Origin: Terriglobia bacterium
GTDB taxonomy: Bacteria; Acidobacteriota; Terriglobia; 2-12-FULL-54-10
Length of the DNA stretch: 64,000 nt
Assembly (NCBI GenBank): GCA_963666975.2
Contig: CAXVYR010000004.1
Location: 128,001-192,000 of the forward strand
Direction of reading: 5' to 3'
In this document: positions 1-64,000 of the stretch, in pieces
Position numbering within the stretch: the first letter of the stretch is position 1
Layout of the letters: every line of letters starts with the position of its first letter
The notes under the pieces: model-generated
Told to the model about the DNA's origin: nothing
The model's database searches: none
What the model saw: the letters and a program-made list of their open reading frames with translations, nothing else
Translations under genes and position numbers: made by a program

Positions 1-1
1 C

Positions 2-148
2 GTGGCCAACGGCCGTCCGGAGGTAAAAAAGCATGCCCGGTACGTCACGACTGCCCGCGGGGGACGCGGCGCGGTTCGGGAAACAGTGGAATTGCTTTTG
101 AAGGCACAGAACAAGTGGCGGACGGTTATAGGAAAGTACGGATTATGA
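2..148 (+). CDS. kdsC: 3' end of KDO-8-phosphate phosphatase (HAD family), partial
   Basis: Frame 2 reads VANGRPEVKKHARYVTTARGGRGAVRETVELLLKAQNKW..*, the typical KdsC/YrbI C-terminus (GGxGAVRE). Confidence 0.8.
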   Translation: MANGRPEVKKHARYVTTARGGRGAVRETVELLLKAQNKWRTVIGKYGL

Positions 149-282
149 AACCGGCCTGACAGGGAAGGATTTCTTCTGGATTGCCAGCGAAGGGGAAACC
201 TGCTAATCTTATTCCCATCGGTGGGTCGGGTAATTCCAGTCCCTCTTATCCCAACAATTCAAATGAGCATGATCGCCAAGCT

Positions 283-1533
283 ATGACCATTTCCGAGCTG
301 AAAGATAAAAGTATCATCGAGTTGACGCGCATCGCGCGAACTCTGGAACTGCCCGGCGCCTCCAGCATGAGGAAGGCCGACCTGATCTTCAAAATTTTGC
401 AAGCACAGGCCGAAAAAGAAGGGCTGATTTTTGCCGAAGGCGTCCTGGAAATTCTCCCCGAGGGCTTCGGCTTCCTTCGCTCACCCGACTACAACTATTT
501 GCCCGGGCCGGACGACATCTACGTCTCCCCCTCGCAGAGCCGCCGCTTTGACCTCCGCACCGGCGACACCGTCTCCGGGCAGGTCCGGCCTCCCAAAGAA
601 GGGGAAAATTATTTCGCCCTGGTCAAAGTGCAAGCGGTGAATTTCGAGTCGCCGGAGGAGTCGCGGAACAAGATATTCTTCGACAACCTGACGCCTCTGT
701 ATCCGCAGGACCGGCTCCGGCTGGAGACCGACAAGGGGAGCCTCTCCGGGCGGGTGATGGACCTGATGACGCCGATCGGAAAAGGCCAGCGGGGCCTGAT
801 CGTCTCTCCGCCGCGAACCGGCAAGACCATGCTGCTGCAGTCCATCGCCAACTCCGTCACCACCAACCATCCCGAGGTCACCCTGATCGTGCTGCTGATT
901 GACGAGCGCCCGGAGGAAGTAACCGACATGCAACGGTCGGTGCAGGGCGAGGTGATCAGCTCGACGTTTGACGAGCCGGCGGCACGTCACGTGCAAGTGG
1001 CCGAGATGGTGATGGAAAAAGCCAAGCGGCTGGTGGAGCACCGCCGGGACGTGGTGATTCTGCTGGACTCGATCACGCGGCTGGCAAGGGGCTATAACAC
1101 GATTGTGCCGCCGTCGGGCAAGATTTTGAGCGGCGGCGTGGATTCAAACGCCTTGCAGCGGCCCAAGCGCTTCTTCGGGGCGGCGCGGAACATCGAAGAA
1201 GGCGGCAGCCTGACGATCGTCGCCACGGCGCTGATTGACACCGGCAGCCGCATGGACGACGTGATCTTCGAGGAGTTCAAGGGGACGGGCAACTGCGAGA
1301 TCATCCTGGAGAGGAAGCTGGTGGACAAGCGGGTGTTTCCGGCGATCGACATCAACCGATCGGGGACGCGCAAGGAGGAGTTGCTGCTGCCCAAGGATGA
1401 ACTGAACCGTGTGTGGGTGCTGCGGAAGTTGCTGCACCAACTGTCGCCGACCGAGTCGATGGAACTGCTGCTGGACAAGCTCTCCAAAACCAAGGCCAAC
1501 TCCGACTTCCTCGCCTCCATGAGCGCCGGGTAA
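283..1533 (+). CDS. rho: Transcription termination factor Rho
   Basis: GFGFLRS and [12 protein letters not shown]-binding motifs; [19 protein letters not shown] Walker A; EEFKGTGN. Start taken at MTISELK. Confidence 0.98.
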
Positions 1534-1570
1534 ACCAACTTCCTCACAATTGACGCAAGCGTCAACCGCT

Positions 1571-2596
1571 TCAGCCAGCAAAATCCAGAATCACCTTCCC
1601 GAACTGCTGGCCGCTTTCCAGATATTCATGCGCCTTGGCGACCTCTGTAAAAGGAAAGACCCGGTCCACCACGCCCTTCATTTTGCCCGCCTCGACTAAC
1701 TGCAATATCCGGAACATGTCGCCGCGAGTTCCCATGGTGGAACCCAGGATCGACTGCTGGCGGATGAAGAGAAACCGCAGGTCGAACGTCACCTCAAAAC
1801 CGGTGCTCGAGCCGCAGACGACCAGCTTGCCGCCTTTGGCGAGACTGCGCATGCTGGCTTGCCATGTGGCGGAACCGGCGTGGTCCACTACAATTTCAGC
1901 TCCCTTTCCCTGTGTGATTTTTTTCACTTCCTTCGCCACATCCTGCTTGTAATGGTCCAGCACAAACTCGGCCCCCAGCGCCTTCGCTTTTTCGAGCTTC
2001 GCGGTTCCGGCTGTCGCAATCACGCGCGCGCCGTGCGCGCGGGCAATCTGCACGGCTGCGCTTCCCACGCCGCTCGATGCGGCCACCACCAGCACCGTGT
2101 CGGTTGGCTTCACGGCGCACTTATTGACGAGCATCTCCCAGGCCGTCATATAAACCAACGGGATCGCAGCGCCCTCCTCGAAATTGATATTCGAGGGCAT
2201 TCGGATCGCCTTCGCTTCATCCAGGACCACGAACTGGGTCTGCACACCTTCGAAGTGCTCACCCACAATGCCGTACTTCGGGCAATAGTTTTCCCTGCCC
2301 CCCAGGCAGGCATGGCACGACCCGCACCCATAGCCCGGCTGAGCCAGCACGCGATCGCCCACCGCAAATTGGGTTACCTCGCTCCCTATCTCTTTCACCA
2401 CGCCGGAGCCGTCGGCGCCGAGCGTCAGCGGCAGGTGCAAGCCAGGCAACCCTTTGCGGATCCATACATCCAGACGGTTCAAAGCAGCCGCTTTGACCTC
2501 CATCAGGATTTGCCGGGGGCCGGGCTTCGGCTGCTCGACATCATCAATGCGCAGTTGTTCCACTCCGCCATGAGCGTGAATGCGAATACTTTTCAT
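1571..2596 (-). CDS. Zinc-binding dehydrogenase / NADPH:quinone reductase (MDR family)
   Basis: CGSCHAC..GRENYC structural Zn site; AASSGVG nucleotide-binding motif; C-terminal QFGKVIL. Confidence 0.9.
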
Positions 2597-2678
2597 AAAA
2601 CTCCTTTAGCAAAAAGTGCGGTTGTAGCCACGATTGTGACCACAATTGTAACCACAGGTATACCGAAGAGAAATGATA

Positions 2679-4520
2679 TTACGGCGGGGAGGCGGTTTCC
2701 ATACTGACTGGAGGCAGCAGCCCCGCCCCATAGGTCGCCACTCCGGGAATCGTGACCGGCAGCCTGCCGGTCAGGCGTGTCTCTCCGAACAGCGCCCGGA
2801 CGGCGGAGCGCTCCGCCAGAGGAAACGCGTCGAAGGTCAGCAGCAAAGCCGGGGGGCGAAACGAAAGCTCGGCCAGAAAATAGGGGCTGCCGAGCGCGAC
2901 TAAGACGAGTTGTTGCTGGATGAGCCGCTGCCGGATAAGCCGATGATCGGCCCCGGCCAGTTTCTGAAGCAATTGGCTATAAACAGGCTCTAAAGCTACT
3001 GTCCCCTTGGAGGCTGCGGCATCGATGAAGACGGCGCAAACAAGCGCGTCGGCCTCGCCGGCAAGCTGGATTGCGCGCGATTCCATTGCCCCGGCAAAAT
3101 AAGGTTCCAGGCGAAGGCTCGTTGCCGAAGGAAGGCGCCGGGAAAATTCCTTCAAGAAAGTTTTTCCCTGATCGGAATTTCCCGTCTCGGCCAGGACCAG
3201 AACAAAAACTTTTTTCGTTTTCAAAGGGACCAGGTCTGCCGTCTCCTCCAGCAAAACCAGGGAGCGGGCCGATAACTCCTCCGCCAACGACAAACGCTCC
3301 GGGCGAGCCAAGGCTGCGGGCAACTGCTCCAGGTCCGCCAATTTTTCGACATGCAAACCTAAACGCGCCTTCGCTTCCAGAATGCGTTTGACGGACCGGT
3401 CAATCCGGCTCTCGTCAATACGGCCGCTCTCGATCGCGGCCACTATTGCACGAATGGCAGCTTCCGGGTCTGGGGGCAACAGGAGCACATCCGCGCCCGC
3501 CTCCACAGCACGGAGAACCACCTCGGCGGAAGAAAACTCCGCCGTCAGAGCCTGCATCTCCAGGGCATCGGTTACGATCAGGCCGTCGAAGTTCAACTGC
3601 TCTCGCAACACATCCGTCAGCACCGCTTTGGAGAGCGTTGCAGGAGGCAAGCTCTCCGGGCCTGCTGCGGCATCAGCTTCAAGCGATGGAACGACGACAT
3701 GGGCGGTCATTACGGCGTCCACGCCGGCCTCGATAGCAGCGCGGAAAGGCGGCAGATTTTCCTGCTCCAGGGTGCTTCGGCCGGAACGAACTATGGGCAG
3801 GCTGATGTGCGAATCCCGGTCGGTGCTGCCGTGGCCGGGGAAATGTTTGGCTGTGGCCAGGACGTTGGCTGCGTGCGCGCCCTGGACGAACCGGCTGACG
3901 TAACGGGATACAACTTCCGGCCTCTCTCCGAATGCGCGGACGTTGATGATCGGATTTCTCGGGTTACTGTTGACGTCGGCCACGGGCGCCAGAACCCAGT
4001 TCACTCCTGCCGCCCTGGCCTCTTCTCCTGTAGCTCGGGCCGTCTGAAAGGCGCTCTCGGGGTCCCCCGAGCCGCCCAGCGCCATCGGCGAGGGGAAACG
4101 GGTGGCTTCGGCAAGCCGCATGCCCGCTCCGCGCTCCATGTCCGCCGCCACCAGCAAAGGAATGTCTGCCGCCGATTGCATCCGATTCAGGAAGGCGGCG
4201 GTATTGGCAGCGCCAGCGGGCTGAACTGCCGTCCCATCCATGCGATTGCCCAGCACAAACCCGCCGACTTTCCAGCCGGTGACCATCTGTTCATAGTGGC
4301 GGAATTGTCCGCTGTCCCAATTCAAAAAGTCACCGTACGTGCGCACCACGATCATCTGCCCCACCTTTTCCGCGCGCGACAGCCGCGCCAAGGTGGCAGC
4401 AACCCACTTCTGCTGTTCCGGTTGAGCGCCAGGGCCGGACGGTCCTCCGCCGCAGGCCGCAGCGACCCCGAGAAGAAGCACAAACAGCCATTCACCACGA
4501 TGATGTTCGCTCCCGAACAC
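2679..4520 (-). CDS. GH3 beta-N-acetylhexosaminidase (NagZ-like, probable lipoprotein)
   Basis: KHFPGHG..DSH, AADMERG and VTDALEM motifs; lipobox-like AAAC at the N-terminus. Confidence 0.9.
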   Translation of the reverse strand: MFGSEHHRGEWLFVLLLGVAAACGGGPSGPGAQPEQQKWVAATLARLSRAEKVGQMIVVRTYGDFLNWDSGQFRHYEQMVTGWKVGGFVLGNRMDGTAVQPAGAANTAAFLNRMQSAADIPLLVAADMERGAGMRLAEATRFPSPMALGGSGDPESAFQTARATGEEARAAGVNWVLAPVADVNSNPRNPIINVRAFGERPEVVSRYVSRFVQGAHAANVLATAKHFPGHGSTDRDSHISLPIVRSGRSTLEQENLPPFRAAIEAGVDAVMTAHVVVPSLEADAAAGPESLPPATLSKAVLTDVLREQLNFDGLIVTDALEMQALTAEFSSAEVVLRAVEAGADVLLLPPDPEAAIRAIVAAIESGRIDESRIDRSVKRILEAKARLGLHVEKLADLEQLPAALARPERLSLAEELSARSLVLLEETADLVPLKTKKVFVLVLAETGNSDQGKTFLKEFSRRLPSATSLRLEPYFAGAMESRAIQLAGEADALVCAVFIDAAASKGTVALEPVYSQLLQKLAGADHRLIRQRLIQQQLVLVALGSPYFLAELSFRPPALLLTFDAFPLAERSAVRALFGETRLTGRLPVTIPGVATYGAGLLPPVSMETASPP

Positions 4521-4566
4521 GCCGCCCTCATCAATAGGAAAGTGGTTAGGAAAAAGGAATGCGCTA

Positions 4567-5010
4567 CTACCGGTGGGCCTGCCGGCGAGCCGGCTTTTCT
4601 TCTTTCTCTTCTGCTGATTTCATTTTGACCGAAGCAGCGGGCTTTTTCATGCTTTTTCGCAGCAGCCGCGTTACGGCGCTGATCAGCTCGGGAACCTCCC
4701 GAGGGCCTTTGTTCAAGACACAATCGGCCTCCGGCACCGCCTGCTCCAGGCCCAGAGTTTCCGCGTAGCCTGACAACAAAACGACCGGCAGTTTCGGATC
4801 GGCTTGCTTGATCTTCCGCAGCACCTGGTCTCCTTTCATCCGCGGCATTCTGTAATCTACGATCACCAAGTCCATCTTCGCTTTGTGGAATTTTTCCAGA
4901 CCTTCCTGTCCGCCGTGAGCCGTGGTGACTTTATGGCCCATCTTTTCCAGCAGCGCGCGCCTCGCTCTGAGACCGGCGGCGTTATCGTCAATGCAGAGAA
5001 TTTTTGACAT
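4567..5010 (-). CDS. Single-domain response regulator (receiver)
   Basis: ILCIDD, DLVIVDYRMP, LLSG and conserved K. Confidence 0.9.
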   Translation of the reverse strand: MSKILCIDDNAAGLRARRALLEKMGHKVTTAHGGQEGLEKFHKAKMDLVIVDYRMPRMKGDQVLRKIKQADPKLPVVLLSGYAETLGLEQAVPEADCVLNKGPREVPELISAVTRLLRKSMKKPAASVKMKSAEEKEEKPARRQAHR

Positions 5011-5125
5011 GAGTCTGATAGTGAAGAGAGGGATGGTAACAAACTTAAAGACAGGCTGTCAATTTCCGTAAAAACCCGGCGGCGATTTCTGATTTTCCAG
5101 CTTGACAAACAGCATAGAGATGGAT

Positions 5126-6733
5126 TCAGTGAACGCGCTTGGCCTGCCCGGCCCAATATTTCTCGCGTAACACTCTCTTCAAAATCTTGCCAGTGCCGCT
5201 TTTCGGCAATTCCGGGAGAAACTCAAAGGAACGGGGAATTTTATATACCGCCAACCGCCCTCGGAGGAAACCGGCTAACTCCTGCTCGGTGGCGGAAGCA
5301 TTTTCTTTCAGCACCACCAACGCTTTGGGCACCTCCCCCCATTTTTCATCCGGAACGGCGATGACGGCGCATTCATAGATGCAGGGGTGAGCCAGCAACG
5401 CCTTTTCGACCTCCAAGGAGGAGATGTTTTCCCCTCCGCTGATGATGATCTCCTTCTTGCGGTCCACAATCAGCAGGTAGCCTTCTTCATCCCAAACCGC
5501 CATATCGCCGGTCAGCAACCAGCCGTCGCGAAAAGCTGTCTGGGTCAGCTCCGGGCGCCGCCAGTATCCCTCCATCACACCGTCGCTGCGAGCTACGATC
5601 TCCCCCACTGTTTGCCCGTCCCGGGGAACCTCACTGCCTTTCTCATCCACGACCCGCAACTCCACGCCAACGACGGCATGGCCGGTCATCGCCTGGCGGC
5701 GCAGCCGTTCCTGGGGGCTCGCTCCTAACAGAGTGTCTTTGACATATGCAATCGTCAGGACCGGCGAGGTCTCCGTCAGCCCATAGCTCGCATAGCACTT
5801 GCAGCCGAGTTTTTGTTCGACTGATTGAATCAAATCCTCTGAAGACGCAGAGCCACCCACATTGAGCCACTCCAGGCTGCTCAAGTCGTAACGGGCCAGT
5901 TCCGGATAATGAACCAGAGCGGCGGCCATGGTGGGAACCATGGAAAAAGTGGTCACCTTTTCCTTCTGGACCAACTCGCAAACCTGTTTGGGATCAAACC
6001 GGCGTACCATCACATGCCTAGCGCCCGCCGCCGTCACCGTATGCGCGTGTCCCCAGCCGTTGGCGTGAAAAAGAGGGATCGTGTGCAACTCCACCCCGGT
6101 ATCGGGCGTCCGCAACGATGCCAGCACATTCAGCGCGTGCAGGTAGACGGTGCGATGGCTCAGCATGACTCCTTTCGGATCGCCGCTGGTGCCGCTGGTG
6201 TAAAACAGCTCGGCAAGCGAGTTCTCATCCACTCCCATAAAATCATAGGGAGCCGGAGAGGCTTCTGCCAATAACCGGTCATAGTCCCTAGTTTCAATCC
6301 AGCCGGGAGAATGTCCGGGCGCTTGTTCGTCCGCTTCTAGCAGAAAGAACCGTTCCATTCCCGGCAACCGTTGCTTGATCCCCTCGGCCAGGGGAATGAA
6401 GTCCCGGTCCAAAAACAAAAACCGGGCTCCGGAATCTTGCAGGATAAAAGCTATCTCGGGAGGCGCCAGCCGAATATTCAGCGGCAGCAACACTCCCCCG
6501 GCTTGCAAAACTCCATAGTAGGCCTCCAGCAACCGATGGCAGTTATAGCTGAGGAAAGCCACCGGCTCGCCGGACCGCAGACCCTGGCCCCGCAGCGCAC
6601 CCGCCAGCCGCATGCACCGCTCAATAAATTCCGAATAAGTGAAGCTCCGTTTCCCGCAAACGACACCTACTTTATTTCCATAGACTCTCCGGGCCCGGTC
6701 CAAAACTCGCAGCGGTGTTAAGGGCAATATCAT
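5126..6733 (-). CDS. Long-chain fatty acid--CoA ligase (AMP-binding)
   Basis: YTSGTSGDPKG, YGLTET, GWLLTGD, IISGGENI, PKSGTGK. Start at MILPLTPL. Confidence 0.93.
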   Translation of the reverse strand: MILPLTPLRVLDRARRVYGNKVGVVCGKRSFTYSEFIERCMRLAGALRGQGLRSGEPVAFLSYNCHRLLEAYYGVLQAGGVLLPLNIRLAPPEIAFILQDSGARFLFLDRDFIPLAEGIKQRLPGMERFFLLEADEQAPGHSPGWIETRDYDRLLAEASPAPYDFMGVDENSLAELFYTSGTSGDPKGVMLSHRTVYLHALNVLASLRTPDTGVELHTIPLFHANGWGHAHTVTAAGARHVMVRRFDPKQVCELVQKEKVTTFSMVPTMAAALVHYPELARYDLSSLEWLNVGGSASSEDLIQSVEQKLGCKCYASYGLTETSPVLTIAYVKDTLLGASPQERLRRQAMTGHAVVGVELRVVDEKGSEVPRDGQTVGEIVARSDGVMEGYWRRPELTQTAFRDGWLLTGDMAVWDEEGYLLIVDRKKEIIISGGENISSLEVEKALLAHPCIYECAVIAVPDEKWGEVPKALVVLKENASATEQELAGFLRGRLAVYKIPRSFEFLPELPKSGTGKILKRVLREKYWAGQAKRVH

Positions 6734-6987
6734 GTTCCCCTGTTTTCCTCCCAGCGCGCGCTCACGTCCCCCGTACGATCCATTCGGGGAATATATCCGG
6801 GAAGAGAAATGTTCCCCGGAAACAACAAGACGAAAACACAGCCTCATTATAACGCGCCTCATTGTAACGAAGGTTACAGCCGGGTTCAATCAAGGGTGTT
6901 GTGTAGTTCCGGAAGATTCAGCGGCAAGAGAAAACAAATGCTGGAACAATCCTGAACAGCAAGCGGAAGGGGCGTGGTCCGGCAGCT

Positions 6988-7239
6988 TTAAGAAACCTCC
7001 GGAAAACTCGGCAGAATTTGTTGCGGCATCCGGCTGTGATTTCGAATCTGGCCCTGATAGGGACGCGCCATCTCTCCCAGGCAATCACTGCACAACCAGA
7101 CCCCGACCGTATTCCCCAGAATGTATTTCCGGCATTCCGAGACCCGCTGGCACCTCCAGCAGATTTCCAACGAGCCGACAACTCGGCGGACATTTTCCCT
7201 CATCTGAATCCATTCCTTGGGCGCCATGACGTCTTTCAT
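6988..7239 (-). CDS. Small Cys-rich hypothetical protein (CxxC..C..CxxC)
   Basis: CWRC..SEC..WLCSDC pattern; GAGG about 3-6 nt upstream of ATG. Confidence 0.5.
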   Translation of the reverse strand: MKDVMAPKEWIQMRENVRRVVGSLEICWRCQRVSECRKYILGNTVGVWLCSDCLGEMARPYQGQIRNHSRMPQQILPSFPEVS

Positions 7240-7551
7240 AAGACCTCGTGAATTAATGGGGGAGTGCTCAGAGAAGAAAACTTCGGAGCCCGTATCGGCT
7301 CCCGTCTTCCCGTTCCCGGAACTGCAGGAACAACTGTAGAGTATCGGACCCTTTCAGATGCGACAATGGCTCTATGGTCACGATTTTTATGGGACCGGAC
7401 GCCTAGGCCGAACTACCCAGGCAAGAGAACGAACCCGGCGCACGAGAAAAAACCGCTATCGTGATGTTTCACTCGACAACGGAACGAAGGTCAAGGTTAA
7501 GGTCTAAGGTCTAAGGTCAAGCTGGAATTCCAAGTTCGGTGAGCGGATTCG

Positions 7552-7755
7552 CTATTTAGAGAGTTGCTTTTTACGCAGCCATTCCAGGTGCGCCCGGGTA
7601 AACCAGGCCGAGTGCAAGATGGTGGCAGCAAGCCCTGTGCAAACCTGGCAATATCCGGTATCGGAAGCAGGATAGCGCCGTGCCGACTCCTCCGACAATG
7701 GTGCACCGCAGTTCTCGCAAGTTCGCTGTCGTCCTAAGGAATCAAATCTCTCCAT
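7552..7755 (-). CDS. Small C4 zinc-finger protein, DksA/TraR-finger-like
   Basis: CENCGAPL...RRYPA..YCQVC resembles the DksA/TraR C4 finger spacing. Confidence 0.5.
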   Translation of the reverse strand: MERFDSLGRQRTCENCGAPLSEESARRYPASDTGYCQVCTGLAATILHSAWFTRAHLEWLRKKQLSK

Positions 7756-7995
7756 CTTGAATTTCGCCCCTTCTACTCCCCCACAAAATCAGGAAATGAA
7801 AAACAAACTGTATTCCCTTTAGCAGCTAGAAAGCCAACCTGGCGAAACCGTATTTGCAAGATATTAAAGCACTTTCCAAACAGCCCCAAATTCCCTAATC
7901 CCCAAAAACTGAACAAAAGGGAAAATCAATTCCCTTCTGCGGGTCATAACAGGTAAAATTTATTCGCTCGGATTTGAAAACCGGAGGCATTTCCC

Positions 7996-9063
7996 ATGCG
8001 CAAGATTAACCGACTGGCAGCAGCCTTCGCAATTTTGTGGCTCTTGTATTTTGCCGCGATAACTGAGAAGCGGGTGTTGTCCGCTCCAGCCGAACTGGAC
8101 CATCCGCAGGAAACCCACCTTCGCAACCTCCGGCAGCTTACCTTCGGGGGCGAAAACGCAGAGGCCTATTTTTCCGCCGACGACCGCCTCCTGATCTTCC
8201 AGGCCCACCAAGGCGAGGGGAACTGCGACCAGATATACATTATGGATCGCGAGGGTGGCAATCCGCAGATGGTGAGCACAGGCACAGGGCGCACCACGTG
8301 CGCATATTTTTTCCCTGACGGGCAGCGGATTCTCTATGCCTCGACCCACAGGGGCAGCGCAGCCTGCCCTCCCCCGCCGGATTACTCGCGCGGTTACGTC
8401 TGGCCATTGGAAAAAAACTATGACCTCTTCACGGCAAAGCCGGACGGCAGCGACCTGCAACGGCTGACGGCGACGCCGGGCTACGATGCCGAAGCCACCA
8501 TCTCGCGCGACGGCAACAAGATCGTATTCACCTCCGTGCGCGACGGTGATCTGGAGCTTTACAGCATGGACGCCGACGGCGAAAACGTAAAACGGCTGAC
8601 CCACGAAACCGGTTATGACGGAGGAGCATTCTATTCGGCGGACGGCTCCCGGATTGTCTATCGCGCGCACCACCCCACCGACCCGCAGGAAATAGAGGAT
8701 TACCGGGCACTGTTACGGGAAGGGTTGATCCGTCCCAATGAACTGGAACTGTTCGTGATGGACGCAGACGGCGGCGACAAGCGGCAGATCACCCGCAACG
8801 GCGCCGCCAACTTCGGGCCTTTTTTTCATCCCGACGGAAAACGAATCATCTTCAGCAGCAACCTGGCCGATCCTCGCGGGCGCAACTTCGACCTCTACCT
8901 CATCAACGCGGACGGTTCGGGGCTGGAGCGGATCACTTACGACGACAACTTCGACGGCTTCCCCATGTTCACCTCCGACGGCAAGCAATTGGTTTTCGCC
9001 TCCAACCGCAACGCCCAACAGCAGGGCGACACGAACATCTTTATAGCCGATTGGACCGACTGA
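7996..9063 (+). CDS. Secreted TolB-like / PD40 beta-propeller protein
   Basis: Signal peptide; repeated FSxDG/FFPDG/FHPDG PD40 repeats. Confidence 0.9.
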   Translation: MRKINRLAAAFAILWLLYFAAITEKRVLSAPAELDHPQETHLRNLRQLTFGGENAEAYFSADDRLLIFQAHQGEGNCDQIYIMDREGGNPQMVSTGTGRTTCAYFFPDGQRILYASTHRGSAACPPPPDYSRGYVWPLEKNYDLFTAKPDGSDLQRLTATPGYDAEATISRDGNKIVFTSVRDGDLELYSMDADGENVKRLTHETGYDGGAFYSADGSRIVYRAHHPTDPQEIEDYRALLREGLIRPNELELFVMDADGGDKRQITRNGAANFGPFFHPDGKRIIFSSNLADPRGRNFDLYLINADGSGLERITYDDNFDGFPMFTSDGKQLVFASNRNAQQQGDTNIFIADWTD

Positions 9064-9308
9064 AGCTGCCGGAGACCCCGCGGGCAGAGGGCTCCCCTGC
9101 GGCCTCCGAGTGAACCCTCATCGCAAACCCACATAGCAAACCATGACCCGCCCGGACTCGATCCATTCCCAAACCCATTGGCAGCCCTGCCGGCTCTCCT
9201 GTACACACTGAGGCATGCGCAGGCGCAGTTTTCCTCCTATGACCCGGAAGGGCAAGGTGCTATCCTTGAATTGGAAGATACTGTTAGCAATTAGGAAGTA
9301 ATTTCGTA

Positions 9309-10574
9309 ATGGAAGACCGGCTCCGAATCGCCGTTTTTATCGATTTTGACAACATCGAGATCGGCGTAAAAAACACTCTGGGAAGAGACTTCGAGGTCTC
9401 TCCCGTTTTAGAGGCCTTGAAAGAACGGGGCGACGTTCTGACGAAAATCGCCTACGCCGACTGGACCCGGCAGGGCACGCTCAGCCGCAGCATGACCCAG
9501 CACGCCGTTCAGATGGTGCAAAGACACCCCGGTCCCCGTGGCGACAAGAACGGCGCCGACATCAATCTGGCGCTCGATGCCCTGGAGATGGCGCTGACCA
9601 AACCGCACATCGACGCCTTCGCCATTGTCTCGGGCGACAGCGACTTCATTTCCCTGGTGGAAAAGCTGAAGCAATACAACAAGACCGTCTTCATCGTGGG
9701 AGGGCGGGCCTTTACCAGCACCATTCTGCAAAAGAATTGCCGGGAGTTTATCAGCTATGAAAGCCTGCTCTCGTCCGGCTCCTCCGGACGCGGACGCGGT
9801 TCTCAGCGAGCTTCCAAAGTATCTCCCGCCTTGCCTCTCTCAAACGTCGCCCCTCTGGTTACCAGGGCACTGGAAGTGCTCGCCCGGCGGGAGGTGCAGC
9901 CGCAGCTCGGGCTGCTGAAAAGCACCATGCTCCAGCTCGACTCCTCCTTTACGGAAAGGGACTACGGCACCTCTTCGTTTCGCCAGTTCGTAGAGATGCT
10001 CAACAAAGAGCGCATGGTCGAGGCCAAGAGGGTCGGCGGACAGTACCTGGTGGAGCTTCCGCAGCAAGAGCAGGCAGCCGAGGAGGCTTCGCAGGAGCTG
10101 CTCAAGCGCGAGGACGCGCTCCCGACGCTTTACAAAGCTCTGAAGGTGATTGATGAAAACGACCTTTGGGGAAAGCTCGGTTTCGGGGATGTGCGGCATT
10201 ATGTGGCGCGCCTGGAGCCTGACTTTGAGGAATCCCGCTACGGCTTCGGCCAATTTGCCGAGTTGCTAAACTATGCTCAAGACGTGGGCTTGATCCGGCT
10301 CGAACCGGACGCCCAATCCGTCTTGCGGGTCTCTCCCGGCGCGCAGTTCACTCCCACCGGGGACTCGATCCCGGCGGCTATCGAATTACCCGCCCTCTCA
10401 GCAGACCCCGCTTCAGGAGAAACGATGGAAGCTTCTTCGGAAGCGTCCGCAGATTCTCCCGCCGAGCCAGCCGCAGCGGCCCCGCCAAAACGGAAAAGGC
10501 CTTACCGCAGGCGGAGCCGAAACCCTGCCGCCAGAACGCGACAGCCGCGCAAGCCTCCATCTGCGGAATCGTAA
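9309..10574 (+). CDS. NYN domain protein with OST-HTH/LOTUS domains
   Basis: IAVFIDFDN, KNGADINL, SGDSDF; two DSSFTERDYG/PDFEESRYG LOTUS motifs. Confidence 0.9.
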   Translation: MEDRLRIAVFIDFDNIEIGVKNTLGRDFEVSPVLEALKERGDVLTKIAYADWTRQGTLSRSMTQHAVQMVQRHPGPRGDKNGADINLALDALEMALTKPHIDAFAIVSGDSDFISLVEKLKQYNKTVFIVGGRAFTSTILQKNCREFISYESLLSSGSSGRGRGSQRASKVSPALPLSNVAPLVTRALEVLARREVQPQLGLLKSTMLQLDSSFTERDYGTSSFRQFVEMLNKERMVEAKRVGGQYLVELPQQEQAAEEASQELLKREDALPTLYKALKVIDENDLWGKLGFGDVRHYVARLEPDFEESRYGFGQFAELLNYAQDVGLIRLEPDAQSVLRVSPGAQFTPTGDSIPAAIELPALSADPASGETMEASSEASADSPAEPAAAAPPKRKRPYRRRSRNPAARTRQPRKPPSAES

Positions 10575-10652
10575 TTTTCCGACCAAGACGGTGTCTAAGG
10601 GTTTTCGTTTAAGAGGTTGCTGGAAAACTGCTGTATGGGTCCGCTTGCTAAT

Positions 10653-10714
10653 CCCTCGGCTTCGCTCCCTTCGGCTATGCTCCCTTCGACTTCGCTCAGG
10701 GCAGGCAGGGCAGG
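10653..10714 (+). repeat. Short dispersed repeat CCTTCGACTTCGCTCAGGGCAGG, apparently nested in itself
   Basis: Three CCyTCGrCTwyGCTC heads and two CAGGGCAGG tails; a related reverse copy lies at 28735-28760. Confidence 0.6.
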
Positions 10715-11098
10715 CGGGACAGGCGCGCGAGGCTCGGTAAGTGCAGACAAATCAGCACGCCGATTCCGATGCCGGCAGCAAGGAATACCTCCTGGAGGCC
10801 GACATGGGGCGGTGGCGACCCGGCAATGACCCACATCACTATGCCCTCCCCAAATCGTTCCCAAAATCCAGGAGCACAGGTAAGGCAATACGGTTGTAGA
10901 ATCTATTCCGGGCCTCATCTATAATTAAGTTTTGTAATTGAGTTTTGCTATTGAGTTTCACCATCAGACCCGGAAGAGGGAGAAACCCTCAAACCTTCCC
11001 GGCGGGAGCCGATCACTATTGAAACCAGCCAGCCCCCAAACCAGATGGGGCGGCCTGAATAGAAAGCCTGAATAGAAAGAATGAGGTGGAGGTTGAAG

Positions 11099-11803
11099 AT
11101 GCGTTTCTTGCTAACCACGGTTTTAGCTCTGCTATCGGCAGGGCAACTAAACACGGCCTGGGGCGCCAGCAAACAAGAAGAGCGGCTCGCAAAATCTACA
11201 GAGGTGTTTCAGCAAATCATGGACACTCCGGACAAGGGAATCCCGACTGATTTGCTGGCGCGCGCCGCCTGCATCGGCATTATCCCCAGTGTCAAGAAGT
11301 TTGCCTTCGGCTTCGGAGGGCGTCACGGCGCCGGATTCGTCCTGTGCCGCAAGAACCGGGGCAAGGGCCCTTGGGGACCTCCCTCCGGTTTTTCCATGTC
11401 GGGCGGCAGCTTCGGCCTGCAACTGGGCTTTTCGGCCACCGACTATGTGCTGCTGTTTATGAATTCGGACGGCGTGGACAAACTTCTGTCGGATAAATTC
11501 ACGCTCGGCGCCAACGCCGCGGTGGCGGCCGGACCGGTAGGCCGCACGGCCGAGGCATCGACGGACGCGCAAATGAGCGCCAAGATTCTTGCCTACTCCC
11601 GTAGCAAGGGCCTGTTTGCCGGTTTGGCTCTGGAGGGCGCTGTGCTGAAACCCTCCGGAGGCGACAACAAGTCACTCTACGGCAGGGAAGTTGACCCCAG
11701 GGACTTGTTGCTCACGGGCAATGTGGCCGCTCCACCGAGCGCCGCCCCCTTGATCCAGATACTGTCCAAGTACTCCGGAGGAAAGAGCAAAAAAACGTTA
11801 TAG
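11099..11803 (+). CDS. Lipid-binding SYLF (Ysc84) domain protein
   Basis: Signal peptide; GGSFGLQLG, AAAGPVGR, YSRSKGLFAG. Confidence 0.92.
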   Translation: MRFLLTTVLALLSAGQLNTAWGASKQEERLAKSTEVFQQIMDTPDKGIPTDLLARAACIGIIPSVKKFAFGFGGRHGAGFVLCRKNRGKGPWGPPSGFSMSGGSFGLQLGFSATDYVLLFMNSDGVDKLLSDKFTLGANAAVAAGPVGRTAEASTDAQMSAKILAYSRSKGLFAGLALEGAVLKPSGGDNKSLYGREVDPRDLLLTGNVAAPPSAAPLIQILSKYSGGKSKKTL

Positions 11804-11909
11804 AGAAAAGCCCTCTGCCAATTCCCTGCTTGGAAATCAAGAGGGAGCCTCCACGTCTGGCGCGACCAGCCGGCACCCTTGTCTGTCCCGCAGATCGTGT
11901 CTGCTGCCG

Positions 11910-12842
11910 TTGCCTTTGCTGATGCGCCACTGGATAGAATATCGCCACTGGATAGAGTATATCGGCGCTGGGGCCGTTCTGAAGCTTCTGGGCCTGCTGC
12001 CCCGCCCTGCCGCACATCAGCTTGCCACACTGCCAGCCCGCTTGTTCTATTGGGCCACGCCCCGGCTTCGCCAGACTGCTGAAAAAAACCTCGTGATGGC
12101 GTTGCCAGAGTTGAGCGCCTCCGAACGCTCCTCTCTCTGCTGGGGCACATACCGGAGCCTGGGCCGCCTGCTGGCCGAGTTCTCGCAATTCCCGCGCTTG
12201 AACCCCGCGAACGTCCGCCAAGTAGTCGCCTACGAGGGCCTTGAAAACTACCAAGCCGCCCTCGCACAAAAGCGGGGAGTCTTGTTTCTTACCGCTCATC
12301 TGGGAGCATGGGAACTGGGGGCCTTTGCCCACGGCTTGAACGGATACCGGCTCCACATTGTCCACCGCCCGCTGGACAATCCCCTGCTCAACCGCCTGGT
12401 CAACCGCTACCGTACGCTCGGCGGAAACCAGATGATCGAAAAAAAAGATTTCGCCCGCGGCATCCTGACGGCGCTAGCCAAGAACGAAACAGTGGGGATT
12501 TTAGCGGACCAAAACGCGGTCCGGGAGGAAGGAGTCTTCGTAAATTTCTTTGGAATTCCGGCCTGCACAACCGCCGGCATTGCCAAGATTGCGCTGCGCA
12601 GCGGGACCGCCGTGGTGCCGGCTTTCTGCGTCTATGATTCGAAGACCGCGCAGTTCCATATCTGCTTCGACCCGCCCCTGCGGCTTGAAACCTCCGGTAA
12701 CCCGGAAGAAGACATCCGGGCTGCCACCCAGCAGATGGCCGGCGTCATCGAGCGATTCGTGCGGCGGTATCCCGGCCAGTGGCTGTGGATTCACCGAAGA
12801 TGGAAAACCCGGCCCCCCGGAGAATCACCCCTTTACTCTTGA
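11910..12842 (+). CDS. Lipid A late acyltransferase (LpxL/HtrB family)
   Basis: TAHLGAWE, RPLDNP, LADQ, PGQWLWIHRRWKT. Confidence 0.9.
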   Translation: MPLLMRHWIEYRHWIEYIGAGAVLKLLGLLPRPAAHQLATLPARLFYWATPRLRQTAEKNLVMALPELSASERSSLCWGTYRSLGRLLAEFSQFPRLNPANVRQVVAYEGLENYQAALAQKRGVLFLTAHLGAWELGAFAHGLNGYRLHIVHRPLDNPLLNRLVNRYRTLGGNQMIEKKDFARGILTALAKNETVGILADQNAVREEGVFVNFFGIPACTTAGIAKIALRSGTAVVPAFCVYDSKTAQFHICFDPPLRLETSGNPEEDIRAATQQMAGVIERFVRRYPGQWLWIHRRWKTRPPGESPLYS

Positions 12843-12847
12843 GCCCT

Positions 12848-13681
12848 TTACTCTTGAGGGCTTTCAGAGCGGTCCGCGGCGGACATTGCCCTCCGGAAAT
12901 GTTTCCTCGAAGCCTCCCTGCAAAACCCCCGCTCGGAGCTCCGGACGAACTGGATCAAATGCCGGGCTTCTTCCGTCGGAACTTCGCGTTCAATGCGTTC
13001 CAGCGCCTGTCCCAAGGGCAAACGGGAGCGGTAGAGAATCCGATAGGCTTGTTTCAACCCGCGCACCGCCTCCGGGCCTATCCCGGCCCTCTTCAGCCCC
13101 ACCAAGTTGAGCCCCTTAGCAGTGATGTCAAAATCCGAGGCGAGGATAAAGGGTGGGACGTCCAGATTGACGCGCGTGTTGCCGCTGATCATCGCCAGCC
13201 GTCCGATCTTAGAAAACTGATGAACCAACACGCCGGCGGAGATATAAGCCAGCTCTCCCACCTCCACATATCCCCCCAGAGAACAATAATTGCAAACTAC
13301 AATGTTGCTTTCCAACCGGCAGTTGTGAGCCAAGTGAGTCCCGATCATAATGTAGTTGTCATCGCCGATCACGGTGGCCGATTCTGGAGGCGTCCCTCGG
13401 CTCGCCGAGGAATATTCCCGAAAGACATTGCGGTGGCCAATCCGCAGATACGATCGCTGCCCCGGAAAATTCTTATCTTCCGGGTCGGTTCCCAGCAGGA
13501 CGCCCGCATGCAGATGATTGTTCTCTCCCAGTGTGGTGTAGTTTTTGATGACGACGTGGGAATCCAGGCGCGTTCCCGCGCCGATCTCCACCTCATCCTC
13601 AATGATGCAGAATGGCCCGACAGTGACGTTTTCTGCCAGGCGGGCTTGAGGACTGACAATTGCGGTGCTCGAAATTTCCAT
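12848..13681 (-). CDS. lpxA: UDP-N-acetylglucosamine acyltransferase
   Basis: Hexapeptide repeats; HLAHNC, VHQFSKIG, DVPPF, GLNLVGLKR. Confidence 0.9.
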   Translation of the reverse strand: MEISSTAIVSPQARLAENVTVGPFCIIEDEVEIGAGTRLDSHVVIKNYTTLGENNHLHAGVLLGTDPEDKNFPGQRSYLRIGHRNVFREYSSASRGTPPESATVIGDDNYIMIGTHLAHNCRLESNIVVCNYCSLGGYVEVGELAYISAGVLVHQFSKIGRLAMISGNTRVNLDVPPFILASDFDITAKGLNLVGLKRAGIGPEAVRGLKQAYRILYRSRLPLGQALERIEREVPTEEARHLIQFVRSSERGFCREASRKHFRRAMSAADRSESPQE

Positions 13682-13874
13682 AGTTGTTTTGACGGTTCAG
13701 TGTCCCTGGACGCACTCTCTCGCGTTATACTCCGCCAAGACACAGCGCGAAGGCACGGCGGCAGCATCGAGATTCTTTCGGTTCCCGAAACAGACAGGGA
13801 AACCATTGTATGCAAAAACTCGCGTGGCGCCGAACATTTTGATTGCCGAAAGGCATACTCTATGAGGCTCTCAG

Positions 13875-14942
13875 ATGAAAATAGAACATACCGTAAATGA
13901 TTTGGCCCGTTCGGTGGGAGGAGAAGCGGAAGGAACCGCCACCAGAATGATTTCCGGAGTGGCGCCGCTCGAAAGCGCCGGAGAAGGAGACGCATCCTTT
14001 CTGGAGTCGGCGCGGAACCTCAAGCAAGCCATCGCCTCCCGTGCGGGCTGCCTGGTGGCCCCTCCGGGTTTGGACCTTCCGGGAAAAACGGTTATTCGGG
14101 TTCGCAATCCCCGTTATGGGTTTGCGCAGATCATTCAGGTCTTTTCCCCCCCGCCCCCTCGACGGCCGGCAATTCATCCGACGGCCCAGATCGGCGACAA
14201 CGTCACACTGGGGGCAGAGGTAGAGATTGGACCTTGCGCCGTGATCGGCGAGGGAGCCAGAATCGGGGCGCGGTCCTCCATCGGCGCCGGTTGCGTACTG
14301 GGAGAGAACATCGTCTTAGGGGAGGACTGCCTCTTGTATCCGCGCGTCACCCTGTACGCCGGCACGCGCCTCGGCTGCCGCGTGATTCTGCATAGCGGCT
14401 GCGTGGTGGGAAGTGACGGCTTCGGATATGTGATGGAGGCCGGGCAGTACCACAAATTTCCGCAGATCGGCGGCGTGGAGATCGCCGACGACGTGGAGAT
14501 CGGCTCCAACAGCACCGTCGACCGGGGAGCCTTGGAAGACACGCGGATTGGCCGGGGAACGAAGATCGATAATCTGGTCCAGGTGGGCCACACCGTCCAG
14601 ATAGGAGCAAACTGCGTGGTGGCATCGCAGACAGGCATCTCCGGAAGCTCCGTCATCGAGGATTACGTTGTCATCGCCGGGCAGGTGGGTCTCGGCGACC
14701 ATGTGCGGGTGCAGAAAGGCGCAATCCTGGGAGGCCAGTGCGGCATTCTTCCCCACAAAACCGTCCGCGCGGGCCAAACCGTTTGGGGCACCCCGGCACG
14801 GCCCATTCGAGAACAGCTAGAGCAACAGGCGCTGGTGGCGCGCCTGCCACGCCTGTTTCAGCAAATCAACTCGCTCAGGCAACAAGCACAAGTTGAAAGC
14901 AACGGCATAGATGAACCACGCAGCAAGCCATCCAAAAAATAG
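13875..14942 (+). CDS. lpxD: UDP-3-O-acylglucosamine N-acyltransferase
   Basis: [31 protein letters not shown]. Confidence 0.95.
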
Positions 14943-14999
14943 ACGGCGCTGGACACCCTCCCGCTCAACTATGAAAGCCCCGCGTGCTATACTTGCACT

Positions 15000-15632
15000 A
15001 TGAAGATGGTGGTGGTAGGAGGAAACAGCCGCGAGATCGGTAAAACCTCCGTGGTGGCGGGGCTGATCCGCGCCTTGCGCCATCGTGACTGGACCGCCAT
15101 CAAGCTCACCCAGTTCGGACATGGGATTTGTTCACTGGACAGCGAGCCCTGCGACTGCGCCCCTGGCGAGCACCCCTTTGCGATGCAGGAAGAACGCGAC
15201 CGCAGCGGCAACTCCGACACCTCCCGGTTTCTCGAGGCCGGAGCGTGCCGCGCACTGTGGGTCCGCGTGCGGCAGGGGATGCTTGAAGCGGCCATCCCGG
15301 AGCTTCGGCAGGCGCTAGCCGGTGATGAAAATGCCATCCTGGAGAGCAACAGCATCCTTCAATTTTTCCAGCCTAATCTGTATCTGACGGTGCTGGACCC
15401 GGCCAAAAAAGACTTCAAAGACTCCGCCCGGCACTTTTTGGACCGCGCCGATGCCAGCCTGGTCCTGGAACCCGGCCTGGAACACTCTTTATGGGAAGGC
15501 ATTTCGCTGGAGACGATTCAGACGAAGCCGGTCTTCTCTATCCGAAAAGGCTGCTATGTAACGCCGGAAATTACGGACTTTGTGGAGTCCCGGCTGCTGG
15601 CAAGCGACCACAGCCCTGCCCTTTCCGGCTGA
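15000..15632 (+). CDS. MobB-like P-loop protein
   Basis: VVVGGNSREIGKT, DTSRFLEAGA, ILESNS. Confidence 0.6.
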   Translation: MKMVVVGGNSREIGKTSVVAGLIRALRHRDWTAIKLTQFGHGICSLDSEPCDCAPGEHPFAMQEERDRSGNSDTSRFLEAGACRALWVRVRQGMLEAAIPELRQALAGDENAILESNSILQFFQPNLYLTVLDPAKKDFKDSARHFLDRADASLVLEPGLEHSLWEGISLETIQTKPVFSIRKGCYVTPEITDFVESRLLASDHSPALSG

Positions 15633-15668
15633 ACTGCCCCGGCGGCGATATTTTTAGCTTACACACTG

Positions 15669-16043
15669 TTATGGAGTCGGGCGGGTAACGCCTGGATAAC
15701 GCTCCAGAAGCTGCAGCAACTGAGGATCACCCAACCGAGCGGCTTCCTTCGCATGAAACCAGGCCGCCTGGTAATCTTCCCCGATGACGCACATCTGGCC
15801 CAACTCGATGTGACTCTCCGCTGAATGCGGGTCAAGCGACAAAGCTTCCTGGAACTGCTCTTGTGCCTGCGCCGTCCTTCCCTGCAACCGGTAAAGAACT
15901 CCCAGGTTGTGATGGGGCCTGGCGGCAGCCGGGTTCGCCTCAATGGCTTCCTGCTGTTCCCGAATGTGCCGCTCGGTTTCATCGTCCAGCGCAGGCTCGA
16001 TGACTTCCTTGCGGAAAAACCCCTTCTGCCCGGGCTTCTTCAT
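15669..16043 (-). CDS. TPR protein
   Basis: HHNLGVLY..QG..A...F..AL..DP TPR pattern. Confidence 0.8.
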   Translation of the reverse strand: MKKPGQKGFFRKEVIEPALDDETERHIREQQEAIEANPAAARPHHNLGVLYRLQGRTAQAQEQFQEALSLDPHSAESHIELGQMCVIGEDYQAAWFHAKEAARLGDPQLLQLLERYPGVTRPTP

Positions 16044-16095
16044 AAGATTTCCTGATCGCGCACTGGTTCAAATGTCAGGTTGTTCTGAAAAAATT

Positions 16096-16692
16096 TCAGC
16101 GGCGGCTGAGATCGTTGAGGAACGTCTGGCGGGTTTGATGAAAAATTCCGGGATCAGAAGATTCCGGGCTTGTCGCGCTGCCGAGAACGTTCAACACATT
16201 CAGTCCGGTTGAGGATGTGGATGAAGGTTCCTCCGCCGCCGGATCAAAGCGAGCGTGCGCCGACCGGGCTGCTTGCTGCTCCTGGGCAAGACCGTCTAGC
16301 AGGTTCAGCAGTGCCGCACCGTAACATTCCATCAGCACGGGGTCGTAGCGCTCTGCCGCGTCCAGGCGCTCATTCCATCCGGCCAAATCCTGGCAGGCCT
16401 GCTCAGCCCGTGCGCTGCTTTCACCGGATGGCAAACTCCCCGGCAAACCGTCGATACTCTGGCTGAACCGATCGTTCAGCTCCTTCCACCGCTCCAGCAC
16501 AATCAACGCGCCATAGCGCGCCTGATCCAGAGCTATCTCCCAGGCGAAAAGGGCCCCTTTTTGCTTTCCTTCCAAACGCGCCAAAAAATTTCTGGCCTGC
16601 GCGATGTGGTCGGAAAACGAAGCGACGAAAGCCGTCAGGCAACCCATATACTCCGGCTCCGAGAGAGCCTCCCTGGAAAATATTTCCTGCAT
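16096..16692 (-). CDS. Hypothetical helical protein
   Basis: Long ORF co-oriented with its neighbours; start uncertain (MQEIFS chosen). Confidence 0.5.
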   Translation of the reverse strand: MQEIFSREALSEPEYMGCLTAFVASFSDHIAQARNFLARLEGKQKGALFAWEIALDQARYGALIVLERWKELNDRFSQSIDGLPGSLPSGESSARAEQACQDLAGWNERLDAAERYDPVLMECYGAALLNLLDGLAQEQQAARSAHARFDPAAEEPSSTSSTGLNVLNVLGSATSPESSDPGIFHQTRQTFLNDLSRR

Positions 16693-16723
16693 TCGCAAAC
16701 TATTCTGGAAAAGCGATTGGATT

Positions 16724-17017
16724 CTAGGAATTGCTTGTATCGGAGGCTGGGATGAACTCGGCCAGCGCCTTCTCGACATCCTCCGGCCCGAGTTTCTCCC
16801 CTTCATTCAACCGTTCCACAATCTCCTGTATGAGAGCCTTGGCTTGTTCCTTGCGGTAGTTCTTGATGAAGCCGTCGTAAAAGTGCTCACCTTCGATGGC
16901 ACGGCTGATCTCCCATTCCTTGTTGTGATCCTGCAGCTCCGTGAAATAAACGACCTTGAATTTTCCGGAGTACTCCGTCTCGCGATAAATCTCAAACATC
17001 ACCTGATCGGATTCCAT
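16724..17017 (-). CDS. Conserved hypothetical protein
   Basis: GAGGAG SD upstream; MFEIYRE..FKVVYFTEL..GEHFYDGFI has protein-like composition. Confidence 0.7.
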   Translation of the reverse strand: MESDQVMFEIYRETEYSGKFKVVYFTELQDHNKEWEISRAIEGEHFYDGFIKNYRKEQAKALIQEIVERLNEGEKLGPEDVEKALAEFIPASDTSNS

Positions 17018-17153
17018 TGCCGTTTGACTCCTCAACCCGCCGTATTGCCCGCTGCCCTGCCGGGCGGGATGGCACAGCGCTATTCTCGCCAGCCCTCCGC
17101 TGGATTATAGCAAACGGAAGCCCACTTTGATCCGCCTACGACTTCTACAAAAT

Positions 17154-17188
17154 AAAAAAAGGAGGCAGCAACTGTCAGCCGCCTCCTT
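17154..17188 (-). terminator. Intrinsic terminator of the activator operon
   Basis: AAGGAGGC..GCCTCCTT hairpin with an A-run on + (U-tract on -), just downstream of the 17225 stop. Confidence 0.75.
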
Positions 17189-17224
17189 CTACATGGTTCC
17201 TGGTCGATACCCCGCCCTGAGCCG

Positions 17225-20764
<3,540 letters not shown>

Positions 20765-20850
20765 TGTCTCCCTTTTCGGTAATCGTGTTGGGTTCCGAAT
20801 CAGGCCGGCATCCGCCGGCCCGCCTCCGGCAATACGTTCGTTGACCCTGC

Positions 20851-22632
20851 TTAGTTGACCCTTGCAGAAGCCTGCTCCCGGTGCATTTGCTCCGCTACAT
20901 GATGCAAGAAGTGCGCACCCAGTCCCACCACGCCTTTTACGTGCGGAACTTTGTACATGGGCCGCTTCAACTCCGAATGAGCGTCCACATACGCTTTGAT
21001 CTCATCCAGCGAATACCCCGTCTTCTCCAGCGCAGCCTTGTATTCGCTCTTGGCTTTGATCTTGGCTTCGCCCAGCGCCATCTGCACTCTGCTGTGAGCG
21101 TTAATCTCTCCCTCGCCGGAGGTTTCAACCGGCAGGAAGATCATGTCTTTGAATTGGGTAACCACAGCCGATTGGGCGCCATCGGATTGCGTGCTGGGCA
21201 TGCAACCGAACGGCTTCAGGCTGAGCACCATGTGACAGAGGTTTTTGTTGGAGTAATAGATGTTCTTGGCGACCTCAAGGTGCCCTTCCCCGCCGCCTGC
21301 CCTGGAGTTGTAGAAGGGGTGCGCCACGCGTTGCAACTCATACTGGTCCGTCAGGGCGTGCGCAATCCCTCCGAGCGCATCCTTGATGCGGTGGTACTCG
21401 CGCTTGAATATCGCCTCCGCCAGTTTCAGCTTGGCGAGCTTATTGCGATAGTTCCACCCGATGCGGGCATGCTGGTCCAGCCTCCAGAAGGCCGGCGAGG
21501 CAGCGCCTTCCTCCAACCCCTTCTTGTCGCGGATGGACTGAATGGCCTGGTGAATCATATACATAATCCACGTGCCAATCGGTTCGACCATCACATCGGC
21601 GCCTTCCCGCTCCAGGAACCGGAACATATTGAAGTTGCCGTCCCCCTCGGTCGTCTGAGCCCAAAACTCTCCGGTAACCTTGACGACAGGTCTCATGCGA
21701 GTGCGGTCCACCGGAATCTGATCAAACCGATCCCGGACGTGGTGGAGATGTTCAATGTATTCGTCGCCTAAAATCTGGTTGAGAAACTTCCCCACGTAAG
21801 TAGCCGTATCGGCGGTCTTGGGAAACCGCTCCAGATATTTGCCGAGGTTCCCGTTGAGCTTCCAGGGCCGCTTCCGGCGCATGACCTCGTGCATGTAGTC
21901 GGTTACTTCCTCCAGCACCGCATCGGTCTCGCCCGGGTTGATTTCATAGGGCCGGATCAGGTAGGCCACCTCATTGATGAGATCCCCCATGTTCATGCCG
22001 TTCAGCAGACCGAGGAAGAAATCCAGGTTCATATCCAGGCCCGCTTCGCCTTCCGACTGGTCAAGCCCCCCGGACTGCTGGAACAAGACCACCCGAAAAT
22101 CGTCGAAGCCGGAATTGCGCAACGCCAGCCGGTACTCGGCCTCGTACATGCCGAACCGGCAGGGCCCGCAGGCGCCCGCCGTCAGGAAAATATAGTTGCT
22201 CGCAATTTCCTTTTTGGAGAGCCCTTGCTCTTCGAGCTTCTGCAGATATTGAACCAGGTTGCCCACGGTGAAGTAAGTCGGATTGCACTGGCCGTTGTTG
22301 CCGTATTCCTTGCCGAGCTGAAAGGCGGCGACGTCGGGAGTCGGGACGGCCTCGCATTGGTAGCCTAAACCTTCCAGCGCTCCGTGGATCAATTTTTCGT
22401 GCTTCCAAGTCAGCCCGCCGAACAGCAGCGTGGTGTGCGACCGCTGCGACGCGTTAAAAGCATGTTCTACAGGCTTCTTGAAGTGGTTGAACTGCCGTTC
22501 CTGGATGCCTGCTTCTCTCTCCAGCCGCGCCCTCTCTTCCTCCAAGCGTTTCTGGATGGTCTTCTCAACGGAAGTAATCTGGATCAAACTCTGGTTGCCC
22601 GGTTGCAACTGCTGCCCGGAAGTGCTCATCAA
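20851..22632 (-). CDS. 2-hydroxyacyl-CoA dehydratase-like partner protein
   Basis: GNNGQCNP, GACGPCRFG, GGEGH, KPFGCMP. Confidence 0.85.
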   Translation of the reverse strand: MMSTSGQQLQPGNQSLIQITSVEKTIQKRLEEERARLEREAGIQERQFNHFKKPVEHAFNASQRSHTTLLFGGLTWKHEKLIHGALEGLGYQCEAVPTPDVAAFQLGKEYGNNGQCNPTYFTVGNLVQYLQKLEEQGLSKKEIASNYIFLTAGACGPCRFGMYEAEYRLALRNSGFDDFRVVLFQQSGGLDQSEGEAGLDMNLDFFLGLLNGMNMGDLINEVAYLIRPYEINPGETDAVLEEVTDYMHEVMRRKRPWKLNGNLGKYLERFPKTADTATYVGKFLNQILGDEYIEHLHHVRDRFDQIPVDRTRMRPVVKVTGEFWAQTTEGDGNFNMFRFLEREGADVMVEPIGTWIMYMIHQAIQSIRDKKGLEEGAASPAFWRLDQHARIGWNYRNKLAKLKLAEAIFKREYHRIKDALGGIAHALTDQYELQRVAHPFYNSRAGGGEGHLEVAKNIYYSNKNLCHMVLSLKPFGCMPSTQSDGAQSAVVTQFKDMIFLPVETSGEGEINAHSRVQMALGEAKIKAKSEYKAALEKTGYSLDEIKAYVDAHSELKRPMYKVPHVKGVVGLGAHFLHHVAEQMHREQASARVN

Positions 22633-22843
22633 TCACCTCTCCATTCAAATTTAATCATTGAAATCTAATCCTGCATCGCAAAAGCAAACTTTCCAGAACC
22701 GAAATCCAACTTGCACTTTTCCATACTTCGCAGTGTCCTTCCATTCCGTTCCCTCAGTCCATCGAATCCCCTAGTGGATCAACTCTAGCTCGCCTAATTC
22801 CAGAGCAAAGTAGCGGGAATCTCAAAGCCCCGCCACAAAGAGA

Positions 22844-22865
22844 GTGACAGTTTCGTCAGTGTCAC
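22844..22865. promoter_or_regulatory. Palindromic operator candidate upstream of the dehydratase operon
   Basis: GTGACA-N10-TGTCAC in the intergenic region between divergent genes. Confidence 0.4.
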
Positions 22866-23327
22866 ATCCATGACATTCCCGCCGACCCATAGTGGTTTCT
22901 CTTCAAGCAATATGCGCATATTCACCCACCAGCGACGAAGGGTAAATGGCTTTCCATTGAACGGCATATATTGAAAGGCGAACTGCGGTCTGTTCAGTTT
23001 ATTGGCGCAAGCGACTCAGTTTCAAATAGTTACAGAACTTGCGGGGACCTGTTGGAGAGGAAAGCAGCGGCATGGACCAAAAGCAGGATTCATGGGGGGA
23101 AACAGAGTAGCTGCACCCCTCACTCAGCGCCCGGTGGTTACGGCAAGAAATTGACAGGGAAATGCCCCTCATATTCTGGCAGCATTTTCCGATTCGCCCC
23201 GTGTGATATACTCGACACCCGTCAGGGCAGCCAGAACCATCCGGCTCGCGATAGCTTAGAATCTTCATTTTGTCCACGGCAAGTCCGAAAGTGAGTCGCC
23301 GGGGGCAAGGAACAACAACCTATAGCT

Positions 23328-23786
23328 ATGAAGTGTCCATTCTGCAGCCATCCGGAAGACAAAGTAGTCGATTCTCGCGAGAGCAAGGAAGGGCAAGCCA
23401 TCCGGCGTCGTCGCGAGTGCCTTTCCTGCGAACGGCGCTTTACCACCTACGAGCGGCTGGATGAAATCCCCTACATGATCGTCAAAAAGGACGACAGGCG
23501 GGAGAAGTTCGACCGTCAAAAAATCCTGGCCGGCCTGCTGCGGGCTTGCGAAAAACGGCCCGTGAGCATGAACCAACTGGAGGCCATCGTCAATGAAGCC
23601 GAAGGTTTTTTCGCCGAATCCCAGGACCGGGAACGTCCTTCGAGCGAGATCGGCCAGCTACTGATGGACCGGCTCCGGGAACTGGACAAGGTCGCCTACG
23701 TCCGCTTCGCTTCTGTTTACCTGGATTTCAAAGACATCAAAGAATTCATGGACGAACTGAAGGGTCTGCTGCGCCCGGGCCGCTAA
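23328..23786 (+). CDS. nrdR: Transcriptional repressor NrdR
   Basis: [29 protein letters not shown]; [10 protein letters not shown]. Confidence 0.98.
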
Positions 23787-23953
23787 AGCGGTTCTCCAGT
23801 TGGTATCGACCGTGTCCGAGCCGCGACCGTGAGGGAGCGGTTCCAAAAATGACTCAATCGACCAGCGTTTGGTGTCCGCTTGCTTACGCGCGCGGCTCGG
23901 ATTGGCTTGGTGTCCAGTAAACCTTGGTCTACATTATCACGAGAACCGCGCTA
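23784..23953. repeat. MITE-like unit containing a REP-type palindrome
   Basis: Terminal IRs TAAAGCGGTTCTC / GAGAACCGCGCTA; internal CCGAGCCGCG...CGCGGCTCGG (23816-23900). Confidence 0.6.
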
Positions 23954-23985
23954 GACCCATTTCCGAGTTGGTGTAGAGTGCTTCA

Positions 23986-24123
23986 CAGCCCTGCAAGGGC
24001 GGCAGATCCTAGCCCAGGACGTAAGCGCTGGGACAACGGGGCCGGTATTACCCCGAGCCCTGGAGGGGCGCAAGACGCTTCGGCCCTCTTCTTTCGCCCC
24101 TTCTGGCACCCCTTCCGGGGCTG
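23986..24123. repeat. REP-like palindromic element
   Basis: GCCC..AGGGC and CCCAG..CTGGG hairpins; ends CAGCCC...GGGGCTG. Confidence 0.5.
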
Positions 24124-24243
24124 ATCCGGCGTGGCCTTTTCCACCCACTGAGGGTGCCTCAAATCTCTACACTCTCCCAAGAGACAGTTGATATAATTCT
24201 CCAGCGCGGCCCGAAGCGCAAAGTCAGACTAAAAAGGCTCGCA

Positions 24244-26541
24244 ATGAAACTACGTCTGTCGTTAGTGATTCTGTTGCTGTCAATCTCGACAGCTATGGAA
24301 GCACAAGGGAAGCCCCGCTTCGGGGTCGTAGCAAACGTTGGATACAGCCGCTCCAGGAGATGAGAGAAGGTGTCCCAAACTCAGTTGCAGGTTGGGACGG
24401 CGGGTTGAGTTCATATTACGCCACTTTCTCCTTGTGAGAGGAAGCAGCGTTTGGACTTCGGCCGAGAATCGATGCCAAAGCCCAGAGATCGTGATAACCC
24501 ATGATCTTCCGGAAATTCTTCTCGGTCAGCAGAAACGCTCCTGCCACCCAGCGCAACGTCATCTCGCCGTCGCGCCAGCGGCAAACATTGCCAGTCTTTT
24601 TCCGCACGCCCGACTGCGGGCTCTCGATGAGGTTCGTGGTTGCCAGGCAGCGGTGGAGGCTGGGAGGAACGTCGGCTCGATTGATCGTAAAGGTCTCCTC
24701 CAACCCTTCGCGCAAGCTGGCGGCTGCTGCCGGATGATCGCACTCGATCATCCCAGCGAGCTTTTTTATGCGCACGATGCCTTCCTCGGCTTGGGGCAAT
24801 CGCCAGGCGGCGCGCATCAGCGACCGCACCTGATTCGCCAGCATTTTGTCGCCCTTTGGTAACCGCTCAGCCACGTTGCGCAGCTTATGAGTACGGCAAC
24901 GCTGCACCAGCTGATTGCTGCCGAATACTTCCTCGATCCCCGCGCGGAGCGCTTTGGCGCCGTCGATCACAAACAGATAGCGCTGATCCGTGCGCAAACC
25001 TTGCTGGCGCAGGCGGGTGAGAAGGTCTTTCACCGCAGCGGCGTTTTCGGTCGCGCCCAGTTGAATCCCCAGCACATGCTTGCGGCCCTCGCTGTCCACG
25101 CCCACGGCGCTGATGACGTGGTGGGAGCCGAACCGCATTGCGGAAAAGCGAGAAGACGTCCAGGTAAATCACCAGAATCTCGACCTCCTCCCAGCGCCGC
25201 GCCAACAGTTCTTCCAGCCGCCGCGCTCCTTGCTCGGCCGCTTCCCGGCTCACCTGAGACTTCGACACCCCAGCGCTGTTGGCCATCTCCGGGATCACCT
25301 CGCGGTAGTTCCGCGTCGAAACCCCTTTCAACAGTGCCTCGAGCAAGGAGCTTTTCCGCGGCTTCGTAGGCCGGACCGAACTGTTGCAGCGCGGCGCTGG
25401 GAGGAGTTTCGAGATTCTGGTGATTTACTCTGGACGCGAATGCGGTTCGGCTCCCACCACGTCATCAGCGCCGTGGGCGTGGACACCGCAAGCATGTGCT
25501 GGGGATTCAACTGGGCGCGACCGAAAACGCCGCTGCGGTGAAAGACCTTCTCACCCGCCTGCCGCCAGCAAGGTTTGCGCACGGATCAGCGCTATCTGTT
25601 TGTGATCGACGGCGCCAAAGCGCTCGCGCGGGGATCGAGGAAGTATTCGGCAGCAATCAGCTGGTGCAGCGTTGCCGTACTCATAAGCTGCGCAACGTGG
25701 CTGAGCGGTTACCAAAGGGCGACAAAATGCTGGCGAATCAGGTGCGGTCGCTGATGCGCGCCGCCTGGCGATTGCCCCAAGCCGAGGAAGGCATCGTGCG
25801 CATAAAGAAGCTCGCTGGGATGATCGAGTGCGATCATCCGGCAGCAGCCGCCAGCTTGCGCGAAGGGTTGGAGGAGACCTTTACGATCAATCGAGCCGAC
25901 GTTCCTCCCAGCCTCCACCGCTGCCTGGCAACCACGAACCTCATCGAGAGCCCGCAGTCGGGCGTGCGGAAAAAGACTGGCAATGTTTGCCGCTGGCGCG
26001 ACGGCGAGATGACTGTTGCGCTGGGTGGCAGGAGCGTTTCTGCTGACCGAGAAGAATTTCCGGAAGATCATGGGTTATCACGATCTCTGGGCTTTGGCAT
26101 CGATTCTCGGCCGAAGTCCAAACGCTGCTTCCTCTCACAAGGAGAAAGTGGCGAAATATGAACTCAACCCGCCGTCCCAACCTGCATTCTGAGTTTGGGA
26201 CACCTTCTACTCCAGGAGATGAGAGGTACTTCCTGGACACGTTTTCAAATGGACAGCAACGATGCCGTGATAGAACGAATGGACAATTCGCGCGTACTGA
26301 ACTGTGTAGTGGTAGCGTATACGCCATCACAGCGGGCATGTTCGACATCAATATCATAGGCGCTACGCAGTTTCCGATATTTATCGGCGCTGGATATAGG
26401 GCAGGCCCCGCGCACGGTGCTTACCTAAATCTCGGCTATGCTCAGCCCGTCAGCAACAACAGGTCAGTGTGGTTCATTAAAAGCAGCGTCGGCAGATATA
26501 TTCTCCAAGGGCACATTGGTATTGCGGTTCATTGGCCGTGA
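24244..26541 (+). pseudogene. Secreted protein gene interrupted by the IS256 structure
   Basis: Signal-peptide 5' part (MKLRLSLVILLL..VGYS) and 3' part (PGDERYFLDTF..IAVHWP) meet at the duplicated CTCCAGGAGATGAG. Rejoining also needs a 1-nt indel. Confidence 0.55.
24365..26208. mobile_element. Two 5'-truncated IS256-family copies in inverted orientation
   Basis: FVIDGAKAL, QRCRTHKLRN and TTNLIES IS256 motifs on - (24416-25346) and + (25440-26161); the same end AGAAGGTGTCCCAAACTCAG on both sides. Confidence 0.85.
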
Positions 26542-26635
26542 GTTAGAGGACGATGCCTAAAATGTCTTACAAAATAAATCCCGGTGAGATTCACGGAGAT
26601 TGGTCGTTTCGGTTCGGGAGATTTGGAGGCGGCTA

Positions 26636-26800
26636 ATGAAGTTCGCTAGATGCAACTCAAACGTGCCAGAGGCAGCGAAATTCTGCCCGGAGTGCCGCAG
26701 TGCTCTTCGACCGAACGTCTTGGGGCCGCCGCTGTCGGCGGACAACCCTTCTCCCGAAGATCGGGAACCCCCTTATCAACTTCTTTGGCAAAGGAGGTAA
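26636..26800 (+). pseudogene. Degenerate zinc-ribbon N-terminus
   Basis: MKFARC..VPEAAKFCPEC (first Cys lost); GGAGG SD; short ORF. Confidence 0.4.
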
Positions 26801-26806
26801 ATTTCT

Positions 26807-27382
26807 ATGAGGAATTTCTTTCCACTGCTGATTGCGAGTTTAGCGTTGGGCACCGTTTCAACTCTTGCTGCTCAAGAGGCGGCGCGGCCCCAGGCCCCGA
26901 AAACAAAGATCGAAGCGTTTGATGCCCAACAGGGGACCGTAGTCATTCGCGGGTTCTCAAAGATGGGAGAACTGAAAGGCGTTTATGGTGGAGTAGTAAG
27001 CGTGGAAAGCATGGAGTTCACCCACGCGACAACTGGCCGGAAGGAATTTGGAATTGCCATCGATGTCGAGGAAACAAGCGGCCTTGAACGCGAAAGTCGG
27101 TCGTTCATTGATTACGATGAAATTGACCCGCTAGTGAAGGGAATTGATTACATCAGCAAGATAGACGCCTCAGCAACAAGACTCGCTAATTTTCAGGCTG
27201 ATTACCGAACAAAGGGCGACCTCCGGGTGTCAACTTTCAGTTCATCAAGGGGCACGATGTGTTCGATTGAGAGCGGGCAAATCGGAAGCGTCAGCCTATT
27301 TCTCAATCTCGCCGATCTCGCAAGGTTTCGTGGACTTATCATCAGTGCCAAGACAAAGCTCGACTCAATCAAGGGGAATTAG
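26807..27382 (+). CDS. Secreted hypothetical protein
   Basis: AAGGAGG SD, signal peptide, 191 aa. Confidence 0.8.
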   Translation: MRNFFPLLIASLALGTVSTLAAQEAARPQAPKTKIEAFDAQQGTVVIRGFSKMGELKGVYGGVVSVESMEFTHATTGRKEFGIAIDVEETSGLERESRSFIDYDEIDPLVKGIDYISKIDASATRLANFQADYRTKGDLRVSTFSSSRGTMCSIESGQIGSVSLFLNLADLARFRGLIISAKTKLDSIKGN

Positions 27383-27504
27383 GCGTGGTTTGGAAACCAT
27401 TATTCCTAGAAATCAAAGGACGAGTTCCGGCTTGGCTTTGGCATTGTGGGGCGGTTCTGATCCGTCCCTAAACCAAGTGAAACAACCGCAGGAGATAAGG
27501 ACTT

Positions 27505-27891
27505 ATGAGACTAATTGCCGCTCTGATGCTGTTGGTTACGGCCGCCCCAGCCGTGGCCGCTGACGATAAGCAACCAAACGAGAAGCTGTGCTCTATCAAG
27601 ACAGTTTATATCGAAGGCCACGGCTCTAACGCCAAGTGGTACAGAGACAACTTGGAAAAGCATACTTGGCTCAAGATAACGACTATCCTGGAGCAAGCAG
27701 ACGCGGTATTTGCTGTTGGGGGAGTTGGCAGCACAGTATTCCCCATAAAGGCAACGCTGACTCGGCGCAACCCTACCGAGCACCTATGGGATGGATCATC
27801 TCGCACGAATCCACTCAAGTTTTGGGGAGGCGGTCCAAGGCCGGGGCTGCTCAAGAAGCTCAACAAGGCCGCAAACTGCCAAGCGAAATAG
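27505..27891 (+). CDS. Secreted hypothetical protein
   Basis: Signal peptide MRLIAALMLLVTAAPAVA; AAGGA SD. Confidence 0.75.
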   Translation: MRLIAALMLLVTAAPAVAADDKQPNEKLCSIKTVYIEGHGSNAKWYRDNLEKHTWLKITTILEQADAVFAVGGVGSTVFPIKATLTRRNPTEHLWDGSSRTNPLKFWGGGPRPGLLKKLNKAANCQAK

Positions 27892-27947
27892 ACAGACGGG
27901 ACGGGCTGTCTAGCATCCGTATGCCGAAAGTGGCATACCTTTCCCCA

Positions 27948-28208
27948 CTAACGCAGCTTAAACGATCCGCAGGACGGGCACACCTGCGCCCCGAAAAGCA
28001 ATTTCTGACACTCGCGTGATACCACCGCCTCGCTGACCCCCAACTCGCGGGCGATACGCGCCTGTACGCCGTGCTGAGGCCCGTATTTGCCGAGGAGCCG
28101 GGCCACATCAAGTCTGCGTAATACGGCCAAATCACGGCGCAATGCATTGTATGCCCGGCGGCCACTCGCCCGGCGAACGGCCTCCCCAAAAGACGTTGGC
28201 GGCTTCAT
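27948..28208 (-). CDS. Small HTH + zinc-ribbon protein
   Basis: QARIARELGVSEAVVSR HTH followed by CPSCG; GAGG immediately upstream. Confidence 0.55.
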   Translation of the reverse strand: MKPPTSFGEAVRRASGRRAYNALRRDLAVLRRLDVARLLGKYGPQHGVQARIARELGVSEAVVSRECQKLLFGAQVCPSCGSFKLR

Positions 28209-28353
28209 CCTCGGCGGCTTCGGAATTATCGAGATAGTTTTCTGGCCTCAGGAAGCTGCATTGAGGGAAAATCGACTCCTATGGTCGTGCGCGGAAAACC
28301 GAGAAGCGAGATTACGCGCAGGGGGCGGCGATCCAGGGGTGCTTGTGACGATT

Positions 28354-28528
28354 TAGAGCGGTTTCACAATAGCTATCTGGCACCCCGAGGTGTCATTCCG
28401 AGGGTCGAATTCTTTTCGGCCCGAGGAATCTGCTTTTCCATTCTGGCCCTTGCGGCGGAAAAGCAGATTCCTCGCTGCGCTCGGAATGACAACGTGTTGT
28501 GATTTACACAAACTGTGAAAACGATTTA
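28354..28528. repeat. MITE-like unit carrying a TGTCATTCCGAG...CTCGGAATGACA palindrome
   Basis: Outer IR TAGAGCGGTTTCACA / TGTGAAAACGATTTA; inner long palindrome 28391-28491 with GAGGAATCTGCTTTT / AAAAGCAGATTCCTC. Confidence 0.7.
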
Positions 28529-28770
28529 GAGATGTGCTGGCAGAAAAATTTATTTTGCGAAACAAAGCCACTAACCATTTTGGAATCATCAGGAGGTGTT
28601 TCGGAGACAGCTATACAAACCCACCGCATCACAGTAGCTGGTGGTTTCGGATGCTGATCGGCAGACACGCGCCGCTTCAGCTTTTCAAACCAGCCAAGTG
28701 GGTACAGGCCTCCAGGCCTGTACTGCGACAGGCAAGCCTGCCCCGAGCGGAGTCGAGGGGAATGCTTGTC

Positions 28771-29781
28771 CTACTTCGGCAGCTTGAGCAGGCGGCGGGC
28801 ATTTCCTTCGTAGATTTTCGCCCGGTCCGGGGGCGCAATCGTCGCGGCCTCGATGGCGCGGATGGTCTCGCGGATAAATCCGGGCCCCTTTTCCGGGTCG
28901 AAGGGCATATCGGAGCCGAACAAAATCTGGTCCACCCCAAAAAATGCGATGCCGCACTCCAGCGGCCCCACCGCGCCGAATACCGCCGTATCAGCATAGA
29001 ACATCCGAAAGTAATCAAGCGGACGGCGCTTCAGGTTGCATTTCACCAGGTCGTTGTCGGCCTCCGGAGTGCGGGCACCCAACTGGTCCAGGCCCGGTCC
29101 TATGCGGCCTTCGAAGTAAGGCACCATGCCGCCCGTGTGATGCGTGATAATTTTCAGGTTGGGAAAGGCATCGAACAGCCCGGAGAAAACGATGCGGGCC
29201 ATCGCAATGCTGGTCTCATACGGCCATCCGAAGACCCACCACATTTCGTACTTGGACTTCTTTTCCGCTGGATAATCGGAAAAACTGGCAGGACGCGCCG
29301 GATGCAGCCAGATGGGGAGATCGTGCGCGGCCATTCGCTCAAACAGCGGACGGAACTCGGGTTCATCGAGAGGCCGTCCGTTGACGTTGCTGAATATCTG
29401 CACGCCCCGCGCCTTGAGGTCCCCGACGGCCCGGTCCACTTCCGACACGCAGGCTTCCATATTGTTCATCGGCAAGGACGCCACAAAAGCCGGGAAACGG
29501 TCCGGATGCTTGGCCACCAGTTCCGCCATCCCGTCGTTGGCAATGCGCGCCAGCTCGGGCGAAGTCTTGGGGTCTCCGAAAACCTCCAGCGGCGGCGAGG
29601 CCAGCGTGAGTATCTGCTGGTAGTCACCAAACTGATCCATTATGCGGAACCGCAGCTCCAAATCGGCGAGGACGGGAATCTCGCGAATCCGTTTCTGCAT
29701 GTAACCGGCGCGCTCGGAGAGTTTCATCATCCTTTCGTAAAAAGCGGCGGGAAATATGTGCGGGAAAATATCCAGCTTCAT
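28771..29781 (-). CDS. Amidohydrolase_2 family protein (ACMSD/LigW-like)
   Basis: DIFPH, IWLHP, ITHHTGG, LFGSDMPF; GGAGG SD before MKLDIF. Confidence 0.9.
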   Translation of the reverse strand: MKLDIFPHIFPAAFYERMMKLSERAGYMQKRIREIPVLADLELRFRIMDQFGDYQQILTLASPPLEVFGDPKTSPELARIANDGMAELVAKHPDRFPAFVASLPMNNMEACVSEVDRAVGDLKARGVQIFSNVNGRPLDEPEFRPLFERMAAHDLPIWLHPARPASFSDYPAEKKSKYEMWWVFGWPYETSIAMARIVFSGLFDAFPNLKIITHHTGGMVPYFEGRIGPGLDQLGARTPEADNDLVKCNLKRRPLDYFRMFYADTAVFGAVGPLECGIAFFGVDQILFGSDMPFDPEKGPGFIRETIRAIEAATIAPPDRAKIYEGNARRLLKLPK

Positions 29782-29908
29782 GGCGACCTCCTTAAAAATG
29801 CATTGTGCATTCCGGCGGATTTCATTGTCCGTCTCTTCATTGTCCGTATCTTCAATGTCCGGCTCTTCAGTGATTGCCGCCTGCTTACATATTCCCAAAG
29901 CTCCCGAA

Positions 29909-30961
29909 TCATGTGGCGGCCTGGGCCATGCTGCGGAGCCGTTGCCAGGTGAGTCCCTCGCGGGCGGCCAGCGGAAGGCCGGGAACGAGCACCATCATGT
30001 AGGTGAGCACCCAGAGCAAGATGGCCACGCTGGAAGCAACCTCCAAAGGAATTCCAAACAATTCCGTCAGCGCCACGACGATGGCCAACTGCGTTCCGCC
30101 CCCGATGCCGGGAAGCAGCAGCAGAGAACCAAAAACGGCAATCGCCAGCAGCAGCAAAACGGATCCCAGGTCCAGCCGGGTCATTGGCCATCCGAAGGCG
30201 CGCGTAACGCTCCAGTATGTCAGAACCACCGGGACCCACACCAGCAACGAGTAGCCCGCCGCGGCCAGGAAACTGGAAACACTTTCGATGCTCGCCAGGC
30301 CGCCCGAAAAACTCCCCAGCATCTTTCCGAGACGGTCCCGATACCGTTCCGGCAGCATCCACGCAAAGCGCAGCAAAAACCCGATGGTGGCTTTCGAGTT
30401 GGAGCGCAACAGCACGAGCAGCACCGCCACCAGGACAGACACCCCTCCAAGGAAGATTCCGCCCGTCCTCAAACGAGCCGTCGCCTGTGAGCCGTTCGCG
30501 AGGAAATCCGAGTCAGGGGAAAGCAGCAGCAGACCTACTCCCAGCAAAGCACCTACCGTGAGAGCGTCAAAGACCCGTTCCAGGGTCCAGGCAGCCAGTT
30601 GGGAAGAAAGATCAAGATTTTCTTTGCGCGCGATTAAGTAGGGCCGCACGAATTCTCCCGGACGCCCCATCAGCGCTACCGCTGAAAATCCAATCAACGT
30701 AGAAGCAAAGATATTATCCAGCCCCCCTTTCTTCATCGGCAGCAGAAAGACGCGCCATCGGAGGCTGCGAAAAAGATAGCTGGCAAAGATCATAAGGGCG
30801 GCAAGCAAAACGTAGGAAACCCGCACCTGAGCCAGGCTCTGCCAAAAGCGGGCAGCCTGAAACTGCTGCCATTCCGGGTTGGTAGCCAGTCTGTAGGCGA
30901 TGTAGGCTCCCAGAACGAGCAGGAGAAACAGCGTGCTGAAAACTTTCACTCGATACGTCAT
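29909..30961 (-). CDS. Lysylphosphatidylglycerol-synthase TM-domain (UPF0104) membrane protein
   Basis: RSLRW, GRPGEFVRP, ERVFD, PGIGG; multiple TM helices. Confidence 0.85.
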   Translation of the reverse strand: MTYRVKVFSTLFLLLVLGAYIAYRLATNPEWQQFQAARFWQSLAQVRVSYVLLAALMIFASYLFRSLRWRVFLLPMKKGGLDNIFASTLIGFSAVALMGRPGEFVRPYLIARKENLDLSSQLAAWTLERVFDALTVGALLGVGLLLLSPDSDFLANGSQATARLRTGGIFLGGVSVLVAVLLVLLRSNSKATIGFLLRFAWMLPERYRDRLGKMLGSFSGGLASIESVSSFLAAAGYSLLVWVPVVLTYWSVTRAFGWPMTRLDLGSVLLLLAIAVFGSLLLLPGIGGGTQLAIVVALTELFGIPLEVASSVAILLWVLTYMMVLVPGLPLAAREGLTWQRLRSMAQAAT

Positions 30962-31378
30962 AAAACGGAACGGAAACGGCAGCTAACTGAGCCTTTTGCC
31001 GGTCATTTGCTTCAGCCCAGGACAAAACCCCTCAGGCGTTTTCATCAACAATCCCGGCATCACTAATCCCGGCATCACTGATGCAAACACATCAGGGAGC
31101 AAACACCCCGGGATAGAATTCCCCTCTTAATGTTTTGTTCCGTTTGAACCAGAAACAGATGGCGATGATTTGCGAAATCCCCGGTTTAAGTCGGAAGCGT
31201 CTTGAATTTAGGATGAGATTATACAATGGCTGCAAGCAGCTATCCAGTGGGTTTCTTCGGTGGGTTTCGCCGGACATCCTGCATTCGCCCTTCACAAAAG
31301 GTAAATCGTGCCGGTTTTTGGAGTGGATTATAAAAACGCTTGCAGGGTTCGCTTTCCGCAAGGGCAGACAAAGCAGCC

Positions 31379-31930
31379 TCATTCCGCTTGGTTTTGCTGA
31401 GCCTGTTTGACTCGGATTGCCTTTGCGCGGGCTTCCCAATCTGCCGCCTCGTCCTCGCGTCCCATCTCGCGAAGCAACGCGGCGTAGTTCTCGATGCTGT
31501 GGCTACGCTGGGATGTTCCGCCCCGAAGGCCTTCTCGGCGATCTCCAATGACCGCCGGTAGAGCGGCTCGGCTTCGGCATAATTTCCCTGGGCGTAGTAG
31601 AGCGAAGCCAGGTTGTCGAGGCTCGCGGCAACGTCGGGATGCTCCGCCCCCAAGGTCTTTTCCATGATCGCCAAGGAGCGCTGATAAAGTAGCTCCGCCT
31701 CGGCGTAATTGCCCTGGGCATCGTAAAGAAACGCCAAGTCGTTGAGGCTTGCGGCGACGCCGGGATGCTCCGGCCCCAGAGTCTGTTCCTGGATTGCAAG
31801 CAACCGCGGTAGAACGGCTCGGCCTCGCTGTATTCACCCTGGGCATAGTAGAGGTCCGCCAAGTTCTTGAGTGTTGCGGTCAGGCGCGGGTCTTGCGTGT
31901 CAAAGCTTTCCGCTTCCTGCAGGGCAGTCA
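31379..31930 (-). pseudogene. TPR protein, 3' part (split by the integrative element; two 1-nt frameshifts)
   Basis: LTALQEAESFDTQDPRL..NLA.LY..QG.Y.EAE repeats with GxEHPxVA linkers spread over three frames. Confidence 0.85.
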
Positions 31931-32133
31931 ACCAAGTACAACTTATATGTTGTTCATAATATTAGACATACTTGATATTAACCCAACATGATCCCCTCAT
32001 TGTATCCCTCTTTCCGAACTGGAATCCATTGGACCGTCAGGGACATTCGTGGACAGGTTAGCCGAGAGATTCACCCTGAGTCCGGAAGCCCGAGGCAGTC
32101 GAGTGGGGTAGGCAACCTGCGCGTGGTGCGAAT
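31927..32133. repeat. Element end (attR arm region), copy 1 of an inverted repeat
   Basis: Near-identical reverse complement at 40692-40897 (both translate MIPSLYPSFRTGIHWTVRDIRGQVSR); AT-rich with ATCCC boxes. Confidence 0.9.
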
Positions 32134-32184
32134 GGAAGATCACGGATTGTGCTGCGCCGAGGTTGCGCCGCTCTTGTGTCCGCT

Positions 32185-32367
32185 CGACACGCTCATCGAG
32201 ATCATCTCAATCGCGCAGCAGGCGAGGCCGAACGTCATCGGCCAGATCGAGGACTTGCGCGCCCAGTTGATCGCCTGATTAAGCTTCGCGAAGATGATCC
32301 CTTCACCCTGTGTGCCGGTTTCCGCAGCAGGAATCAGCGAACTTTGTCCCGTCGTCGGGTATGCCAT
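32185..32367 (-). pseudogene. nuoB: 5' fragment of NADH-quinone oxidoreductase subunit B
   Basis: [24 protein letters not shown] is the NuoB signature; similarity stops abruptly after MISMSVS. Confidence 0.88.
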
Positions 32368-32446
32368 CCTGAATCTATTTTTCCACCGGCCTGAGTGCTT
32401 TGCAAACGGCGAACAGCTGGCCACTCTTCGAATGATTCGTGAAGAG

Positions 32447-34036
32447 CTAACCTTTGATTACGTTCTCTCCCTGACCTTCGCGAACAACCCTCGAAGCGTG
32501 GCTTGCGAGGAAACCGTCACGGGATGCACGGGTGAGCACTGAATTCCTGCGCCCCTTTTCCATCCGGTAGATTGAACAAAGAGTTTCTGCACGCTCAATA
32601 TCAGATCCAGCGGAAGAATAATGCCTTGCGATATGATCAATGTCCGCACGCGATCCAAAACGCGCAAGTACACGCTGAGCGGCGGATCGGAGGTATGCGG
32701 GTGAGTGTTCGGATCGATATTTCCGTCGAGCGTAGGCCAATGTTTGATCGGACGGCACTCGCTCACCGGCACTCCAGAACCTCAGTACCACGTAATGCTG
32801 GTATTCATAAACCGCATCTGGAGTTTTGAGAAATTGCAATATTCGGAATTCAGTCTTCGCCAACCACTGAACTTTCCCCATGTATGCTAGGATGGATTTT
32901 GTTTCCTCCGGGTGCTCCTCGAAAAGAGAAGTTGCATGACGCAAGGCAACGCGGTCTTTTGCCTTTCCTAGCCTAGCCAGCAAATAATGGAACAATGTCT
33001 TGTCAAATATCTTCGTGGACTTGATGAAGTGTAGGCGATAGGCTTGTCGAAGAAGTTTAGTGGGAGGTGAAATGTGGTTCTCTGCTAGCAGTTCCTCCGC
33101 TTGTGTGGACGAAAGATAATCGGAGTCTACTCCTACGAGTTCAGCGATTGTATCCTTATACTTTTTAACAAGGGGCTTCAACGTTGGCATAATCCCGTCG
33201 ACTTTTGCGCGGGCAGACTTTACTGACAGAATCTCTGTTTTAGCTGTTTGAAGACTTAGACCGCGATTGCGGAGCAGTTGACTGATGTCCACGAGTGCAC
33301 GCTTTGCTTCCGAAATGCTTCCGCAAAATATCCTGATATCGTCCACATATCTGAGGTGCTTGTAACCTGCCTCGTTAAGAGATTGGTCAACTCGGTCGAG
33401 ATAAAATTTAGCAAGAATATCTGAAGCGCTGATTCCTTGGGGAATCCCGCGACCGGGCACCATCGCCCATCTGTTTAGACAATGGCTCAAGAGTTCTATC
33501 AACGGATTTGAAAGGCCGGCATCTCGGAGATCAGAAATCAGGAGATCAAGGGCAATATGATCATAAAAGCCTGCTAGGTCCGTGCTAATCATGAAATCAA
33601 TTTCCGTTTCCAGTGCCGCGAGGCTTTGGTCGCGAAAATCCTTCCAACAAGCATACGGAAGTTTCAGCCAGTTGACTTGAGTACTGCCCGTAAATTGATA
33701 AGCACAATCGATCGGCGTTTTGGACCACGACATGGATGTGCACACATTTCTATAGGCCTTACCGACGATTGCAGTGAATACAACCTGATCCTGCAAACTC
33801 AGGATTGCCCCCGGTCGAATTCCTCCTTTACCCTTGGGAACGTCACAGATAGTTGCTGTTGAAGGGCTGTAATCGTTACCTGATATCCTTTTCAATAACT
33901 CATCTACCCAAGCATCTTCGCAGGATTGAATTATGGCAAGCTCAACAGGACTGGTTACAAAAACTCTGTCGTTCTTATGGTCTTGGACTACTCTCCTCAA
34001 GGCAAGTGACAAGTCTCGTTTTGACAGCAGCGCCAT
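32447..34036 (-). CDS. Reverse transcriptase, UG/Abi class-1-like, with alpha-helical repeat C-terminus (putative defence RT)
   Basis: [55 protein letters not shown]; ~250 aa helical tail; visibly lower GC than the host. Confidence 0.9.
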
Positions 34037-34046
34037 AGTGCCATGA

Positions 34047-34076
34047 TTATAGCGAAATTTAGATGGCCTAGTCGAT
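34047..34076 (-). promoter_or_regulatory. Putative sigma70 promoter of the RT
   Basis: On the - strand TCGACT-N18-TATAAT, 10 nt before the ATG; no SD, so a near-leaderless transcript. Confidence 0.5.
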
Positions 34077-34311
34077 GATGTGGAGAGCATCTGTGATCCA
34101 GCTTAGGACCGGCTTCCGCGCGGCTTTCATCGTGCAAGAAAGCCAAGTGCAGGTCCCGCGTCGGCGATGCCTCCTCGGGATGACAGCCAAGAAGCGGGCG
34201 GCGATAGTCACGCCGTAGTCGGACAGGATTACTTGCCACAACGGCGCGAGATACTTGAGCCGGGAGCCGAGGAACTGAAGTGCCAATCCCGCCTCGGCGC
34301 CGTCGGGCGAA

Positions 34312-34581
34312 AGGGGGCAGCAATTTGAGGGCGGTCAGATTGCGGCCCCAAGACTCCAACCGGACCCGCCAGACCGTGATGAGAAACAGCCCGCCGACAA
34401 TGACTGCGGCGGCGGGCGCGGCGTAGTACCAGCGAACGATCCAGCCGTAGAAGTTGGAGGTGTGATAGAGCACCAGATCCAGCACCGGATCGTCTCCGGG
34501 CATGGGGAAAGGCCGGTAGAGGAAACTCCAAGCGGAGCAGCCAAGCCCGCCAAAGAACAGGATCGGATAGCGCCATTTCAT
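34312..34581 (-). pseudogene. 5' fragment of a membrane-anchored protein, probably a type IV coupling protein (copy 1)
   Basis: MKWRYPILFFGGLG..YRPFP..DDPVLDLVLYH..WYYAAP; paralog at 42190. The coupling-protein assignment is from recollection of the family. Confidence 0.55.
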
Positions 34582-34599
34582 CGGGCTGGCCTCCGGCGC

Positions 34600-34951
34600 G
34601 TCAGCGCCAGCTTGCGGGTCCCTGTTCGGAGCCTTCCCGCAGGGATAAATCAGACGAGAGCGACCCCCAAAAAAGGGGGGGTCGCTCTCGTCTTTCCCCG
34701 CCCCTCTCCTTCTGGCGCGGGATCGCCGGGTGGCGCGGGATCGCCGGGTAGTGGCGGGCAAACACAAGAGAGGCAAAGAAATGGAAAAAATGAGTGCTGC
34801 CACAAAAAAATGCCGATTCTTGCCCCAACCCCCCCCTTATATAAGTGGCAAAAAAGATCGGCACGGCCACCGTGCACGGCAGGCCCAAAAAACAGTCTAT
34901 CTCGGAAACGTCCACTGGAGTTCCATTGCTGCGGTTCATTAGACTGTCTCC
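34600..34951. repeat. Iteron-rich non-coding region (oriT/ori-like), copy 1
   Basis: Reverse-complement homolog at 41771-42190; GTGGCA/TGCCAC boxes around CTTATATAAG. Confidence 0.65.
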
Positions 34952-35535
34952 ACCACCTTCACGCGGCTCGAAACCCACGTCTCGAAGCCGTCAATTGTGG
35001 CTCCGACTGAGCCGCTTGCCTTGGGAAGGTTCTTCAAATAACTCAACCGCTCTGAGACTCCCTGCAACCCGCCGTACTTCGCTATGATGTCCGTGTCTAA
35101 GGACAAAACCGCTTCCTCGATGGAATGTATTTTCTCCTTCACGGCAGGGTCGTTCCGGCTCGGTCCATCTGCCCTTTGACTGCTCTGCTCGCCAGCTCGC
35201 TGGCTCCAGGTTTCCAGCGCCGCCTCGGCCCGGATTGTGGCTTTGTGGTCTGCGCCGATTGCGACGGCGCGGACCTCGATACCCTTCAACCGTAAAGCCC
35301 TCCAAAGCCACTCATGAGAATTGCCCCAGGAACGCAGTTCGGTGTCGGTATATTTGCCCGGATCGACGTAGGCGAAGGTGGCGGTTTTGGCGTTAGCCGC
35401 GATGGGCAGTTTCAGGGCAAAGTAACGGGTTTGATTCCCCACGGCTCCCTGATAGATGCGGTGGGGAATCCGTTGGCGGTCGATGCCAAGCAAATCGAAG
35501 AAAGCGACCTTTTCCTGCTCGGTGGGAAGCCAGGC
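34939..35535 (-). pseudogene. 3' part of an element backbone protein
   Basis: WLPTEQEKV..RIYQG..RYFALKLPI..FAYVDPG..ELRSWG; upstream sequence in this frame looks non-homologous. Confidence 0.55.
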
Positions 35536-36079
35536 GTCTTCCACGGTTTTCTCCCAACTCTTTCCTTTCGTTGCTATTACACGGTTTTGGGGCGTCTGCT
35601 TTCGCTCGCAACGCCTACGCCTAGCCCGCTTGATGGGCGAGTTTTCTGACGGTCTCTTGACGGTAGTTGCTGCCATCGCCATGCTCTACTGGCCGCGCAG
35701 CTTGTTGTCGAGCGCGATCCAGTCGTTGCGATACCGGCGCTTGATGGCCTCCACCTGCTCCCACAGCTCGCACCCCGTTCCTCCTTCTATCAACTCCGTC
35801 TCGGTTGAAATCCCGAGTTGGACGAGCAGACCCTGAAGTGCCGCATCTAGCTGGCAGGCCGCTCTGTCTTCACCGGGAGCCACTTCCCAGCCCAGTCCTG
35901 GAACTGCTCCTGATGCTCGACCAAGTTCTTGCCGGCAATGAAGATCAGCTTGCACCGTTCACCTTGGCGACACCACATCACCCTCTTCGATCAGGTGGAG
36001 GTACCTATATGGCCTATTGACAACGGCGGGCTTTGCTCACCTATAGGCGTCCTGATGCGCGGGCTGCTGGAATGGAAGA

Positions 36080-36740
36080 TTAACAGCCCCTTCGCCGGCG
36101 CTTCGCCTTCAAACAAGACGGACGGGGCGGCGCAGACTTAACGCCTCCTGCGTCTTCGCGCTTTCGTTCGTAGCGTTCCCTCCGCACTGAGGAGGGGACA
36201 TCGTCTCTTGGATCGGGCAGTGCATCGACATAGTTCTGGGCGATGGCACTATCTCCTTCGGACCGTCGAAATTGGTCATAGACTCGCACCATTTCATGCG
36301 CAAATTTATCGCTGAGGGGCTCTTTGGATGATCTGTATTTGCTTCCGAATTGGCCGACCCATGTGTGGCGGTTCCCAACTCGAAGTAGACGTTTCAGGAG
36401 TGGAAATTTTGTGCCTCCTTTGTTGTCAATTAGCAGGGGAGCGTGCTCGTATCGAAAGGGCATCTACCTTGGTGACCAGATGGCTGCAGAACGGTCTCGG
36501 TAGGGTAACTACCTTCCTGACGGGCGGGCTAAGGAATACAAGGCGGGTGCCAAGTTTTCCGCCTTGCGCGAATGCCAGCCGTATCCCTTTCAGGTCACAA
36601 GCCGTCTTGGGGTGGAGCAGATTGCGGGCATGGCATCCCGTGATGCCGAAGCTGCCGAATTCCCAAAAGGGATCGTCCCGCATGTCCGAACGCCTCCTTG
36701 GTCTGCGAAGATGCACAATGATGACTTTTTCACCGGGCAT
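36080..36740 (-). pseudogene. Nmad3-associated protein, frameshifted
   Basis: VIIVHLRRP..MRDDPFWEFGSFGITGCH, continuing after a frameshift near 36490 as MPFRYEHAPLLIDN. Confidence 0.55.
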
Positions 36741-37220
36741 CAAGTTGTTCCTCTGAACCAACTCAACCTTTTGCCGTAAAAACCAGCTGTAGAATTTTCT
36801 GGCATTCAGAAATGCGGGCGGTCTGGCGCTGCGCTGAATGTAGCCATCTTTCACCGATAGGCCACCCCACTTTTCGAGCAGGCCGGGAGTCACGCGGTAG
36901 GCTCGGTCGCGCCATTCGCCAATTGGGATGCACTTGGTCAAGCGTCCGGATATAGACACCTTCGCGCGGACAACAATGTCAGCAGCAGCAATCTTACGCA
37001 CGCGCGTATGGGCGTTGCTCTTGTACTCAGTAGGAAGAACCGACGTGGCAGGCAGCACCTTATCAACCACGTACAGTCCAACCAACCCGTAGATCAGTTT
37101 CTCTTTCGCTCGAACCGACTTAAGGCCAGCATAGAAAACCAGAAGGTCATCTTCAGATAGATGCTTGATTCCAGCCCCGCGCTTGTCACCGTTGTCGCCA
37201 TAGGTCAGCCACTCAAAGTC
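36741..37220 (-). pseudogene. Nucleotide-modification-associated domain 3 (Nmad3)-like protein, 5'-truncated
   Basis: DFEWLTYGD..DDLLVFYAGL..NAH..SGRL..IPIG..YRV. Confidence 0.65.
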
Positions 37221-37323
37221 ATTGCCTCTCGCATTGCTGATCGTGGTAGACTGTGCCGGGGTTTTTGTCCTCTAAACCTGCCATCGACCCCACGCGCCTT
37301 CAGCTCGTGGAATAGGAAGGAAG

Positions 37324-38328
37324 ATGAAACGAATGATGAAATATCGTCTCTCCCCATTTCTGGTTCTCTTAATCCTGCTGTGCGTCGCGCCGCAAGCTTT
37401 CGGCGCCGATGAACCCGTGTCTTGCTCAGATCACTCCATCAACGCCCACGCTTTGCTCACAACGGGGGACGTTCAGGTGTTCGTTCAATGCGCCCACGAG
37501 TTCGTCCAGCAAGTGGGCTTTGAGGAGGCCCGTCGGGCCTTCCACGAAGACGAGCGTTGGAGAAGCGGTCCAACCTATGTCTTCGTCGACGAAGTGACGG
37601 CAATGAGATTGGATGCCCGAGCTTTCATCTTCCCGCCCGATCCGTCGCTGGAAGGGCAACCCTGGGGCCCGTTGATCGACGCCTACGGCGACTACTACGA
37701 GGAACTGTATCGTGTCATGAGCGTCGTCGATGAAGGCTGGCTCTACTACGCCTTCAGAAACCCGGCTACCGGCAGGGATGAGCCGAAGGCTTCCTACGTC
37801 AAAAAAATCGACTGGGACGGGGTGCCTTCTGCAATCGGCGCGGGCATCTACCGCCGCGACCTTCCCGGCACCTGCGAGGCGGAAGAGGTCAACGCCATGC
37901 AACTCGAGGCAGCGCCTTCCGCCCAGAGGCTGCAGGAGTTTGTCCGTTGCGCCGCCATGGAGCTGGAATCGAGTGGGTACTTCGCCGTCGGGGCGCTATC
38001 CAGCTATCCCCGCTGGCGAAACCAGTCGATCTACGTGTTCGGCCTGGATACCTACGGCAACCCGCTGTTCAGCGGCGATCTCTATAGCCAGCCGTGGTGG
38101 GGCGCCCTTGCCCCCGAGTTGAACGACCATGTGGGCGGACCCTTTGGGGGCCGGGATGTGGTGAGCGTCGGCAACGCCTTCGGCGAAGCCTTCCTGTACT
38201 ACTCGACGCGCAATCCCTTCACCGGGATGCTGCAACGCAAGGTGACTTTCGTCAAGAGGATACTGGTCTATGGCCTGCCGATTCTGGTCGGCGCCGGCTA
38301 TTATCTGGACGGCGAGGAGGGTCCGTAG
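37324..38328 (+). CDS. Secreted double-Cache domain protein, copy 1
   Basis: Signal peptide; two Cache-like units (YVFV..GWLYY..NPATG..EPKASYVK..IGAGIY). Confidence 0.8.
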   Translation: MKRMMKYRLSPFLVLLILLCVAPQAFGADEPVSCSDHSINAHALLTTGDVQVFVQCAHEFVQQVGFEEARRAFHEDERWRSGPTYVFVDEVTAMRLDARAFIFPPDPSLEGQPWGPLIDAYGDYYEELYRVMSVVDEGWLYYAFRNPATGRDEPKASYVKKIDWDGVPSAIGAGIYRRDLPGTCEAEEVNAMQLEAAPSAQRLQEFVRCAAMELESSGYFAVGALSSYPRWRNQSIYVFGLDTYGNPLFSGDLYSQPWWGALAPELNDHVGGPFGGRDVVSVGNAFGEAFLYYSTRNPFTGMLQRKVTFVKRILVYGLPILVGAGYYLDGEEGP

Positions 38329-38524
38329 GTCGGGCCAGGGTGCCTTTCTTGCCTTACCCCTTGACGGCGTGCGGGACTTGAGGAAGGTTATTTTGTGACA
38401 CTCAAAGCCCCGTCGCGGTCCTCGCCGGGCCTGAACTACGGGACGGCCCAGGGAGTGCTGGGGCTCCCGCCCTCAAAACTGCCATCGCTCCCACGCGCCT
38501 TCAACACGTGGAATAGCTAAGGAG

Positions 38525-39529
38525 ATGAAACTGATGAAACTTAGCCTCCCTCCATCTTTGGTTCTCTTAGTCCTACTGTGCGCCGCCCCGCAGGCTTTTG
38601 GTACCACCGAACCCGTGCCGTGCGCGAATAAATCCATCGTTGCCAGCGCCGTGCGCACACTGGGGGACATTCAGGCGTTCGTTCAATGCGCCTATGAGTA
38701 TGTCCAGGAAGTGGGTTTTGAGGAGGCCCGCCGGGCCTTCCACGAGGACGAGCGTTGGAGAAGCGGTCCCATCTATGTCGTCGTCAGCGAAGTGGCACAA
38801 ATGCCCGAGACGGCTCGTGCTTTCGTCTTTCCGCCCGCCCCTTCGCAGGAAGGGCAACCGTGGGGGCCGCTGGTCGATGTCTTCGGCAACGACTACGTCG
38901 TGGAACTACACCGTATCCTGAACAGCTTCAGCACGGGTTGGCTCTACTACTCCGTCACAAACCCAACGACGGGCAGAGATGAGCCGAAGGTTTCCTACCT
39001 CAAGAGCATCCACTGGGACGGGAATCCGGCCTCGATCAGCGCGGGGATTTACCGGCGCGACCTGCCCGGCACCTGCGCGGCGGAAGAGGTCAACGCCGGC
39101 CTGCTCGAATCCGATCCTTCCAACGCGCGGCTGCAGGAGTTCGTCCGTTGCGCCGCCATGGAGCTGGAATCGAATGGGTACTTCGCCATCCGGGCGCTCT
39201 CCAGCGATCCCCGCTGGCGAAACCAATCGATCTACGTGTTCGGCCTGGATACCAACGGCAACTCGCTGTTCAGCGGCAATTTCTACAGCCAGTCGTGGTG
39301 GGGCAGCCTTTCTCCGGAGTTGAACGACCATATAGACGGACCCTTTGGGGGCCGGGACGTGGTGAGCGTTGGCGATGCCTTCGGGGAAACCTTTCTGTAC
39401 TACTCCACGCGCAATCCCTCCACCGGGAGGATGCAGGACAAGGTGGCTTTCGTCAAGAGAGTCGTGATCTCCGGCCTGCCGATCCTGGTCGGCTCCGGCT
39501 ATTACCTGGACGGCGAGGAGGGTCCGTAG
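38525..39529 (+). CDS. Secreted double-Cache domain protein, copy 2
   Basis: Paralog of copy 1; AAGGAG SD. Confidence 0.8.
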   Translation: MKLMKLSLPPSLVLLVLLCAAPQAFGTTEPVPCANKSIVASAVRTLGDIQAFVQCAYEYVQEVGFEEARRAFHEDERWRSGPIYVVVSEVAQMPETARAFVFPPAPSQEGQPWGPLVDVFGNDYVVELHRILNSFSTGWLYYSVTNPTTGRDEPKVSYLKSIHWDGNPASISAGIYRRDLPGTCAAEEVNAGLLESDPSNARLQEFVRCAAMELESNGYFAIRALSSDPRWRNQSIYVFGLDTNGNSLFSGNFYSQSWWGSLSPELNDHIDGPFGGRDVVSVGDAFGETFLYYSTRNPSTGRMQDKVAFVKRVVISGLPILVGSGYYLDGEEGP

Positions 39530-39632
39530 GCCGGGCCTGAACTACGCTACGACCAAAAGGTGGTGCAGGGGTTCCCGCCCTACAAAACCGCCATCGCTCC
39601 CACGCGCCTTCAACTCGTGGAATAGCAAGGAG

Positions 39633-40622
39633 ATGAAACTGGTGAAACTTAGCCTCCCCCCATCTCTGATTCTCTTAATCCTACTATGCGCAGCGCCGCA
39701 GACTTTTGGCGCCGATGAACCCGTGCCTTGCTCGGATCACTCCATCGTTGCCAGCGCCGTGCGCACAACAGGGGACGTTCAGGCGTTCGTTCAATGCGCT
39801 TATGAGTTCGTCCAGGAAGTGGGCTTTGAGGAAGCCCGCAGGGCTTTTAACGAGGACGAGCGTTGGAAAAGCGGCCCCATCTATGTCTTCGTCTCCGAAG
39901 TGACGCCGATGAGCGATCAGGCCCGACTCTTCGTCTTCCCGCCCGCTCGGCCGAGGGAAGGATCAAGCTTAGGACTGTTGATCGACGCCTACGGCAACGA
40001 CTACTACAAGGAACAGCATCGTATCGTGAGCGGCTTCGGCGCGGGCTGGCTCTACTATTCCTTCTTAAACCCCGCGACCGGCCGGGATGAGCCAAAGGCT
40101 ACTTTCATCAAGGGCATCGACTGGGACGGGAATGCGGCCGCAATCGGCGCGGGCATCTACCGCCGCGACCTTCCCGGCACCTGCGAGGCGGAAGAGGTCA
40201 ACGCCATGCAACTCGAGGCAGCTCCTTCCGTCCAGAGGCTGCAGGAGTTTGTCCGTTGCGCCGCCATGGAGCTGGAATCGAATGGGTACTTCGCCATCCG
40301 GGCGTTATCCAGCGATCCCCGCTGGCGCAGCCAATCGATCTACGTGTTCGGCCTGGATACCTACGGCAACGCGCTGTTCAGCGGCAATCTCTACAGCCAG
40401 CCGTGGTGGGGCGCCCTTGCCCCCGAGTTGAACGACCATGTGGACGGACCCTTTGGGGGCCGGGATGTGGTGAGCGTCGGCAACGCCTTCGGTGAAACCT
40501 TCCTGCACTACTCGACGCGCAATCCCTCCACCGGAATGCTGCAGCGCAAGGTGGCTTTCGTCAAGAGGATAATAGTCTATGGCCTGCCGATTCTAGTCGC
40601 CGCCGGCTATTATCTGGATTGA
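39633..40622 (+). CDS. Secreted double-Cache domain protein, copy 3
   Basis: Paralog that is a mosaic of copies 1 and 2. Confidence 0.8.
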   Translation: MKLVKLSLPPSLILLILLCAAPQTFGADEPVPCSDHSIVASAVRTTGDVQAFVQCAYEFVQEVGFEEARRAFNEDERWKSGPIYVFVSEVTPMSDQARLFVFPPARPREGSSLGLLIDAYGNDYYKEQHRIVSGFGAGWLYYSFLNPATGRDEPKATFIKGIDWDGNAAAIGAGIYRRDLPGTCEAEEVNAMQLEAAPSVQRLQEFVRCAAMELESNGYFAIRALSSDPRWRSQSIYVFGLDTYGNALFSGNLYSQPWWGALAPELNDHVDGPFGGRDVVSVGNAFGETFLHYSTRNPSTGMLQRKVAFVKRIIVYGLPILVAAGYYLD

Positions 40623-40691
40623 AGCGAGCCGGTTCGCAAGCGGCCGACTATCGGGCCGCTGAAGCACAGCGGCACAGCCAGCGAATCTCCG

Positions 40692-40911
40692 ATTCGCAGC
40701 ACACGCAGATTGCCACCCTACTCAACCGCCTCGGACTCCCGGACTCCGGGTGAATCGCTCGGCTAACCTGTCCGCGAATGTCCCTGACGGTCCAATGGAT
40801 TCCCGTTCGGAAAGAGGGATACAATGAGGGGATCATGTTGGGTTCATATCAAGTATATCGATTATTATGAACAACTTATAAGTTTAACTTGGTTGACGCT
40901 ACCTCAGGCAT
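40692..40911. repeat. Second element end (attR-like), inverted relative to 31927-32133
   Basis: Ends TGGTTG-ACGCTACCT-CAGGCAT: the same core arm but a different 9-bp spacer. Confidence 0.85.
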
Positions 40912-40986
40912 CTTTTCCAAACCCCGTCAAATTTGGTAAGCTGGTGGGACTGCGGTGATGCAGCAGGAATGGTGAGGAGGAGTGCA

Positions 40987-41748
40987 ATGACGGCAGGGTT
41001 CAGGGGTATCGTCCGGCGGCTGTCTCCGCTGATTCTGTTGCTGGCCTGCGGTCTGCCGGCCCAGGCCCAGGACCGGGCCGCTCTCGAGCAGCGCCTCAGC
41101 GAGCGCGTGGAGCAGCTCTATCAATTGTTCGTTTCCGGCGACTGGAGCAAGGTGGACGCATACATCACGGATGATTCCCGGAACATCTGGCTGGCCCAGG
41201 CCAAAAACACCATCGAAGCGTTTGAGATTGACGCGGTGACGGTCGCGCCCGACGGCTAAAAGGCCGACGTCACCGTGATGATCTCCTACCGCATCCCGCA
41301 AGCTCTCGGCGCGCCCTTCACCCAGCCGCAGAAGACCGAGTGGCTCCATCAGGGAGGAGAGTGGTTTGTCCAGTTGAAGCCTCCGCCTTCCCCGATGGAC
41401 CTGTTCACAAAGGGTGCCACCGCCGTAAAGCCTGCCGCACCGAAGCCCGCCTTCCGGTTCGACCAAAACCCCGTGAGCATTGCCCGTCCGGCAGCGGGCT
41501 TCAAAGCCGTTGTAAAAGTCCCCTTTGAAAATGTGACGACCGAGGTGGTGACCCTCCAGGACGTCATCACCACCTGCCCTTGCCTGCAGGCCAAGGTGGA
41601 TCAAGCGGTGATCGACCCGGGCGGAAAAGGAGTCCTCACGATCACCTATCTTCCCTCCGAAGCGCCCTCTTTCCAGCAACCGCTCAGCGTCCGAGCCGTG
41701 CTCGCTCCGTCAAACTACGTTTTGGATCTGCCGGTGGTGATTAAGTAG
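40987..41748 (+). pseudogene. Secreted protein with C-terminal DUF1573/Ig-like domain and an in-frame TAA at 41257
   Basis: AGGAGG SD; signal peptide; PFEN..V.TTCPC..IDPGGKG.L.ITY; frame continuous across the TAA. Confidence 0.65.
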
Positions 41749-41770
41749 GTAGCGACAGGCCTTAGGTAGG

Positions 41771-42190
41771 GGAGACAGTCTAATGAACCGCAGCAATGGA
41801 ACTCCAGTGGACGTTTCCGAGATAGAGCGTTTTTTGGGCCTGCCACAAACGGTGGCCGTGCCGATCTTTTTTGCCACTTATATAAGGGGGGGTTGTGGCA
41901 AGAATCGGCATTTTTTTGTGGCAGCACTCATTTTGTCCATTTCTTTGCCTCGCAGTGGTTTTCCTGCTACTACCAGGCCATCCCGCGCCAGAAGGAGAGG
42001 CGCGGGGAAAGACGAGAGCGACCCCCCCTTTTTTGCCGCTCTATCGGCAAACAGGAAAAGGGGTTTGTGGCAGGGTTTGTGGCATACCCTGCCACCCCCT
42101 TTTGGGGGTCGCTCTCGTCTGATTTATCCCTGCGGGAAGGCTCCGAACCCTAACCCCAAAAGGGCGCTGAGGCGCCGGAGGCAAGCCCCA
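41771..42190. repeat. Iteron-rich non-coding region, copy 2
   Basis: Inverted homolog of 34600-34951 with an extra GGGTTTGTGGCA tandem. Confidence 0.65.
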
Positions 42191-42575
42191 TGAAAATACG
42201 CCATCCGATCCTGATAGTTGCTGGGCTTGGCTGCTCCGCTTGGGGTTTCCTCTACCGGCCTTTCCCCCTGCCCGGCCACGATCCAATGCTCGACCTGGTG
42301 CTCTATCACACCCCCAACTTCTACACCTGGATCGTCTGGTGGTACTACATCGCGCCAGCCGCCGCCGTCGTCGTCAGCGGACTGTTTCTCATCACGGTCT
42401 GGCGGGTCTGGTTTGAGTCTTGGGGCGTCGGCCTTCCGAACATCCAGATGCTTCCACCGTGGCCCGTGAATCCCGCAGAAGACGACGGGCCGTCGATCGT
42501 TGTTGGGGAGGTTCATCACCCGGTCAAAGCCGTCGAATCTCGTAACCCTTCCTGGCTCATTATCCCGGAGCGCGG
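42190..42575 (+). pseudogene. 5' fragment of the probable coupling protein (copy 2)
   Basis: MKIRHPILIV..LPPWP..SIVVGEVHHPV..PSWLIIPERG, truncated where a P-loop region would be expected. Confidence 0.6.
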
Positions 42576-42633
42576 CCGCGCGCGCGCGTGGCCCCTGGCG
42601 GGCCGTGTCGCGTGCGATAATCCCTATTGATAA

Positions 42634-43354
42634 GGGGCTGTCCTAGCTAAGGGTGATTCTGTCTCGATTTGATCCATGTCTTCAATTGGTTAAGCAGTGT
42701 CCGGTGGTTACCGCCATTGAAGCGCCATTCGCACTCCTTCAGGAAGAGGTGAAAACTCTGTTTGGGCACCCCGTTGAAGCGCCGAAGATGCCGCTTTGCC
42801 TGGTTCCAGAAGTTCTCGATCCCATTGATGTGGTTCCGTTCGTCGACGAACCGTTCCGAGTGGTTGATCCGAACATGGTGGAAGTCCGACACATCCAGAG
42901 CATCGTAGCTCGAAAAGCCATCCGTGTAGACGATGCTGTCGGGCTGGATCAGGCGCTCCATGATCGGCATCAACGTGTCCGTACGGGCATTGGGGATCAT
43001 CACCGTGTAGACCCTTCCTCCACGCTTCAAAAGCCCGAAAACCGGGACTTTCCCGCCAGCACCACGACCGCGTTTGCCCTTGCGGCGACCACCGAAGTAA
43101 CTCTCGTCCACTTCGATTTCGCCGCAAACCGAAGAGGCTTTCTGGGTCTCCTCGGCAATCACCGTGCGAATCCGTGTATAGAACGAAGCGGCCGTGTTCC
43201 GATGAACCCCGACAAGCTCAGCCGCCGCCCGTGCCGTCGTCCCGGCAACGAAGTGCTCCACCAACCGATCCCGCTTCGCCTTGCTCAGCCGACTACGCCG
43301 TTCGTACATATCGCCATCCTATCCCTAAGCAATCTGCTTAGCTAGGACAGCCCC
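42634..43354 (-). mobile_element. IS1595-family (IS1016-like) element, 721 bp; transposase 42647-43309
   Basis: Perfect 18-bp IR GGGGCTGTCCTAGCTAAG; 8-bp TSD ATTGATAA; EVDESYFGG, VYTDG, HINGIENFW. Confidence 0.95.
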
Positions 43355-43489
43355 ATTGATAATTACATGTATGGCGAAGGATTCTGAGGGCAGGGAGAAC
43401 ACGCCCCCATGACCAATGGACCAGCGATCGTCATCGGCGGCGAGTGTCCGACTTGGCCAGACGGCCCTCGAACCCTGAAGGCGCTGCCC

Positions 43490-43566
43490 GCCAGCCACTC
43501 CGCCTCGCAGCGGGTCCACCCGTGCGTCATCAGGACAGCCGCTCGGTCCCGAAGATGGGCGATCAT
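43490..43566 (-). pseudogene. 5' stub of a backbone gene translationally coupled to the integrase
   Basis: TGATG overlap with the int stop; MIAHLRDRAAVLMTHGWTRCEAEWLA, then degenerates. Confidence 0.5.
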
Positions 43567-44789
43567 CAACCGGCGCTCTCGCGCTCGCTGTCGAGGTAGG
43601 CTGCCCAGTCATGCATCAAAATCCGCCGACGTTCAAAGAGGTCCGAGCGGGCGTAGGCCGCCTCGACCTTGTTCCGGACCACATGCGCCAGGGCCGCCTC
43701 GATCACCTCTCGTGGATGATTCGTCTCCTCGGCCGCCCAGTCGCGGAAACTGGAGCGGAAACCGTGCGGCACGGCGGAGATCTTTAAGTCCTTTAGCAAT
43801 CCCGACAGCATCATGTCGCTGAGTTGCTTTCCTTGCTGCACGCTCGGGAACAGCAGCGGGCCGCCGCCTTCGCCCAGCGTCCGGGCCGCGTCGAGAATCT
43901 CTATGGCACGGCGGCACAGCGGCGCCCGCTGCTCGCGATTCGCCTTCATCCGCGTGGCCGGAATCGTCCACACACCCTCGTCCCGATCGATCTCCGTCCA
44001 CACCGCCCCACGCACCTCACCGGACCGCGCCGCCGTCAGCACCAGGAACTCGAACGCCAGCTTCACGACCGGCCTCGCATTCGATGCCCGGATCGTCTCG
44101 ATGGCCGCCGGCACCTCCCGGTGGGGCAATGTCCGCATGTGCTGCACAACACCGTGTTGGGCACCGAGCACCGGCACCACCCGGTCACAGGGGTTGTCGA
44201 TACGAAATTCCATCGCCACGACCCATTCCAACACCGCGCGCATGCGCTGCTGGACGCAACGGGCCATGACCGCCTTCCGGTGCCAGATGGGCGTGAGGAT
44301 CTCCAGCACATCGGCACTGCTCACTTCTGAGACCGGCATCTTGCCGATCCGCGGAAAAGCGTAGCGTTCCAGGCTGCTCAGCCAGTCCCTCGGGTGAGTC
44401 GAACTACGCCAGCCGGCCTGCTTCTGTTGCAGCACGCGCGCAGCAGCTTCGGCGAAGCTGGGCACGCCCTGGGCGCGGCGTTTCTCTGCCAGCGGGTCAC
44501 CGCCCTCGCGGGCTAGCTTGCGATTGGTCAATGCCTTTTCGCGAGCCTCGGCGAGCGAGACCAGTGCGACACTGCCGAGTCCGAGCTCGCGGCGTCGGCC
44601 TCGGATGATGAGACGTTGAATCCAGCTCCGGGTTCCGCTAGGCTGGACGAAGAGGTACAGCCCGTTGCCGTCAGCGTGTCTTCCCACTCCGGCTGAGCGC
44701 ACGAAGGAGGCCGATAGGACCTTGTCGGGATGGCGGCCTTTGGGCTTGGTTTTTGGTGGTAGGCTGACTGTCTTGATTACAGCAATCAT
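43566..44789 (-). CDS. Tyrosine integrase, P4/IntA-like, with arm-binding domain
   Basis: ADGNGLYL..RELGLG..SLAEAR (DUF4102); catalytic LTAARSGE, RMK, HGFRSSF, LAH and AY. Confidence 0.95.
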   Translation of the reverse strand: MIAVIKTVSLPPKTKPKGRHPDKVLSASFVRSAGVGRHADGNGLYLFVQPSGTRSWIQRLIIRGRRRELGLGSVALVSLAEAREKALTNRKLAREGGDPLAEKRRAQGVPSFAEAAARVLQQKQAGWRSSTHPRDWLSSLERYAFPRIGKMPVSEVSSADVLEILTPIWHRKAVMARCVQQRMRAVLEWVVAMEFRIDNPCDRVVPVLGAQHGVVQHMRTLPHREVPAAIETIRASNARPVVKLAFEFLVLTAARSGEVRGAVWTEIDRDEGVWTIPATRMKANREQRAPLCRRAIEILDAARTLGEGGGPLLFPSVQQGKQLSDMMLSGLLKDLKISAVPHGFRSSFRDWAAEETNHPREVIEAALAHVVRNKVEAAYARSDLFERRRILMHDWAAYLDSERESAG

Positions 44790-44795
44790 CCCACC

Positions 44796-44824
44796 ATTAT
44801 AAATGGGATGACCGTGGATTTCAA
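44796..44824 (-). promoter_or_regulatory. sigma70 promoter of the integrase (leaderless)
   Basis: TTGAAA-N17-TATAAT-N6-ATG; the -10 is bracketed by the CATCCCA/TGGGATG inverted repeat. Confidence 0.7.
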
Positions 44825-44936
44825 GGGAAGTAGTGGGCAATAAAATGTGCGTCAGTATTCATATATCTAATTGAATATATAGATAGTTATAAACTCTCCT
44901 GGACGATTATGGATGTTGTTGGATTCTGATAGATGG

Positions 44937-45137
44937 CTGTAGGGCAGTCAGCCATTGCTCCTCGGCCTCGGCGTAGAGACCTTGCTCATAGGCCTCGGTT
45001 CCGGTGTCGTTATATCTCTCCCACATCGCGCCGCGGCATGCTTGCGTAGAGGCCAGCAGCATACACAGAACTCCTGCCTGCCACAGATGGGTTCGGGCGT
45101 TCATATCCTCTGCCTCCTTTGCCTCCTTTAGCTTCAT
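44937..45137 (-). pseudogene. TPR protein, 5' part with signal peptide
   Basis: MNARTHLWQAGVLCMLLA..WERYN..G..AYEQG.YAEAEEQWLTALQ ends at the att core. Confidence 0.85.
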
Positions 45138-45214
45138 CTGGTGGCTTCATCCATATTTAGGGATGCAAAAGCTTGGCGGGACTTAGGCGGGCAAACAGGT
45201 GTGCAGCGGCGGGA

Positions 45215-45571
45215 CTAAACCCACTCCAAAGCGCCCTTTTTGTAGACCCAGATGTAGCCGGCGATCAAGATGGCCAGGAAAATCCCCATCTCAAGCAGGC
45301 CAAACAGCCCCAGTACTTTGAACTGCACAGCCCAAGGAAACAGGAAGATGGTTTCCACTTGGAAAATGACAAAGAGGATGGCGACGATGTAGAAGCGAAC
45401 GGTGTATCGCCCTCGAGAGTCCGATGCCGGGTCGATGCCGCACTCATAGGGCATGAGCTTCGCTTTGAAGGGAGCGTCCGGCCGCACCAGCTTGGCTGCC
45501 AGCAGGGTGACTACTGGAAAGAGAGTGGCAATAATCAGAAAAATGACAACGGGGATGTATTCAGAAGGCAC
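45215..45571 (-). CDS. nuoA: NADH-quinone oxidoreductase subunit A
   Basis: KLMPYECG, RFYIVAILFVIF.VE..FLFPWA, KKGALEW; GTG start. Confidence 0.93.
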   Translation of the reverse strand: MPSEYIPVVIFLIIATLFPVVTLLAAKLVRPDAPFKAKLMPYECGIDPASDSRGRYTVRFYIVAILFVIFQVETIFLFPWAVQFKVLGLFGLLEMGIFLAILIAGYIWVYKKGALEWV

Positions 45572-45722
45572 AGTCTCGCTCCCTGACGTTCGGTAATCGT
45601 GAGCGCCATTGTAACACAACTTTTGCCGGCCCAACTCCCGGCAGTTTTTCAACACCTCTCTGACACTATTTTCAACTCAGCAGAACCACCATGTTTTTCC
45701 GCGCAAGCCCTTCTGTCAGTTC

Positions 45723-47555
45723 TCAGTGCCGGTGCGCCATCGGCGCCGACAAGACCACGAGGTTCAACACCGTGTAAGCGATGGCGAAAAGCATAATCGG
45801 CAAAGCCGTGCGAAAAGCCAGCCGGGACTGGGCGGTATTCCGCCGCGCCACAGTAACTCCCACCCGAAAAGCCAGGAAGAGGCCGCCGGCCAATGCCAGC
45901 CATTGCAGTGTAAACAGCGTGTTCGGCGCGATGGAGGATGCAGCCGCGGCCGTTGAGGCCGATGCCAAAGACTCCCAACCTGTGTATTGCGCCACCGCGT
46001 TCTTCACGCCGGTCCACATAGCGCCTCCCTCTCCGAACAGGTGGTGAAAATTATGCGCCGCGTGCAAACCCAGGCCCAGCGGAAGGAACGCGTAAGCGTA
46101 GGTGCGAAACGTCCGAAAGATGTCGCCGCGAAACTCCTCGCGGGGCGCTCCCAGATAGGAAACCAACCCCACCAGCAGAACGGGAACGATCAGTCCCAGC
46201 ATCACAAAGATCAGCGTGTAGAGAACCGGGCCCGGCGCCATGCCCAGCCATCTGCCGGCAGCCGCCTCCCATCCCGTCCATGCATTCAGCATCACCAAAG
46301 TCTGCAACAAAGCGACGCCCAGCACGGCCGCCACCGTCGAGGCCTCATCCAATGACTTGCGATGCGAATGGAACTCACCCAGGTCGGCGCCGAACGACTG
46401 AGTCTGAAGAGTGATATTGTCGTTGGGGCACGCCCGAACGCAATCCAGGCACATGTTGCACTCCGCGTTGCGGTCCATCGTGGGAGCGAACTCAAACCAG
46501 GCGCAAGATTGGTAGCAATCCTTGTGGGGGCATTCCTGCTGGCAGAGGTTCTTGTCCTTTACGCCGATCCGCACCGGAGCCGTCATGGCATACAGACCGA
46601 AGATGCCGCCCAGCGGACAGACATAGCGGCAGAAGGTCCGTTTCTGATAGATCACCGCCAGCGTGACCGCTCCCAGGGTCAGCCCCAACCCCAGTCATGC
46701 TGTTCCGAATGGCCAGCGGTCCAGAGCCCACAGGGTTGTGGCCCAAGTGAGCGCCAGGAACAGTCCCACGCGCCACCACATATTCTTCAGTATCTTGGGA
46801 GCTTTCAACTGGAAGCTGAAGATTTTTTGTGCCAGGTCGCCCACCCAGCCAAACGGACAGGCCATGCACCAGATGCGCCCCAGCAAGATAAAGGTAAAAA
46901 TGATCGCCGGCCACCACAGAATCCATGTCAGCAGGATCGCCGGGTTGCTGGTGTTCTGTTCCCCGAACAGACCGGCAAGCACAACAAACGTAAAAATTAA
47001 AGCCGTCGGGGCAACCAACAAGGCCGGGAAATGCTTCCACCGCACGAGCTTGCCGATTACAGGCCACTTTAACAGATCGCTTCCCTGCGCGTGTGGTTCC
47101 GCCGCTCCTGGACGGAGCGAGCGCCATGCTGAATACATCAGCGCGGCGGCTATCGCAAAGGTCAAAAGCAGCAGCAATCGCACGACTCCCGGAGTGGGAA
47201 TGATACCGCCATGTTCGTGGTCCATTTCTCCGGCGTCGGCAGTCATCCCGGCCGAGGTCTCCTCGCTCATATTCATATCGTGCATAGTCAGCCTCAGAGC
47301 AAATCGCGGGGCCAAAGAGTCCCGGGAAGGCGAGCGGAGATCGTGCTGAGGGGCGGCCTGTCCGTTTTGGACAACCATCATGCTGGCGGCAACAGCCGCC
47401 GCAGTATTTTTCTGGGCCGTGTCTTTCTGAGTCGCGTCATGCGCAGCCAGAAAATCGGTCCCGACAAGACAGATCACCAGAAGAACCCCAGCCAGCAACG
47501 CCCTGGCCGGCCGTAACTGAAACATTAACTGAGCACTTCTATTGAGCCGATACAT
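45723..47555 (-). pseudogene. Membrane polyferredoxin (NapH/FixG-like 4Fe-4S binding) with an in-frame TGA at 46695-46697
   Basis: GRIWCMACPFG, FCRYVCPLG, CNMCLDCVRACP; the two ORFs share a frame; His/Met-rich N-terminal region. Confidence 0.8.
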
Positions 47556-47631
47556 CGGGCCTCCTTCGTGAGCAGGGAGTCCGAACAGCCCTGCTTGAAA
47601 TAACAGGAGTTTTTATTTTGGGGAATCGGGA

Positions 47632-48096
47632 TCAGCCCCGATGTCTCGGAGGATGAAAGGGAGGAAGGAGAAAATTTTCCGCGGGCCGGATGTCTTCCGG
47701 CAGAGAAGTCACCGAAACCTGCGCCAGCGGCAGATGGACGACCGTGACAGAAATCCTCAGGAATTGTGACGAAGTTAAGGCCAAATCAGCGAAAAGATCT
47801 TTACAATGCTGAAAGTAATGCCCGCTGTCCTCGCTTTCCGGCACGGACTCCGATTCCTGGTGATGTTGTTGCTGGTGCTGGCGCGAGTGAGCGGAAGTTG
47901 CGCCGCGGGAATGCGCGGAGGTTGCCTCGTGCGAGTGATTGGGAACCAAACACTCCAGCGGATTAAGTTCGTCAGTCAGATAGAAACGGCTTATTTGAAA
48001 GCTGAACAAAACCATCACTACTAGAGCAATGGTCCGTTGGAACACAGGGCTGGCCGAATCACCCCTGAGAAGGTTAATCTGGAGCAACGGCAGCAT
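47632..48096 (-). CDS. His-rich hypothetical protein ending PFHPPR
   Basis: N-terminal hydrophobic segment, His tracts and a C-terminal HPP motif, typical of small proteins preceding metal-handling genes. Confidence 0.55.
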   Translation of the reverse strand: MLPLLQINLLRGDSASPVFQRTIALVVMVLFSFQISRFYLTDELNPLECLVPNHSHEATSAHSRGATSAHSRQHQQQHHQESESVPESEDSGHYFQHCKDLFADLALTSSQFLRISVTVVHLPLAQVSVTSLPEDIRPAENFLLPPFHPPRHRG

Positions 48097-48744
48097 TTCC
48101 GACCCCCCGCTTGCGACTCTTCTGGACTATTGACTTACCGGTGACTTACCGGAAGAGCAAGCCGCAGACACATGCCTCCCTGAACCAGCACGGCGATATC
48201 GCCACAATCGTATAACAACCTGTTGAAGTGCAATCCGGAGACCAAACTCCGGGTACCTTATAAGCAACAAAACAAGAACCAGCGAATGCGCGGAACCTCC
48301 TCTGGCTGTTGCCTATGGACCCTGGCGGAGCAAAATTGCTTCTCTCCGTGATGAGTTTTGCTTGTAGAGATTCCCCAACGGCTGGGTGAAATGCCCCTAA
48401 ACTACAGCTTGAGGAGAGCCTTTCAGAACTTCACCTCTCCGCGCAGCCAGCAACATTCCATATGCTGTGGAGTTGACAGAACAACAAGTTCCCTCCAAAC
48501 AAACGACGGAGAATACTTTATGGAATAGAACATGCAATGGGTAGCCTTGCGCATCCATAGGGGGGGTAACTATAATCCAGTTGAGTTTCCCCAGCGGCGG
48601 GTTTCCTGGCACGGAGCAAAGGACCGTAGAAACCAAGGAACCCTCGAAACTTATGATGAGTTCTCCACAGCTTGGGCATGCCGCATTCCTAAACCTTCCA
48701 CCTGTCATCCAGCGTGCGAAGAAATCCAGTGAGGGGTTACCGCT

Positions 48745-49899
48745 ATGGATTTTGATCTGAACGAAGAGCTGCAATCCATCCAACAAGCCGCGCGGGAGTT
48801 TGCTGAAAAGGAAGTCGCCCCTACGGTGGATGAGGACGACCGGGAACATCGTTTCCGCAAGGACTTGGTTCAAAAAATGGGCGAACTGGGATTCTTTGGC
48901 TGCGTAATCCCGGAAGAGTATGAAGGCACGAACTCCGGGTTTGTCTCCCTGGTCGTCATTACGGAAGAGCTGGCGCGCATTCACAGCTCTTTGCGGGTGG
49001 CGATGAATATGCAGATCGGCCCTGCCCGAACGATTGTCGAGTACGGCAACGAGGAGCAGAAAAAGCGCTTCGTTCCCAAAATCGTCACCGCAGAATGGAT
49101 CAGCTGTTTTGCCATCACCGAGCCGGACGCGGGCTCGGACGTGGCGGCCATGCGGACCCGCGCCACTCTGGAGGGAGATCATTACGTTCTGAACGGCAAC
49201 AAGACATGGATCTCCAACGCCCAGGTGGCAGACGTAGCGCTGGTCTATGCCTACACGGACCCGGAAAAGAAGCACCGTGGCATGTCGGCCTTCATGGTGG
49301 ACATGCACCAGCCCGGCGTCACCTCCAAACCGCTTGCCGAAAAACTGGGGGTGAACGCTTCCCCTACGGGAGAATTATTCTTCGACAACTGCAAGGTGCC
49401 GAAGGAAAATCTGATCGGAAAGGAAGGAGAAGGTTTCAAAATCTGCATGGCGGAGCTGAACCACACGCGGCTCTCCTGCGGGGCCGGAGCCGTCGGCGTG
49501 GCACGCGCCTGCCGCGAGGCGTCGGTCTCCTACGCCAATCAGCGGGTCCAGTTCGGCCAGAAGATCGGGGAGTTTCAGATGATCCAGGACATGATCGCGC
49601 AGATGGTGGTGCAAGAGGAAGCCGCCCGTCTTCTGCTGTACCGCGCCGGCACGCTGAAGGACCAGGGCCGCCCCAACAATCTGGAAACCTCTATCGCAAA
49701 GTATTACGCCGGAGAGGTCGTCGCCTATTCATCCGACTGCGCCCTGAAGATATACGGAGCCTACGGCTATTCCAAGGAGTATCCCGTGGAGCGTTACTTC
49801 CGTGATTCCCGTTCCTATCAAATCGTGGAAGGCTCGGCGAATATCCAAAAGGTGATCATCGCGCAAGATGCTCTAGGATACCGCAAGGCCAACCGGTAG
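48745..49899 (+). CDS. Acyl-CoA dehydrogenase
   Basis: FAITEPDAGSD, LNGNKTWISN, RVQFG, GAYGY..EYPVER, IVEGS. Confidence 0.95.
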   Translation: MDFDLNEELQSIQQAAREFAEKEVAPTVDEDDREHRFRKDLVQKMGELGFFGCVIPEEYEGTNSGFVSLVVITEELARIHSSLRVAMNMQIGPARTIVEYGNEEQKKRFVPKIVTAEWISCFAITEPDAGSDVAAMRTRATLEGDHYVLNGNKTWISNAQVADVALVYAYTDPEKKHRGMSAFMVDMHQPGVTSKPLAEKLGVNASPTGELFFDNCKVPKENLIGKEGEGFKICMAELNHTRLSCGAGAVGVARACREASVSYANQRVQFGQKIGEFQMIQDMIAQMVVQEEAARLLLYRAGTLKDQGRPNNLETSIAKYYAGEVVAYSSDCALKIYGAYGYSKEYPVERYFRDSRSYQIVEGSANIQKVIIAQDALGYRKANR

Positions 49900-49993
49900 A
49901 ATAAGCCGAGTCCAGCCGGCTAGAAAACCAATCGCCCTGCGGCTGCCCGGCCAGCTGCCCATCAGCCAGGCGCCAGCCAGGAGGAGAACATCT

Positions 49994-51547
49994 GTGAGTA
50001 CAATGGACGAAAAAGTATCGGAGTTGCTCGCGCGCAAGCAGAAGCTCAGAGCGGGCGGAGGCCCCAAGGCCGTTGAGAAGCAGCACGCCAGCGGAAAACT
50101 GACCGCGCGCGAACGCCTCGACTATTTCTTCGACCCCGGCACCTTTGTCGAGTTTGATCTTTTTGCCAAGCATATCGGAACCGACTATGGATTGGACAAG
50201 GCCGAGTTGCCCGCCGACGGCGTGATTACAGGACACGGCAAGGTAGCCGGGCAGGATATCTTCGCCTACTCGGAGGACTTCACCGTCGTCGCGGGAACCT
50301 ACGGAGAGCGCCACGGCAAGAAGATATCCAAAACAGTGGACATGGCCCGCAAGATGGGTGTTCCCTTGGTGGGAATGAACGATTCGGGCGGCGCACGCGT
50401 CACCGAGGAGATGGGAGCGCTGAGCGAGTACGGCCAGCTCTTCTTCCGTCATGTCCGCACCTCGGGCGTGGTTCCTCAAATCGCCCTGATCCTGGGGCCG
50501 GTGGCGGGCGGCCAGGCCTACTCCCCTGCCCTGATGGACTTCATCTTCATGGTGGAAAAAACAAGCTATATGTTCATCGCGGGCCCGCCGCTGGTCGAGG
50601 CCGTTGTTTTCACCAAGACCACCAACGAGGAGCTGGGAGGACCGGCGGTCCACGGCACCGTCAGCGGCGTCTCAGACCTCACCGCCGCCGATGATAAAGA
50701 TTGTTTGGACCGGACCAAGGCCCTGCTGAGTTATCTGCCTCCCAACTGCAATCAACAACCGCCCCGGCGCGAGCCGAGCGACGACCCGCAGCGGCCGTGC
50801 CCCGAACTGCGAAAAATTATTCCTGCCGAACCTCGCCAGTTCTATGACATTCACGACGTGATCTCCCAATTGGTGGACAACGGCGAATTCTTCGAGATCA
50901 AAAAAGAATACGCCCTCAACCTGGTGGTGGGCTTTGCGCGCCTCAACGGCCGCCCGGTGGGCGTGGTGGCCAACAATCCCAAAGTCAAGGCGGGATGTCT
51001 CGACGTCAATGCCTCCGACAAGGGCGCCCGATTCATTCGCTTCTGCGACGCCTTCAGCATTCCGCTGATTAATCTTCAGGACATCCCCGGCTTTCTGATC
51101 GGAAACGATATGGAGCACAAAGGCATCATCCGCCACGGGGCCAAGATGCTGTTCGCCTACGCCGAAGCCACCGTGCCCAAGATCACTACGATCTTGCGCA
51201 AGGCTTACGCGGGCGGCTATCTCGCCATGTGCAGCAAGGACCTGGGCGCCGATTTCGTCTTTTCCATCCCCACGGCGGAAGTTTGCCTGATGGGGCCGGA
51301 AGGAGCCGTAAATATCCTGTTCCGCAAGGAACTCAGCGCCGCGAAGGACCCCAAGGCGACGCGACAGCAGCGCTTGGGAGAGTTCTTCGACAAATACGTA
51401 AACCCGTACTACTCGGCGGCCCTCCAGCACGTCGATGACATCATCGACCCCCAGGATATGCGCTCCACCATCATCCGGGCATTAGAAGTAAGTCTGAACA
51501 AGCAGGACGAGCTGCCCCGCAAAAAGCACGGCAACATGCCGCTCTGA
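49994..51547 (+). CDS. Acyl-CoA carboxylase beta / decarboxylase alpha (carboxyltransferase)
   Basis: GKLTARER, DSGGAR, GIIRHGAK, RKAYAGG, KKHGNMPL. Confidence 0.93.
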   Translation: MSTMDEKVSELLARKQKLRAGGGPKAVEKQHASGKLTARERLDYFFDPGTFVEFDLFAKHIGTDYGLDKAELPADGVITGHGKVAGQDIFAYSEDFTVVAGTYGERHGKKISKTVDMARKMGVPLVGMNDSGGARVTEEMGALSEYGQLFFRHVRTSGVVPQIALILGPVAGGQAYSPALMDFIFMVEKTSYMFIAGPPLVEAVVFTKTTNEELGGPAVHGTVSGVSDLTAADDKDCLDRTKALLSYLPPNCNQQPPRREPSDDPQRPCPELRKIIPAEPRQFYDIHDVISQLVDNGEFFEIKKEYALNLVVGFARLNGRPVGVVANNPKVKAGCLDVNASDKGARFIRFCDAFSIPLINLQDIPGFLIGNDMEHKGIIRHGAKMLFAYAEATVPKITTILRKAYAGGYLAMCSKDLGADFVFSIPTAEVCLMGPEGAVNILFRKELSAAKDPKATRQQRLGEFFDKYVNPYYSAALQHVDDIIDPQDMRSTIIRALEVSLNKQDELPRKKHGNMPL

Positions 51548-51564
51548 GCAGGCTGCGCATCACT

Positions 51565-51652
51565 GGCAAGACTAGCGGCTCGCGCGGGCAAGACTAGCGG
51601 CTCGCGCGGGCAAGACTAGCGGCTCGCGCGGGCAAGGCTGGCGGCTCGCGCG
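51565..51652 (+). repeat. 22-bp tandem repeat x4
   Basis: GGCAAGACTAGCGGCTCGCGCG x3 plus one variant copy; no spacers. Confidence 0.9.
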
Positions 51653-51796
51653 GCTGCGGAGACCTCAACTCCTCTATCTCTAGAGGAACCCTTCTGCAGG
51701 AAGCCCATTGGTGGTAGTATGAGTGGCTTGCTCGCACTCGTGCTGGCGCGTTGCCTGCAATATTATTCATCGAAAGACCCTCATGAAGGAGAGCCC

Positions 51797-52012
51797 ATGG
51801 CAGAATCGGTGACGGCACCCATGGTTGGGAAGGTGTTCGAAATTCAGTGTAAGGTCGGTGATAAGGTGGAAGAGAATCAGGTGCTTCTGATTCTGGAAGC
51901 CATGAAGATGGAGATCCCCGTGGTAGCCCCCGTGGCGGGCACAGTCAAAGAGATCAAGGTCGCGGTGGGAGCTACCGTGGAGTCAGATTCGGTCCTCGCC
52001 ATCCTGGAGTAA
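51797..52012 (+). CDS. Biotin carboxyl carrier protein
   Basis: EAMKME motif, 71 aa. Confidence 0.93.
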   Translation: MAESVTAPMVGKVFEIQCKVGDKVEENQVLLILEAMKMEIPVVAPVAGTVKEIKVAVGATVESDSVLAILE

Positions 52013-52131
52013 TGCGATCCCTGGCGGAAGACGACAAGACCCAGGACGGCTGTAGCGCCACAGACAGGACGTCTCGTTAACACGACAACCGGAAAGAATG
52101 GATCGCCGTGCCACCCAGCAAGGAGAATGGG

Positions 52132-52266
52132 ATGAAGGTGCTTGTAAATCTGATCTACGACCCTGAGGACAAAGGCTGCGTGGCGGACGTGCCTCAATTG
52201 CCTGGTTGCATGTCCCAAGACAAAACGGTAGCGGCGGGGAGAATAATTTCATGCGCGTGCACTTAG
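52132..52266 (+). pseudogene. HicB-like antitoxin fragment
   Basis: MKVLVNLIYDPEDKGCVADVPQLPGCMSQDKT; AAGGAG SD; truncated. Confidence 0.65.
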
Positions 52267-53840
52267 TCAATCCGAACCACTTGTCCTTTGGCGTAGCCGT
52301 GATTACGCCGCGGTGGCTTTTTGTCATTGCGGCTGCTACGCCGCGTTCCTTCGGAGACCCCGTGATTGTTGACGAATCGCTGGAGCAGATCGACTCCGCG
52401 CTGATTCAACCGGGCGACGTGGTGGGAATTGGGATCCACAGCGGCAATGCCCAGCGCGGCTACGAAGTCGGGCGGATCGCTCGCGAGCGCGGGGCCTATG
52501 TAATCTTCGGGGGAATTCATCCCAGCCTTTACCCGGAGGAAGCCTACGAGTTGGGAAGCGCGCATGCGGTGGTGAAGGGCGACGGAGACGTCATTTGGCC
52601 GAAGGTGGTGGCCGACTGCGCCAACGGGGGACCGCAGCGCTCCTATGAGGGGGGGCATATCGAGGCGGACCAGTTCCTGCCGGCGCGCTGGGATTTGTTG
52701 CGGCGCAATAGCTACATGTGGGCTTCGGTGCAGACCGTGCGCGGATGCCCCAAACACTGCTCGTTTTGTTCGGTGTGGCGCACGGACGGCCAACGCCCCC
52801 GCCAGCGCGCCTCGGATGCGATCATCCGGGAAATTGTCGAGCTGCGCCGCATGGGATTTTGCTTCATTGCTCTCGCGGACGACAACTTCTATCCGGTCAC
52901 GCTCGAAGACCTGAAGCTGGCCGAGCAACAGAATGATCACCATCGGCTGAGCGAGTTGCAGGCGATGCGCGAAGAGAGATTCGAATTCATGGCGCGCCTG
53001 GCCGAGCTACCCAAGGGCATGGTGTTCTTCACGCAAATCACTATGGAGGCGGCGGAAGACCCCGACTTCCTCGATGCCATGTGCAAGGCCCGGATCAAGG
53101 GAGCGCTGGTGGGGGTGGAATCGGTCACCCCGGAAGGGCTGAAGGCCGTCTTCAAGGAGTTCAACTCCGCGGGCGAGAGCCTGGTGCGCCGGCTCCGCAC
53201 TTTCCGGGAACACGGCGTGCACGTCTTGGGCTCCTTCATCTTCGGATTGCCCACCGACCGGCCGGACACTTTTGAGCTCACCGCGGCGCTGGCGGAGGAG
53301 GCCGGCATAGCGGTCGCGCAGTTCGTGCTGTTGACCCCGTTCCCGGGAACCGTGGATTTCCAGCGCTGGGAAAAGAAAATGGAGAACGATCCCACTCGGA
53401 TTGCAGGCGTTCCTCTGACCCGTTACTGGCTGATTCCGCAAGCTCTTCGACCGAAGATGTATATGTCTCATCCGGTGATGTCCGGCGATGAGATCCGCTG
53501 GCGCACCCAGGGGGTATGGGACAATTTTTATCGGTTGCCCTCGATCTGGAAGCGATCCAGTTTCCTCAAGTCTCTGCGCAGCCGGCTTGCCTTTACATTG
53601 CTTTCAAAACTCTACCGGCAGATGTACGCCAATACCGGAATCGCCACCGACAGCGCCCGGGTAAACCGCTCGGCTCAGTGGGCGCGGTGGCTGGCGAAAC
53701 CCTGCCAGCGATTGTTTCAGGCTGCGCCCATGCCGGAGTTACAAATACCGGAGGGGGCGTCGGAGAGGCCGGCCCGGTTGACCCAGCCTTTGATCGAGTT
53801 AGGCCAGTCGGCTGAACCAAGCCGGGAGTATCCAGCCTGA
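52251..53840 (+). CDS. B12-binding radical SAM protein
   Basis: FGGIH, GDGD, RGCPKHCSFC, DDNF. Confidence 0.92.
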   Translation: MRVHLVNPNHLSFGVAVITPRWLFVIAAATPRSFGDPVIVDESLEQIDSALIQPGDVVGIGIHSGNAQRGYEVGRIARERGAYVIFGGIHPSLYPEEAYELGSAHAVVKGDGDVIWPKVVADCANGGPQRSYEGGHIEADQFLPARWDLLRRNSYMWASVQTVRGCPKHCSFCSVWRTDGQRPRQRASDAIIREIVELRRMGFCFIALADDNFYPVTLEDLKLAEQQNDHHRLSELQAMREERFEFMARLAELPKGMVFFTQITMEAAEDPDFLDAMCKARIKGALVGVESVTPEGLKAVFKEFNSAGESLVRRLRTFREHGVHVLGSFIFGLPTDRPDTFELTAALAEEAGIAVAQFVLLTPFPGTVDFQRWEKKMENDPTRIAGVPLTRYWLIPQALRPKMYMSHPVMSGDEIRWRTQGVWDNFYRLPSIWKRSSFLKSLRSRLAFTLLSKLYRQMYANTGIATDSARVNRSAQWARWLAKPCQRLFQAAPMPELQIPEGASERPARLTQPLIELGQSAEPSREYPA

Positions 53841-53921
53841 CGCTATAGCGCTGCGACACTAAAGAGCAGCGCCGATTCGAGAAGCGAATGGCCAAACGGT
53901 GGAGGGGGAAGGCAACCCAGA

Positions 53922-54893
53922 ATGGACACTCGCCCCAAGATCGGTTACCTCATCCCCACGCGCGATGCGGTCATGCGGGCTCCCAGTGGCCGTGCCGACA
54001 TTCACCGCATGGTGCAACTGGCAGTCCAAGCCGAACAGAAAGGGTTTGATTCTGTATGGATCGGCGACAGCATTCTGGCGCGGCCCCGCTTTGAAGCCCT
54101 GACCACCCTGGCCGCCATCGCGGCCCGCACCGAGCGCGTTCAGCTTGGGACGGCGGTTTATCTTTCCCCTCTGCGCCACCCCGTGGCTCTGGCTCATACA
54201 GCCGGAACGCTGGACTTGCTCTCCAGCGGGCGGTTTCTGTTCGGCATCGGCCTGGGACCGCCGACTCCGTCAGTCCAGGCGGAATACACAGCCTGCGGAG
54301 TCGATTTCCACAAGCGCGGCAAGCTCCAGGAAGAAGGCTTGCAGATCATGAAAGGCCTGTGGACCGGCCAGCCGTTCAGCTTCCAAGGAAAGCTCTTCTC
54401 GCTGCAAAACGCTACTCTGCACCCGCTGCCTGCCCGCGAGGGCGGCCCGCCGGTGTTGCTGGCCGCCGCTGCGGAACGCCCCCTGCGGCGCATCGCCCGG
54501 TTGGGAGATGGATGGCTGCCGATCAGCCCCACTCCGCGGGATGTCTCCGAGCAGTGGGAGCAGTTGCAAGGCTATTGCGCGGAAGCGGGCCGCGACCCTG
54601 CCGGCCTTCAGCGGATTCACTACATCACCTTGAACGTGAACCGGGATGTCCGGCGGGCGCAGCAGGAATGCGAAGCTTTCCTGCAGGCCTACTATGGCGG
54701 GAACCACGAGTGGATTTCCCGCACGCAAGCGATTCAGTTTGGCGAACCGGAGCGTTGCGCCGATTTCTTGCGCGGCTTCATCCAGGCAGGCGTCCGCCAC
54801 TTCGTGGTCCGGTTCGCCACCAGCGAGCAGGAATCGCAAATGGACCGCTTGTTGTCGGAAGTGGCGCCATCTCTTTCGGCGGCTGTCAGTTGA
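53922..54893 (+). CDS. LLM-class flavin-dependent oxidoreductase
   Basis: GFDSVWIGD, LGTAV, LDLLSSGR, GDGWLP. Confidence 0.92.
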   Translation: MDTRPKIGYLIPTRDAVMRAPSGRADIHRMVQLAVQAEQKGFDSVWIGDSILARPRFEALTTLAAIAARTERVQLGTAVYLSPLRHPVALAHTAGTLDLLSSGRFLFGIGLGPPTPSVQAEYTACGVDFHKRGKLQEEGLQIMKGLWTGQPFSFQGKLFSLQNATLHPLPAREGGPPVLLAAAAERPLRRIARLGDGWLPISPTPRDVSEQWEQLQGYCAEAGRDPAGLQRIHYITLNVNRDVRRAQQECEAFLQAYYGGNHEWISRTQAIQFGEPERCADFLRGFIQAGVRHFVVRFATSEQESQMDRLLSEVAPSLSAAVS

Positions 54894-55004
54894 CAGCCTT
54901 CCGCGTTCCGGATAATAACTATAGTCCGTAGTTTGCCCTGATCCAGGCCGGGATTTTCCTTGGCTTAGATTTAATATTTGCGGCAATAGCGACAGGTAAA
55001 AATT

Positions 55005-56417
55005 ATGTTGGTGATGAAATTCGGCGGCACTTCTTTGGGCGATGCGCAATGCATTGCCAACGTGAAGGAGATTATCGCCCGCTCAGCTAGGGAAAACTCC
55101 CCCGTGGTGGTGGTGGTCTCGGCGATGAGCACGGTGACGGAAACGTTGCTCGAGACGGCCCGCTTGGCCTCTCAGGGTGAACAGAGCGCCGTAGAAGAAA
55201 AGTTGCAACACCTCGAACGCAAGCACTCTCAAGCGGTGGAAGCTCTTTTTTCCAAAGCCCATCGCCGGACGGTGCAGAAGACTGTCACCGATATTCTGGG
55301 CGAATTTGCAAAGCTCTGCGCCGGCATGGCGCTTGTGGGCGAGATGCCTCTGCGCGCTTTAGACGCCGGATTGTCGGTGGGCGAGAGGCTTTCCTCGACG
55401 CTGCTGGCGCGGCACCTCGAAACAAATGGAATTGCGGCTCAGGCGGTGGATACGTCACAGTGTCTGCTCACCGACGACAATTTTGGAAACGCCAAGCCGC
55501 TCCTGAAGCACACTCACGAGGCTATGCGCCGCGTCCTGCTTCCGCTGACGGAGAAAAAATGCATTCCCATTGTGACCGGTTTTCTCGGAGCAACCCGCGA
55601 GGGAATGCGGACTACGCTGGGCCGGGGCGGCTCCGACTACTCGGCGGCGATTATGGCCTCCTCGCTCGACGCCACCGAGTTATGGATATGGACCGATGTG
55701 GATGGCGTGCTGAGCGCCGATCCCAAGATGGTGGAACAGACCTTGATTGTGCAGGAACTCACTTACGAAGAAGCCGCAGAGCTTTCCTATTTCGGCGCCA
55801 AGGTCTTGCACCCCAAGACGCTGGCTCCTTTGCAATCCAGCCGTATTCCGGTCTACATCAAAAACACTTTCGCTCCGGAAAAGCCGGGCACGCGCATTGG
55901 GCCGTATCGCGAGGACAGCCCGCAGGGAGCCAAGGCGGTGACTTCCATGTCGCCGGTCGCCTTGCTCACGCTCCGCAGCAACGGCACGCCCGGAACCACG
56001 GAACTGCTGGCCCGCACCTTTGCGGCGCTGGCACACTCCCATGTTGAGATTTTGATGGTGACGCAATCATCTTATCAAGACAGCTTCTGCCTGCTGGTGC
56101 CGCAGTCGATGGCGGATATGGCCCAGGCCACCCTGGAGCACGCTTTTCGCCTGGAGTTGAGCCACCAGTACCTGGACCCGCTCGAACGGCAGGACGTGGC
56201 GGCCATCGCTCTGATCGGGGAAGGAATGAAAGGTACTCCAGGCATTGCCGCCCGCATGTTCGGCGTTCTGGCGCGGGAAAAGGTCAGCGTGATCGCCATC
56301 GCTCAAGGCTCCTCGGAATCGAACATCTCGCTCGTTGTATCACAGGAAGGACGCAGCACGGCGATCCGGGCCATCCACCAGGAGTTCATCGTTCCCGCCA
56401 CGGCACAGTCCGCATGA
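55005..56417 (+). CDS. Aspartate kinase
   Basis: VMKFGGTS, LGRGGSDYSA, DVDGV..DP, GAKVLHP; ACT domains. Confidence 0.95.
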   Translation: MLVMKFGGTSLGDAQCIANVKEIIARSARENSPVVVVVSAMSTVTETLLETARLASQGEQSAVEEKLQHLERKHSQAVEALFSKAHRRTVQKTVTDILGEFAKLCAGMALVGEMPLRALDAGLSVGERLSSTLLARHLETNGIAAQAVDTSQCLLTDDNFGNAKPLLKHTHEAMRRVLLPLTEKKCIPIVTGFLGATREGMRTTLGRGGSDYSAAIMASSLDATELWIWTDVDGVLSADPKMVEQTLIVQELTYEEAAELSYFGAKVLHPKTLAPLQSSRIPVYIKNTFAPEKPGTRIGPYREDSPQGAKAVTSMSPVALLTLRSNGTPGTTELLARTFAALAHSHVEILMVTQSSYQDSFCLLVPQSMADMAQATLEHAFRLELSHQYLDPLERQDVAAIALIGEGMKGTPGIAARMFGVLAREKVSVIAIAQGSSESNISLVVSQEGRSTAIRAIHQEFIVPATAQSA

Positions 56418-56431
56418 AGCTGCGAAAATTC

Positions 56432-57049
56432 CTACCTGCGGCACAGCCACTCGATCCGTTCCGGCCGGAAGCGATCCAGTTGCCCGGCGGCGCTCCTCGG
56501 CTTCAGCAGCGGCAGGAGCCCTCGCAGCATCTCTTCAGATTCTGAATCCAGATTGAGAACGAAAACATCCGCCTTTTCGGCATGGGAATAATCCGAGTAG
56601 CGCAGGCCCTTTCCCGCCAGACCGAGCAATCCTTCCCAAAAGCTCTGCCTCGCAAACAGGCGTTTGCGGGCGGCACTCTCTTGCGGCAGTTCCAAACTTT
56701 CTTGCCCCCGGCGGAAACGCACCAAAAAGCAGTTTTCGGGCTGAAAAACCTGCGCCGGGTCCGGACCGGGGAATTCTTGCAGGATGCACTCCACTTCTTC
56801 TTCGGGAACTTCCAATGCCTCCCAGCGGTATCGGTACTCGCCCGTCGATATGGTCCCGGCATGGAGTATTCGCCGAACGCGGGGCGTATCCTTCCCCAGA
56901 ACGGGCAGCATGACCTCGATCAGTTCCGGCAGGCTGAAATCCCGCTGCAGGACGTGCGAGACGCTGACGTACTCGGCGGCCTCGGAGAGAAGCTTGACTC
57001 GAATCTTGGAAGGTATCATTGGAGGATTCTGAAAAAGCCGTGTTGCCAA
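56432..57049 (-). CDS. Conserved hypothetical protein
   Basis: Long ORF immediately downstream of tyrS. Confidence 0.7.
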   Translation of the reverse strand: MATRLFQNPPMIPSKIRVKLLSEAAEYVSVSHVLQRDFSLPELIEVMLPVLGKDTPRVRRILHAGTISTGEYRYRWEALEVPEEEVECILQEFPGPDPAQVFQPENCFLVRFRRGQESLELPQESAARKRLFARQSFWEGLLGLAGKGLRYSDYSHAEKADVFVLNLDSESEEMLRGLLPLLKPRSAAGQLDRFRPERIEWLCRR

Positions 57050-57054
57050 TCTTT

Positions 57055-58350
57055 CTAAGGTTCCAGGACCACCTTCAGGTGATGCCTACCAACCTTCAAT
57101 AGCAACTCACTCTTCCGACTGGTATCGAGGTCCAGGAGGAGATCCCGACACCGGTTGCCATTGACAGAGACGGCGCCCTCCTTGAGCTTGCGTGACGCCT
57201 CACTGACGGAACTCGCCAGTCCCACGGCGGCAAGAAGCCGGTCCAGCTTGATTGGACATAGCGTGCCTCGAATATACGCACCATCCGGCTTCGCCATCAC
57301 CTTCTTGATCGCAACTGTCTTTGTGTCGACCTCTTGCGGCTGCTCCCGCTGCCGAAAGACCCGGCTAAACTCCTCCTCCACCTGCCGCGCCTGCTGCGGA
57401 CCATGGAAGTCGGTGATGATCCGCCGGGCCAAATCCATCTTGGTGGCCATGGGATGGATCGCGCCGCTTGCCACCTTCCGGCGCAGCTCGGAAATTTCCG
57501 GGATGCTCAGATCCGTCAGCAGCTCGAAGTAGCGGTACATCAACTCATCGGAAATCGACATCACCTTGCCGAACATCTCCTGTGGCGGTTCGGTAAGCCC
57601 GATGGCATTTCCGAGCGACTTGCTCATCTTCTGAACCCCGTCGGTCCCCTCCAGGATCGGCAGCGTGATTACGGCCTGGGAGGGCTGGCCGTATTCCCGC
57701 TGCAGCTCGCGCCCCACCAGGAGGTTGAATTTTTGGTCGGTGCCTCCGATCTCCACGTCCGCCTTCAGTGCAACCGAGTCGTATCCTTGCATCAGGGGAT
57801 AGAGCAACTCGTGCATAAAAATCGGCACGCCTTTTTTGTAACGGCCTTCGAAATCGTCGCGTTCCAGGATGCGGGCTACGGTGTAGCGGGAACACAAGCG
57901 AAGCATATCTTCGCTGCTCAGGCCGGAAAGCCATTCCGTGTTGAACCGGACCTCGGTCTTGTCCGGGTCGAGCAGCTTGAAGACCTGCGACTTGTAAGTC
58001 TCCGCGTTGGCAGCGATCTGTTCGGGAGCCAGCGGCGGGCGAGTTGCGCTCCTCCCGCTCGGGTCGCCGATCAAGCCGGTGAAGTCCCCGATCAGAAAAA
58101 CTACGGCGTGGTCCAGCTCTTGAAAATGCTTTAGCTTGCGCAACACCAGGGTGTGGCCCAGATGGAGGTCCGGAGCCGTCGGGTCGCAGCCCAGCTTGAT
58201 CCGCAGCGGCGTTTTTGTCTCCCGCGAGCGAACGAGCTTCTGCCGCAGATCCTCCTCGCGAATGATCTCAACCGTGCCCCTGCTCAGGGTTTCCATCTGC
58301 TGTTCGAGCTGCTGGTCCGTGGAATCTTTGGGACGTTTTTGTGCGGCCAT
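57055..58350 (-). CDS. tyrS: Tyrosine--tRNA ligase
   Basis: [22 protein letters not shown]4 domain. Confidence 0.97.
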
Positions 58351-58501
58351 CGCACGGGAATTATAACACCCGAAAGGACAGCCGCAGGCGGCCCTTCACT
58401 TCTCAAGGACCACAAAAAGAACATCTGCTCACTGAAACCGAGAGTTGGAAGGCAGCGTTTTGACTGGCCGGTTGGGTGGGAAGCGAGATTTCACCGAACC
58501 A

Positions 58502-59257
58502 CTAGTTGACCCACGGGCCACGGCGCCGCTCCTCGCGGTCCCGCTCGCGCGTGTAGACTTTAAACTGGCGCTGCCGGCGATGGCGCATCCAGCGGTAATA
58601 TTGATTGCGGAGGTCAAATAAGACAGAGGTTCTTCGCAGGTAGAAAAATCCAACCACCATTCCGCCCAGGTGCGCCACGTGGCTGATGGAGCCACCCTGA
58701 GCAGACACGGCGGAAAGAAAGGCGATGCCGCCCAGAATCATGACCAGATACTTGGCGGGCATGGGAATCAGAAAGAAGAAGAAAATCGGAACATAAATAA
58801 TCCGATTCGGAAACAGCAGCCCGTAGGCCAGCAGGATTCCGTATATGGCTCCGGAGGCACCTACGGTGGGAATTACAGACGAAGGGCTCAACAATACGAC
58901 GCACAACCCAGCCCCGATGCCGGTGAGGAAATAGTAACGGAGAAATTTCCGGCCGCCCCAGGTCCTTTCCAGCTCCCCGCCGAACATCCAGAGGGCGAAC
59001 ATATTTAACAGGATGTGCCAGAACCCTGCATGCAAGAACATGTAGGTAACCAGTTGCCACACAGCAAAACGGTGGACAACCGTGTAGGGGGTGAGCATCA
59101 GCAACTCGCGGATCATCTGGCCGAAGCCCCCCGCCCCAGCCAAAATCGTAAAGACAAAAGCGGCGACATTGGCAATGAGCAGCTTCTTCACGATGGGCGT
59201 CAACCCGCCGCCGAAGCTGAAACCGAGGTTAGGCCGATAGGAACGGTAATTCATCAT
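58502..59257 (-). CDS. Rhomboid intramembrane serine protease
   Basis: FLH...HI..NM, GASG, AHLGG. Confidence 0.93.
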   Translation of the reverse strand: MMNYRSYRPNLGFSFGGGLTPIVKKLLIANVAAFVFTILAGAGGFGQMIRELLMLTPYTVVHRFAVWQLVTYMFLHAGFWHILLNMFALWMFGGELERTWGGRKFLRYYFLTGIGAGLCVVLLSPSSVIPTVGASGAIYGILLAYGLLFPNRIIYVPIFFFFLIPMPAKYLVMILGGIAFLSAVSAQGGSISHVAHLGGMVVGFFYLRRTSVLFDLRNQYYRWMRHRRQRQFKVYTRERDREERRRGPWVN

Positions 59258-59553
59258 TAACCACGCGAAAAGAATATGGCCGCTGCTGGGTGGCGTGATC
59301 GGAAGAAAGAAGCGCACCCGCCCACCTGCGACTGACTCCAGAATAAGAAATTTGAAGGGGAATGTCTAGGAAGTGTTTCCCGGGGCGACCGCCAAACATG
59401 TTCCGCGCCAACGGGGGTGTTGGCCGACCTGGTTCCTGCCGGGATAATTTCTAATGGTCGAGCCCAATGACTGGCCTGAGTGGAATATCCTTCGCAATTC
59501 CAATGGGGGAGCTGGGCCAAACGCCCCCCCAGTTCAACGGGCTCTATGCTGGG

Positions 59554-60513
59554 TTATTTCTGCGCCGGGCCTGCTGTATCCTCTGCCCGGAGCATCTCTC
59601 GGATGCCGCCCACCGAGCTTAGAATGCTACTGGCCTCGAAGGGAAGGAATATTTTGGTCGCCTGTCCGTCGGCAATCTTTTCGAGCGACTCCAGGTACTT
59701 CAGGGCAATGAGGTAGTTTGCGGGGCTGGACTCGCCGAGGGCTCCGCGAATGCGGTTGAGCGCCTCCGCTTCCGCCTGCGCGATTTTCAAGCGGGCTTCC
59801 GCCATACCTTCCGCTTCCAAGATGGTGGAGCGCTTCTCTCCCTCGGCCCTGGCAATAGCGGCCTCGCGTTCACCCTCTGCGTTCAACACGGCTGACTTTT
59901 TTGATCCCTCCGCCTCCGTGACCACGGCACGCCGTTCCCGCTCCGCCTTCATCTGCTTGGCCATAGCGTCTTGAATCTCTTTCGGTGGTTCGATGTTCTT
60001 CAGTTCCACGCGATTGACCTTGACTCCCCACTTGTCCGTAGCCTCATCGAGCACGTTGCGCAGCTTGGTGTTGACCGTCTCCCGGGAGGTGAGGGTTTCA
60101 TCCAGCGCCAACTCGCCCATCACGTTGCGCAGGGTAGTCACCATGAGCTGGTGTATGGCAGCGCCCAGATCCACGATTTCGTAAACAGCTTTCATCGGAT
60201 CGGTAATCTGGAAGTACACCACCGTATCCACTGCCATGGTGACGTTGTCCCGGGTAATCACGGACTGGGGCGGGAAGTCAATCACCCGTTCGCGCAGGTC
60301 CACAAAGTTCACCTGCCGGCCCAATAGCGTAAACGGCCGAACGCTGTCTATGTAGGGCCAGACGAAGTTGACCCCACTTTGGGCCATCATGTGGAACTTG
60401 CCCAGCCGCTCCACGACTTTTACAGTGGCTTGCTGAACGATTTGGATTCCTTTCGCGGCCGTGACAAGAACAAAGATCACGAGCCCGACGATAATCAATG
60501 TACCTAAGTCCAT
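59554..60513 (-). CDS. SPFH/stomatin (QmcA-like) protein
   Basis: VERLGKF, VITRDNV, WGVKV.RVE, AERERRA. Confidence 0.93.
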   Translation of the reverse strand: MDLGTLIIVGLVIFVLVTAAKGIQIVQQATVKVVERLGKFHMMAQSGVNFVWPYIDSVRPFTLLGRQVNFVDLRERVIDFPPQSVITRDNVTMAVDTVVYFQITDPMKAVYEIVDLGAAIHQLMVTTLRNVMGELALDETLTSRETVNTKLRNVLDEATDKWGVKVNRVELKNIEPPKEIQDAMAKQMKAERERRAVVTEAEGSKKSAVLNAEGEREAAIARAEGEKRSTILEAEGMAEARLKIAQAEAEALNRIRGALGESSPANYLIALKYLESLEKIADGQATKIFLPFEASSILSSVGGIREMLRAEDTAGPAQK

Positions 60514-60523
60514 AAAACTCTCC

Positions 60524-61783
60524 TTAAACCGGTTTGACCCTGGCTTTGTTTCCGACGATCTCCAGAACTTGCACTTTAGCACCTTTGGCAATGTGCGTCT
60601 CGTCATCGCTGACAGCGGACCATACCTCGCCGCCGAGCTTCACCGAACCGGGCTGGAGACTTCCCTCAATGGCCTTGAGCACCATGCCGGTACGGCCTAG
60701 CAAGGCTTCGACGTTGGTGGGGACTCCTTGCGGGCTGCGCAACAGGAAACTCTTAAATATGGTGCGCGAGGAAATGAGCAGCAGAAACGAACTAGCGAGA
60801 AAGACGCCGATCTGAACGCTCCGTGGAACACCCAAGAAAGCCAGCAAGGAAGCCAGCAAAGCCCCCACTCCGAACCAGAGGAGAAAGAATCCGGGGAGCA
60901 ACATCTCGGCCAAACCCAGAACCAGACCCAGAATCACCCAAACCTGCCAGGCGCTGATTTGCCCCAGCCAGCCTCGTATGCCAGCGCGTTCTGCCGCCTG
61001 TGCGGCCTGCGCTCGACTCTCTTCCAGCAGCTCCAGGTTATAGGCTTGCAGCAGATCTTCCCGATCCTCGCGTTGAGCCGCAGCCAGTTTCAGCCGTAAC
61101 GCCTCCTGAGTGGTCAAAGTCAACAGCTTGCCCTTCTCCACCACTTCGGAGATCACCACATCTGCATCCACCATTGCTTCGGCCAGAGCGCCCGGATGCT
61201 CCCGACTCTCCGCCGTGGCCTTCATCTCCTTACGGAAATAACTGATCGCCTTTTCCCCTGCCGGCTCCGACCCCGTCCAAGTGACTCGCAAGGGCGCAGC
61301 CGCACCGATGGTGGCGCCTGGCGCCATCACGATTTCGTGGGTTGCCAGGGCTACCAGTGCCCCGGCGGAGATGGCGCGTCTGTTGATGAAAGCGATCGTG
61401 CGCAAGTTTGAATCCAAAAGAGCATCCCGTATTTCGACGGCCGCGCCCAGCTCACCTCCGAACGTATCAATCTCGATGACAACCACCTCGGCACCCGCGG
61501 CTGCCGCACGCTCAAGCCCCTGGAGAACGCGGCGAGCGAGCCGATTGTTAACAGGACCTTCCACGAGAATTAAATAGGCCTTTGTTGGCGGTGCTGGCTG
61601 GTCGGCGGCCGGTGATGTTTGTTGGGCAGCGTTTGCAGATACGTTCAAAGAAATAACACCCCACCCTGCTCCCAAACTTCGGGACGGGGCAAGCCCTCCA
61701 AGGCTGAGGGCAAGGCCGCAGGCGAACAGACCGAGTAGCAGTGCCCTCCGCAGGGGGGAAAGATGGGTCATCCAACTTTTCAT
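60524..61783 (-). CDS. NfeD-family protein (ClpP-like domain + TM + OB fold)
   Basis: IDTFGG, AISAGAL, KLLTLT; C-terminal G.V..GGEVWSA; lies upstream of the SPFH gene. Confidence 0.88.
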   Translation of the reverse strand: MKSWMTHLSPLRRALLLGLFACGLALSLGGLAPSRSLGAGWGVISLNVSANAAQQTSPAADQPAPPTKAYLILVEGPVNNRLARRVLQGLERAAAAGAEVVVIEIDTFGGELGAAVEIRDALLDSNLRTIAFINRRAISAGALVALATHEIVMAPGATIGAAAPLRVTWTGSEPAGEKAISYFRKEMKATAESREHPGALAEAMVDADVVISEVVEKGKLLTLTTQEALRLKLAAAQREDREDLLQAYNLELLEESRAQAAQAAERAGIRGWLGQISAWQVWVILGLVLGLAEMLLPGFFLLWFGVGALLASLLAFLGVPRSVQIGVFLASSFLLLISSRTIFKSFLLRSPQGVPTNVEALLGRTGMVLKAIEGSLQPGSVKLGGEVWSAVSDDETHIAKGAKVQVLEIVGNKARVKPV

Positions 61784-62089
61784 TCCAATTATTCCTGTGC
61801 CGTTAGGAATTAGGGCCGGTATTTTCTAGGACGAAAGGAAGCGAATATGTATGACTCGCAAAGGATAACTCCAAGAAACCTGTCCTGTCAATTTCTAGCC
61901 TCTTAGGGAAGCCGAGTCCGTCCGCCCGTCGGTCCAATACGCTTCTACGGAAGGGATCGTCAAGGCAACTAACGACGCAGTAATTCTGGGATGTTGCTGA
62001 CACCTCTGGCGCGCAGAGGTTCTCCGCCAGCTTCGGGTAAGCTCCAGCTCCTGTAATGCGTGCCCTCCCTTCGTGCTAGGATATTTCCT

Positions 62090-62728
62090 ATGACCGGGCC
62101 CGCTCGTTTCCATAGCAGCGTTCATGGCTTTGTTTTGACCGGAGGCCGAAGCAGCCGAATGGGCCGGGACAAAGCTCTGCTTCCGTTCGCAGACCGGCCG
62201 CTGGCAGCATGGATGGCGGAGCTTGTAAAGGGGGTATGCGGCGAGGTGTCGCTGGTGGGCAGCCGTGCAAAATACTCCGGTCTGGGATTTCCGGTGATCG
62301 AGGATATTTTCCGCGACAGCGGCCCTCTGGCGGGAATCCATGCAGCGCTGGCCCACTCCGATGCGCCGTTCAGCCTGATTGTGGGATGTGACATGCCCAA
62401 TCTCTCGCCCGATTTCCTGAACCGGCTTCTGGAGATTGCCATGGAAGGGGACTCAGACGCGGTGGTCCCGGAATCGGAGGCCTTCGGCTACGAGCCGCTC
62501 TGCGCGGTGTATTCCCGGAACTGCCTTCCCCGAATCGAAGAAGCTCTGCGAAACGGGGAGCGAAAAGCCAGCAGCATTTTCCCACGGCTGCGCGTTCGGC
62601 CGGTGATGTGCCGGGAATGGCGGGCATTTGACCCGCTCGGAAAATTATTTCAAAACCTGAACACTCTGGAAGATTACGAACAGGCACGGATGAAACTCCA
62701 CAGGGAGAAGACGAACTCCTCTGATTGA
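62090..62728 (+). CDS. mobA: Molybdenum cofactor guanylyltransferase
   Basis: LTGGRSSRMGRDKA, GPLAGI, CDMP, NLNT. Confidence 0.93.
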   Translation: MTGPARFHSSVHGFVLTGGRSSRMGRDKALLPFADRPLAAWMAELVKGVCGEVSLVGSRAKYSGLGFPVIEDIFRDSGPLAGIHAALAHSDAPFSLIVGCDMPNLSPDFLNRLLEIAMEGDSDAVVPESEAFGYEPLCAVYSRNCLPRIEEALRNGERKASSIFPRLRVRPVMCREWRAFDPLGKLFQNLNTLEDYEQARMKLHREKTNSSD

Positions 62729-62782
62729 CGAGCAGGCGCTTGACGAACGATTGACGAGAATTCTCGCAGGCATACTTTACGC

Positions 62783-63538
62783 ATGGCCGGTCATTTCATC
62801 GAATTTCAGGATGTCTCCAAGTCCTTTAACGACCACCAAGTCCTGGAGAAAGTCTGTTTCCATGTCGATGCAGGGGAAACGCTGGTGATTCTGGGGCGAA
62901 GCGGGGTCGGAAAATCCGTAACCCTGGCTCACATCATAGGCTTTCTGAAGCCCGACGCCGGAAGGGTGTGGGTGGCGGGCGAGGACATTACCGGCTACGA
63001 TGAAGCCCAACTCAACCGGATTCGCAAGAAAGTCACCATGGTGTTCCAGTCCGGCGCCCTGTTTGATTCCCTGACCGTCTTTGAAAACGTCGCCTTTCCA
63101 CTGCGCGAAGGCCCCGGCTGGAACGAGAAAAACATCGAGGAGATCGTGGGCGGGTTGCTGAAACTGCTGGAAATCCACGAACTGGCCGATTCGCTTCCCT
63201 CCGAGTTGAGCACCGGCATGAAGCGAGCAGCCGCTATCGCCAGGGCGTTAGCCGCGCGGCCGGAAGCCATCCTGTATGACGAGCCCACCACGATGGTGGA
63301 CCCTCTCATGGCTCAGCACATTGAGAATCTGATTGAACGGCTGAAACAGCAGCTCCGCCTGACCTCCGTCGTGGTAACGCATGATACCCGGCTGGCGAAA
63401 AAAGTCGGCGACAAGGTGGTCTTTCTGGATGCTGGTCACGCCACTTTCTTTAGCTCTGTGGACGAGCTTTCCGCTTGCACGAACCCGCTGATTCGGGAAT
63501 TCCTTCTGGAAGATGAAATCCGCTCTGCGGTGAGCTGA
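62783..63538 (+). CDS. ABC ATPase, MlaF/Mkl-like
   Basis: GRSGVGKS, FQSGALFDS, ELSTGMKR, YDEPT. Confidence 0.9.
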   Translation: MAGHFIEFQDVSKSFNDHQVLEKVCFHVDAGETLVILGRSGVGKSVTLAHIIGFLKPDAGRVWVAGEDITGYDEAQLNRIRKKVTMVFQSGALFDSLTVFENVAFPLREGPGWNEKNIEEIVGGLLKLLEIHELADSLPSELSTGMKRAAAIARALAARPEAILYDEPTTMVDPLMAQHIENLIERLKQQLRLTSVVVTHDTRLAKKVGDKVVFLDAGHATFFSSVDELSACTNPLIREFLLEDEIRSAVS

Positions 63539-63613
63539 CAGGGGGAAATGGGGTGAGAGGAGAAAATCCCCAAAGGTGATCCGTTCCGGCGGGCGCGCTC
63601 ATGCGCTCATAGA

Positions 63614-64000
63614 TCAGATACCCATTGAACCTTTCCCTTTCGGCCCTTTGAAGATGAGTTCTTTTAGTTCGATTTGATCCGGATTCAGCAGCTTTTTAAC
63701 GCGTTCGCTATTGACCCCGGCTACAATGATGTCCCCAATCTCCGTATTGACATCGTTATAAATCCGCAGGGATTTCATTCCTCTAGTTTGCTTCGCATTA
63801 TCTTCCGTCGGGTTGACATAATGCACCGAATCGCTCTTATACCGATGGACCAAAAACAAATGGACCAATGTCATTAACCGTTTTTTTCGGAAGGTCTCGC
63901 TAAACGTATTTTGATCCCTCACAGACAGAATATTCCTGCCCCGAAGGTCTTGTATCGAAGCATATACAACGTTGGCGATTTTGGCATCCGATTCATCGAA
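63614..64000 (-). CDS. aceA: C-terminal domain of a type-2 (ICL2-like) isocitrate lyase, partial
   Basis: DQNTF...RKKRLMTLVHLFLVHRY..VHYV.PTEDN..T..MK..I...V..E.G.IIVA matches the ICL2 C-terminal domain as I recall it. Confidence 0.8.
   Translation of the reverse strand, partial: FDESDAKIANVVYASIQDLRGRNILSVRDQNTFSETFRKKRLMTLVHLFLVHRYKSDSVHYVNPTEDNAKQTRGMKSLRIYNDVNTEIGDIIVAGVNSERVKKLLNPDQIELKELIFKGPKGKGSMGI

Follow-up and report, generated by a model that had tools for sequence, protein, structure and literature searches.

P4/IntA-type integrases typically, although not by definition, use the 3' end of a tRNA or tmRNA gene as their integration site and restore that end, and P4-like satellites carry variable defence hotspots. 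Tn916 and CTnDOT are elements with tyrosine recombinases of relaxed specificity, and the insertion sequences IS1397 and ISKpn1 target REP sequences. Elements that interrupt a gene and act as a switch include skin in sigK and the nifD element. SPbeta in spsM, phiSa3int in hlb and the yin element in yabG are further gene-interrupting switch elements among those covered in PMC5499854, PMC6597384 and PMC10747680. Here we describe a 13-kb integrase island of a sponge-associated bacterium, which lies inside a minus-strand gene for a small secreted TPR_12 protein within a window of 64,000 nucleotides (Terriglobia bacterium, GenBank assembly GCA_963666975.2, contig CAXVYR010000004.1, positions 128,001 to 192,000). 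The island is very probably an ordinary dead insertion, i.e. a knockout in a TPR pseudogene by a P4/CP4-57-type island that has since decayed, and not a switch. As first read, the locus would have been a rare excision-dependent gene switch outside the spore-formers and cyanobacteria; the evidence presented below removes this false lead.

The island is bordered by two 14-bp copies of a direct repeat that were located by sequence match, the left core CTGCAGGGCAGTCA at 31917-31930 and the right core CTGTAGGGCAGTCA at 44937-44950, which are identical at 13 of 14 positions. With Y at position 4, the core pattern matches exactly at these two places only in the genome of 4,234,367 bases. Allowing one mismatch gave three other genomic matches, and a control with the reversed pattern gave none. 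On the minus strand, the 5' piece of the TPR gene ends in ..EEQWLTALQ and runs on into PSIRIQQHP and a stop within the island, and the 3' piece opens with (W)LTALQEAESF at 31934/31931. The integrated state truncates the TPR protein, because the 5' piece stops inside the island after a tail of 10 codons; the island brings no substitute 3' end, and the window contains no tRNA or tmRNA gene. The first-pass annotation had described a tyrosine-integrase element inside a TPR coding sequence that is flanked by a direct repeat, targets neither a tRNA nor a tmRNA gene, supplies no duplicate 3' end and truncates the protein. All of this holds: the repeat, the junctions and the collinearity with an intact ortholog agree. 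Upon precise excision the TPR halves rejoin in register, but such an 'in frame' junction is not special, as any element that is lost precisely along with one of its repeat copies leaves the original sequence behind.

The 5' fragment of the TPR gene (44937..45104, minus strand) comprises the signal peptide and the first helices, and its ORF continues to the stop at 44907. The 3' fragment (31379..31931, minus strand, stop codon 31379-31381) matches TPR_12 at 1.5e-42 and is distributed over three overlapping frames. An uninterrupted TPR gene, which had been proposed as a check, was found in the form of the metagenomic 235-aa ortholog P0001 (protein database search, one match among 30 candidates), which is intact and aligns collinearly over both pieces. 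Its residues 1-56 correspond to 45104-44937 with 82% identity, and the part from residue 51 on corresponds to the sequence running down from 31934; the two alignments overlap by 6 residues, which are the duplicated core. A search of 41 genomes (G000 included) with the 76-aa 5' ORF gave matches in seven, the best non-self identity being 52%, i.e. paralogs only. Residues 51-93, 94-196 and 197-235 of P0001 fall into three different frames of the 3' fragment, which carries two 1-nt deletions, one near 31804-31808 and one near 31496-31498. All five paralogs from the same genome that were compared break at the same place in the TPR gene and match the 3' fragment in frames -3, -2 and -1. The TPR gene is a pseudogene in its own right, two separate single-base losses having broken its 3' piece. 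Excision had been expected to rebuild the gene; the halves do join in register, yet beyond about residue 93 of the 235 the rebuilt protein would be read in the wrong frame because of the two frameshifts in the 3' half. The target is also redundant, with at least six paralogs in the genome, another one of which is frameshifted as well.

The contigs of four public runs from four studies were compared over positions 30500-46500; these are assembled contigs, which drop rare variants. At both frameshift sites all four runs have the identical sequence without gaps. Contigs of three runs (three studies) extend from 30500 to 31997-32019 with no gaps and at most one other letter, spanning the left junction and both frameshift sites, and in the fourth run, X1, two 151-nt contigs cover the two sites, again with no gaps. 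A recent simple knockout, in which the gene would otherwise be intact and both frameshifts would be assembly errors, is therefore very unlikely: both deletions are single bases, and the source assembly consists of just four contigs, which suggests long reads, but all four runs, including one labelled sponge metagenome with its 151-nt contigs, have the same gapless sequence at both sites. The four runs may sample one clonal symbiont population, in which the frameshifts are real; their age is not implied. The right junction is crossed by contigs of the same three runs (44780 or 44836 to 46500). Sequence depth is about 7-11 and equal for the unique island parts and the flanks, and reaches 300-2800 over the insertion sequence, integrase and Cache genes versus about 10 in unique parts. 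So much multi-copy sequence would be in keeping with an assembly chimera or a strain mixture, in which no single cell has the island within the gene; single contigs of three runs from three studies nevertheless cross both junctions and reach 66 bases or more into the island, the unique island parts have the depth of the flanks, and this explanation is extremely unlikely.

The first-pass annotation had left the choice between a simple knockout, which stands, and an excision-controlled switch of the skin/sigK, nifD or SPbeta/spsM type (active lysogeny), by which a working TPR gene would be rebuilt under some condition. The insertion within a coding sequence, the duplicated core and the halves joining in register fit a switch, as do the apparently intact integrase with its promoter-like site and two sister islands in the same genome, which cleanly interrupt an ArdC-like and a CpsB-like gene and leave both halves as open frames. 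The 3' TPR half, however, contains two genuine frameshifts according to the ortholog, the paralogs and the independent contigs of all four runs, and this tells against the switch; genuine frameshifts in this half were among the observations that, by the first-pass annotation itself, would make the locus a dead insertion in a pseudogene. No excisionase (Xis, AlpA or HTH_17-type) was found in 54 ORFs (18 plus 36 window ORFs) scanned against Pfam nor in PHROGs searches, although an unrecognisable small factor is possible. The proposed check for the empty site and the circle was made on the contigs, and neither joint (about 31930 to about 44937, skipping or going back) occurs among the best 15 of 24 joints, with the limitation that contigs can miss low-frequency forms because assembly drops rare variants. 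The target is, moreover, one of at least six paralogs with another one also frameshifted, and the closest relatives of the island are located in intergenic REP-like repeats. Taken as an explanation of this locus, a switch is extremely unlikely.

In the dead-insertion reading, a P4/CP4-57-type island would have integrated by site-specific recombination into one gene of the small secreted TPR_12 family, each junction would have kept a copy of the recombination core, and the reaction was probably catalysed by this integrase lineage. Insertion is presumed to have preceded decay, although the opposite order is just as possible. After its arrival the island would have decayed and reshuffled, as suggested by an IS1595 element beside the integrase and by truncated and inverted-duplicate backbone genes, and it is presumably fixed by now and serves no regulated excision any longer.

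The P4/CP4-57-type tyrosine integrase (43566..44840, minus strand, 424 aa, likely start ATG at 44789) contains Arm-DNA-bind_3, Phage_int_M and Phage_integrase domains, namely an N-terminal arm-binding domain (Arm-DNA-bind_3/DUF4102, PF13356, 9.7e-18), a central SAM-like domain (PF22022, 5.5e-22) and a catalytic domain (PF00589, profile positions 2-168 of 172). Its N-terminal part matches the PDB entries 3jtz ('CP4-like integrase') and 2khv, and the protein shares 94% identity with the integrase of one relative. In an alignment with nine relatives the motifs ARSGE (271), HGFRSSFR (359), LAH (384) and AAYAR (394) are kept; we take these to hold the catalytic Arg, His-x-x-Arg, His and Tyr, an assignment made from tyrosine recombinases generally and not from a structure. 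Decay of the integrase was considered and rejected, as it has four substitutions at otherwise invariant columns versus 2-6 in eight of the nine relatives (the remaining one has 23). H304Q and V306A, which are among the four, lie within the otherwise invariant motif HRVPL. A promoter-like TTGAAA-17-TATAAT is located at 44824->44796 and is a consensus match only. The earlier description of an apparently intact IntA-like integrase with its own promoter at one end can be retained with this qualification of the promoter, and by its domains and motifs the enzyme looks intact, so that excision as such appears possible.

The left-end arm (31931..32160, plus strand) is non-coding and consists of two conserved modules with TGGAC-type repeats, a repeat family with six further genomic copies. 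The right-end arm (44841..44936, minus strand) bears TGGAC/TGGAT repeats and is conserved in the sister copies. A role of the left end as non-coding RNA or guide was considered and rejected: Rfam gave no match for 31800-32500 at E <= 1, the predicted folds were no better than those of shuffled sequences (z = 0.65, 1.56, -0.23 and 0.06), and the conserved block adjoining the core is unchanged between two copies whose cores differ and hence shows no covariation with the target. Next to the left end lies a 5' fragment of nuoB (32143..32424, minus strand) that covers approximately NuoB profile positions 12-56 (NF011394, 2.8e-15, far under the cut-off of that profile) and is 84-87% identical at the DNA level to two regions of contig C3. 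It is followed by a full-length, 547-aa reverse transcriptase of the UG21 class (UG/Abi class 1; 32447..34090, minus strand), which matches RVT_1 and the PADLOC profile RT_UG21 (5.7e-142, 472 bits, residues 22-538 on profile positions 2-501 of 503, i.e. the RT domain plus the C-terminal helical-repeat region). The second-best profile was UG19 (1.8e-62), and the YVDD motif is present. UG21 is listed in PMC9226505 among the groups with inconclusive defence prediction. The reverse transcriptase is a candidate defence gene and, with three Cache-domain paralogs, makes up the notable cargo of the island.

The island also holds two fragments of one backbone gene. Fragment A (34309..34958, minus strand), the N-terminal membrane part corresponding to residues 1-91 of a 159-aa ORF of family member C4b, is an inverted duplicate of 41764-42630 (86% identity to 41764-42426). 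Fragment B (41764..42630, plus strand) represents residues 1-144 of the same 159, as determined by genome self-comparison and from the C4b ORF. The sister islands have a 273-aa backbone gene, of which a truncated homolog lies at 34939..35682 (minus strand); it is homologous only over residues 140-257 and gave no protein family in profile searches including Pfam, PADLOC and PHROGs. Three tandem paralogous secreted Cache-domain proteins of 334, 334 and 329 aa (37324..40622, plus strand; sCache_2, dCache_2) share 81-86% identity among themselves. Sequence comparison revealed a second, inverted copy of the left end (40674..40907, minus strand), which contains a separate core-like 14-mer (40894-40907) and is paired with an orphan right end located on contig C3. 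A chromosome-like segment (40933..41780, plus strand; 73% identity to C3 157306-158117) encodes a secreted protein and a DUF1573 protein and includes a REP-like unit at 41748-41780, with a REP motif match at C4:169748-169760. Beside the integrase is an IS1595-family insertion sequence (42630..43354, minus strand; transposase 42647-43309, DDE_Tnp_IS1595, 1.2e-33), of which nine further copies of 721-725 bp and at least 99.2% identity occur in the genome. The island is a decayed mosaic, as is evident from the IS1595 copy, the inverted duplicate fragments, the truncated backbone gene, the inverted left end with its orphan mate and the nuoB fragment. Inversion and nested insertion were tried as single schemes for its origin, and none fitted all orientations.

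The island is a member of a family of integrase islands that do without tRNA genes and carry defence cargo. No tRNA or tmRNA genes were found within 10 kb at 21 related loci. In all three family members annotated, a defence-type gene lies beside the left end: the UG21 reverse transcriptase here, a type III restriction-modification system in C4b and an MmeI-family enzyme in L031. Integrase identity across sponge-associated Acidobacteriota and Gemmatimonadota is 67-94%. The cores differ among the sister islands, the central 7 bases varying and the element-side arms being constant. The closest relatives of the island, in a sister species, sit in intergenic REP-like repeats or arrays and not in genes, and gene interruption is thus not a conserved feature. 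The REP-like motif occurs 64 times in the sister species versus three times in this genome, and the family seems to prefer such repeats where the host has them. One might tentatively go further and propose a so far undescribed clade of P4-type integrase 'defence islets' in sponge-associated Acidobacteriota and Gemmatimonadota, although we regard this as doubtful. Such islets would not use tRNA genes and would recognize a loose core with constant arms CTGT and TCA around a variable 7-base overlap; their usual targets would be REP-like hairpin repeats, and TPR, ArdC-like, CpsB-like and other integrase genes would be look-alike targets where REP is scarce, making the TPR insertion off-target. A comparison by eye of the TPR site with REP-type sites, used solely for this off-target reading, showed about 10 of 19 ungapped positions to be identical and one 7-mer to be common to both, a likeness that is post hoc and weak. 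If relaxed, overlap-tolerant targeting were true, it would widen the known abilities of P4-type integrases. The locus documents a P4-type integrase island that bypasses tRNA genes and knocks out coding sequences, and the family appears to move defence genes (UG21 reverse transcriptase, restriction-modification systems) between phyla of sponge-associated bacteria.

Compared with the switch elements skin/sigK, SPbeta/spsM, nifD, phiSa3int/hlb and yin, the island shares the position inside a coding sequence, the short flanking repeat and the rejoining of the halves upon precise excision. It differs from them in the two further frameshifts of the target, in that neither a directionality factor nor, among the best 15 of 24 contig joints, an excision product was found, and in that insertion at such a site is not conserved in the relatives. 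Like defence islands on small integrative elements it has a defence-type gene beside the left end in three of three annotated members; unlike P4-like satellites it has no detected satellite or phage genes, the integrase and the reverse transcriptase being the only matches to such families in PHROGs. In common with P4/CP4-57 (IntA) islands are the integrase with Arm-DNA-bind_3 (DUF4102), central and catalytic domains, the integrase gene at one end reading inward, and the conserved arm with short repeated motifs at each end, whereas there is no tRNA or tmRNA gene at the junction, the 3' end of the target is not rebuilt and the sister cores differ. From Tn916 and CTnDOT the island is distinguished by its P4-type integrase with arm-binding architecture and by having no conjugation genes, but it resembles them in its many different targets, with variable central 7 core bases and constant element-side arms, and the insertions of the sister species in REP-like repeat arrays resemble those of IS1397 and ISKpn1.

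The 13-kb integrase island interrupts a small secreted TPR_12 gene on the minus strand, whose 5' piece lies at 44937-45104 and whose 3' piece lies at 31379-31931. Reading of the sequence confirmed the direct repeats that the first-pass annotation had claimed at both junctions, the 14-mers being CTGCAGGGCAGTCA (31917-31930) and CTGTAGGGCAGTCA (44937-44950). Across the 4,234,367-base genome, the repeat pattern with Y at position 4 matches exactly at the two island junctions and nowhere else; three further matches appear when one mismatch is allowed, and the reversed pattern, used as control, gave none. The 5' piece ends in ..AEAEEQWLTALQ and is followed by 10 codons of the island (PSIRIQQHP plus stop), whereas the 3' piece starts with (W)LTALQEAESF; the integrated state thus truncates the TPR protein, as had been proposed. 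It had also been proposed that the target is neither a tRNA nor a tmRNA gene, and no such genes were found within the 64-kb window. The sole Rfam family above threshold in the window was the Acido-Lenti-1 RNA at 23987-24032 (minus strand; 40.7 bits, gathering score 37). The GC content is 0.577 both within the island and outside.

The genome contains at least six TPR_12 paralogs of the split gene, all of which have a signal peptide, a conserved ..AEAEKQ-LAALQEAEKFGPEDPRL.. stretch and TPR_12 repeats, together with a conserved C-terminal tail (..ENYA-LLR..GR..EA..ARA-AIRAK). A second paralog (contig C4, 1011728-1012171) appears frameshifted as well. The proposed search for an uninterrupted gene yielded no ortholog in the 40 relatives searched (best non-self identity 52%), but the protein database provided one from a single metagenome contig, the uninterrupted 235-aa protein P0001. 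When P0001 was aligned to the two pieces as separate sequences, residues 1-56 matched 45104-44937 (frame -1, 82% identity), residues 51 to about 93 matched 31934 to about 31806 (frame -3), residues 94-196 matched 31806 to about 31498 (frame -2) and residues 197-235 matched 31498-31382 (frame -1). This alignment indicates that the ancestor of the gene ran uninterrupted through the insertion point, that the six doubly covered residues represent the duplicated core, that translation truly begins with the ATG at 45104, and that the 3' piece requires three frames. At the DNA level, one base is missing within 31804-31808 and another within 31496-31498. The three-frame pattern was reproduced with all five own-genome paralogs used as queries.

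Positions 30500-46500 were compared with contigs from four public runs, each of a different study. In three runs, single contigs span 30500 to 32019, 32009 and 31997 without gaps and with 0, 0 and 1 other letters, respectively; both sites of a lost base are included, and the contigs extend at least 66 bases past the left junction. The right junction is crossed by contigs of the same three runs (44780 or 44836 to 46500). The fourth run, labelled as a sponge metagenome, gives gap-free coverage of the two frameshift sites by two contigs of 151 nt (31368-31518 and 31799-31949). Depth was about 7-11 in the flanks and in the unique parts of the island alike. That the frameshifts are an assembly error is very improbable, and that the placement of the island within the gene is an assembly chimera is less likely still, as both readings are contradicted by these independent contigs. 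Genuine frameshifts in the 3' half, which the first-pass annotation had named as evidence against its own proposal, are present as two 1-nt deletions in gap-free contigs of all four runs.

Very probably, site-specific integration of the island knocked out one redundant TPR paralog, which is now a pseudogene with two further lesions besides the insertion, the island being a decaying mosaic fixed in the sampled population. The first-pass annotation had offered either a simple knockout or an excision-controlled switch that would rebuild the TPR gene; the former holds, whereas the latter is extremely unlikely given the two frameshifts in the 3' half, the lack of a directionality factor among the features found (no excisionase-type family in 54 ORFs) and a genic target that is not conserved in the nearest relatives. 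No empty-site or circle joint between the two junctions occurred among the 15 strongest of 24 joints; these derive from assembled contigs, in which rare excision products could be missed.

Leading the island behind a right arm of 96 bases with TGGAC/TGGAT repeats (right end), the integrase gene (43566-44840, minus strand) encodes Arm-DNA-bind_3, Phage_int_M and Phage_integrase domains. Its product is 94% identical to the integrase of a relative and keeps the catalytic motifs. At otherwise invariant columns it carries four unique substitutions, two of them in the invariant HRVPL motif; of the nine relatives compared, eight have 2-6 such substitutions and one has 23. The integrase looks sound by these comparisons, in line with the earlier description of an apparently intact gene with its own promoter; the putative promoter (44824->44796, 11/12 consensus matches) is a consensus match only and would place the transcription start on the conserved ATG at 44789. 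In the window (44789-44840) and in homologs, the apparently conserved ..YN-GM.. N-terminus of annotated integrase ORFs falls on a TATAAT box and the ATG that follows it. This ATG is probably the real start of integrases of this type, their transcripts being leaderless or nearly so. Since the integrase looks intact, the island may still excise at a low level, without this serving any regulation. Phage or satellite families were not found in the island.

Downstream of the integrase follow an IS1595 copy (42630-43354; nine further copies of 721-725 bp, identity at least 99.2%), a backbone-gene fragment (41764-42630), a REP-like unit (41748-41780), a chromosome-like pair of a secreted and a DUF1573 gene (40933-41748) and a second, inverted copy of the left end (40674-40907). 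Three tandem Cache-domain paralogs on the plus strand (37324-40622) encode secreted proteins of about 330 aa each without an output domain. Summed metagenome-contig depth over these paralogs was 160-1700, versus about 10 for unique DNA, which implies that close copies are very abundant in those samples. Unassigned ORFs (36080-37085) separate the Cache paralogs from a truncated homolog of a 273-aa backbone gene (34939-35682), whose match is limited to residues 140-257, and from the inverted duplicate of the backbone-gene fragment (34309-34958). A repeated stretch of about 430 bp (35525-35958) has 90% identical copies on contigs C3 and C2, and its summed depth in metagenome contigs was 450-850. 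A full-length UG21 reverse transcriptase gene (32447-34090; PADLOC 5.7e-142) is directly followed by a 5' fragment of nuoB (32143-32424, minus strand), which matches about the first 45 profile positions only and appears to be a remnant of an earlier neighbourhood; the left arm (31931-32160) completes the island.

The internal left end has a core-like 14-mer that agrees at 12/14 positions with an orphan right end located on contig C3. This orphan end is 97% identical to the island's right end, and the reading frames of both flanks fit each other; the pairing implies that the island exchanged parts with a sister element. A single rearrangement scheme explaining all orientations within the island was not found.

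Besides this integrase, the genome encodes two others of its kind (amino-acid identity 74% and 77%), and it carries six more left-end copies. All three insertions with both ends paired split protein-coding genes, namely the TPR, an ArdC-like and a CpsB/CapC-type gene. A 10.5-kb sister island (C4, 2398735-2409225) lies inside the ArdC-like anti-restriction gene with a 9-bp repeat; one half of the gene covers MPTase-PolyVal profile positions 2-87 and the other 85-125, and both halves are open. Its cargo is a type III R-M system, of which the Res gene appears in pieces. The third island (C4 about 21490, C3 about 29032) splits the CpsB/CapC-type gene with a 12-bp repeat (profile positions 1-186 and 183-233), has its ends on two contigs and probably spans a contig break. 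A left-end copy identical to that of the third island, with a different flank, is located near the end of contig C2. In all three insertions the right end follows the 5' half and the integrase reads in the direction of the interrupted gene; their cores have no common sequence.

A scan of one genome per species yielded 20 related loci, from Terriglobia, other Acidobacteriota, Longimicrobiales and Ca. Versatilivorator MAGs. No tRNA genes were present in the 16 longer related loci or in five own-genome loci. The left end was found downstream of the integrase in five of the 16 longer loci, and these five were examined for repeats. The four closest copies (91-94% identity; L019, L026, L030 and L031), all in one same-genus genome, abut REP-like palindromic arrays. 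One motif of these REP-like units occurs 64 times (control 10) in the same-genus genome G001 (= G041), is nearly absent from the genome studied here (3, control 6) and occurs 8 times (control 15) in a third genome of the genus. Within the closest subgroup the element-side core bases are constant, with CTGT at the right end and TCA at the left, and the central 7 bases vary, which suggests a 7-base overlap of no fixed sequence. The complete relative L031 has an MmeI-family enzyme beside its left end. On one contig of a Terriglobia MAG, the integrases of L019 and L030 (identities 92% and 94%) point towards each other at a distance of about 14 kb, with right ends outward; no left end was detected in either, and the L030 integrase has Leu at the position of the first catalytic Arg. 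Among the loci L028, L032 and L033, two from Ca. Versatilivorator lie inside the integrase gene of another family element and the third adjoins an integrase fragment; L028 has an 11-bp repeat within a ..FELLVLTAAR.. coding stretch.

UG21 belongs to class 1 of the UG/Abi reverse transcriptases and has HEAT-like repeats at its C-terminus; the classifying paper rates its role in defence as 'inconclusive' (PMC9226505). A narrow literature search found no description of P4-type islands targeting REP-like repeats, nor of such islands in sponge symbionts. Its domain content places the island recombinase among the P4/CP4-57 integrases, but the targeting of tRNA genes that is usual for them is not seen here, and the likeness of the TPR insertion to gene-interrupting switch elements is limited to geometry.

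Follow-up and report, generated by a model that had tools for sequence, protein, structure and literature searches.

A window of 64,000 nucleotides from a Terriglobia bacterium (the whole stretch of DNA analysed here) carries a gene for a reverse transcriptase (RT), and the questions raised by this locus are to which RT group the enzyme belongs, whether it works with a partner gene or RNA, and what it does in the cell. The original prediction, made from the letters of the DNA, was a stand-alone Class 1 UG/Abi-like RT, carried as cargo by a mobile element and possibly representing an uncharacterised UG clade.

The open reading frame of the minus strand at this place extends over 32447..34090 and encodes 547 amino acids counted from its first ATG. 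An alignment with 29 homologs sets the real start at the ATG at position 34036, and the database cluster of the protein also has a length of 529 amino acids (Table 1). The predicted frame of 529 amino acids is borne out by these two observations. Of the predicted span 32447..34076, the gene end at 32447 was kept, whereas position 34076 had to be abandoned because it takes in a promoter-like site and not coding sequence. This site is composed of the sequence TATAAT (34051-34046), already noticed close before the ATG and separated from it by nine bases, and of the sequence TCGACT, 18 nt upstream of TATAAT. If the site is used, the RT mRNA would be almost leaderless. The GC content of the gene, expected to be lower than that of the host, is indeed 48.1%, versus 57.7% in the whole window and 59.1% in the remainder of the island described below. 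Only three of 1249 sliding windows of 1590 nt display an equally low GC content and all three overlap the RT gene, which is the lowest-GC 1.6 kb within the window. One RNA library among four runs gave a single contig of 197 nt (32408-32604) that covers the 3' end of the gene and could be carried-over DNA; the other pieces from this library fall on the nuoB-like stretch and on a hairpin repeat, and derive from other sequences.

Table 1. Features of the RT gene and of the surrounding island. Positions are those of the window.
Feature	Position	Strand	Description and evidence
UG21 reverse transcriptase gene	32447..34036	minus	529 aa, stop codon 32447-32449; open reading frame, translation, homolog alignment
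RT fingers and palm, residues 1 to ~282	33191..34036	minus	Pfam RVT_1 (E 8.6e-20); structure alignments; invariant motif residues
C-terminal alpha-helical repeat (HEAT-like) domain, residues ~283-529	32450..33190	minus	AF2 helices; structure alignments
Promoter-like site TCGACT-18-TATAAT	34046..34075	minus	Consensus match only, 10/12 bases; 9 nt before ATG
nuoB-like 5' fragment	32185..32367	minus	Begins 79 nt beyond the RT stop codon
Repeat module a	31927..32140		At insert end; inverted copy 40685-40897; more copies elsewhere in genome
Repeat module b	34345..34958		~300 nt upstream of RT; inverted copy 41764-42426
Direct repeat (18 nt, imperfect), left copy	31917..31934		16/18 identical; codes for WLTALQ in the split TPR gene; marks insert end
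Direct repeat, right copy	44937..44954		End of the 5' part of the TPR gene
TPR gene, 3' part	31240-31934	minus	Sequence
Tyrosine integrase	43566..44840	minus	Far end of insert; Pfam Phage_int_M, Arm-DNA-bind_3, Phage_integrase; PHROG integrase (E 1.1e-48)

The RT motifs were predicted to be complete, and this is confirmed by the alignments. The sequence YVDD corresponds to the residues Y230-V231-D232-D233 (encoded at 33338-33349), the aspartate of motif A is D153 and the motif PQG is found at residues 199-201. All 47 columns that are invariant in an alignment of 30 sequences are present in the protein, and the residues D153 and YVDD are conserved in 95-100% of 118 homologs. In the same 118 sequences, R437, D465 and E493 are invariant and spaced by 28 residues, and R497 and N498 are invariant as well (118/118). 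As read from its sequence, the frame is thus intact, being of full length and keeping every family-invariant residue.

The core domain is common to all RTs, and weak partial matches to the profiles TIGR04416 (89.8 bits) and retron St85 (29.8 bits) could point to an RT of the group II intron, retron, DGR or CRISPR-associated kind. Neither score comes near its curated cut-off, which is 300 bits for the former and 235 bits for the latter. RVT_1 is the sole Pfam domain of the protein which, as originally predicted, contains no maturase or endonuclease domain, its C-terminal part being a helical repeat and not a maturase. No intron, retron or other RNA was matched by Rfam beside the gene, neither Avd nor Cas1 was detected near it among the open reading frames scanned in the window, and both the tree and the profiles described below put the enzyme elsewhere. 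The probability of such an assignment is negligible. As a retron, the RT would be too long (529 amino acids versus ~300 for retron RTs), and no msr/msd-type match to Rfam adjoins the gene. The DGR candidate was rejected because Avd is missing and because a repeat search from 23300 to 45700 gave, besides the dispersed modules a and b, only direct repeats of short, chance-like size touching the RT gene. In a small number of homolog loci (L107, L108 and L147) a Cas1-like gene is found upstream of the RT, which is not a general feature.

Among the UG/Abi groups, the PADLOC profile RT_UG21 matches the protein with an E-value of 5.7e-142 and 472 bits, from positions 2 to 501 of the 503 positions of the profile. 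The runner-up profile, UG19 (210 bits), and that of DRT8 (UG7; 187 bits) also match over nearly the whole length. A quick maximum-likelihood tree was obtained with IQ-TREE from 68 rows, with labels taken from the PADLOC best hits and not from the reference sequences of Mestre et al. 2022. In this tree, the RT is included in a clade with 31 UG21-labelled rows (SH-aLRT 100), while UG19 (17 rows), DRT8/UG7 (10 rows) and a Chloroflexota group are localized outside of it, UG19 and DRT8 forming sister clades. The RT is 36-52% identical to most other UG21 members and 79% identical to its closest homolog (P0003). The members are almost all 505-563 amino acids long and form 288 clusters at 50% identity (E up to 1e-30). 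UG21 is described as a Class 1 UG/Abi group with a HEAT-like C-terminus (Mestre et al. 2022, PMC9226505), and our search of the literature after 2022 found no paper on UG21 or on near groups. By profile and tree position the RT is a typical UG21 member. The Class 1 UG/Abi-like assignment therefore stands, and the PADLOC run and the UG/Abi phylogeny that the original prediction had proposed as checks agree on it, with no clustering with group II intron, retron or DGR RTs; since the match to RT_UG21 is end to end and the tree concurs, the suggestion of a possibly uncharacterised clade gives way to a named group.

The structure model calculated with AF2 (pLDDT 92.4, pTM 0.90) contains helices from ~283 to 528, which correspond to the long helical tail anticipated from the sequence. 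The best whole-length structural match is DRT6 (9wy8_A; Z 21.0, rmsd 4.1, 449 residues aligned, 14% identity), and the model also aligns with AbiA (8oz7_C; Z 20.4, 383 residues), DRT4 (9vdo_A; Z 19.2, 447 residues) and AbiK (7r06_A; Z 18.7, 458 residues), in agreement with the proposed architecture of an RT followed by alpha repeats. The structures of group II intron and DGR RTs cover only the model residues 1 to ~283 (Z 24-25), and the C-terminal part (residues ~283-529) aligns only with Class 1 UG/Abi structures, namely DRT6, DRT4, AbiK, AbiA and Abi-P2. The oligomer, whose prediction had also been suggested, was modelled as a dimer only: two copies of residues 1-500 gave a score of 0.66 versus 0.00 for the best control, with contacts agreeing for at least 89% between runs and a partner pLDDT of at least 82. 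Among proteins of solved structure, 20 of 30 one-chain pairs and one of 23 single chains attained the mark used. The predicted interface of the dimer involves residues 63-75, 155-165, 192-196, 240-269 and 405-410. This two-copy fold supports self-association, although similar complexes have already been solved, so that the result may reflect likeness to them only.

The neighbourhood of the UG21 genes was analysed at homolog loci, 39 from genomes and 79 from metagenomes, and no conserved neighbour family was found in either set. The commonest family, a serine recombinase, occurs in five of 40 loci. In the window, a PADLOC scan of 21 neighbouring open reading frames gave no defence match save a weak TPR match, and no gene for Cas1, Avd or a nuclease was found by Pfam or PADLOC among the neighbouring frames scanned. 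The open frames located just upstream (33997-34803 and others) were rejected as a partner gene: the copies of module b share no reading frame, and these frames have no Pfam or PADLOC match.

A flanking RNA was sought in the same loci. An all-against-all BLAST of the 400-nt flanks of 31 intact loci and of the window, a comparison at the level of sequence, gave similarity only within a set from Poribacteria (L002, L006 and L007) and a pair from Hymenobacter (L015 and L019), both syntenic. The smallest intergenic gaps upstream and downstream of UG21 genes are of 7/18, 2/15, 15/29 and -4/0 nt. In the whole window, Rfam at gathering scores recovered only Acido-Lenti-1, 8 kb away, and a search of 31000-35500 with E-values up to 10 gave five sub-threshold matches, none of them credible and none to an intron or retron RNA. 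The folding of 308 nt upstream (z -1.10) and 306 nt downstream (z -0.18) was no better than that of shuffled sequences. The repeat modules a and b were ruled out as RT-linked RNAs, each being present in 5-8 genomic places whereas the RT is single-copy. Given that no partner is conserved, that no flank is shared and that the gaps are below 20 nt on both sides at some loci, UG21 seems to consist of a single gene with no ncRNA beside it, and the RT most likely works alone. The original prediction had claimed as much, seeing no evident partner, Cas1, Avd or effector gene and no 5' ncRNA. The comparison of homolog flanks that it recommended, together with the tiny gaps and the absence of Rfam matches, puts the last claim on firmer grounds than the argument from the position of TATAAT.

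These data also bear on the reading in which the RT is RNA-templated like Class 2 DRTs and retrons, the RNA being hidden inside the gene or its mRNA, or encoded far away. The core is nearest in fold to the group II intron and DGR RTs, which copy templates, ncRNAs may exist in further UG groups according to Mestre et al. 2022 (PMC9226505), and conservation of the flanks was examined at the sequence level only. This reading is nevertheless unlikely in view of the UG21 loci that have no room on either side, of flanks unshared across lineages without Rfam match or unusual folding energy, and of a whole-length architecture shared with the untemplated Class 1 enzymes.

The RT gene is localized near one end of an integrase-bearing insert of ~13 kb, which splits a TPR gene whose 5' part, on the minus strand, has its ATG at 45104. 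In two congeners the syntenic site carries no insert, and a search of 60 relatives found the RT in none of them. Of 10 island frames compared with the PHROGs, the integrase and the RT core alone were recognised, so that the insert is not a recognisable prophage. A joint from 32109 to 34631, seen in two DNA runs, was rejected as an RT-free allele since it matches a paralogous a-b junction of the same genome (L082). Another copy of module b in this genome (L083) adjoins a paralogous integrase. In the nuoB-like fragment, no more than the first ~55 positions of the NuoB profiles are matched (E 3.6e-15), far under the full-length cut-offs. The surroundings of the RT gene are scrambled: besides the repeat modules and the nuoB fragment, they include the TPR gene, which is both split and frameshifted, and an insertion of IS1595. 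The best explanation for the presence of the RT gene is its arrival by horizontal transfer, as a cassette of low GC content placed towards one end of the insert; the integrase, the empty sites of the congeners and the deviant GC content all agree with the predicted element cargo.

In such a mosaic island the copy could be a relic without activity, or the remainder of a system that has lost its partner, and other UG21 loci are visibly decayed. We consider this very unlikely: the frame is of full length with all the family-invariant residues, the gene has a promoter-like site of its own, and the homolog loci display no partner that could have been lost. Moreover, a variant strain keeps the RT unbroken at 97% identity, on a contig of 2025 nt with 52 differences that spans the RT and the nuoB-like fragment together.

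The reading that we prefer, with a probability of about 0.6, is that of a horizontally acquired UG21 RT that would work alone, by protein-primed and untemplated synthesis of ssDNA, in an abortive-infection-type phage defence. The membership of the group, the predicted fold, the intact catalytic residues, the absence of any conserved partner or flanking ncRNA from the loci compared and the location in an island come from the analysis itself; protein priming, untemplated synthesis, the oligomer and the defence role are inferred from the solved relatives. AbiK, Abi-P2, AbiA, DRT4 and DRT6 are reported to make untemplated, protein-primed ssDNA, and the hexamers solved for AbiK, DRT4 and DRT6 are described as dimers of trimers (PMC12783706; bioRxiv 10.64898/2026.10.21.760695). 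The RT core, predicted to be fused to a HEAT-like helical solenoid in place of a thumb, would likewise form a homo-oligomer. DNA synthesis would start on a hydroxyl side chain of the RT itself, for which the candidates are Tyr113 in a loop of the palm and Tyr307 in the linker loop between the RT and the solenoid. Each of them is present in 109 of 118 homologs and neither is invariant, several of the homologs that lack them carrying a tyrosine two positions earlier. The primed strand would be extended without template, and the RT would use the ssDNA product either to sense or to poison the phage infection, in a defence of the abortive type.

Concerning the defence role, a PADLOC match of defence type (restriction-modification or other) is found among the four nearest genes in nine of 39 genome loci, and the neighbours in the metagenome loci include Abi_alpha, AbiEii, Cas1, HsdS, AAA_15 and toxins. 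Defence-type neighbours thus occur in only about a quarter of the loci, and many copies lie between housekeeping genes. In its passages on UG21, the study of Mestre et al. 2022 (PMC9226505) calls the defence prediction inconclusive and indicates no clear defence enrichment. A rival reading is that the UG21 enzymes are not primarily devoted to phage defence, and are selfish or domesticated polymerases tied to nucleotide and DNA metabolism, for instance as sensors or users of dNTP pools or as repair enzymes. Such a role would account for the many copies wedged co-directionally into housekeeping operons. The RT is directly behind ribonucleotide reductase in four loci (L003, L095, L015 and L019) that represent two lineages and both class II and class I enzymes; it is also found behind guaA (L018), between aspS and mutL (L024) and before tatD (L005 and L116), and lies beside a dCTP deaminase (L154), PolB (L139) or a nucleoside deoxyribosyltransferase (L040). 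That such enzymes can read nucleotide pools is shown by DRT4, reported to be activated by phage NrdAB and raised dNTP (bioRxiv 10.64898/2026.10.27.754916). However, the loci concerned are few and belong to a handful of lineages, none of the housekeeping genes is a widespread neighbour, and other UG21 loci are in restriction-modification, Abi, toxin or recombinase settings. The distribution is patchy, as illustrated by the 60 relatives without the RT, decay is frequent (in the genome set, ~6 of 39 loci have a split or truncated copy), and the copy studied here is on a mobile insert. Patchiness, decay and mobility are more in line with accessory genes than with a core function, and we hold the metabolic role to be rather doubtful.

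A more speculative proposal, and an improbable one, is that the UG21 polymerases may be coupled to dNTP supply and to the metabolism of DNA ends, beyond island-borne defence, the solenoid ridge Arg437-Asp465-Glu493/Arg497/Asn498 acting as a sensor or effector surface. If true, the co-directional insertion behind ribonucleotide reductase and guaA and before the TatD exonuclease would link untemplated synthesis both with the nucleotide pools and with the nucleases by which its products are removed.

Coming back to the preferred reading of a stand-alone defence polymerase, the RT copy described here adds little alone, being a typical UG21 gene. The interest lies in the group: its large size, its constant length, its solitary genes without flanking ncRNA and its confidently predicted architecture, similar to those of DRT6, DRT4 and AbiK, single out UG21 as a compact and suitable choice when another Class 1 system is to be assayed. 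The recurrence of the gene behind ribonucleotide reductase and in front of TatD offers an inexpensive clue to the silencing and triggering of enzymes of this type.

Among the named systems, DRT8 (UG7) is characterised by a PD-(D/E)XK nuclease partner and UG19 by an additional domain that is either fused or adjacent (Mestre et al. 2022, PMC9226505), none of which was found here or in the UG21 loci. AbiK, Abi-P2 and AbiA (7r06, 7r08 and 8oz7) match the fold of the RT over its whole length (Z 17-20) with 10-16% identity. They are described as protein-primed untemplated polymerases with a helical-repeat C-terminus, in which the priming residues are placed differently in each (PMC12783706), and AbiA contains an extra HEPN domain (Mestre et al. 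2022, PMC9226505) that is absent from the RT according to Pfam. DRT4 (UG15; 9vdo and 9l9s) is a single gene with the same architecture of RT and alpha repeats, and represents the best-studied model, for which Tyr-primed random ssDNA, a hexamer and triggering by phage SSB and dNTP are reported (PMC12783706; bioRxiv 10.64898/2026.10.21.760695; bioRxiv 10.64898/2026.10.27.754916). The RT differs from it by a score of 53.3 bits with the Drt4 profile of NCBIfam (NF041749), against a cut-off of 450. The priming residue Tyr125 of DRT4, reported as invariant (PMC12783706), corresponds by helix and strand register to position 128 of the UG21 alignment, which is mostly Phe. Of the RNase pair His160/Asp192 of DRT4, the His, which alone was compared, has no conserved counterpart at position 160 of UG21, where Asn is mostly found. 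DRT6 (UG12) is, like the RT, a single-gene Class 1 system and is reported to make untemplated, protein-linked DNA (PMC12783706); the DRT6/UG12 profiles are absent among the best 25 of the 85 PADLOC families that match the RT. Finally, the UG21 group itself (PADLOC RT_UG21) shares with the enzyme described here the length of ~525 amino acids, the RT followed by a HEAT-like tail and the single-gene organisation, and the two display no substantial difference.

The reverse transcriptase (RT) of the window is a further member of UG21, a group already known among the Class 1 UG/Abi RTs. An alignment with 29 homologs places its start at an ATG giving a protein of 529 aa, the length also found in the database cluster of the identical protein. 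Pfam detects RVT_1 alone. The 47 columns that are invariant in the resulting 30-sequence alignment, including those of the catalytic motifs, are all present in the RT; this complete conservation makes it unlikely that the gene is a relic. The original prediction had described the frame accurately (529 aa, intact motifs with YVDD, low GC, TATAAT close before the ATG). Its span, 32447..34076, includes the RT ORF, but the end at 34076 takes in the promoter-like site, which is not coding sequence.

The best PADLOC match is RT_UG21 (profile positions 2-501 of 503, E 5.7e-142, 472 bits), followed by UG19 (210 bits) and then by UG20, UG32, UG22 and Drt8/UG7. UG21 is reportedly also mentioned by Sharifi and Ye in 2021. 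According to Mestre et al. 2022 (PMC9226505), UG21 is assigned to Class 1, whose members carry an alpha-repeat domain at the C-terminus, and a remote HEAT-repeat homology is noted for UG20, UG21 and UG23. Judged from search listings, no later paper on UG21, UG19, UG20, UG22, UG23 or UG32 was found. Scored with NCBIfam, the protein stays far under the cut-offs of the group II intron RT, Drt2-5, retron St85 and AbiA models. A group II intron, retron, DGR or CRISPR-associated RT is excluded by these scores, by the UG21 placement, by the lack of a maturase domain and of an Rfam match beside the gene, and by the lack of Avd and Cas1 among the neighbouring ORFs scanned in the window.

For the phylogeny, the 69 RT genes that reach 400 aa, out of 80 related genome loci, were labelled by their best PADLOC profile, the other 11 loci having shorter RT ORFs. 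A quick maximum-likelihood tree was obtained from 67 labelled RTs and the window RT (the partial matches L035 and L039 were left out). The window RT is nested in a clade of 31 UG21-labelled rows with an SH-aLRT value of 100, separate from UG19 (17 rows), DRT8 (10 rows) and a Chloroflexota group scoring weakly as UG21. Host phyla are thoroughly intermixed inside the UG21 clade. The suggestion of a possibly uncharacterised UG clade is thus abandoned in favour of a named group. A mostly Chloroflexota branch of its own (loci L041, L042, L046, L050, L053, L059, L064 and L065) has RT_UG21 as best profile by a narrow margin over UG9_small, UG32 or UG20, and may represent an unnamed group between these.

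A word-indexed search detected 347 relatives among 8000 candidates scored; the best 120 of the 347 all have E <1e-111 and nearly all comprise 505-563 aa. When 1.84 billion cluster representatives were searched exhaustively, 288 proteins were recovered at E <=1e-30 and 1610 at E <=1e-10. Among the matches listed, the closest shares 79% identity with the RT and most share 36-52%.

The AlphaFold2 model (30-row alignment; pLDDT 92.4, pTM 0.90) displays an RT core of mixed alpha/beta type that ends near residue 282, with helices from there to the C-terminus, in agreement with the long helical tail initially proposed. The top PDB matches by Foldseek are DRT4, DRT6, UG15, AbiK, AbiA and Abi-P2. In a second structural alignment the highest Z values (24-25) belong to template-copying RTs (group II intron, G2L4, DGR), which cover residues 1 to ~283 only; the Class 1 enzymes align with the whole chain, namely DRT6 (9wy8_A, Z 21.0, rmsd 4.1, 449 residues aligned), AbiA (8oz7_C, Z 20.4, 383 residues), DRT4 (9vdo_A, Z 19.2, 447 residues), AbiK (7r06_A, Z 18.7, 458 residues) and Abi-P2 (Z 17.1, 385 residues). 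Profile, tree and whole-chain fold together bear out the Class 1 UG/Abi-like assignment. A two-copy fold of residues 1-500 passed its controls (0.66 against 0.00 for the best control), yet this pass may mirror mere likeness, since solved hexamers exist for close structural relatives. Of proteins solved as one-chain pairs, 20 of 30 attain that mark, compared with 1 of 23 solved as single chains. Contact agreement was at least 89% and pLDDT at least 82 in the runs, and the predicted symmetric interface comprises residues 63-75, 155-165, 192-196, 240-269 and 405-410.

Concerning partners, the neighbours were surveyed in 39 UG21 loci from species-representative genomes and in the window, the two nearest genes to either side being scanned with Pfam and PADLOC (141 proteins). 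No conserved partner emerges from the 39 genome loci and the window: the widest neighbour family, a serine recombinase, occurs in 5 loci, and the second-ranking cluster is made up of C-terminal fragments from broken RT genes. The metagenome survey found the RT ORF in 79 of 80 loci, and 104 of 111 immediate neighbours were scanned, seven being dropped as lying on duplicate contigs. When the flanks of 31 intact loci were compared, common sequence was observed only inside two syntenic sets. The gaps from the UG21 gene to its neighbours are as small as 7/18, 2/15, 15/29 and -4/0 nt. Rfam gives no match adjoining the RT gene, and the RT flanks fold no better than shuffled sequence. Because of these observations UG21 is, on comparative evidence, a gene that travels alone and without flanking ncRNA, and it presumably works as one gene. 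The comparative loci therefore agree with the earlier claim of neither ncRNA nor partner, but the TATAAT argument alone cannot exclude a separately transcribed RNA. A hidden RNA template used by the RT is possible, although the Rfam and folding results speak against it.

Restriction-modification or other defence-type neighbours are present in nine of the 39 genome loci (L004, L011, L019, L022, L029, L030, L031, L032 and L036), and TatD- or RmuC-like matches in two further ones are probably housekeeping. In other genome loci the UG21 gene is packed co-directionally amid housekeeping genes: ribonucleotide reductase (L003, L015, L019), guaA (L018), or between aspS and mutL (L024), metG and tatD (L005) or two heptosyltransferases (L037). 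The 104 metagenome neighbours are likewise varied, with ribonucleotide reductase (L095), Cas1-like genes (L107, L108, L147), Abi_alpha (L098, L147), AbiEii (L165), AAA_15 (L149), HsdS with a recombinase (L123), DUF1156 and DUF499 (L132), holB and TatD (L116), dCTP deaminase (L154) and PolB (L139). A non-defence or nucleotide-metabolism role is the serious rival to defence: the housekeeping-operon positions suit it, as does the defence prediction, UG21 being listed among 16 groups scored as inconclusive (PMC9226505), whereas the patchy distribution, the mobile settings and the frequent gene decay argue against it. Split or truncated UG21 genes for which contig ends are not the cause occur in ~6 of 39 genome loci (L016, L034, L035, L039, L040, L047), so the family decays often.

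Several local arrangements were also recorded. The UG21 gene lies directly behind ribonucleotide reductase in two unrelated lineages; the reductase is of class II with an intein in a Tepidisphaeraceae genome (L003) and a similar metagenome contig (L095), and of class I in two Hymenobacter species (L015, L019). Recent preprints report that DRT4, DRT2 and DRT9 are activated by phage NrdAB and raised dNTP levels. The gene directly 3' of UG21 encodes a TatD-family nuclease in L005 and L116, with metG and holB upstream, respectively. The Cas1-like genes upstream of UG21 are unusually long (511-529 aa), and in L147 the Abi_alpha gene lies downstream. In Hymenobacter fastidiosus (L019) a Bflower gene and then a SLATT_5 gene come after the UG21 gene, SLATT_5 matching the PADLOC 'RT-associated SLATT' profile (E 7.6e-36; one of 39 loci), and this may be a local multi-gene variant.

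In the window, an insert of ~13.0 kb interrupts the TPR lipoprotein gene that lies downstream of nuoA, with an 18-nt repeat encoding WLTALQ at each break (16/18 bases identical); the remaining 3' part is also frameshifted. The insert carries a tyrosine integrase, an IS1595-type insertion, Cache-domain paralogues and unannotated ORFs, and the RT lies ~500 nt from the end opposite the integrase. The flanking genes, an LPG-synthase-like gene and nuoA, are 41 nt and 445 nt apart in two congeneric genomes (G002 and G001, respectively). The RT is single-copy in its genome and was not found in any of 60 relatives searched (E <=1e-20). The reading as element cargo is thereby upheld. Two repeat modules, a and b, enclose the RT. 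Both have a second, inverted copy within the island and recur at 5-8 places in the genome, several of them near contig ends; one copy of module b adjoins a paralogous integrase. The modules seem to be components of a family of small integrative elements. The nuoB-like fragment shares 84-87% identity with two places on another contig of the genome. The GC content of the RT gene is 48.1%, against 57.7% for the window, confirming a value below that of the host, and 59.1% for the remainder of the island; only three of 1249 same-length sliding windows are as low, all overlapping the RT gene. As its GC deviates even from its own island, the RT resembles a cassette that joined the mosaic element independently of the other parts.

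Features of the window and of related UG21 loci
Feature	Position	Strand	Remark
Open frame holding RT	32447..34090	minus	
RT start (ATG)	34036	minus	
Motif A aspartate	D153		invariant in alignment
PQG	residues 199-201		invariant in alignment
Y230-V231-D232-D233	33338-33349	minus	invariant in alignment
Promoter-like TCGACT-18-TATAAT	34075-34046	minus	nine bases from TATAAT to RT ATG
TPR gene, 5' part	ATG 45104 to 44937	minus	
TPR gene, 3' part	resumes at 31934	minus	
18-nt repeats	31917-31934; 44937-44954		
Insert	31935-44936		
Tyrosine integrase	43566-44840	minus	in insert
IS1595-type insertion	42634-43354		in insert
Three tandem Cache-domain paralogues	37324-40622		in insert; 76-87% nucleotide identity
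Module a / inverted copy	31927-32140 / 40685-40897		AT-rich start, then ~200 conserved bases
Module b / inverted copy	34345-34958 / 41764-42577		
nuoB-like gene, 5' fragment	32185-32367	minus	79 bases past RT stop codon
37-nt high-depth piece	34630-34667		
Perfect 17-bp hairpin	34652-34693		one arm in the 37-nt piece
1.84-kb palindrome	24365-26208		near-perfect
Acido-Lenti-1 RNA motif	23987-24032	minus	just 3' of nrdR
Ribonucleotide reductase and UG21	L003:642-5993; L095:19-3993; L015:3416-5896; L019:3487-5907		co-directional
TatD-family nuclease	L005:7512-8453; L116:5558-6352		
Cas1-like genes	L107:18-1568; L108:2357-3946; L147:1754-3289		
Bflower and SLATT_5 arrangement	L019:7661-8701		

The RT locus is unchanged in the public runs X1 and X16, and run X17 contains a 97%-identical variant on a 2025-nt contig spanning the RT and the nuoB fragment. 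A single 197-nt contig from one RNA library lies on the 3' end of the RT gene, too little for an expression claim. In each of the four public runs the 37-nt piece is covered 100-500x more deeply than the sequence around it, which marks it as a short repeat of very high abundance in those communities. The palindrome pairs two Mutator-family transposase fragments in inverted orientation, with 98-100% complementarity between its arms; it may have arisen by head-to-head duplication or be an artefact of assembly. The Acido-Lenti-1 motif scores 40.7 bits (Rfam gathering score 37).

Among the assayed Class 1 enzymes, AbiK, Abi-P2, AbiA, DRT4 and DRT6 are reported to join the first nucleotide to their own tyrosine and to extend random or purine-rich ssDNA without template, and hexamers of AbiK, DRT4 and DRT6 are solved. 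DRT4 is described as triggered by phage SSB-like proteins and raised dNTP levels, then killing the cell via product accumulation or RNase activity (for all these statements: PMC12783706; bioRxiv 10.64898/2026.10.21.760695; bioRxiv 10.64898/2026.10.27.754916; review PMC13213688). By analogy, protein-primed untemplated ssDNA synthesis would be the best explanation for UG21, because the architecture is the same, the catalytic residues are intact, and neither partner nor ncRNA is found. The UG21 RT would attach the first nucleotide to its own tyrosine, would then extend ssDNA without template and, as DRT4, would be triggered by infection and kill the cell.

Two tyrosines are candidates for the priming residue: Y113 sits in the long loop preceding the helix that runs into motif A, and Y307 in the linker loop from RT to solenoid. 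Of 118 homologs, 109 retain Y113 and 109 retain Y307; neither is invariant, and several homologs without one of them have a tyrosine two positions earlier. In the solenoid, R437, D465 and E493 are invariant (118/118) and exactly 28 residues apart, and R497 and N498 are likewise invariant (118/118). The even spacing suggests that R437, D465 and E493 form a continuous ridge along the repeats, which may be either structural or a binding or effector surface. In a register that we infer from helix and strand, Tyr125 of DRT4 would correspond to UG21 position 128, mostly Phe, and position 160, the number of the DRT4 RNase histidine, is mostly Asn in the UG21 family. The whole-chain architecture of the UG21 RT, an RT followed by alpha-repeats, is that of DRT4, DRT6, AbiK, AbiA and Abi-P2.

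Follow-up and report, generated by a model that had tools for sequence, protein, structure and literature searches.

An integrase element of 13 kb (E1, 31913-44955) interrupts a TPR gene in the window, by which we mean the whole stretch of 64,000 nucleotides of a Terriglobia bacterium (genome G000) that was analysed. Inside the element, at 40.9 kb, lies another attachment-type end whose core differs from that of the outer ends. The question raised by this locus is whether the second end reflects a loose choice of targets, as the preliminary description had proposed with its relaxed, transposon-like integration and coupling sequences of the Tn916 kind, or has another origin.

E1 and its junctions with the TPR gene

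The element is bounded by the heptamer CTGCCCT, which is located inside an 18-bp near-repeat in direct orientation at 31913-31935 and 44933-44955. The TPR frame continues across the junction pair (...WLTALQ, followed by EAESFDTQDPRL), and the translation of the upstream half ends in YEQGLYAEAEEQWLTALQ. The frameshifts in the downstream half of the gene were acquired after insertion. Three Pfam families matched the integrase, namely Arm-DNA-bind_3 (PF13356, E 9.7e-18), Phage_int_M (PF22022, E 5.5e-22) and Phage_integrase (PF00589, E 1.1e-12), and the enzyme is P4-like, as had been stated before. Its translation likely starts at the ATG near 44789. The promoter scan placed a predicted integrase promoter (TTGAAA-17-TATAAT, 44824 to 44796, 11/12 positions matching) in the integrase-proximal (P) arm, which was 96.9% identical to a remnant at C3:28150-28279 in the same genome and 97.4% identical to the arm of a related locus, L019. 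The sigma-70 scan detected no promoter in the internal X' arm, and an outward "circular-form" promoter at that place would be a guess. The motif ACAATGAGGGGATCAT, a candidate arm-type integrase site, was found, with up to 3 mismatches allowed, only in the two X arms (2 matches against 0.4 expected; 6/100 shuffles reached 2); by eye, TATAATGGTGGGATGAT in the P arm resembles it.

An uninterrupted TPR site was sought in the related genomes. The nuoA flank was found in G010, G011 and G005, where the matches started at query base 238-264 and no empty TPR site was readable, and tblastn of both TPR parts against L054-L056 gave no match. No joint indicative of excision, inversion or circularization at the att sites was present in the short contigs of 4 public runs (31500-45500), among which no contig spanned either junction pair.

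Table 1. Features of the interrupted TPR locus, in the order of their position in the window
Feature	Position	Strand	Evidence or remarks
TPR gene, 3' part	~31100-31920	-	frameshifted
attL-type junction of E1	31913-31935	-	TTGGTTGA (element half-site)-CTGCCCT (overlap)-GCAGGAAG (TPR gene side)
X arm of E1, integrase-distal (P'-type)	31928-32140	+	contains motif ACAATGAGGGGATCAT
Cargo reverse transcriptase, defence-associated, UG21	32447-34090	-	Pfam RVT_1 E 8.6e-20; PADLOC RT_UG21 E 5.7e-142, whole profile length
E2, candidate inverted second-copy remnant	34345-40896	-	inverted repeats; gene order as in E3
Truncated membrane-protein ORF (E2)	ATG near 34580; homology ends 34345		inverted relative to the copy in 41771-42630
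247-aa gene (E2)	34939-35682		
Three tandem Cache-domain paralogues (E2)	37324-40622	+	
X' arm, integrase-distal arm of E2	40685-40896	+	ends in element half-site TTGGTTGA at 40889-40896
E2 junction core	40897-40911	+	overlap CGCTACC 40897-40903; outer half-site TCAGGCAT 40904-40911
DUF1573 cassette	40904-41770	+	gene 40933-41748 (Pfam DUF1573); one in-frame stop, at residue 109
REP-like tail GGTAGCGACAGGCCTTAGGTAGG	41748-41770	+	after the DUF1573 gene
Y' backbone module of E1	41771-42630	+	upstream region and 146-aa membrane-protein ORF 42190-42630
IS1595-family IS, inserted into E1	42632-43354	-	Pfam DDE_Tnp_IS1595 E 1.2e-33
P4-type heterobivalent tyrosine integrase of E1, 424 aa	43566-44840	-	Pfam domains
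Integrase-proximal (P) arm of E1, ~140 bp	44790-44932	-	carries predicted integrase promoter
attR-type junction of E1	44933-44955	-	ATGGCTGA (TPR gene side)-CTGCCCT (overlap)-ACAGCCAT (element half-site)
TPR gene, 5' part	44956-45137	-	translation; TPR_10 and TPR_12 matches

The internal junction at 40.9 kb is an attachment end

Direct reading of the sequence gave ATGGCTG-ACTGCCCTA-CAGCCAT at 44933-44955 and TTGGTTG-ACTGCCCTG-CAGGAAG at 31913-31935, both on the minus strand, and TTGGTTG-ACGCTACCT-CAGGCAT at 40889-40911 on the plus strand; the three junction strings quoted in the preliminary description are therefore present as written. The arm similarity of ~205 bp reported along with them is also real, giving 214 nt at 89.7% identity when 40685-40897 was aligned with 31927-32140 and 183 nt at 91% in a second alignment of the same pair (I2), but it links the left-end arm with an inverted internal copy and not the two right ends. 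At 44.9 kb, the right end has an arm of another kind, the integrase-proximal one. The internal arm is followed by TTGGTTGA-CGCTACC-TCAGGCAT, and the arm homology stops exactly at TTGGTTGA.

Seven copies of the arm family are present in the window's genome. The internal arm (40685-40896) was 95% identical to an arm at G011:C4:351982-352117 and 88% identical to that of L020, an intact 8.8-kb sibling of E1. With the latter, the alignment of 40763-40910 ran through the core (88.5%), and the homology to the L020 junction extended 14 nt beyond the arm. By our own estimate, a half-site matching 6 of 7 positions at one fixed position would be met by chance with a probability of ~1.3e-3, and in the 4.23 Mb of the genome there are 3 matches to the palindrome ATGSCTG-N9-CAGSCAT, 2 of which adjoin the integrase-proximal arm. 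The resemblance of arms and junctions is not due to chance. The segment 40685-40911 is a true attL-type junction, composed of an integrase-distal arm, the element half-site TTGGTTGA, the overlap CGCTACC and the target half-site TCAGGCAT, and the genuine second att-type end proposed before was thus confirmed. This identity does not depend on how the second copy came to lie inside E1.

The core register is better written as 8-7-8. The overlap was delimited to 7 bp because, in L020, the two ends have different bases on either side of CGCTACC. The element half-sites, (A/T)TGGTTG and (A/T)(T/A)GGCTGT, are inverted around this overlap, and the outer half-site on the integrase side reads A(T/G)GCCTGT. 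The motif TGGYTG-AC-N7-CAG suggested earlier was not retained, as its far-side CAG is not conserved and the outer half-site on the arm side is only weakly conserved over 10 arm-side junctions.

Overlaps used by related elements

The integrase is encoded by 3 copies in the window's genome, and a wider scan yielded 20 loci, the closest of which (91-94% identity) were found in the same-genus genome G001/G011. The junctions of the E1 subfamily were tabulated in three genomes (G000, G011 and G005), giving 10 arm-side and 7 integrase-side junctions. The arm-side set comprised the 10/18 arm matches that ended in a half-site of the (A/T/G/C)xGGTTG- or CAACTTG-type; the 8 excluded matches were two of the E3 type, two of the TGCAACAYCAAC type, C2:439140, L032 and L039 (other subtypes) and L046 (arm broken off). 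The integrase-side junctions of the more distant integrases (E3, E5, L009-L014, L016-L018, L021-L023, L052 and L053) were read and left uncounted.

The heptamer of the internal junction, CGCTACC, was the commonest overlap on both sides. It was found in 5/10 arm-side junctions (the window's X' arm, L028, L029/L020, L030 and L048) and in 3/7 integrase-side junctions (C3, L008 and L020). The remaining arm-side overlaps occurred once each, namely CGCTACT (L015), CGCTACG (L038), CCTACCT (L035), CTGCCCT (E1) and GAAGAGC (C3:86905), as did those on the integrase side, CTCTACC (L051), CCTACCT (L019), CGATACAT (L015) and CTGCCCT (E1). The first overlap position was C in 9/10 arm-side and 7/7 integrase-side junctions (16/17). 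A variable overlap had been announced by the preliminary description, and CGCTACC, CTCTACC, CCTACCT, CTGCCCT, CGCTACT, CGCTACG and GAAGAGC are indeed all in use. That the overlap can vary is evident from E1 (CTGCCCT), L019/L035 (CCTACCT), L051 (CTCTACC) and C3:86905 (GAAGAGC).

Two of the three complete elements carried the same overlap at both ends. In L020, the integrase of which is 91% identical to that of E1, the arm end reads TTGGTTGA-CGCTACC-TGAGGCAG and the integrase end ATGCCTGT-CGCTACC-ACAGCCTA; in E1, both ends have CTGCCCT. The ends of L015 are discordant (CGCTACT vs CGATACAT), and its integrase gene carries a stop. Such discordance is what a heterology-tolerant exchange would give. 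In the window's own genome, C3:28272-28294 on the minus strand reads ATGCCTGT-CGCTACC-ACAGCCAT and adjoins a 130-bp stretch of integrase-proximal arm (96.9% identical to that of E1) cut off by other IS elements. With its identical 7-bp overlap, this segment is the counterpart, on the integrase side, of the junction inside E1, and since the target is repeated the two junctions need not share one insertion event.

The complete sibling E3 (C4:2398772-2409210), with a TnsA-like endonuclease, a helicase and a methylase as cargo, interrupts ardC at a 9-bp repeat, CAGCGCCAT, and an element at L044, in another genome, occupies this ardC site as well. A second subfamily has the common core TGCAACAYCAAC. 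As these subfamilies keep a fixed core (CAGCGCCAT in ardC in two genomes; TGCAACAYCAAC), the family behaves as site-specific. Metagenome scans with an exact 28-nt word of the P arm and with a degenerate 30-nt pattern of the X arm returned 0 stretches each.

A REP-like repeat is the usual target

A REP-like hairpin repeat, GACAGGCC-GGA-GGCCTGTC-GCTACCTG, has the heptamer CGCTACC as its tail. Directly outside the 7 integrase-side junctions, the full hairpin (GACAGGCA-loop-TGCCTGTC) was found in 4 cases and a REP array without a full hairpin in 2, with neither at E1. Matches to RGCCTGYCKCTACC numbered 30 in G005, 7 in G011 and 1 in G000, vs 2, 1 and 3 for the reversed-pattern control. The canonical repeat is nearly absent from the window's own genome. 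The consensus of 30 distinct contexts (G005, G011 and the single G000 match) was ggG.acaGgCcGGAGGCCTGTCGCTACCTG, often in arrays with other hairpins. The 3' arm of the hairpin and the sequence beyond its 7-bp tail supply inverted half-sites for a tyrosine recombinase. The core site of the mv4 integrase measures 21 bp, its 7-bp exchange region being flanked by two inverted 7-bp binding regions that are degenerate, and such a 7-7-7 arrangement of degenerate half-sites is classical (10.1101/2023.11.06.565760).

The insertion targets whose flanks were read directly were the TPR gene, REP-like repeats and ardC, none of which is a tRNA gene; integration at many non-tRNA places, as claimed from the start, therefore holds for this family. 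The internal junction at 40.9 kb is the canonical one, and the unusual ones are the outer TPR junctions, with CTGCCCT at both ends. The TPR site (ATGGCTGA-CTGCCCT-GCAGGAAG) resembles the repeat site in its half-sites.

The DUF1573 cassette adjoining the internal junction was found without any arm beside it in G011:C7 (L087, 10131-11026), at 93.75% identity over window positions 40901-41781, including the REP tail past the stop codon. The homology begins at 40901-40904. An unoccupied canonical site, ATGCCTGTCGCTACC (ATGCCTGT-CGCTACC-TATCGGGG), lies 363 nt upstream of CAGGCAT in G011, and two further unoccupied sites were present within the 20 kb of G011 sequence examined. The window junction is thus the product expected from integration at such an arm-free locus with empty canonical sites. 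The G011 bases directly left of CAGGCAT (...AACTGCCCCACCC) do not form a REP followed by CGCTACC, and CCCCACC stands where the window has CGCTACC. A small gene (hicB-like, by eye) lies between the empty site and CAGGCAT in G011 and is missing in the window; either the G000 lineage never had it, or a deletion of ~0.36 kb ended 8 nt outside the arm, in which case the good TCAGGCAT half-site would be fortuitous. The whole cassette region of G011 is absent from the syntenic place in G000, so that the DUF1573 cassette is island cargo in both genomes.

Interior genes and the putative second copy

Inverted repeats (I1, I3-I6) pair 34345-34958 with 41764-42426, and the order of the membrane-protein ORF, the 247-aa gene, the cargo (unknown ORFs and then the Cache-domain genes) and the arm in E2 equals that of E3 read from the integrase outward. 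Neither the Pfam nor the integrase search found an integrase within 34345-40896, and E2 also has no integrase-proximal arm. The Y' module was 83% identical to E3 and 75% identical to C2:394287-394852, situated in a 563-aa ORF of a VirB6/VirB8/TrbI/VirB11 cluster. In C2:388000-400000, homologues of the membrane ORF and of the 247-aa gene stand among genes for TrbI, VirB6/TrbL, VirB8 and a VirB11-type ATPase. The 146-aa membrane ORF is what is left of a conjugation-operon gene, namely of its N-terminus, and the 247-aa gene is likewise a conjugation-operon remnant. The IS1595-family IS has 9 other full-length copies in the genome, at >=99% identity.

A PHROGs search with 14 backbone or cargo ORFs gave 0 families, and among 10 proteins submitted to PADLOC the reverse transcriptase was the sole match. 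A group II intron or retron made up of this gene with the X and Y repeats was considered and rejected, as the enzyme belongs to the UG21 class of DRT and the Y repeat consists of a gene start with its upstream region. The Rfam search (E up to 1, 28000-48000) returned one weak chance match (Plastid-psbJ-5, 27.4 bits vs a cut-off of 53.1).

That E2 is an integrase-less second copy, nested in inverted orientation inside E1 beside the DUF1573 cassette, has about even odds in our judgement. According to this history, E2 would have inserted, inverted, at a REP-type site in the E1 cargo beside DUF1573, and its integrase side would later have been lost by a deletion ending at 34344/34345. Nesting needs at least this one deletion, plus an unexplained fusion at 41770/41771. 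At this point the REP tail (AGGTAGG) runs directly into the sequence upstream of the membrane ORF, where the other copy reads AGGTGGT. The backbone operon of L020 has the opposite orientation, which allows a different split of the genes between E1 and E2. Other histories of the whole 13 kb were tried, namely inversion between the Y copies, inversion between the two CGCTACC cores and tandem insertion, and each left a joint unexplained.

Proposed mechanism and alternatives

Taken as a whole, the internal junction is probably explained as the att end of a second copy that lies at the family's usual repeat target and was placed there by a P4-type integrase matching its 7-bp overlap. We infer the mechanism from the domain architecture and the junction anatomy. 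The heterobivalent integrase would bind arm sites in both arms together with imperfect inverted core half-sites, its presumed contacts being (A/T)TGG(T/C)TG in the element half-site and A(T/G)GCCTG in that of the target, and strand exchange would take place across a 7-bp overlap identical in element and target. The preferred target would be the 3' arm of the REP-like hairpin with its tail (…CAGGC-loop-GCCTGT-CGCTACC-TG…), and a dispersed repeat of this kind would turn one specificity into many insertion places with differing flanks. The insertion into the TPR gene at CTGCCCT would represent a secondary, retargeted site, by analogy with the secondary sites and site-affinity variants of lambda. 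The many insertion sites stem mainly from the dispersed repeat target, and the overlap variants CCTACCT, CTCTACC and CTGCCCT indicate some retargeting. Stepwise re-aiming through look-alike sites is known from lambda; for the four overlaps among siblings of 91-94% identity it is one possible route, some IntDOT-like tolerance being another. The same overlap at both ends in two of the three complete elements fits homology-dependent exchange and not coupling sequences of the Tn916 type. Overlap matching between the partners is given as the rule for the tyrosine integrase family apart from IntDOT (PMC2817482).

An integrase with loose half-sites that tolerates heterology in the overlap, such as IntDOT of CTnDOT or the Int of Tn916, would enter many unrelated sites and carry coupling-type sequences along, and this we consider unlikely here. 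Integrases >90% identical to each other use CGCTACC, CTCTACC, CCTACCT and CTGCCCT, E1 lies in a protein-coding TPR gene without a REP, the ends of L015 differ, and the arm-free G011 locus has CCCCACC vs the CGCTACC of the window, all of which would suit such an enzyme. The conserved C at the first overlap position also recalls IntDOT, for which identity is reported to be needed only beside the cleavage site (PMC2817482). However, coupling sequences predict discordant ends, and those of E1 and L020 match, the sole discordant element (L015) having a broken integrase gene. Most of the overlaps are natural variants of the REP tail, so that target and element may have matched, and in G011 the DUF1573 gene is preceded by an unoccupied canonical site. 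Furthermore, the N-terminal domain is the P4-type Arm-DNA-bind_3, and no N-terminal family of the Tn916 type was among the Pfam matches of the integrase. The analogy with Tn916 was consequently not upheld, nor was the "different spacer" at 40.9 kb as a mark of relaxed choice, since it is the family's commonest overlap and equals the tail of the REP-like repeat. The transposon-like target choice gave way to a multiplicity of sites that arises mostly from the repeated target, unoccupied copies of which lie beside the same gene in G011.

Two further readings would remove the integrase from the internal junction altogether or make the arms part of another unit. It is very improbable that the junction is the random endpoint of a deletion or rearrangement that chanced to border a duplicated arm. 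Heavy rearrangement is evident here (a Y duplication in inverted orientation, an inserted IS, ORFs that are truncated and a TPR gene with frameshifts), the integrase-side partner end of E2 is missing, and the G011 bases left of CAGGCAT are no canonical site; yet the arm terminates at the same base as in 9 other copies, the commonest overlap of the family comes next, and the similarity to the L020 junction extends for 14 nt outside the arm. Still less credible, to the point of being nearly dismissed, is a 9-kb transposon-like unit that moves as a whole, with the arms at 31928-32140 and 40685-40896 as its terminal inverted repeats. These repeats are inverted, ~210 bp long and 90% identical, and they flank cargo genes, but there is no transposase between them, the flanking heptamers (CTGCCCT vs CGCTACC) form no target-site duplication, and the complete relatives E3, L020, L015 and L017 have one arm opposite an integrase end.

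A variant that combines both kinds of behaviour seems doubtful to us. The P4-type integrase would be aimed by the two arms of the REP-like hairpin and would need identity only at the cleavage-proximal base or bases of the overlap, as IntDOT does, so that it could enter look-alike sites and leave with a foreign overlap, moving stepwise from CGCTACC to CTCTACC or CCTACCT and then to CTGCCCT in the TPR gene. If true, this would be a natural self-reprogramming site-specific integrase distributed over several phyla from soil, and nested copies would be a by-product of it. If instead the repeat-target explanation preferred above is right, this is an integrase-borne cargo element, with defence genes such as a UG21 reverse transcriptase or a restriction-like module, whose attachment site is a dispersed palindromic repeat and not a single gene, which would explain the multiple and nested copies per genome, the frequent orphan ends and the rearrangements in these Terriglobia-like genomes. 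The natural sibling integrases, 91-94% identical and with four overlaps, would be useful for studying how tyrosine integrases are re-aimed. On present evidence, no new recombination mechanism is added.

Comparison with known systems

The literature searched contained no description of a tyrosine integrase that targets REP sequences; one candidate paper concerned guide RNAs and not integration. Among the closest known systems are the islands and ICEs with P4-type tyrosine integrases, such as phage P4, ICEclc (IntB13) and SXT (Int), for which insertion into the 3' end of a tRNA gene is usual and not obligatory. Like them, the E1 family has an integrase of three domains (Arm-DNA-bind_3, central and catalytic), the gene for which lies at one end with a predicted promoter of its own. 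Arms of ~140-210 bp, short direct end repeats, defence and other cargo, and a backbone derived from a conjugation operon are also shared. Unlike these elements, its insertions examined lie outside tRNA genes, the usual target is a REP-like dispersed repeat, which leads to several and nested copies per genome, and close relatives carry different overlaps.

The Int of lambda, with its homology-dependent 7-bp overlap, has secondary attachment sites and site-affinity (saf) variants, and SGI1 reportedly uses a secondary site. Occasional look-alike sites and an overlap that can differ between close siblings are common to these systems and the E1 family, whereas in the latter the primary site itself is multi-copy. 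Insertion sequences that target REP elements (IS1397, ISKpn1 and members of the IS110 family such as IS621) rely on DDE or DEDD transposases and measure ~1-1.5 kb. Like them, the E1 family has a dispersed extragenic palindrome as its target, a fixed relation of the insertion to it and many possible sites per genome, but it has arms, its recombinase is a tyrosine integrase and its cargo amounts to 8-13 kb. The tyrosine integrase is the only recombinase at the element ends, the IS1595 copy being a separate multi-copy insertion.

The integrase of phage mv4 also acts on a 7-bp exchange region between degenerate binding regions and tolerates nucleotide variation in the latter, but it belongs to a Tn916-like subfamily and targets a tRNA gene (10.1101/2023.11.06.565760). 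With IntDOT and the Int of Tn916, the E1 family has in common many targets, half-site-like flanks around a variable 7-bp segment and a conserved first overlap base (PMC2817482). It differs from both in the matching end overlaps of two of the three complete elements, in the P4-type N-terminal domain of its integrase and in overlaps that are mostly variants of the repeat.

Sibling elements and junction arrangements

The analysis identified a complete sibling (E3) of the 13-kb integrase element in the window's own genome (G000), where it splits an anti-restriction gene, ardC, that belongs to a conjugative element; the split lies at CAGCGCCAT. Its cargo consists of a TnsA-like endonuclease, a ResIII helicase and an N6/N4 methylase, and the same ardC site is also occupied in a further related genome, G005 (L044). 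A direct duplication lies immediately inside the E3 arm.

The same-genus genome G011 contains a pair of integrase genes that share 94% and 92% identity with that of the window and face each other at a distance of 14 kb. A separate junction accompanies each gene, CCTACCT for the first and CGCTACC for the second. No distal arm (the element end opposite the integrase) was present between them, and the sole repeat detected by self-BLAST of the region was the 1.45-kb integrase/arm inverted repeat. This layout is the mirror image of the arm-to-arm arrangement observed in the window.

At two loci, one in G000 and one in G011, TGCAACATCAAC stands immediately after a second-subfamily distal arm; next comes sequence homologous to the integrase-proximal arm that belongs to a 78% identical integrase, the integrase gene itself being missing. 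This arrangement looks like the remnant of a joined (attP-like or tandem) junction. The final 685 bases of contig C2 are an inverted copy of a segment of C3 (99.3% identity) that stops 76 nt before the integrase-side junction. The repeat was probably the cause of the contig break, and the neighbourhood of the C3 junction is therefore uncertain.

Cassette border and cargo of the window element

At its right border the DUF1573 cassette is joined to the membrane-ORF upstream region, and the fusion point falls precisely on AGGTAGG. On the opposite strand this heptamer reads CCTACCT, the alternative overlap; in the other membrane-ORF copy the equivalent position has AGGTGGT. The integrase could have produced the fusion by acting at a pseudo-site, or microhomology could account for it. 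Strong GC hairpins (GACGAGAGCGACCCCC...GGGGGTCGCTCTCGTC) were located upstream of both membrane-ORF copies, where Rfam returned a single, sub-threshold match, taken as chance.

The cargo immediately inside the left arm is a full-length UG21-class defence-associated reverse transcriptase, followed downstream by a short ORF. Three tandem paralogues carry Cache sensor domains, with no output domain recognised in any of them; they share 78-87% DNA identity, and a conserved 69-nt block precedes each one. The IS1595-family element has nine near-identical full-length copies and several partial ones elsewhere in the genome, and is recently active in this lineage.

Coordinates of the described features (window positions unless a locus or contig is named)
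Feature	Position	Strand	Details
ORF	32140-32424		94 aa; no family assigned
UG21 reverse transcriptase	32447-34090	-	PADLOC, E 5.7e-142
Hairpin, first copy	34648-34696
AGGTGGT	34958-34975
Cache paralogues	37253-40622	+	334, 334, 329 aa
AGGTAGG fusion	41748-41775
Hairpin, second copy	42012-42125		extra ~60-nt insert in loop
IS1595-family element	42632-43354		723 bp
E3	L001 4750-15215		G000 C4:2398772-2409210
E3 duplication	L001 about 14575-14830		~125 bp
Facing integrases (L019 + L008)	G011:C7:573218-590157
C2-end repeat	G000 C2:441559-442243		C3:28370-29053
Putative joined arms, G000	C2:441570 region
Putative joined arms, G011 (L053)	G011:C7:1270600-1271200

Distant relatives of the integrase

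The integrase scan also recovered integrases 58-76% identical to that of the window (L010-L014, L016-L018, L021 and L022), one of these loci (L017) having the 11-bp repeat CACCAGCAACT at both bounds. They derive from MAGs labelled Longimicrobiales, Candidatus Versatilivorator, Aminicenantes and Bryobacterales, in which several copies per genome are frequent.
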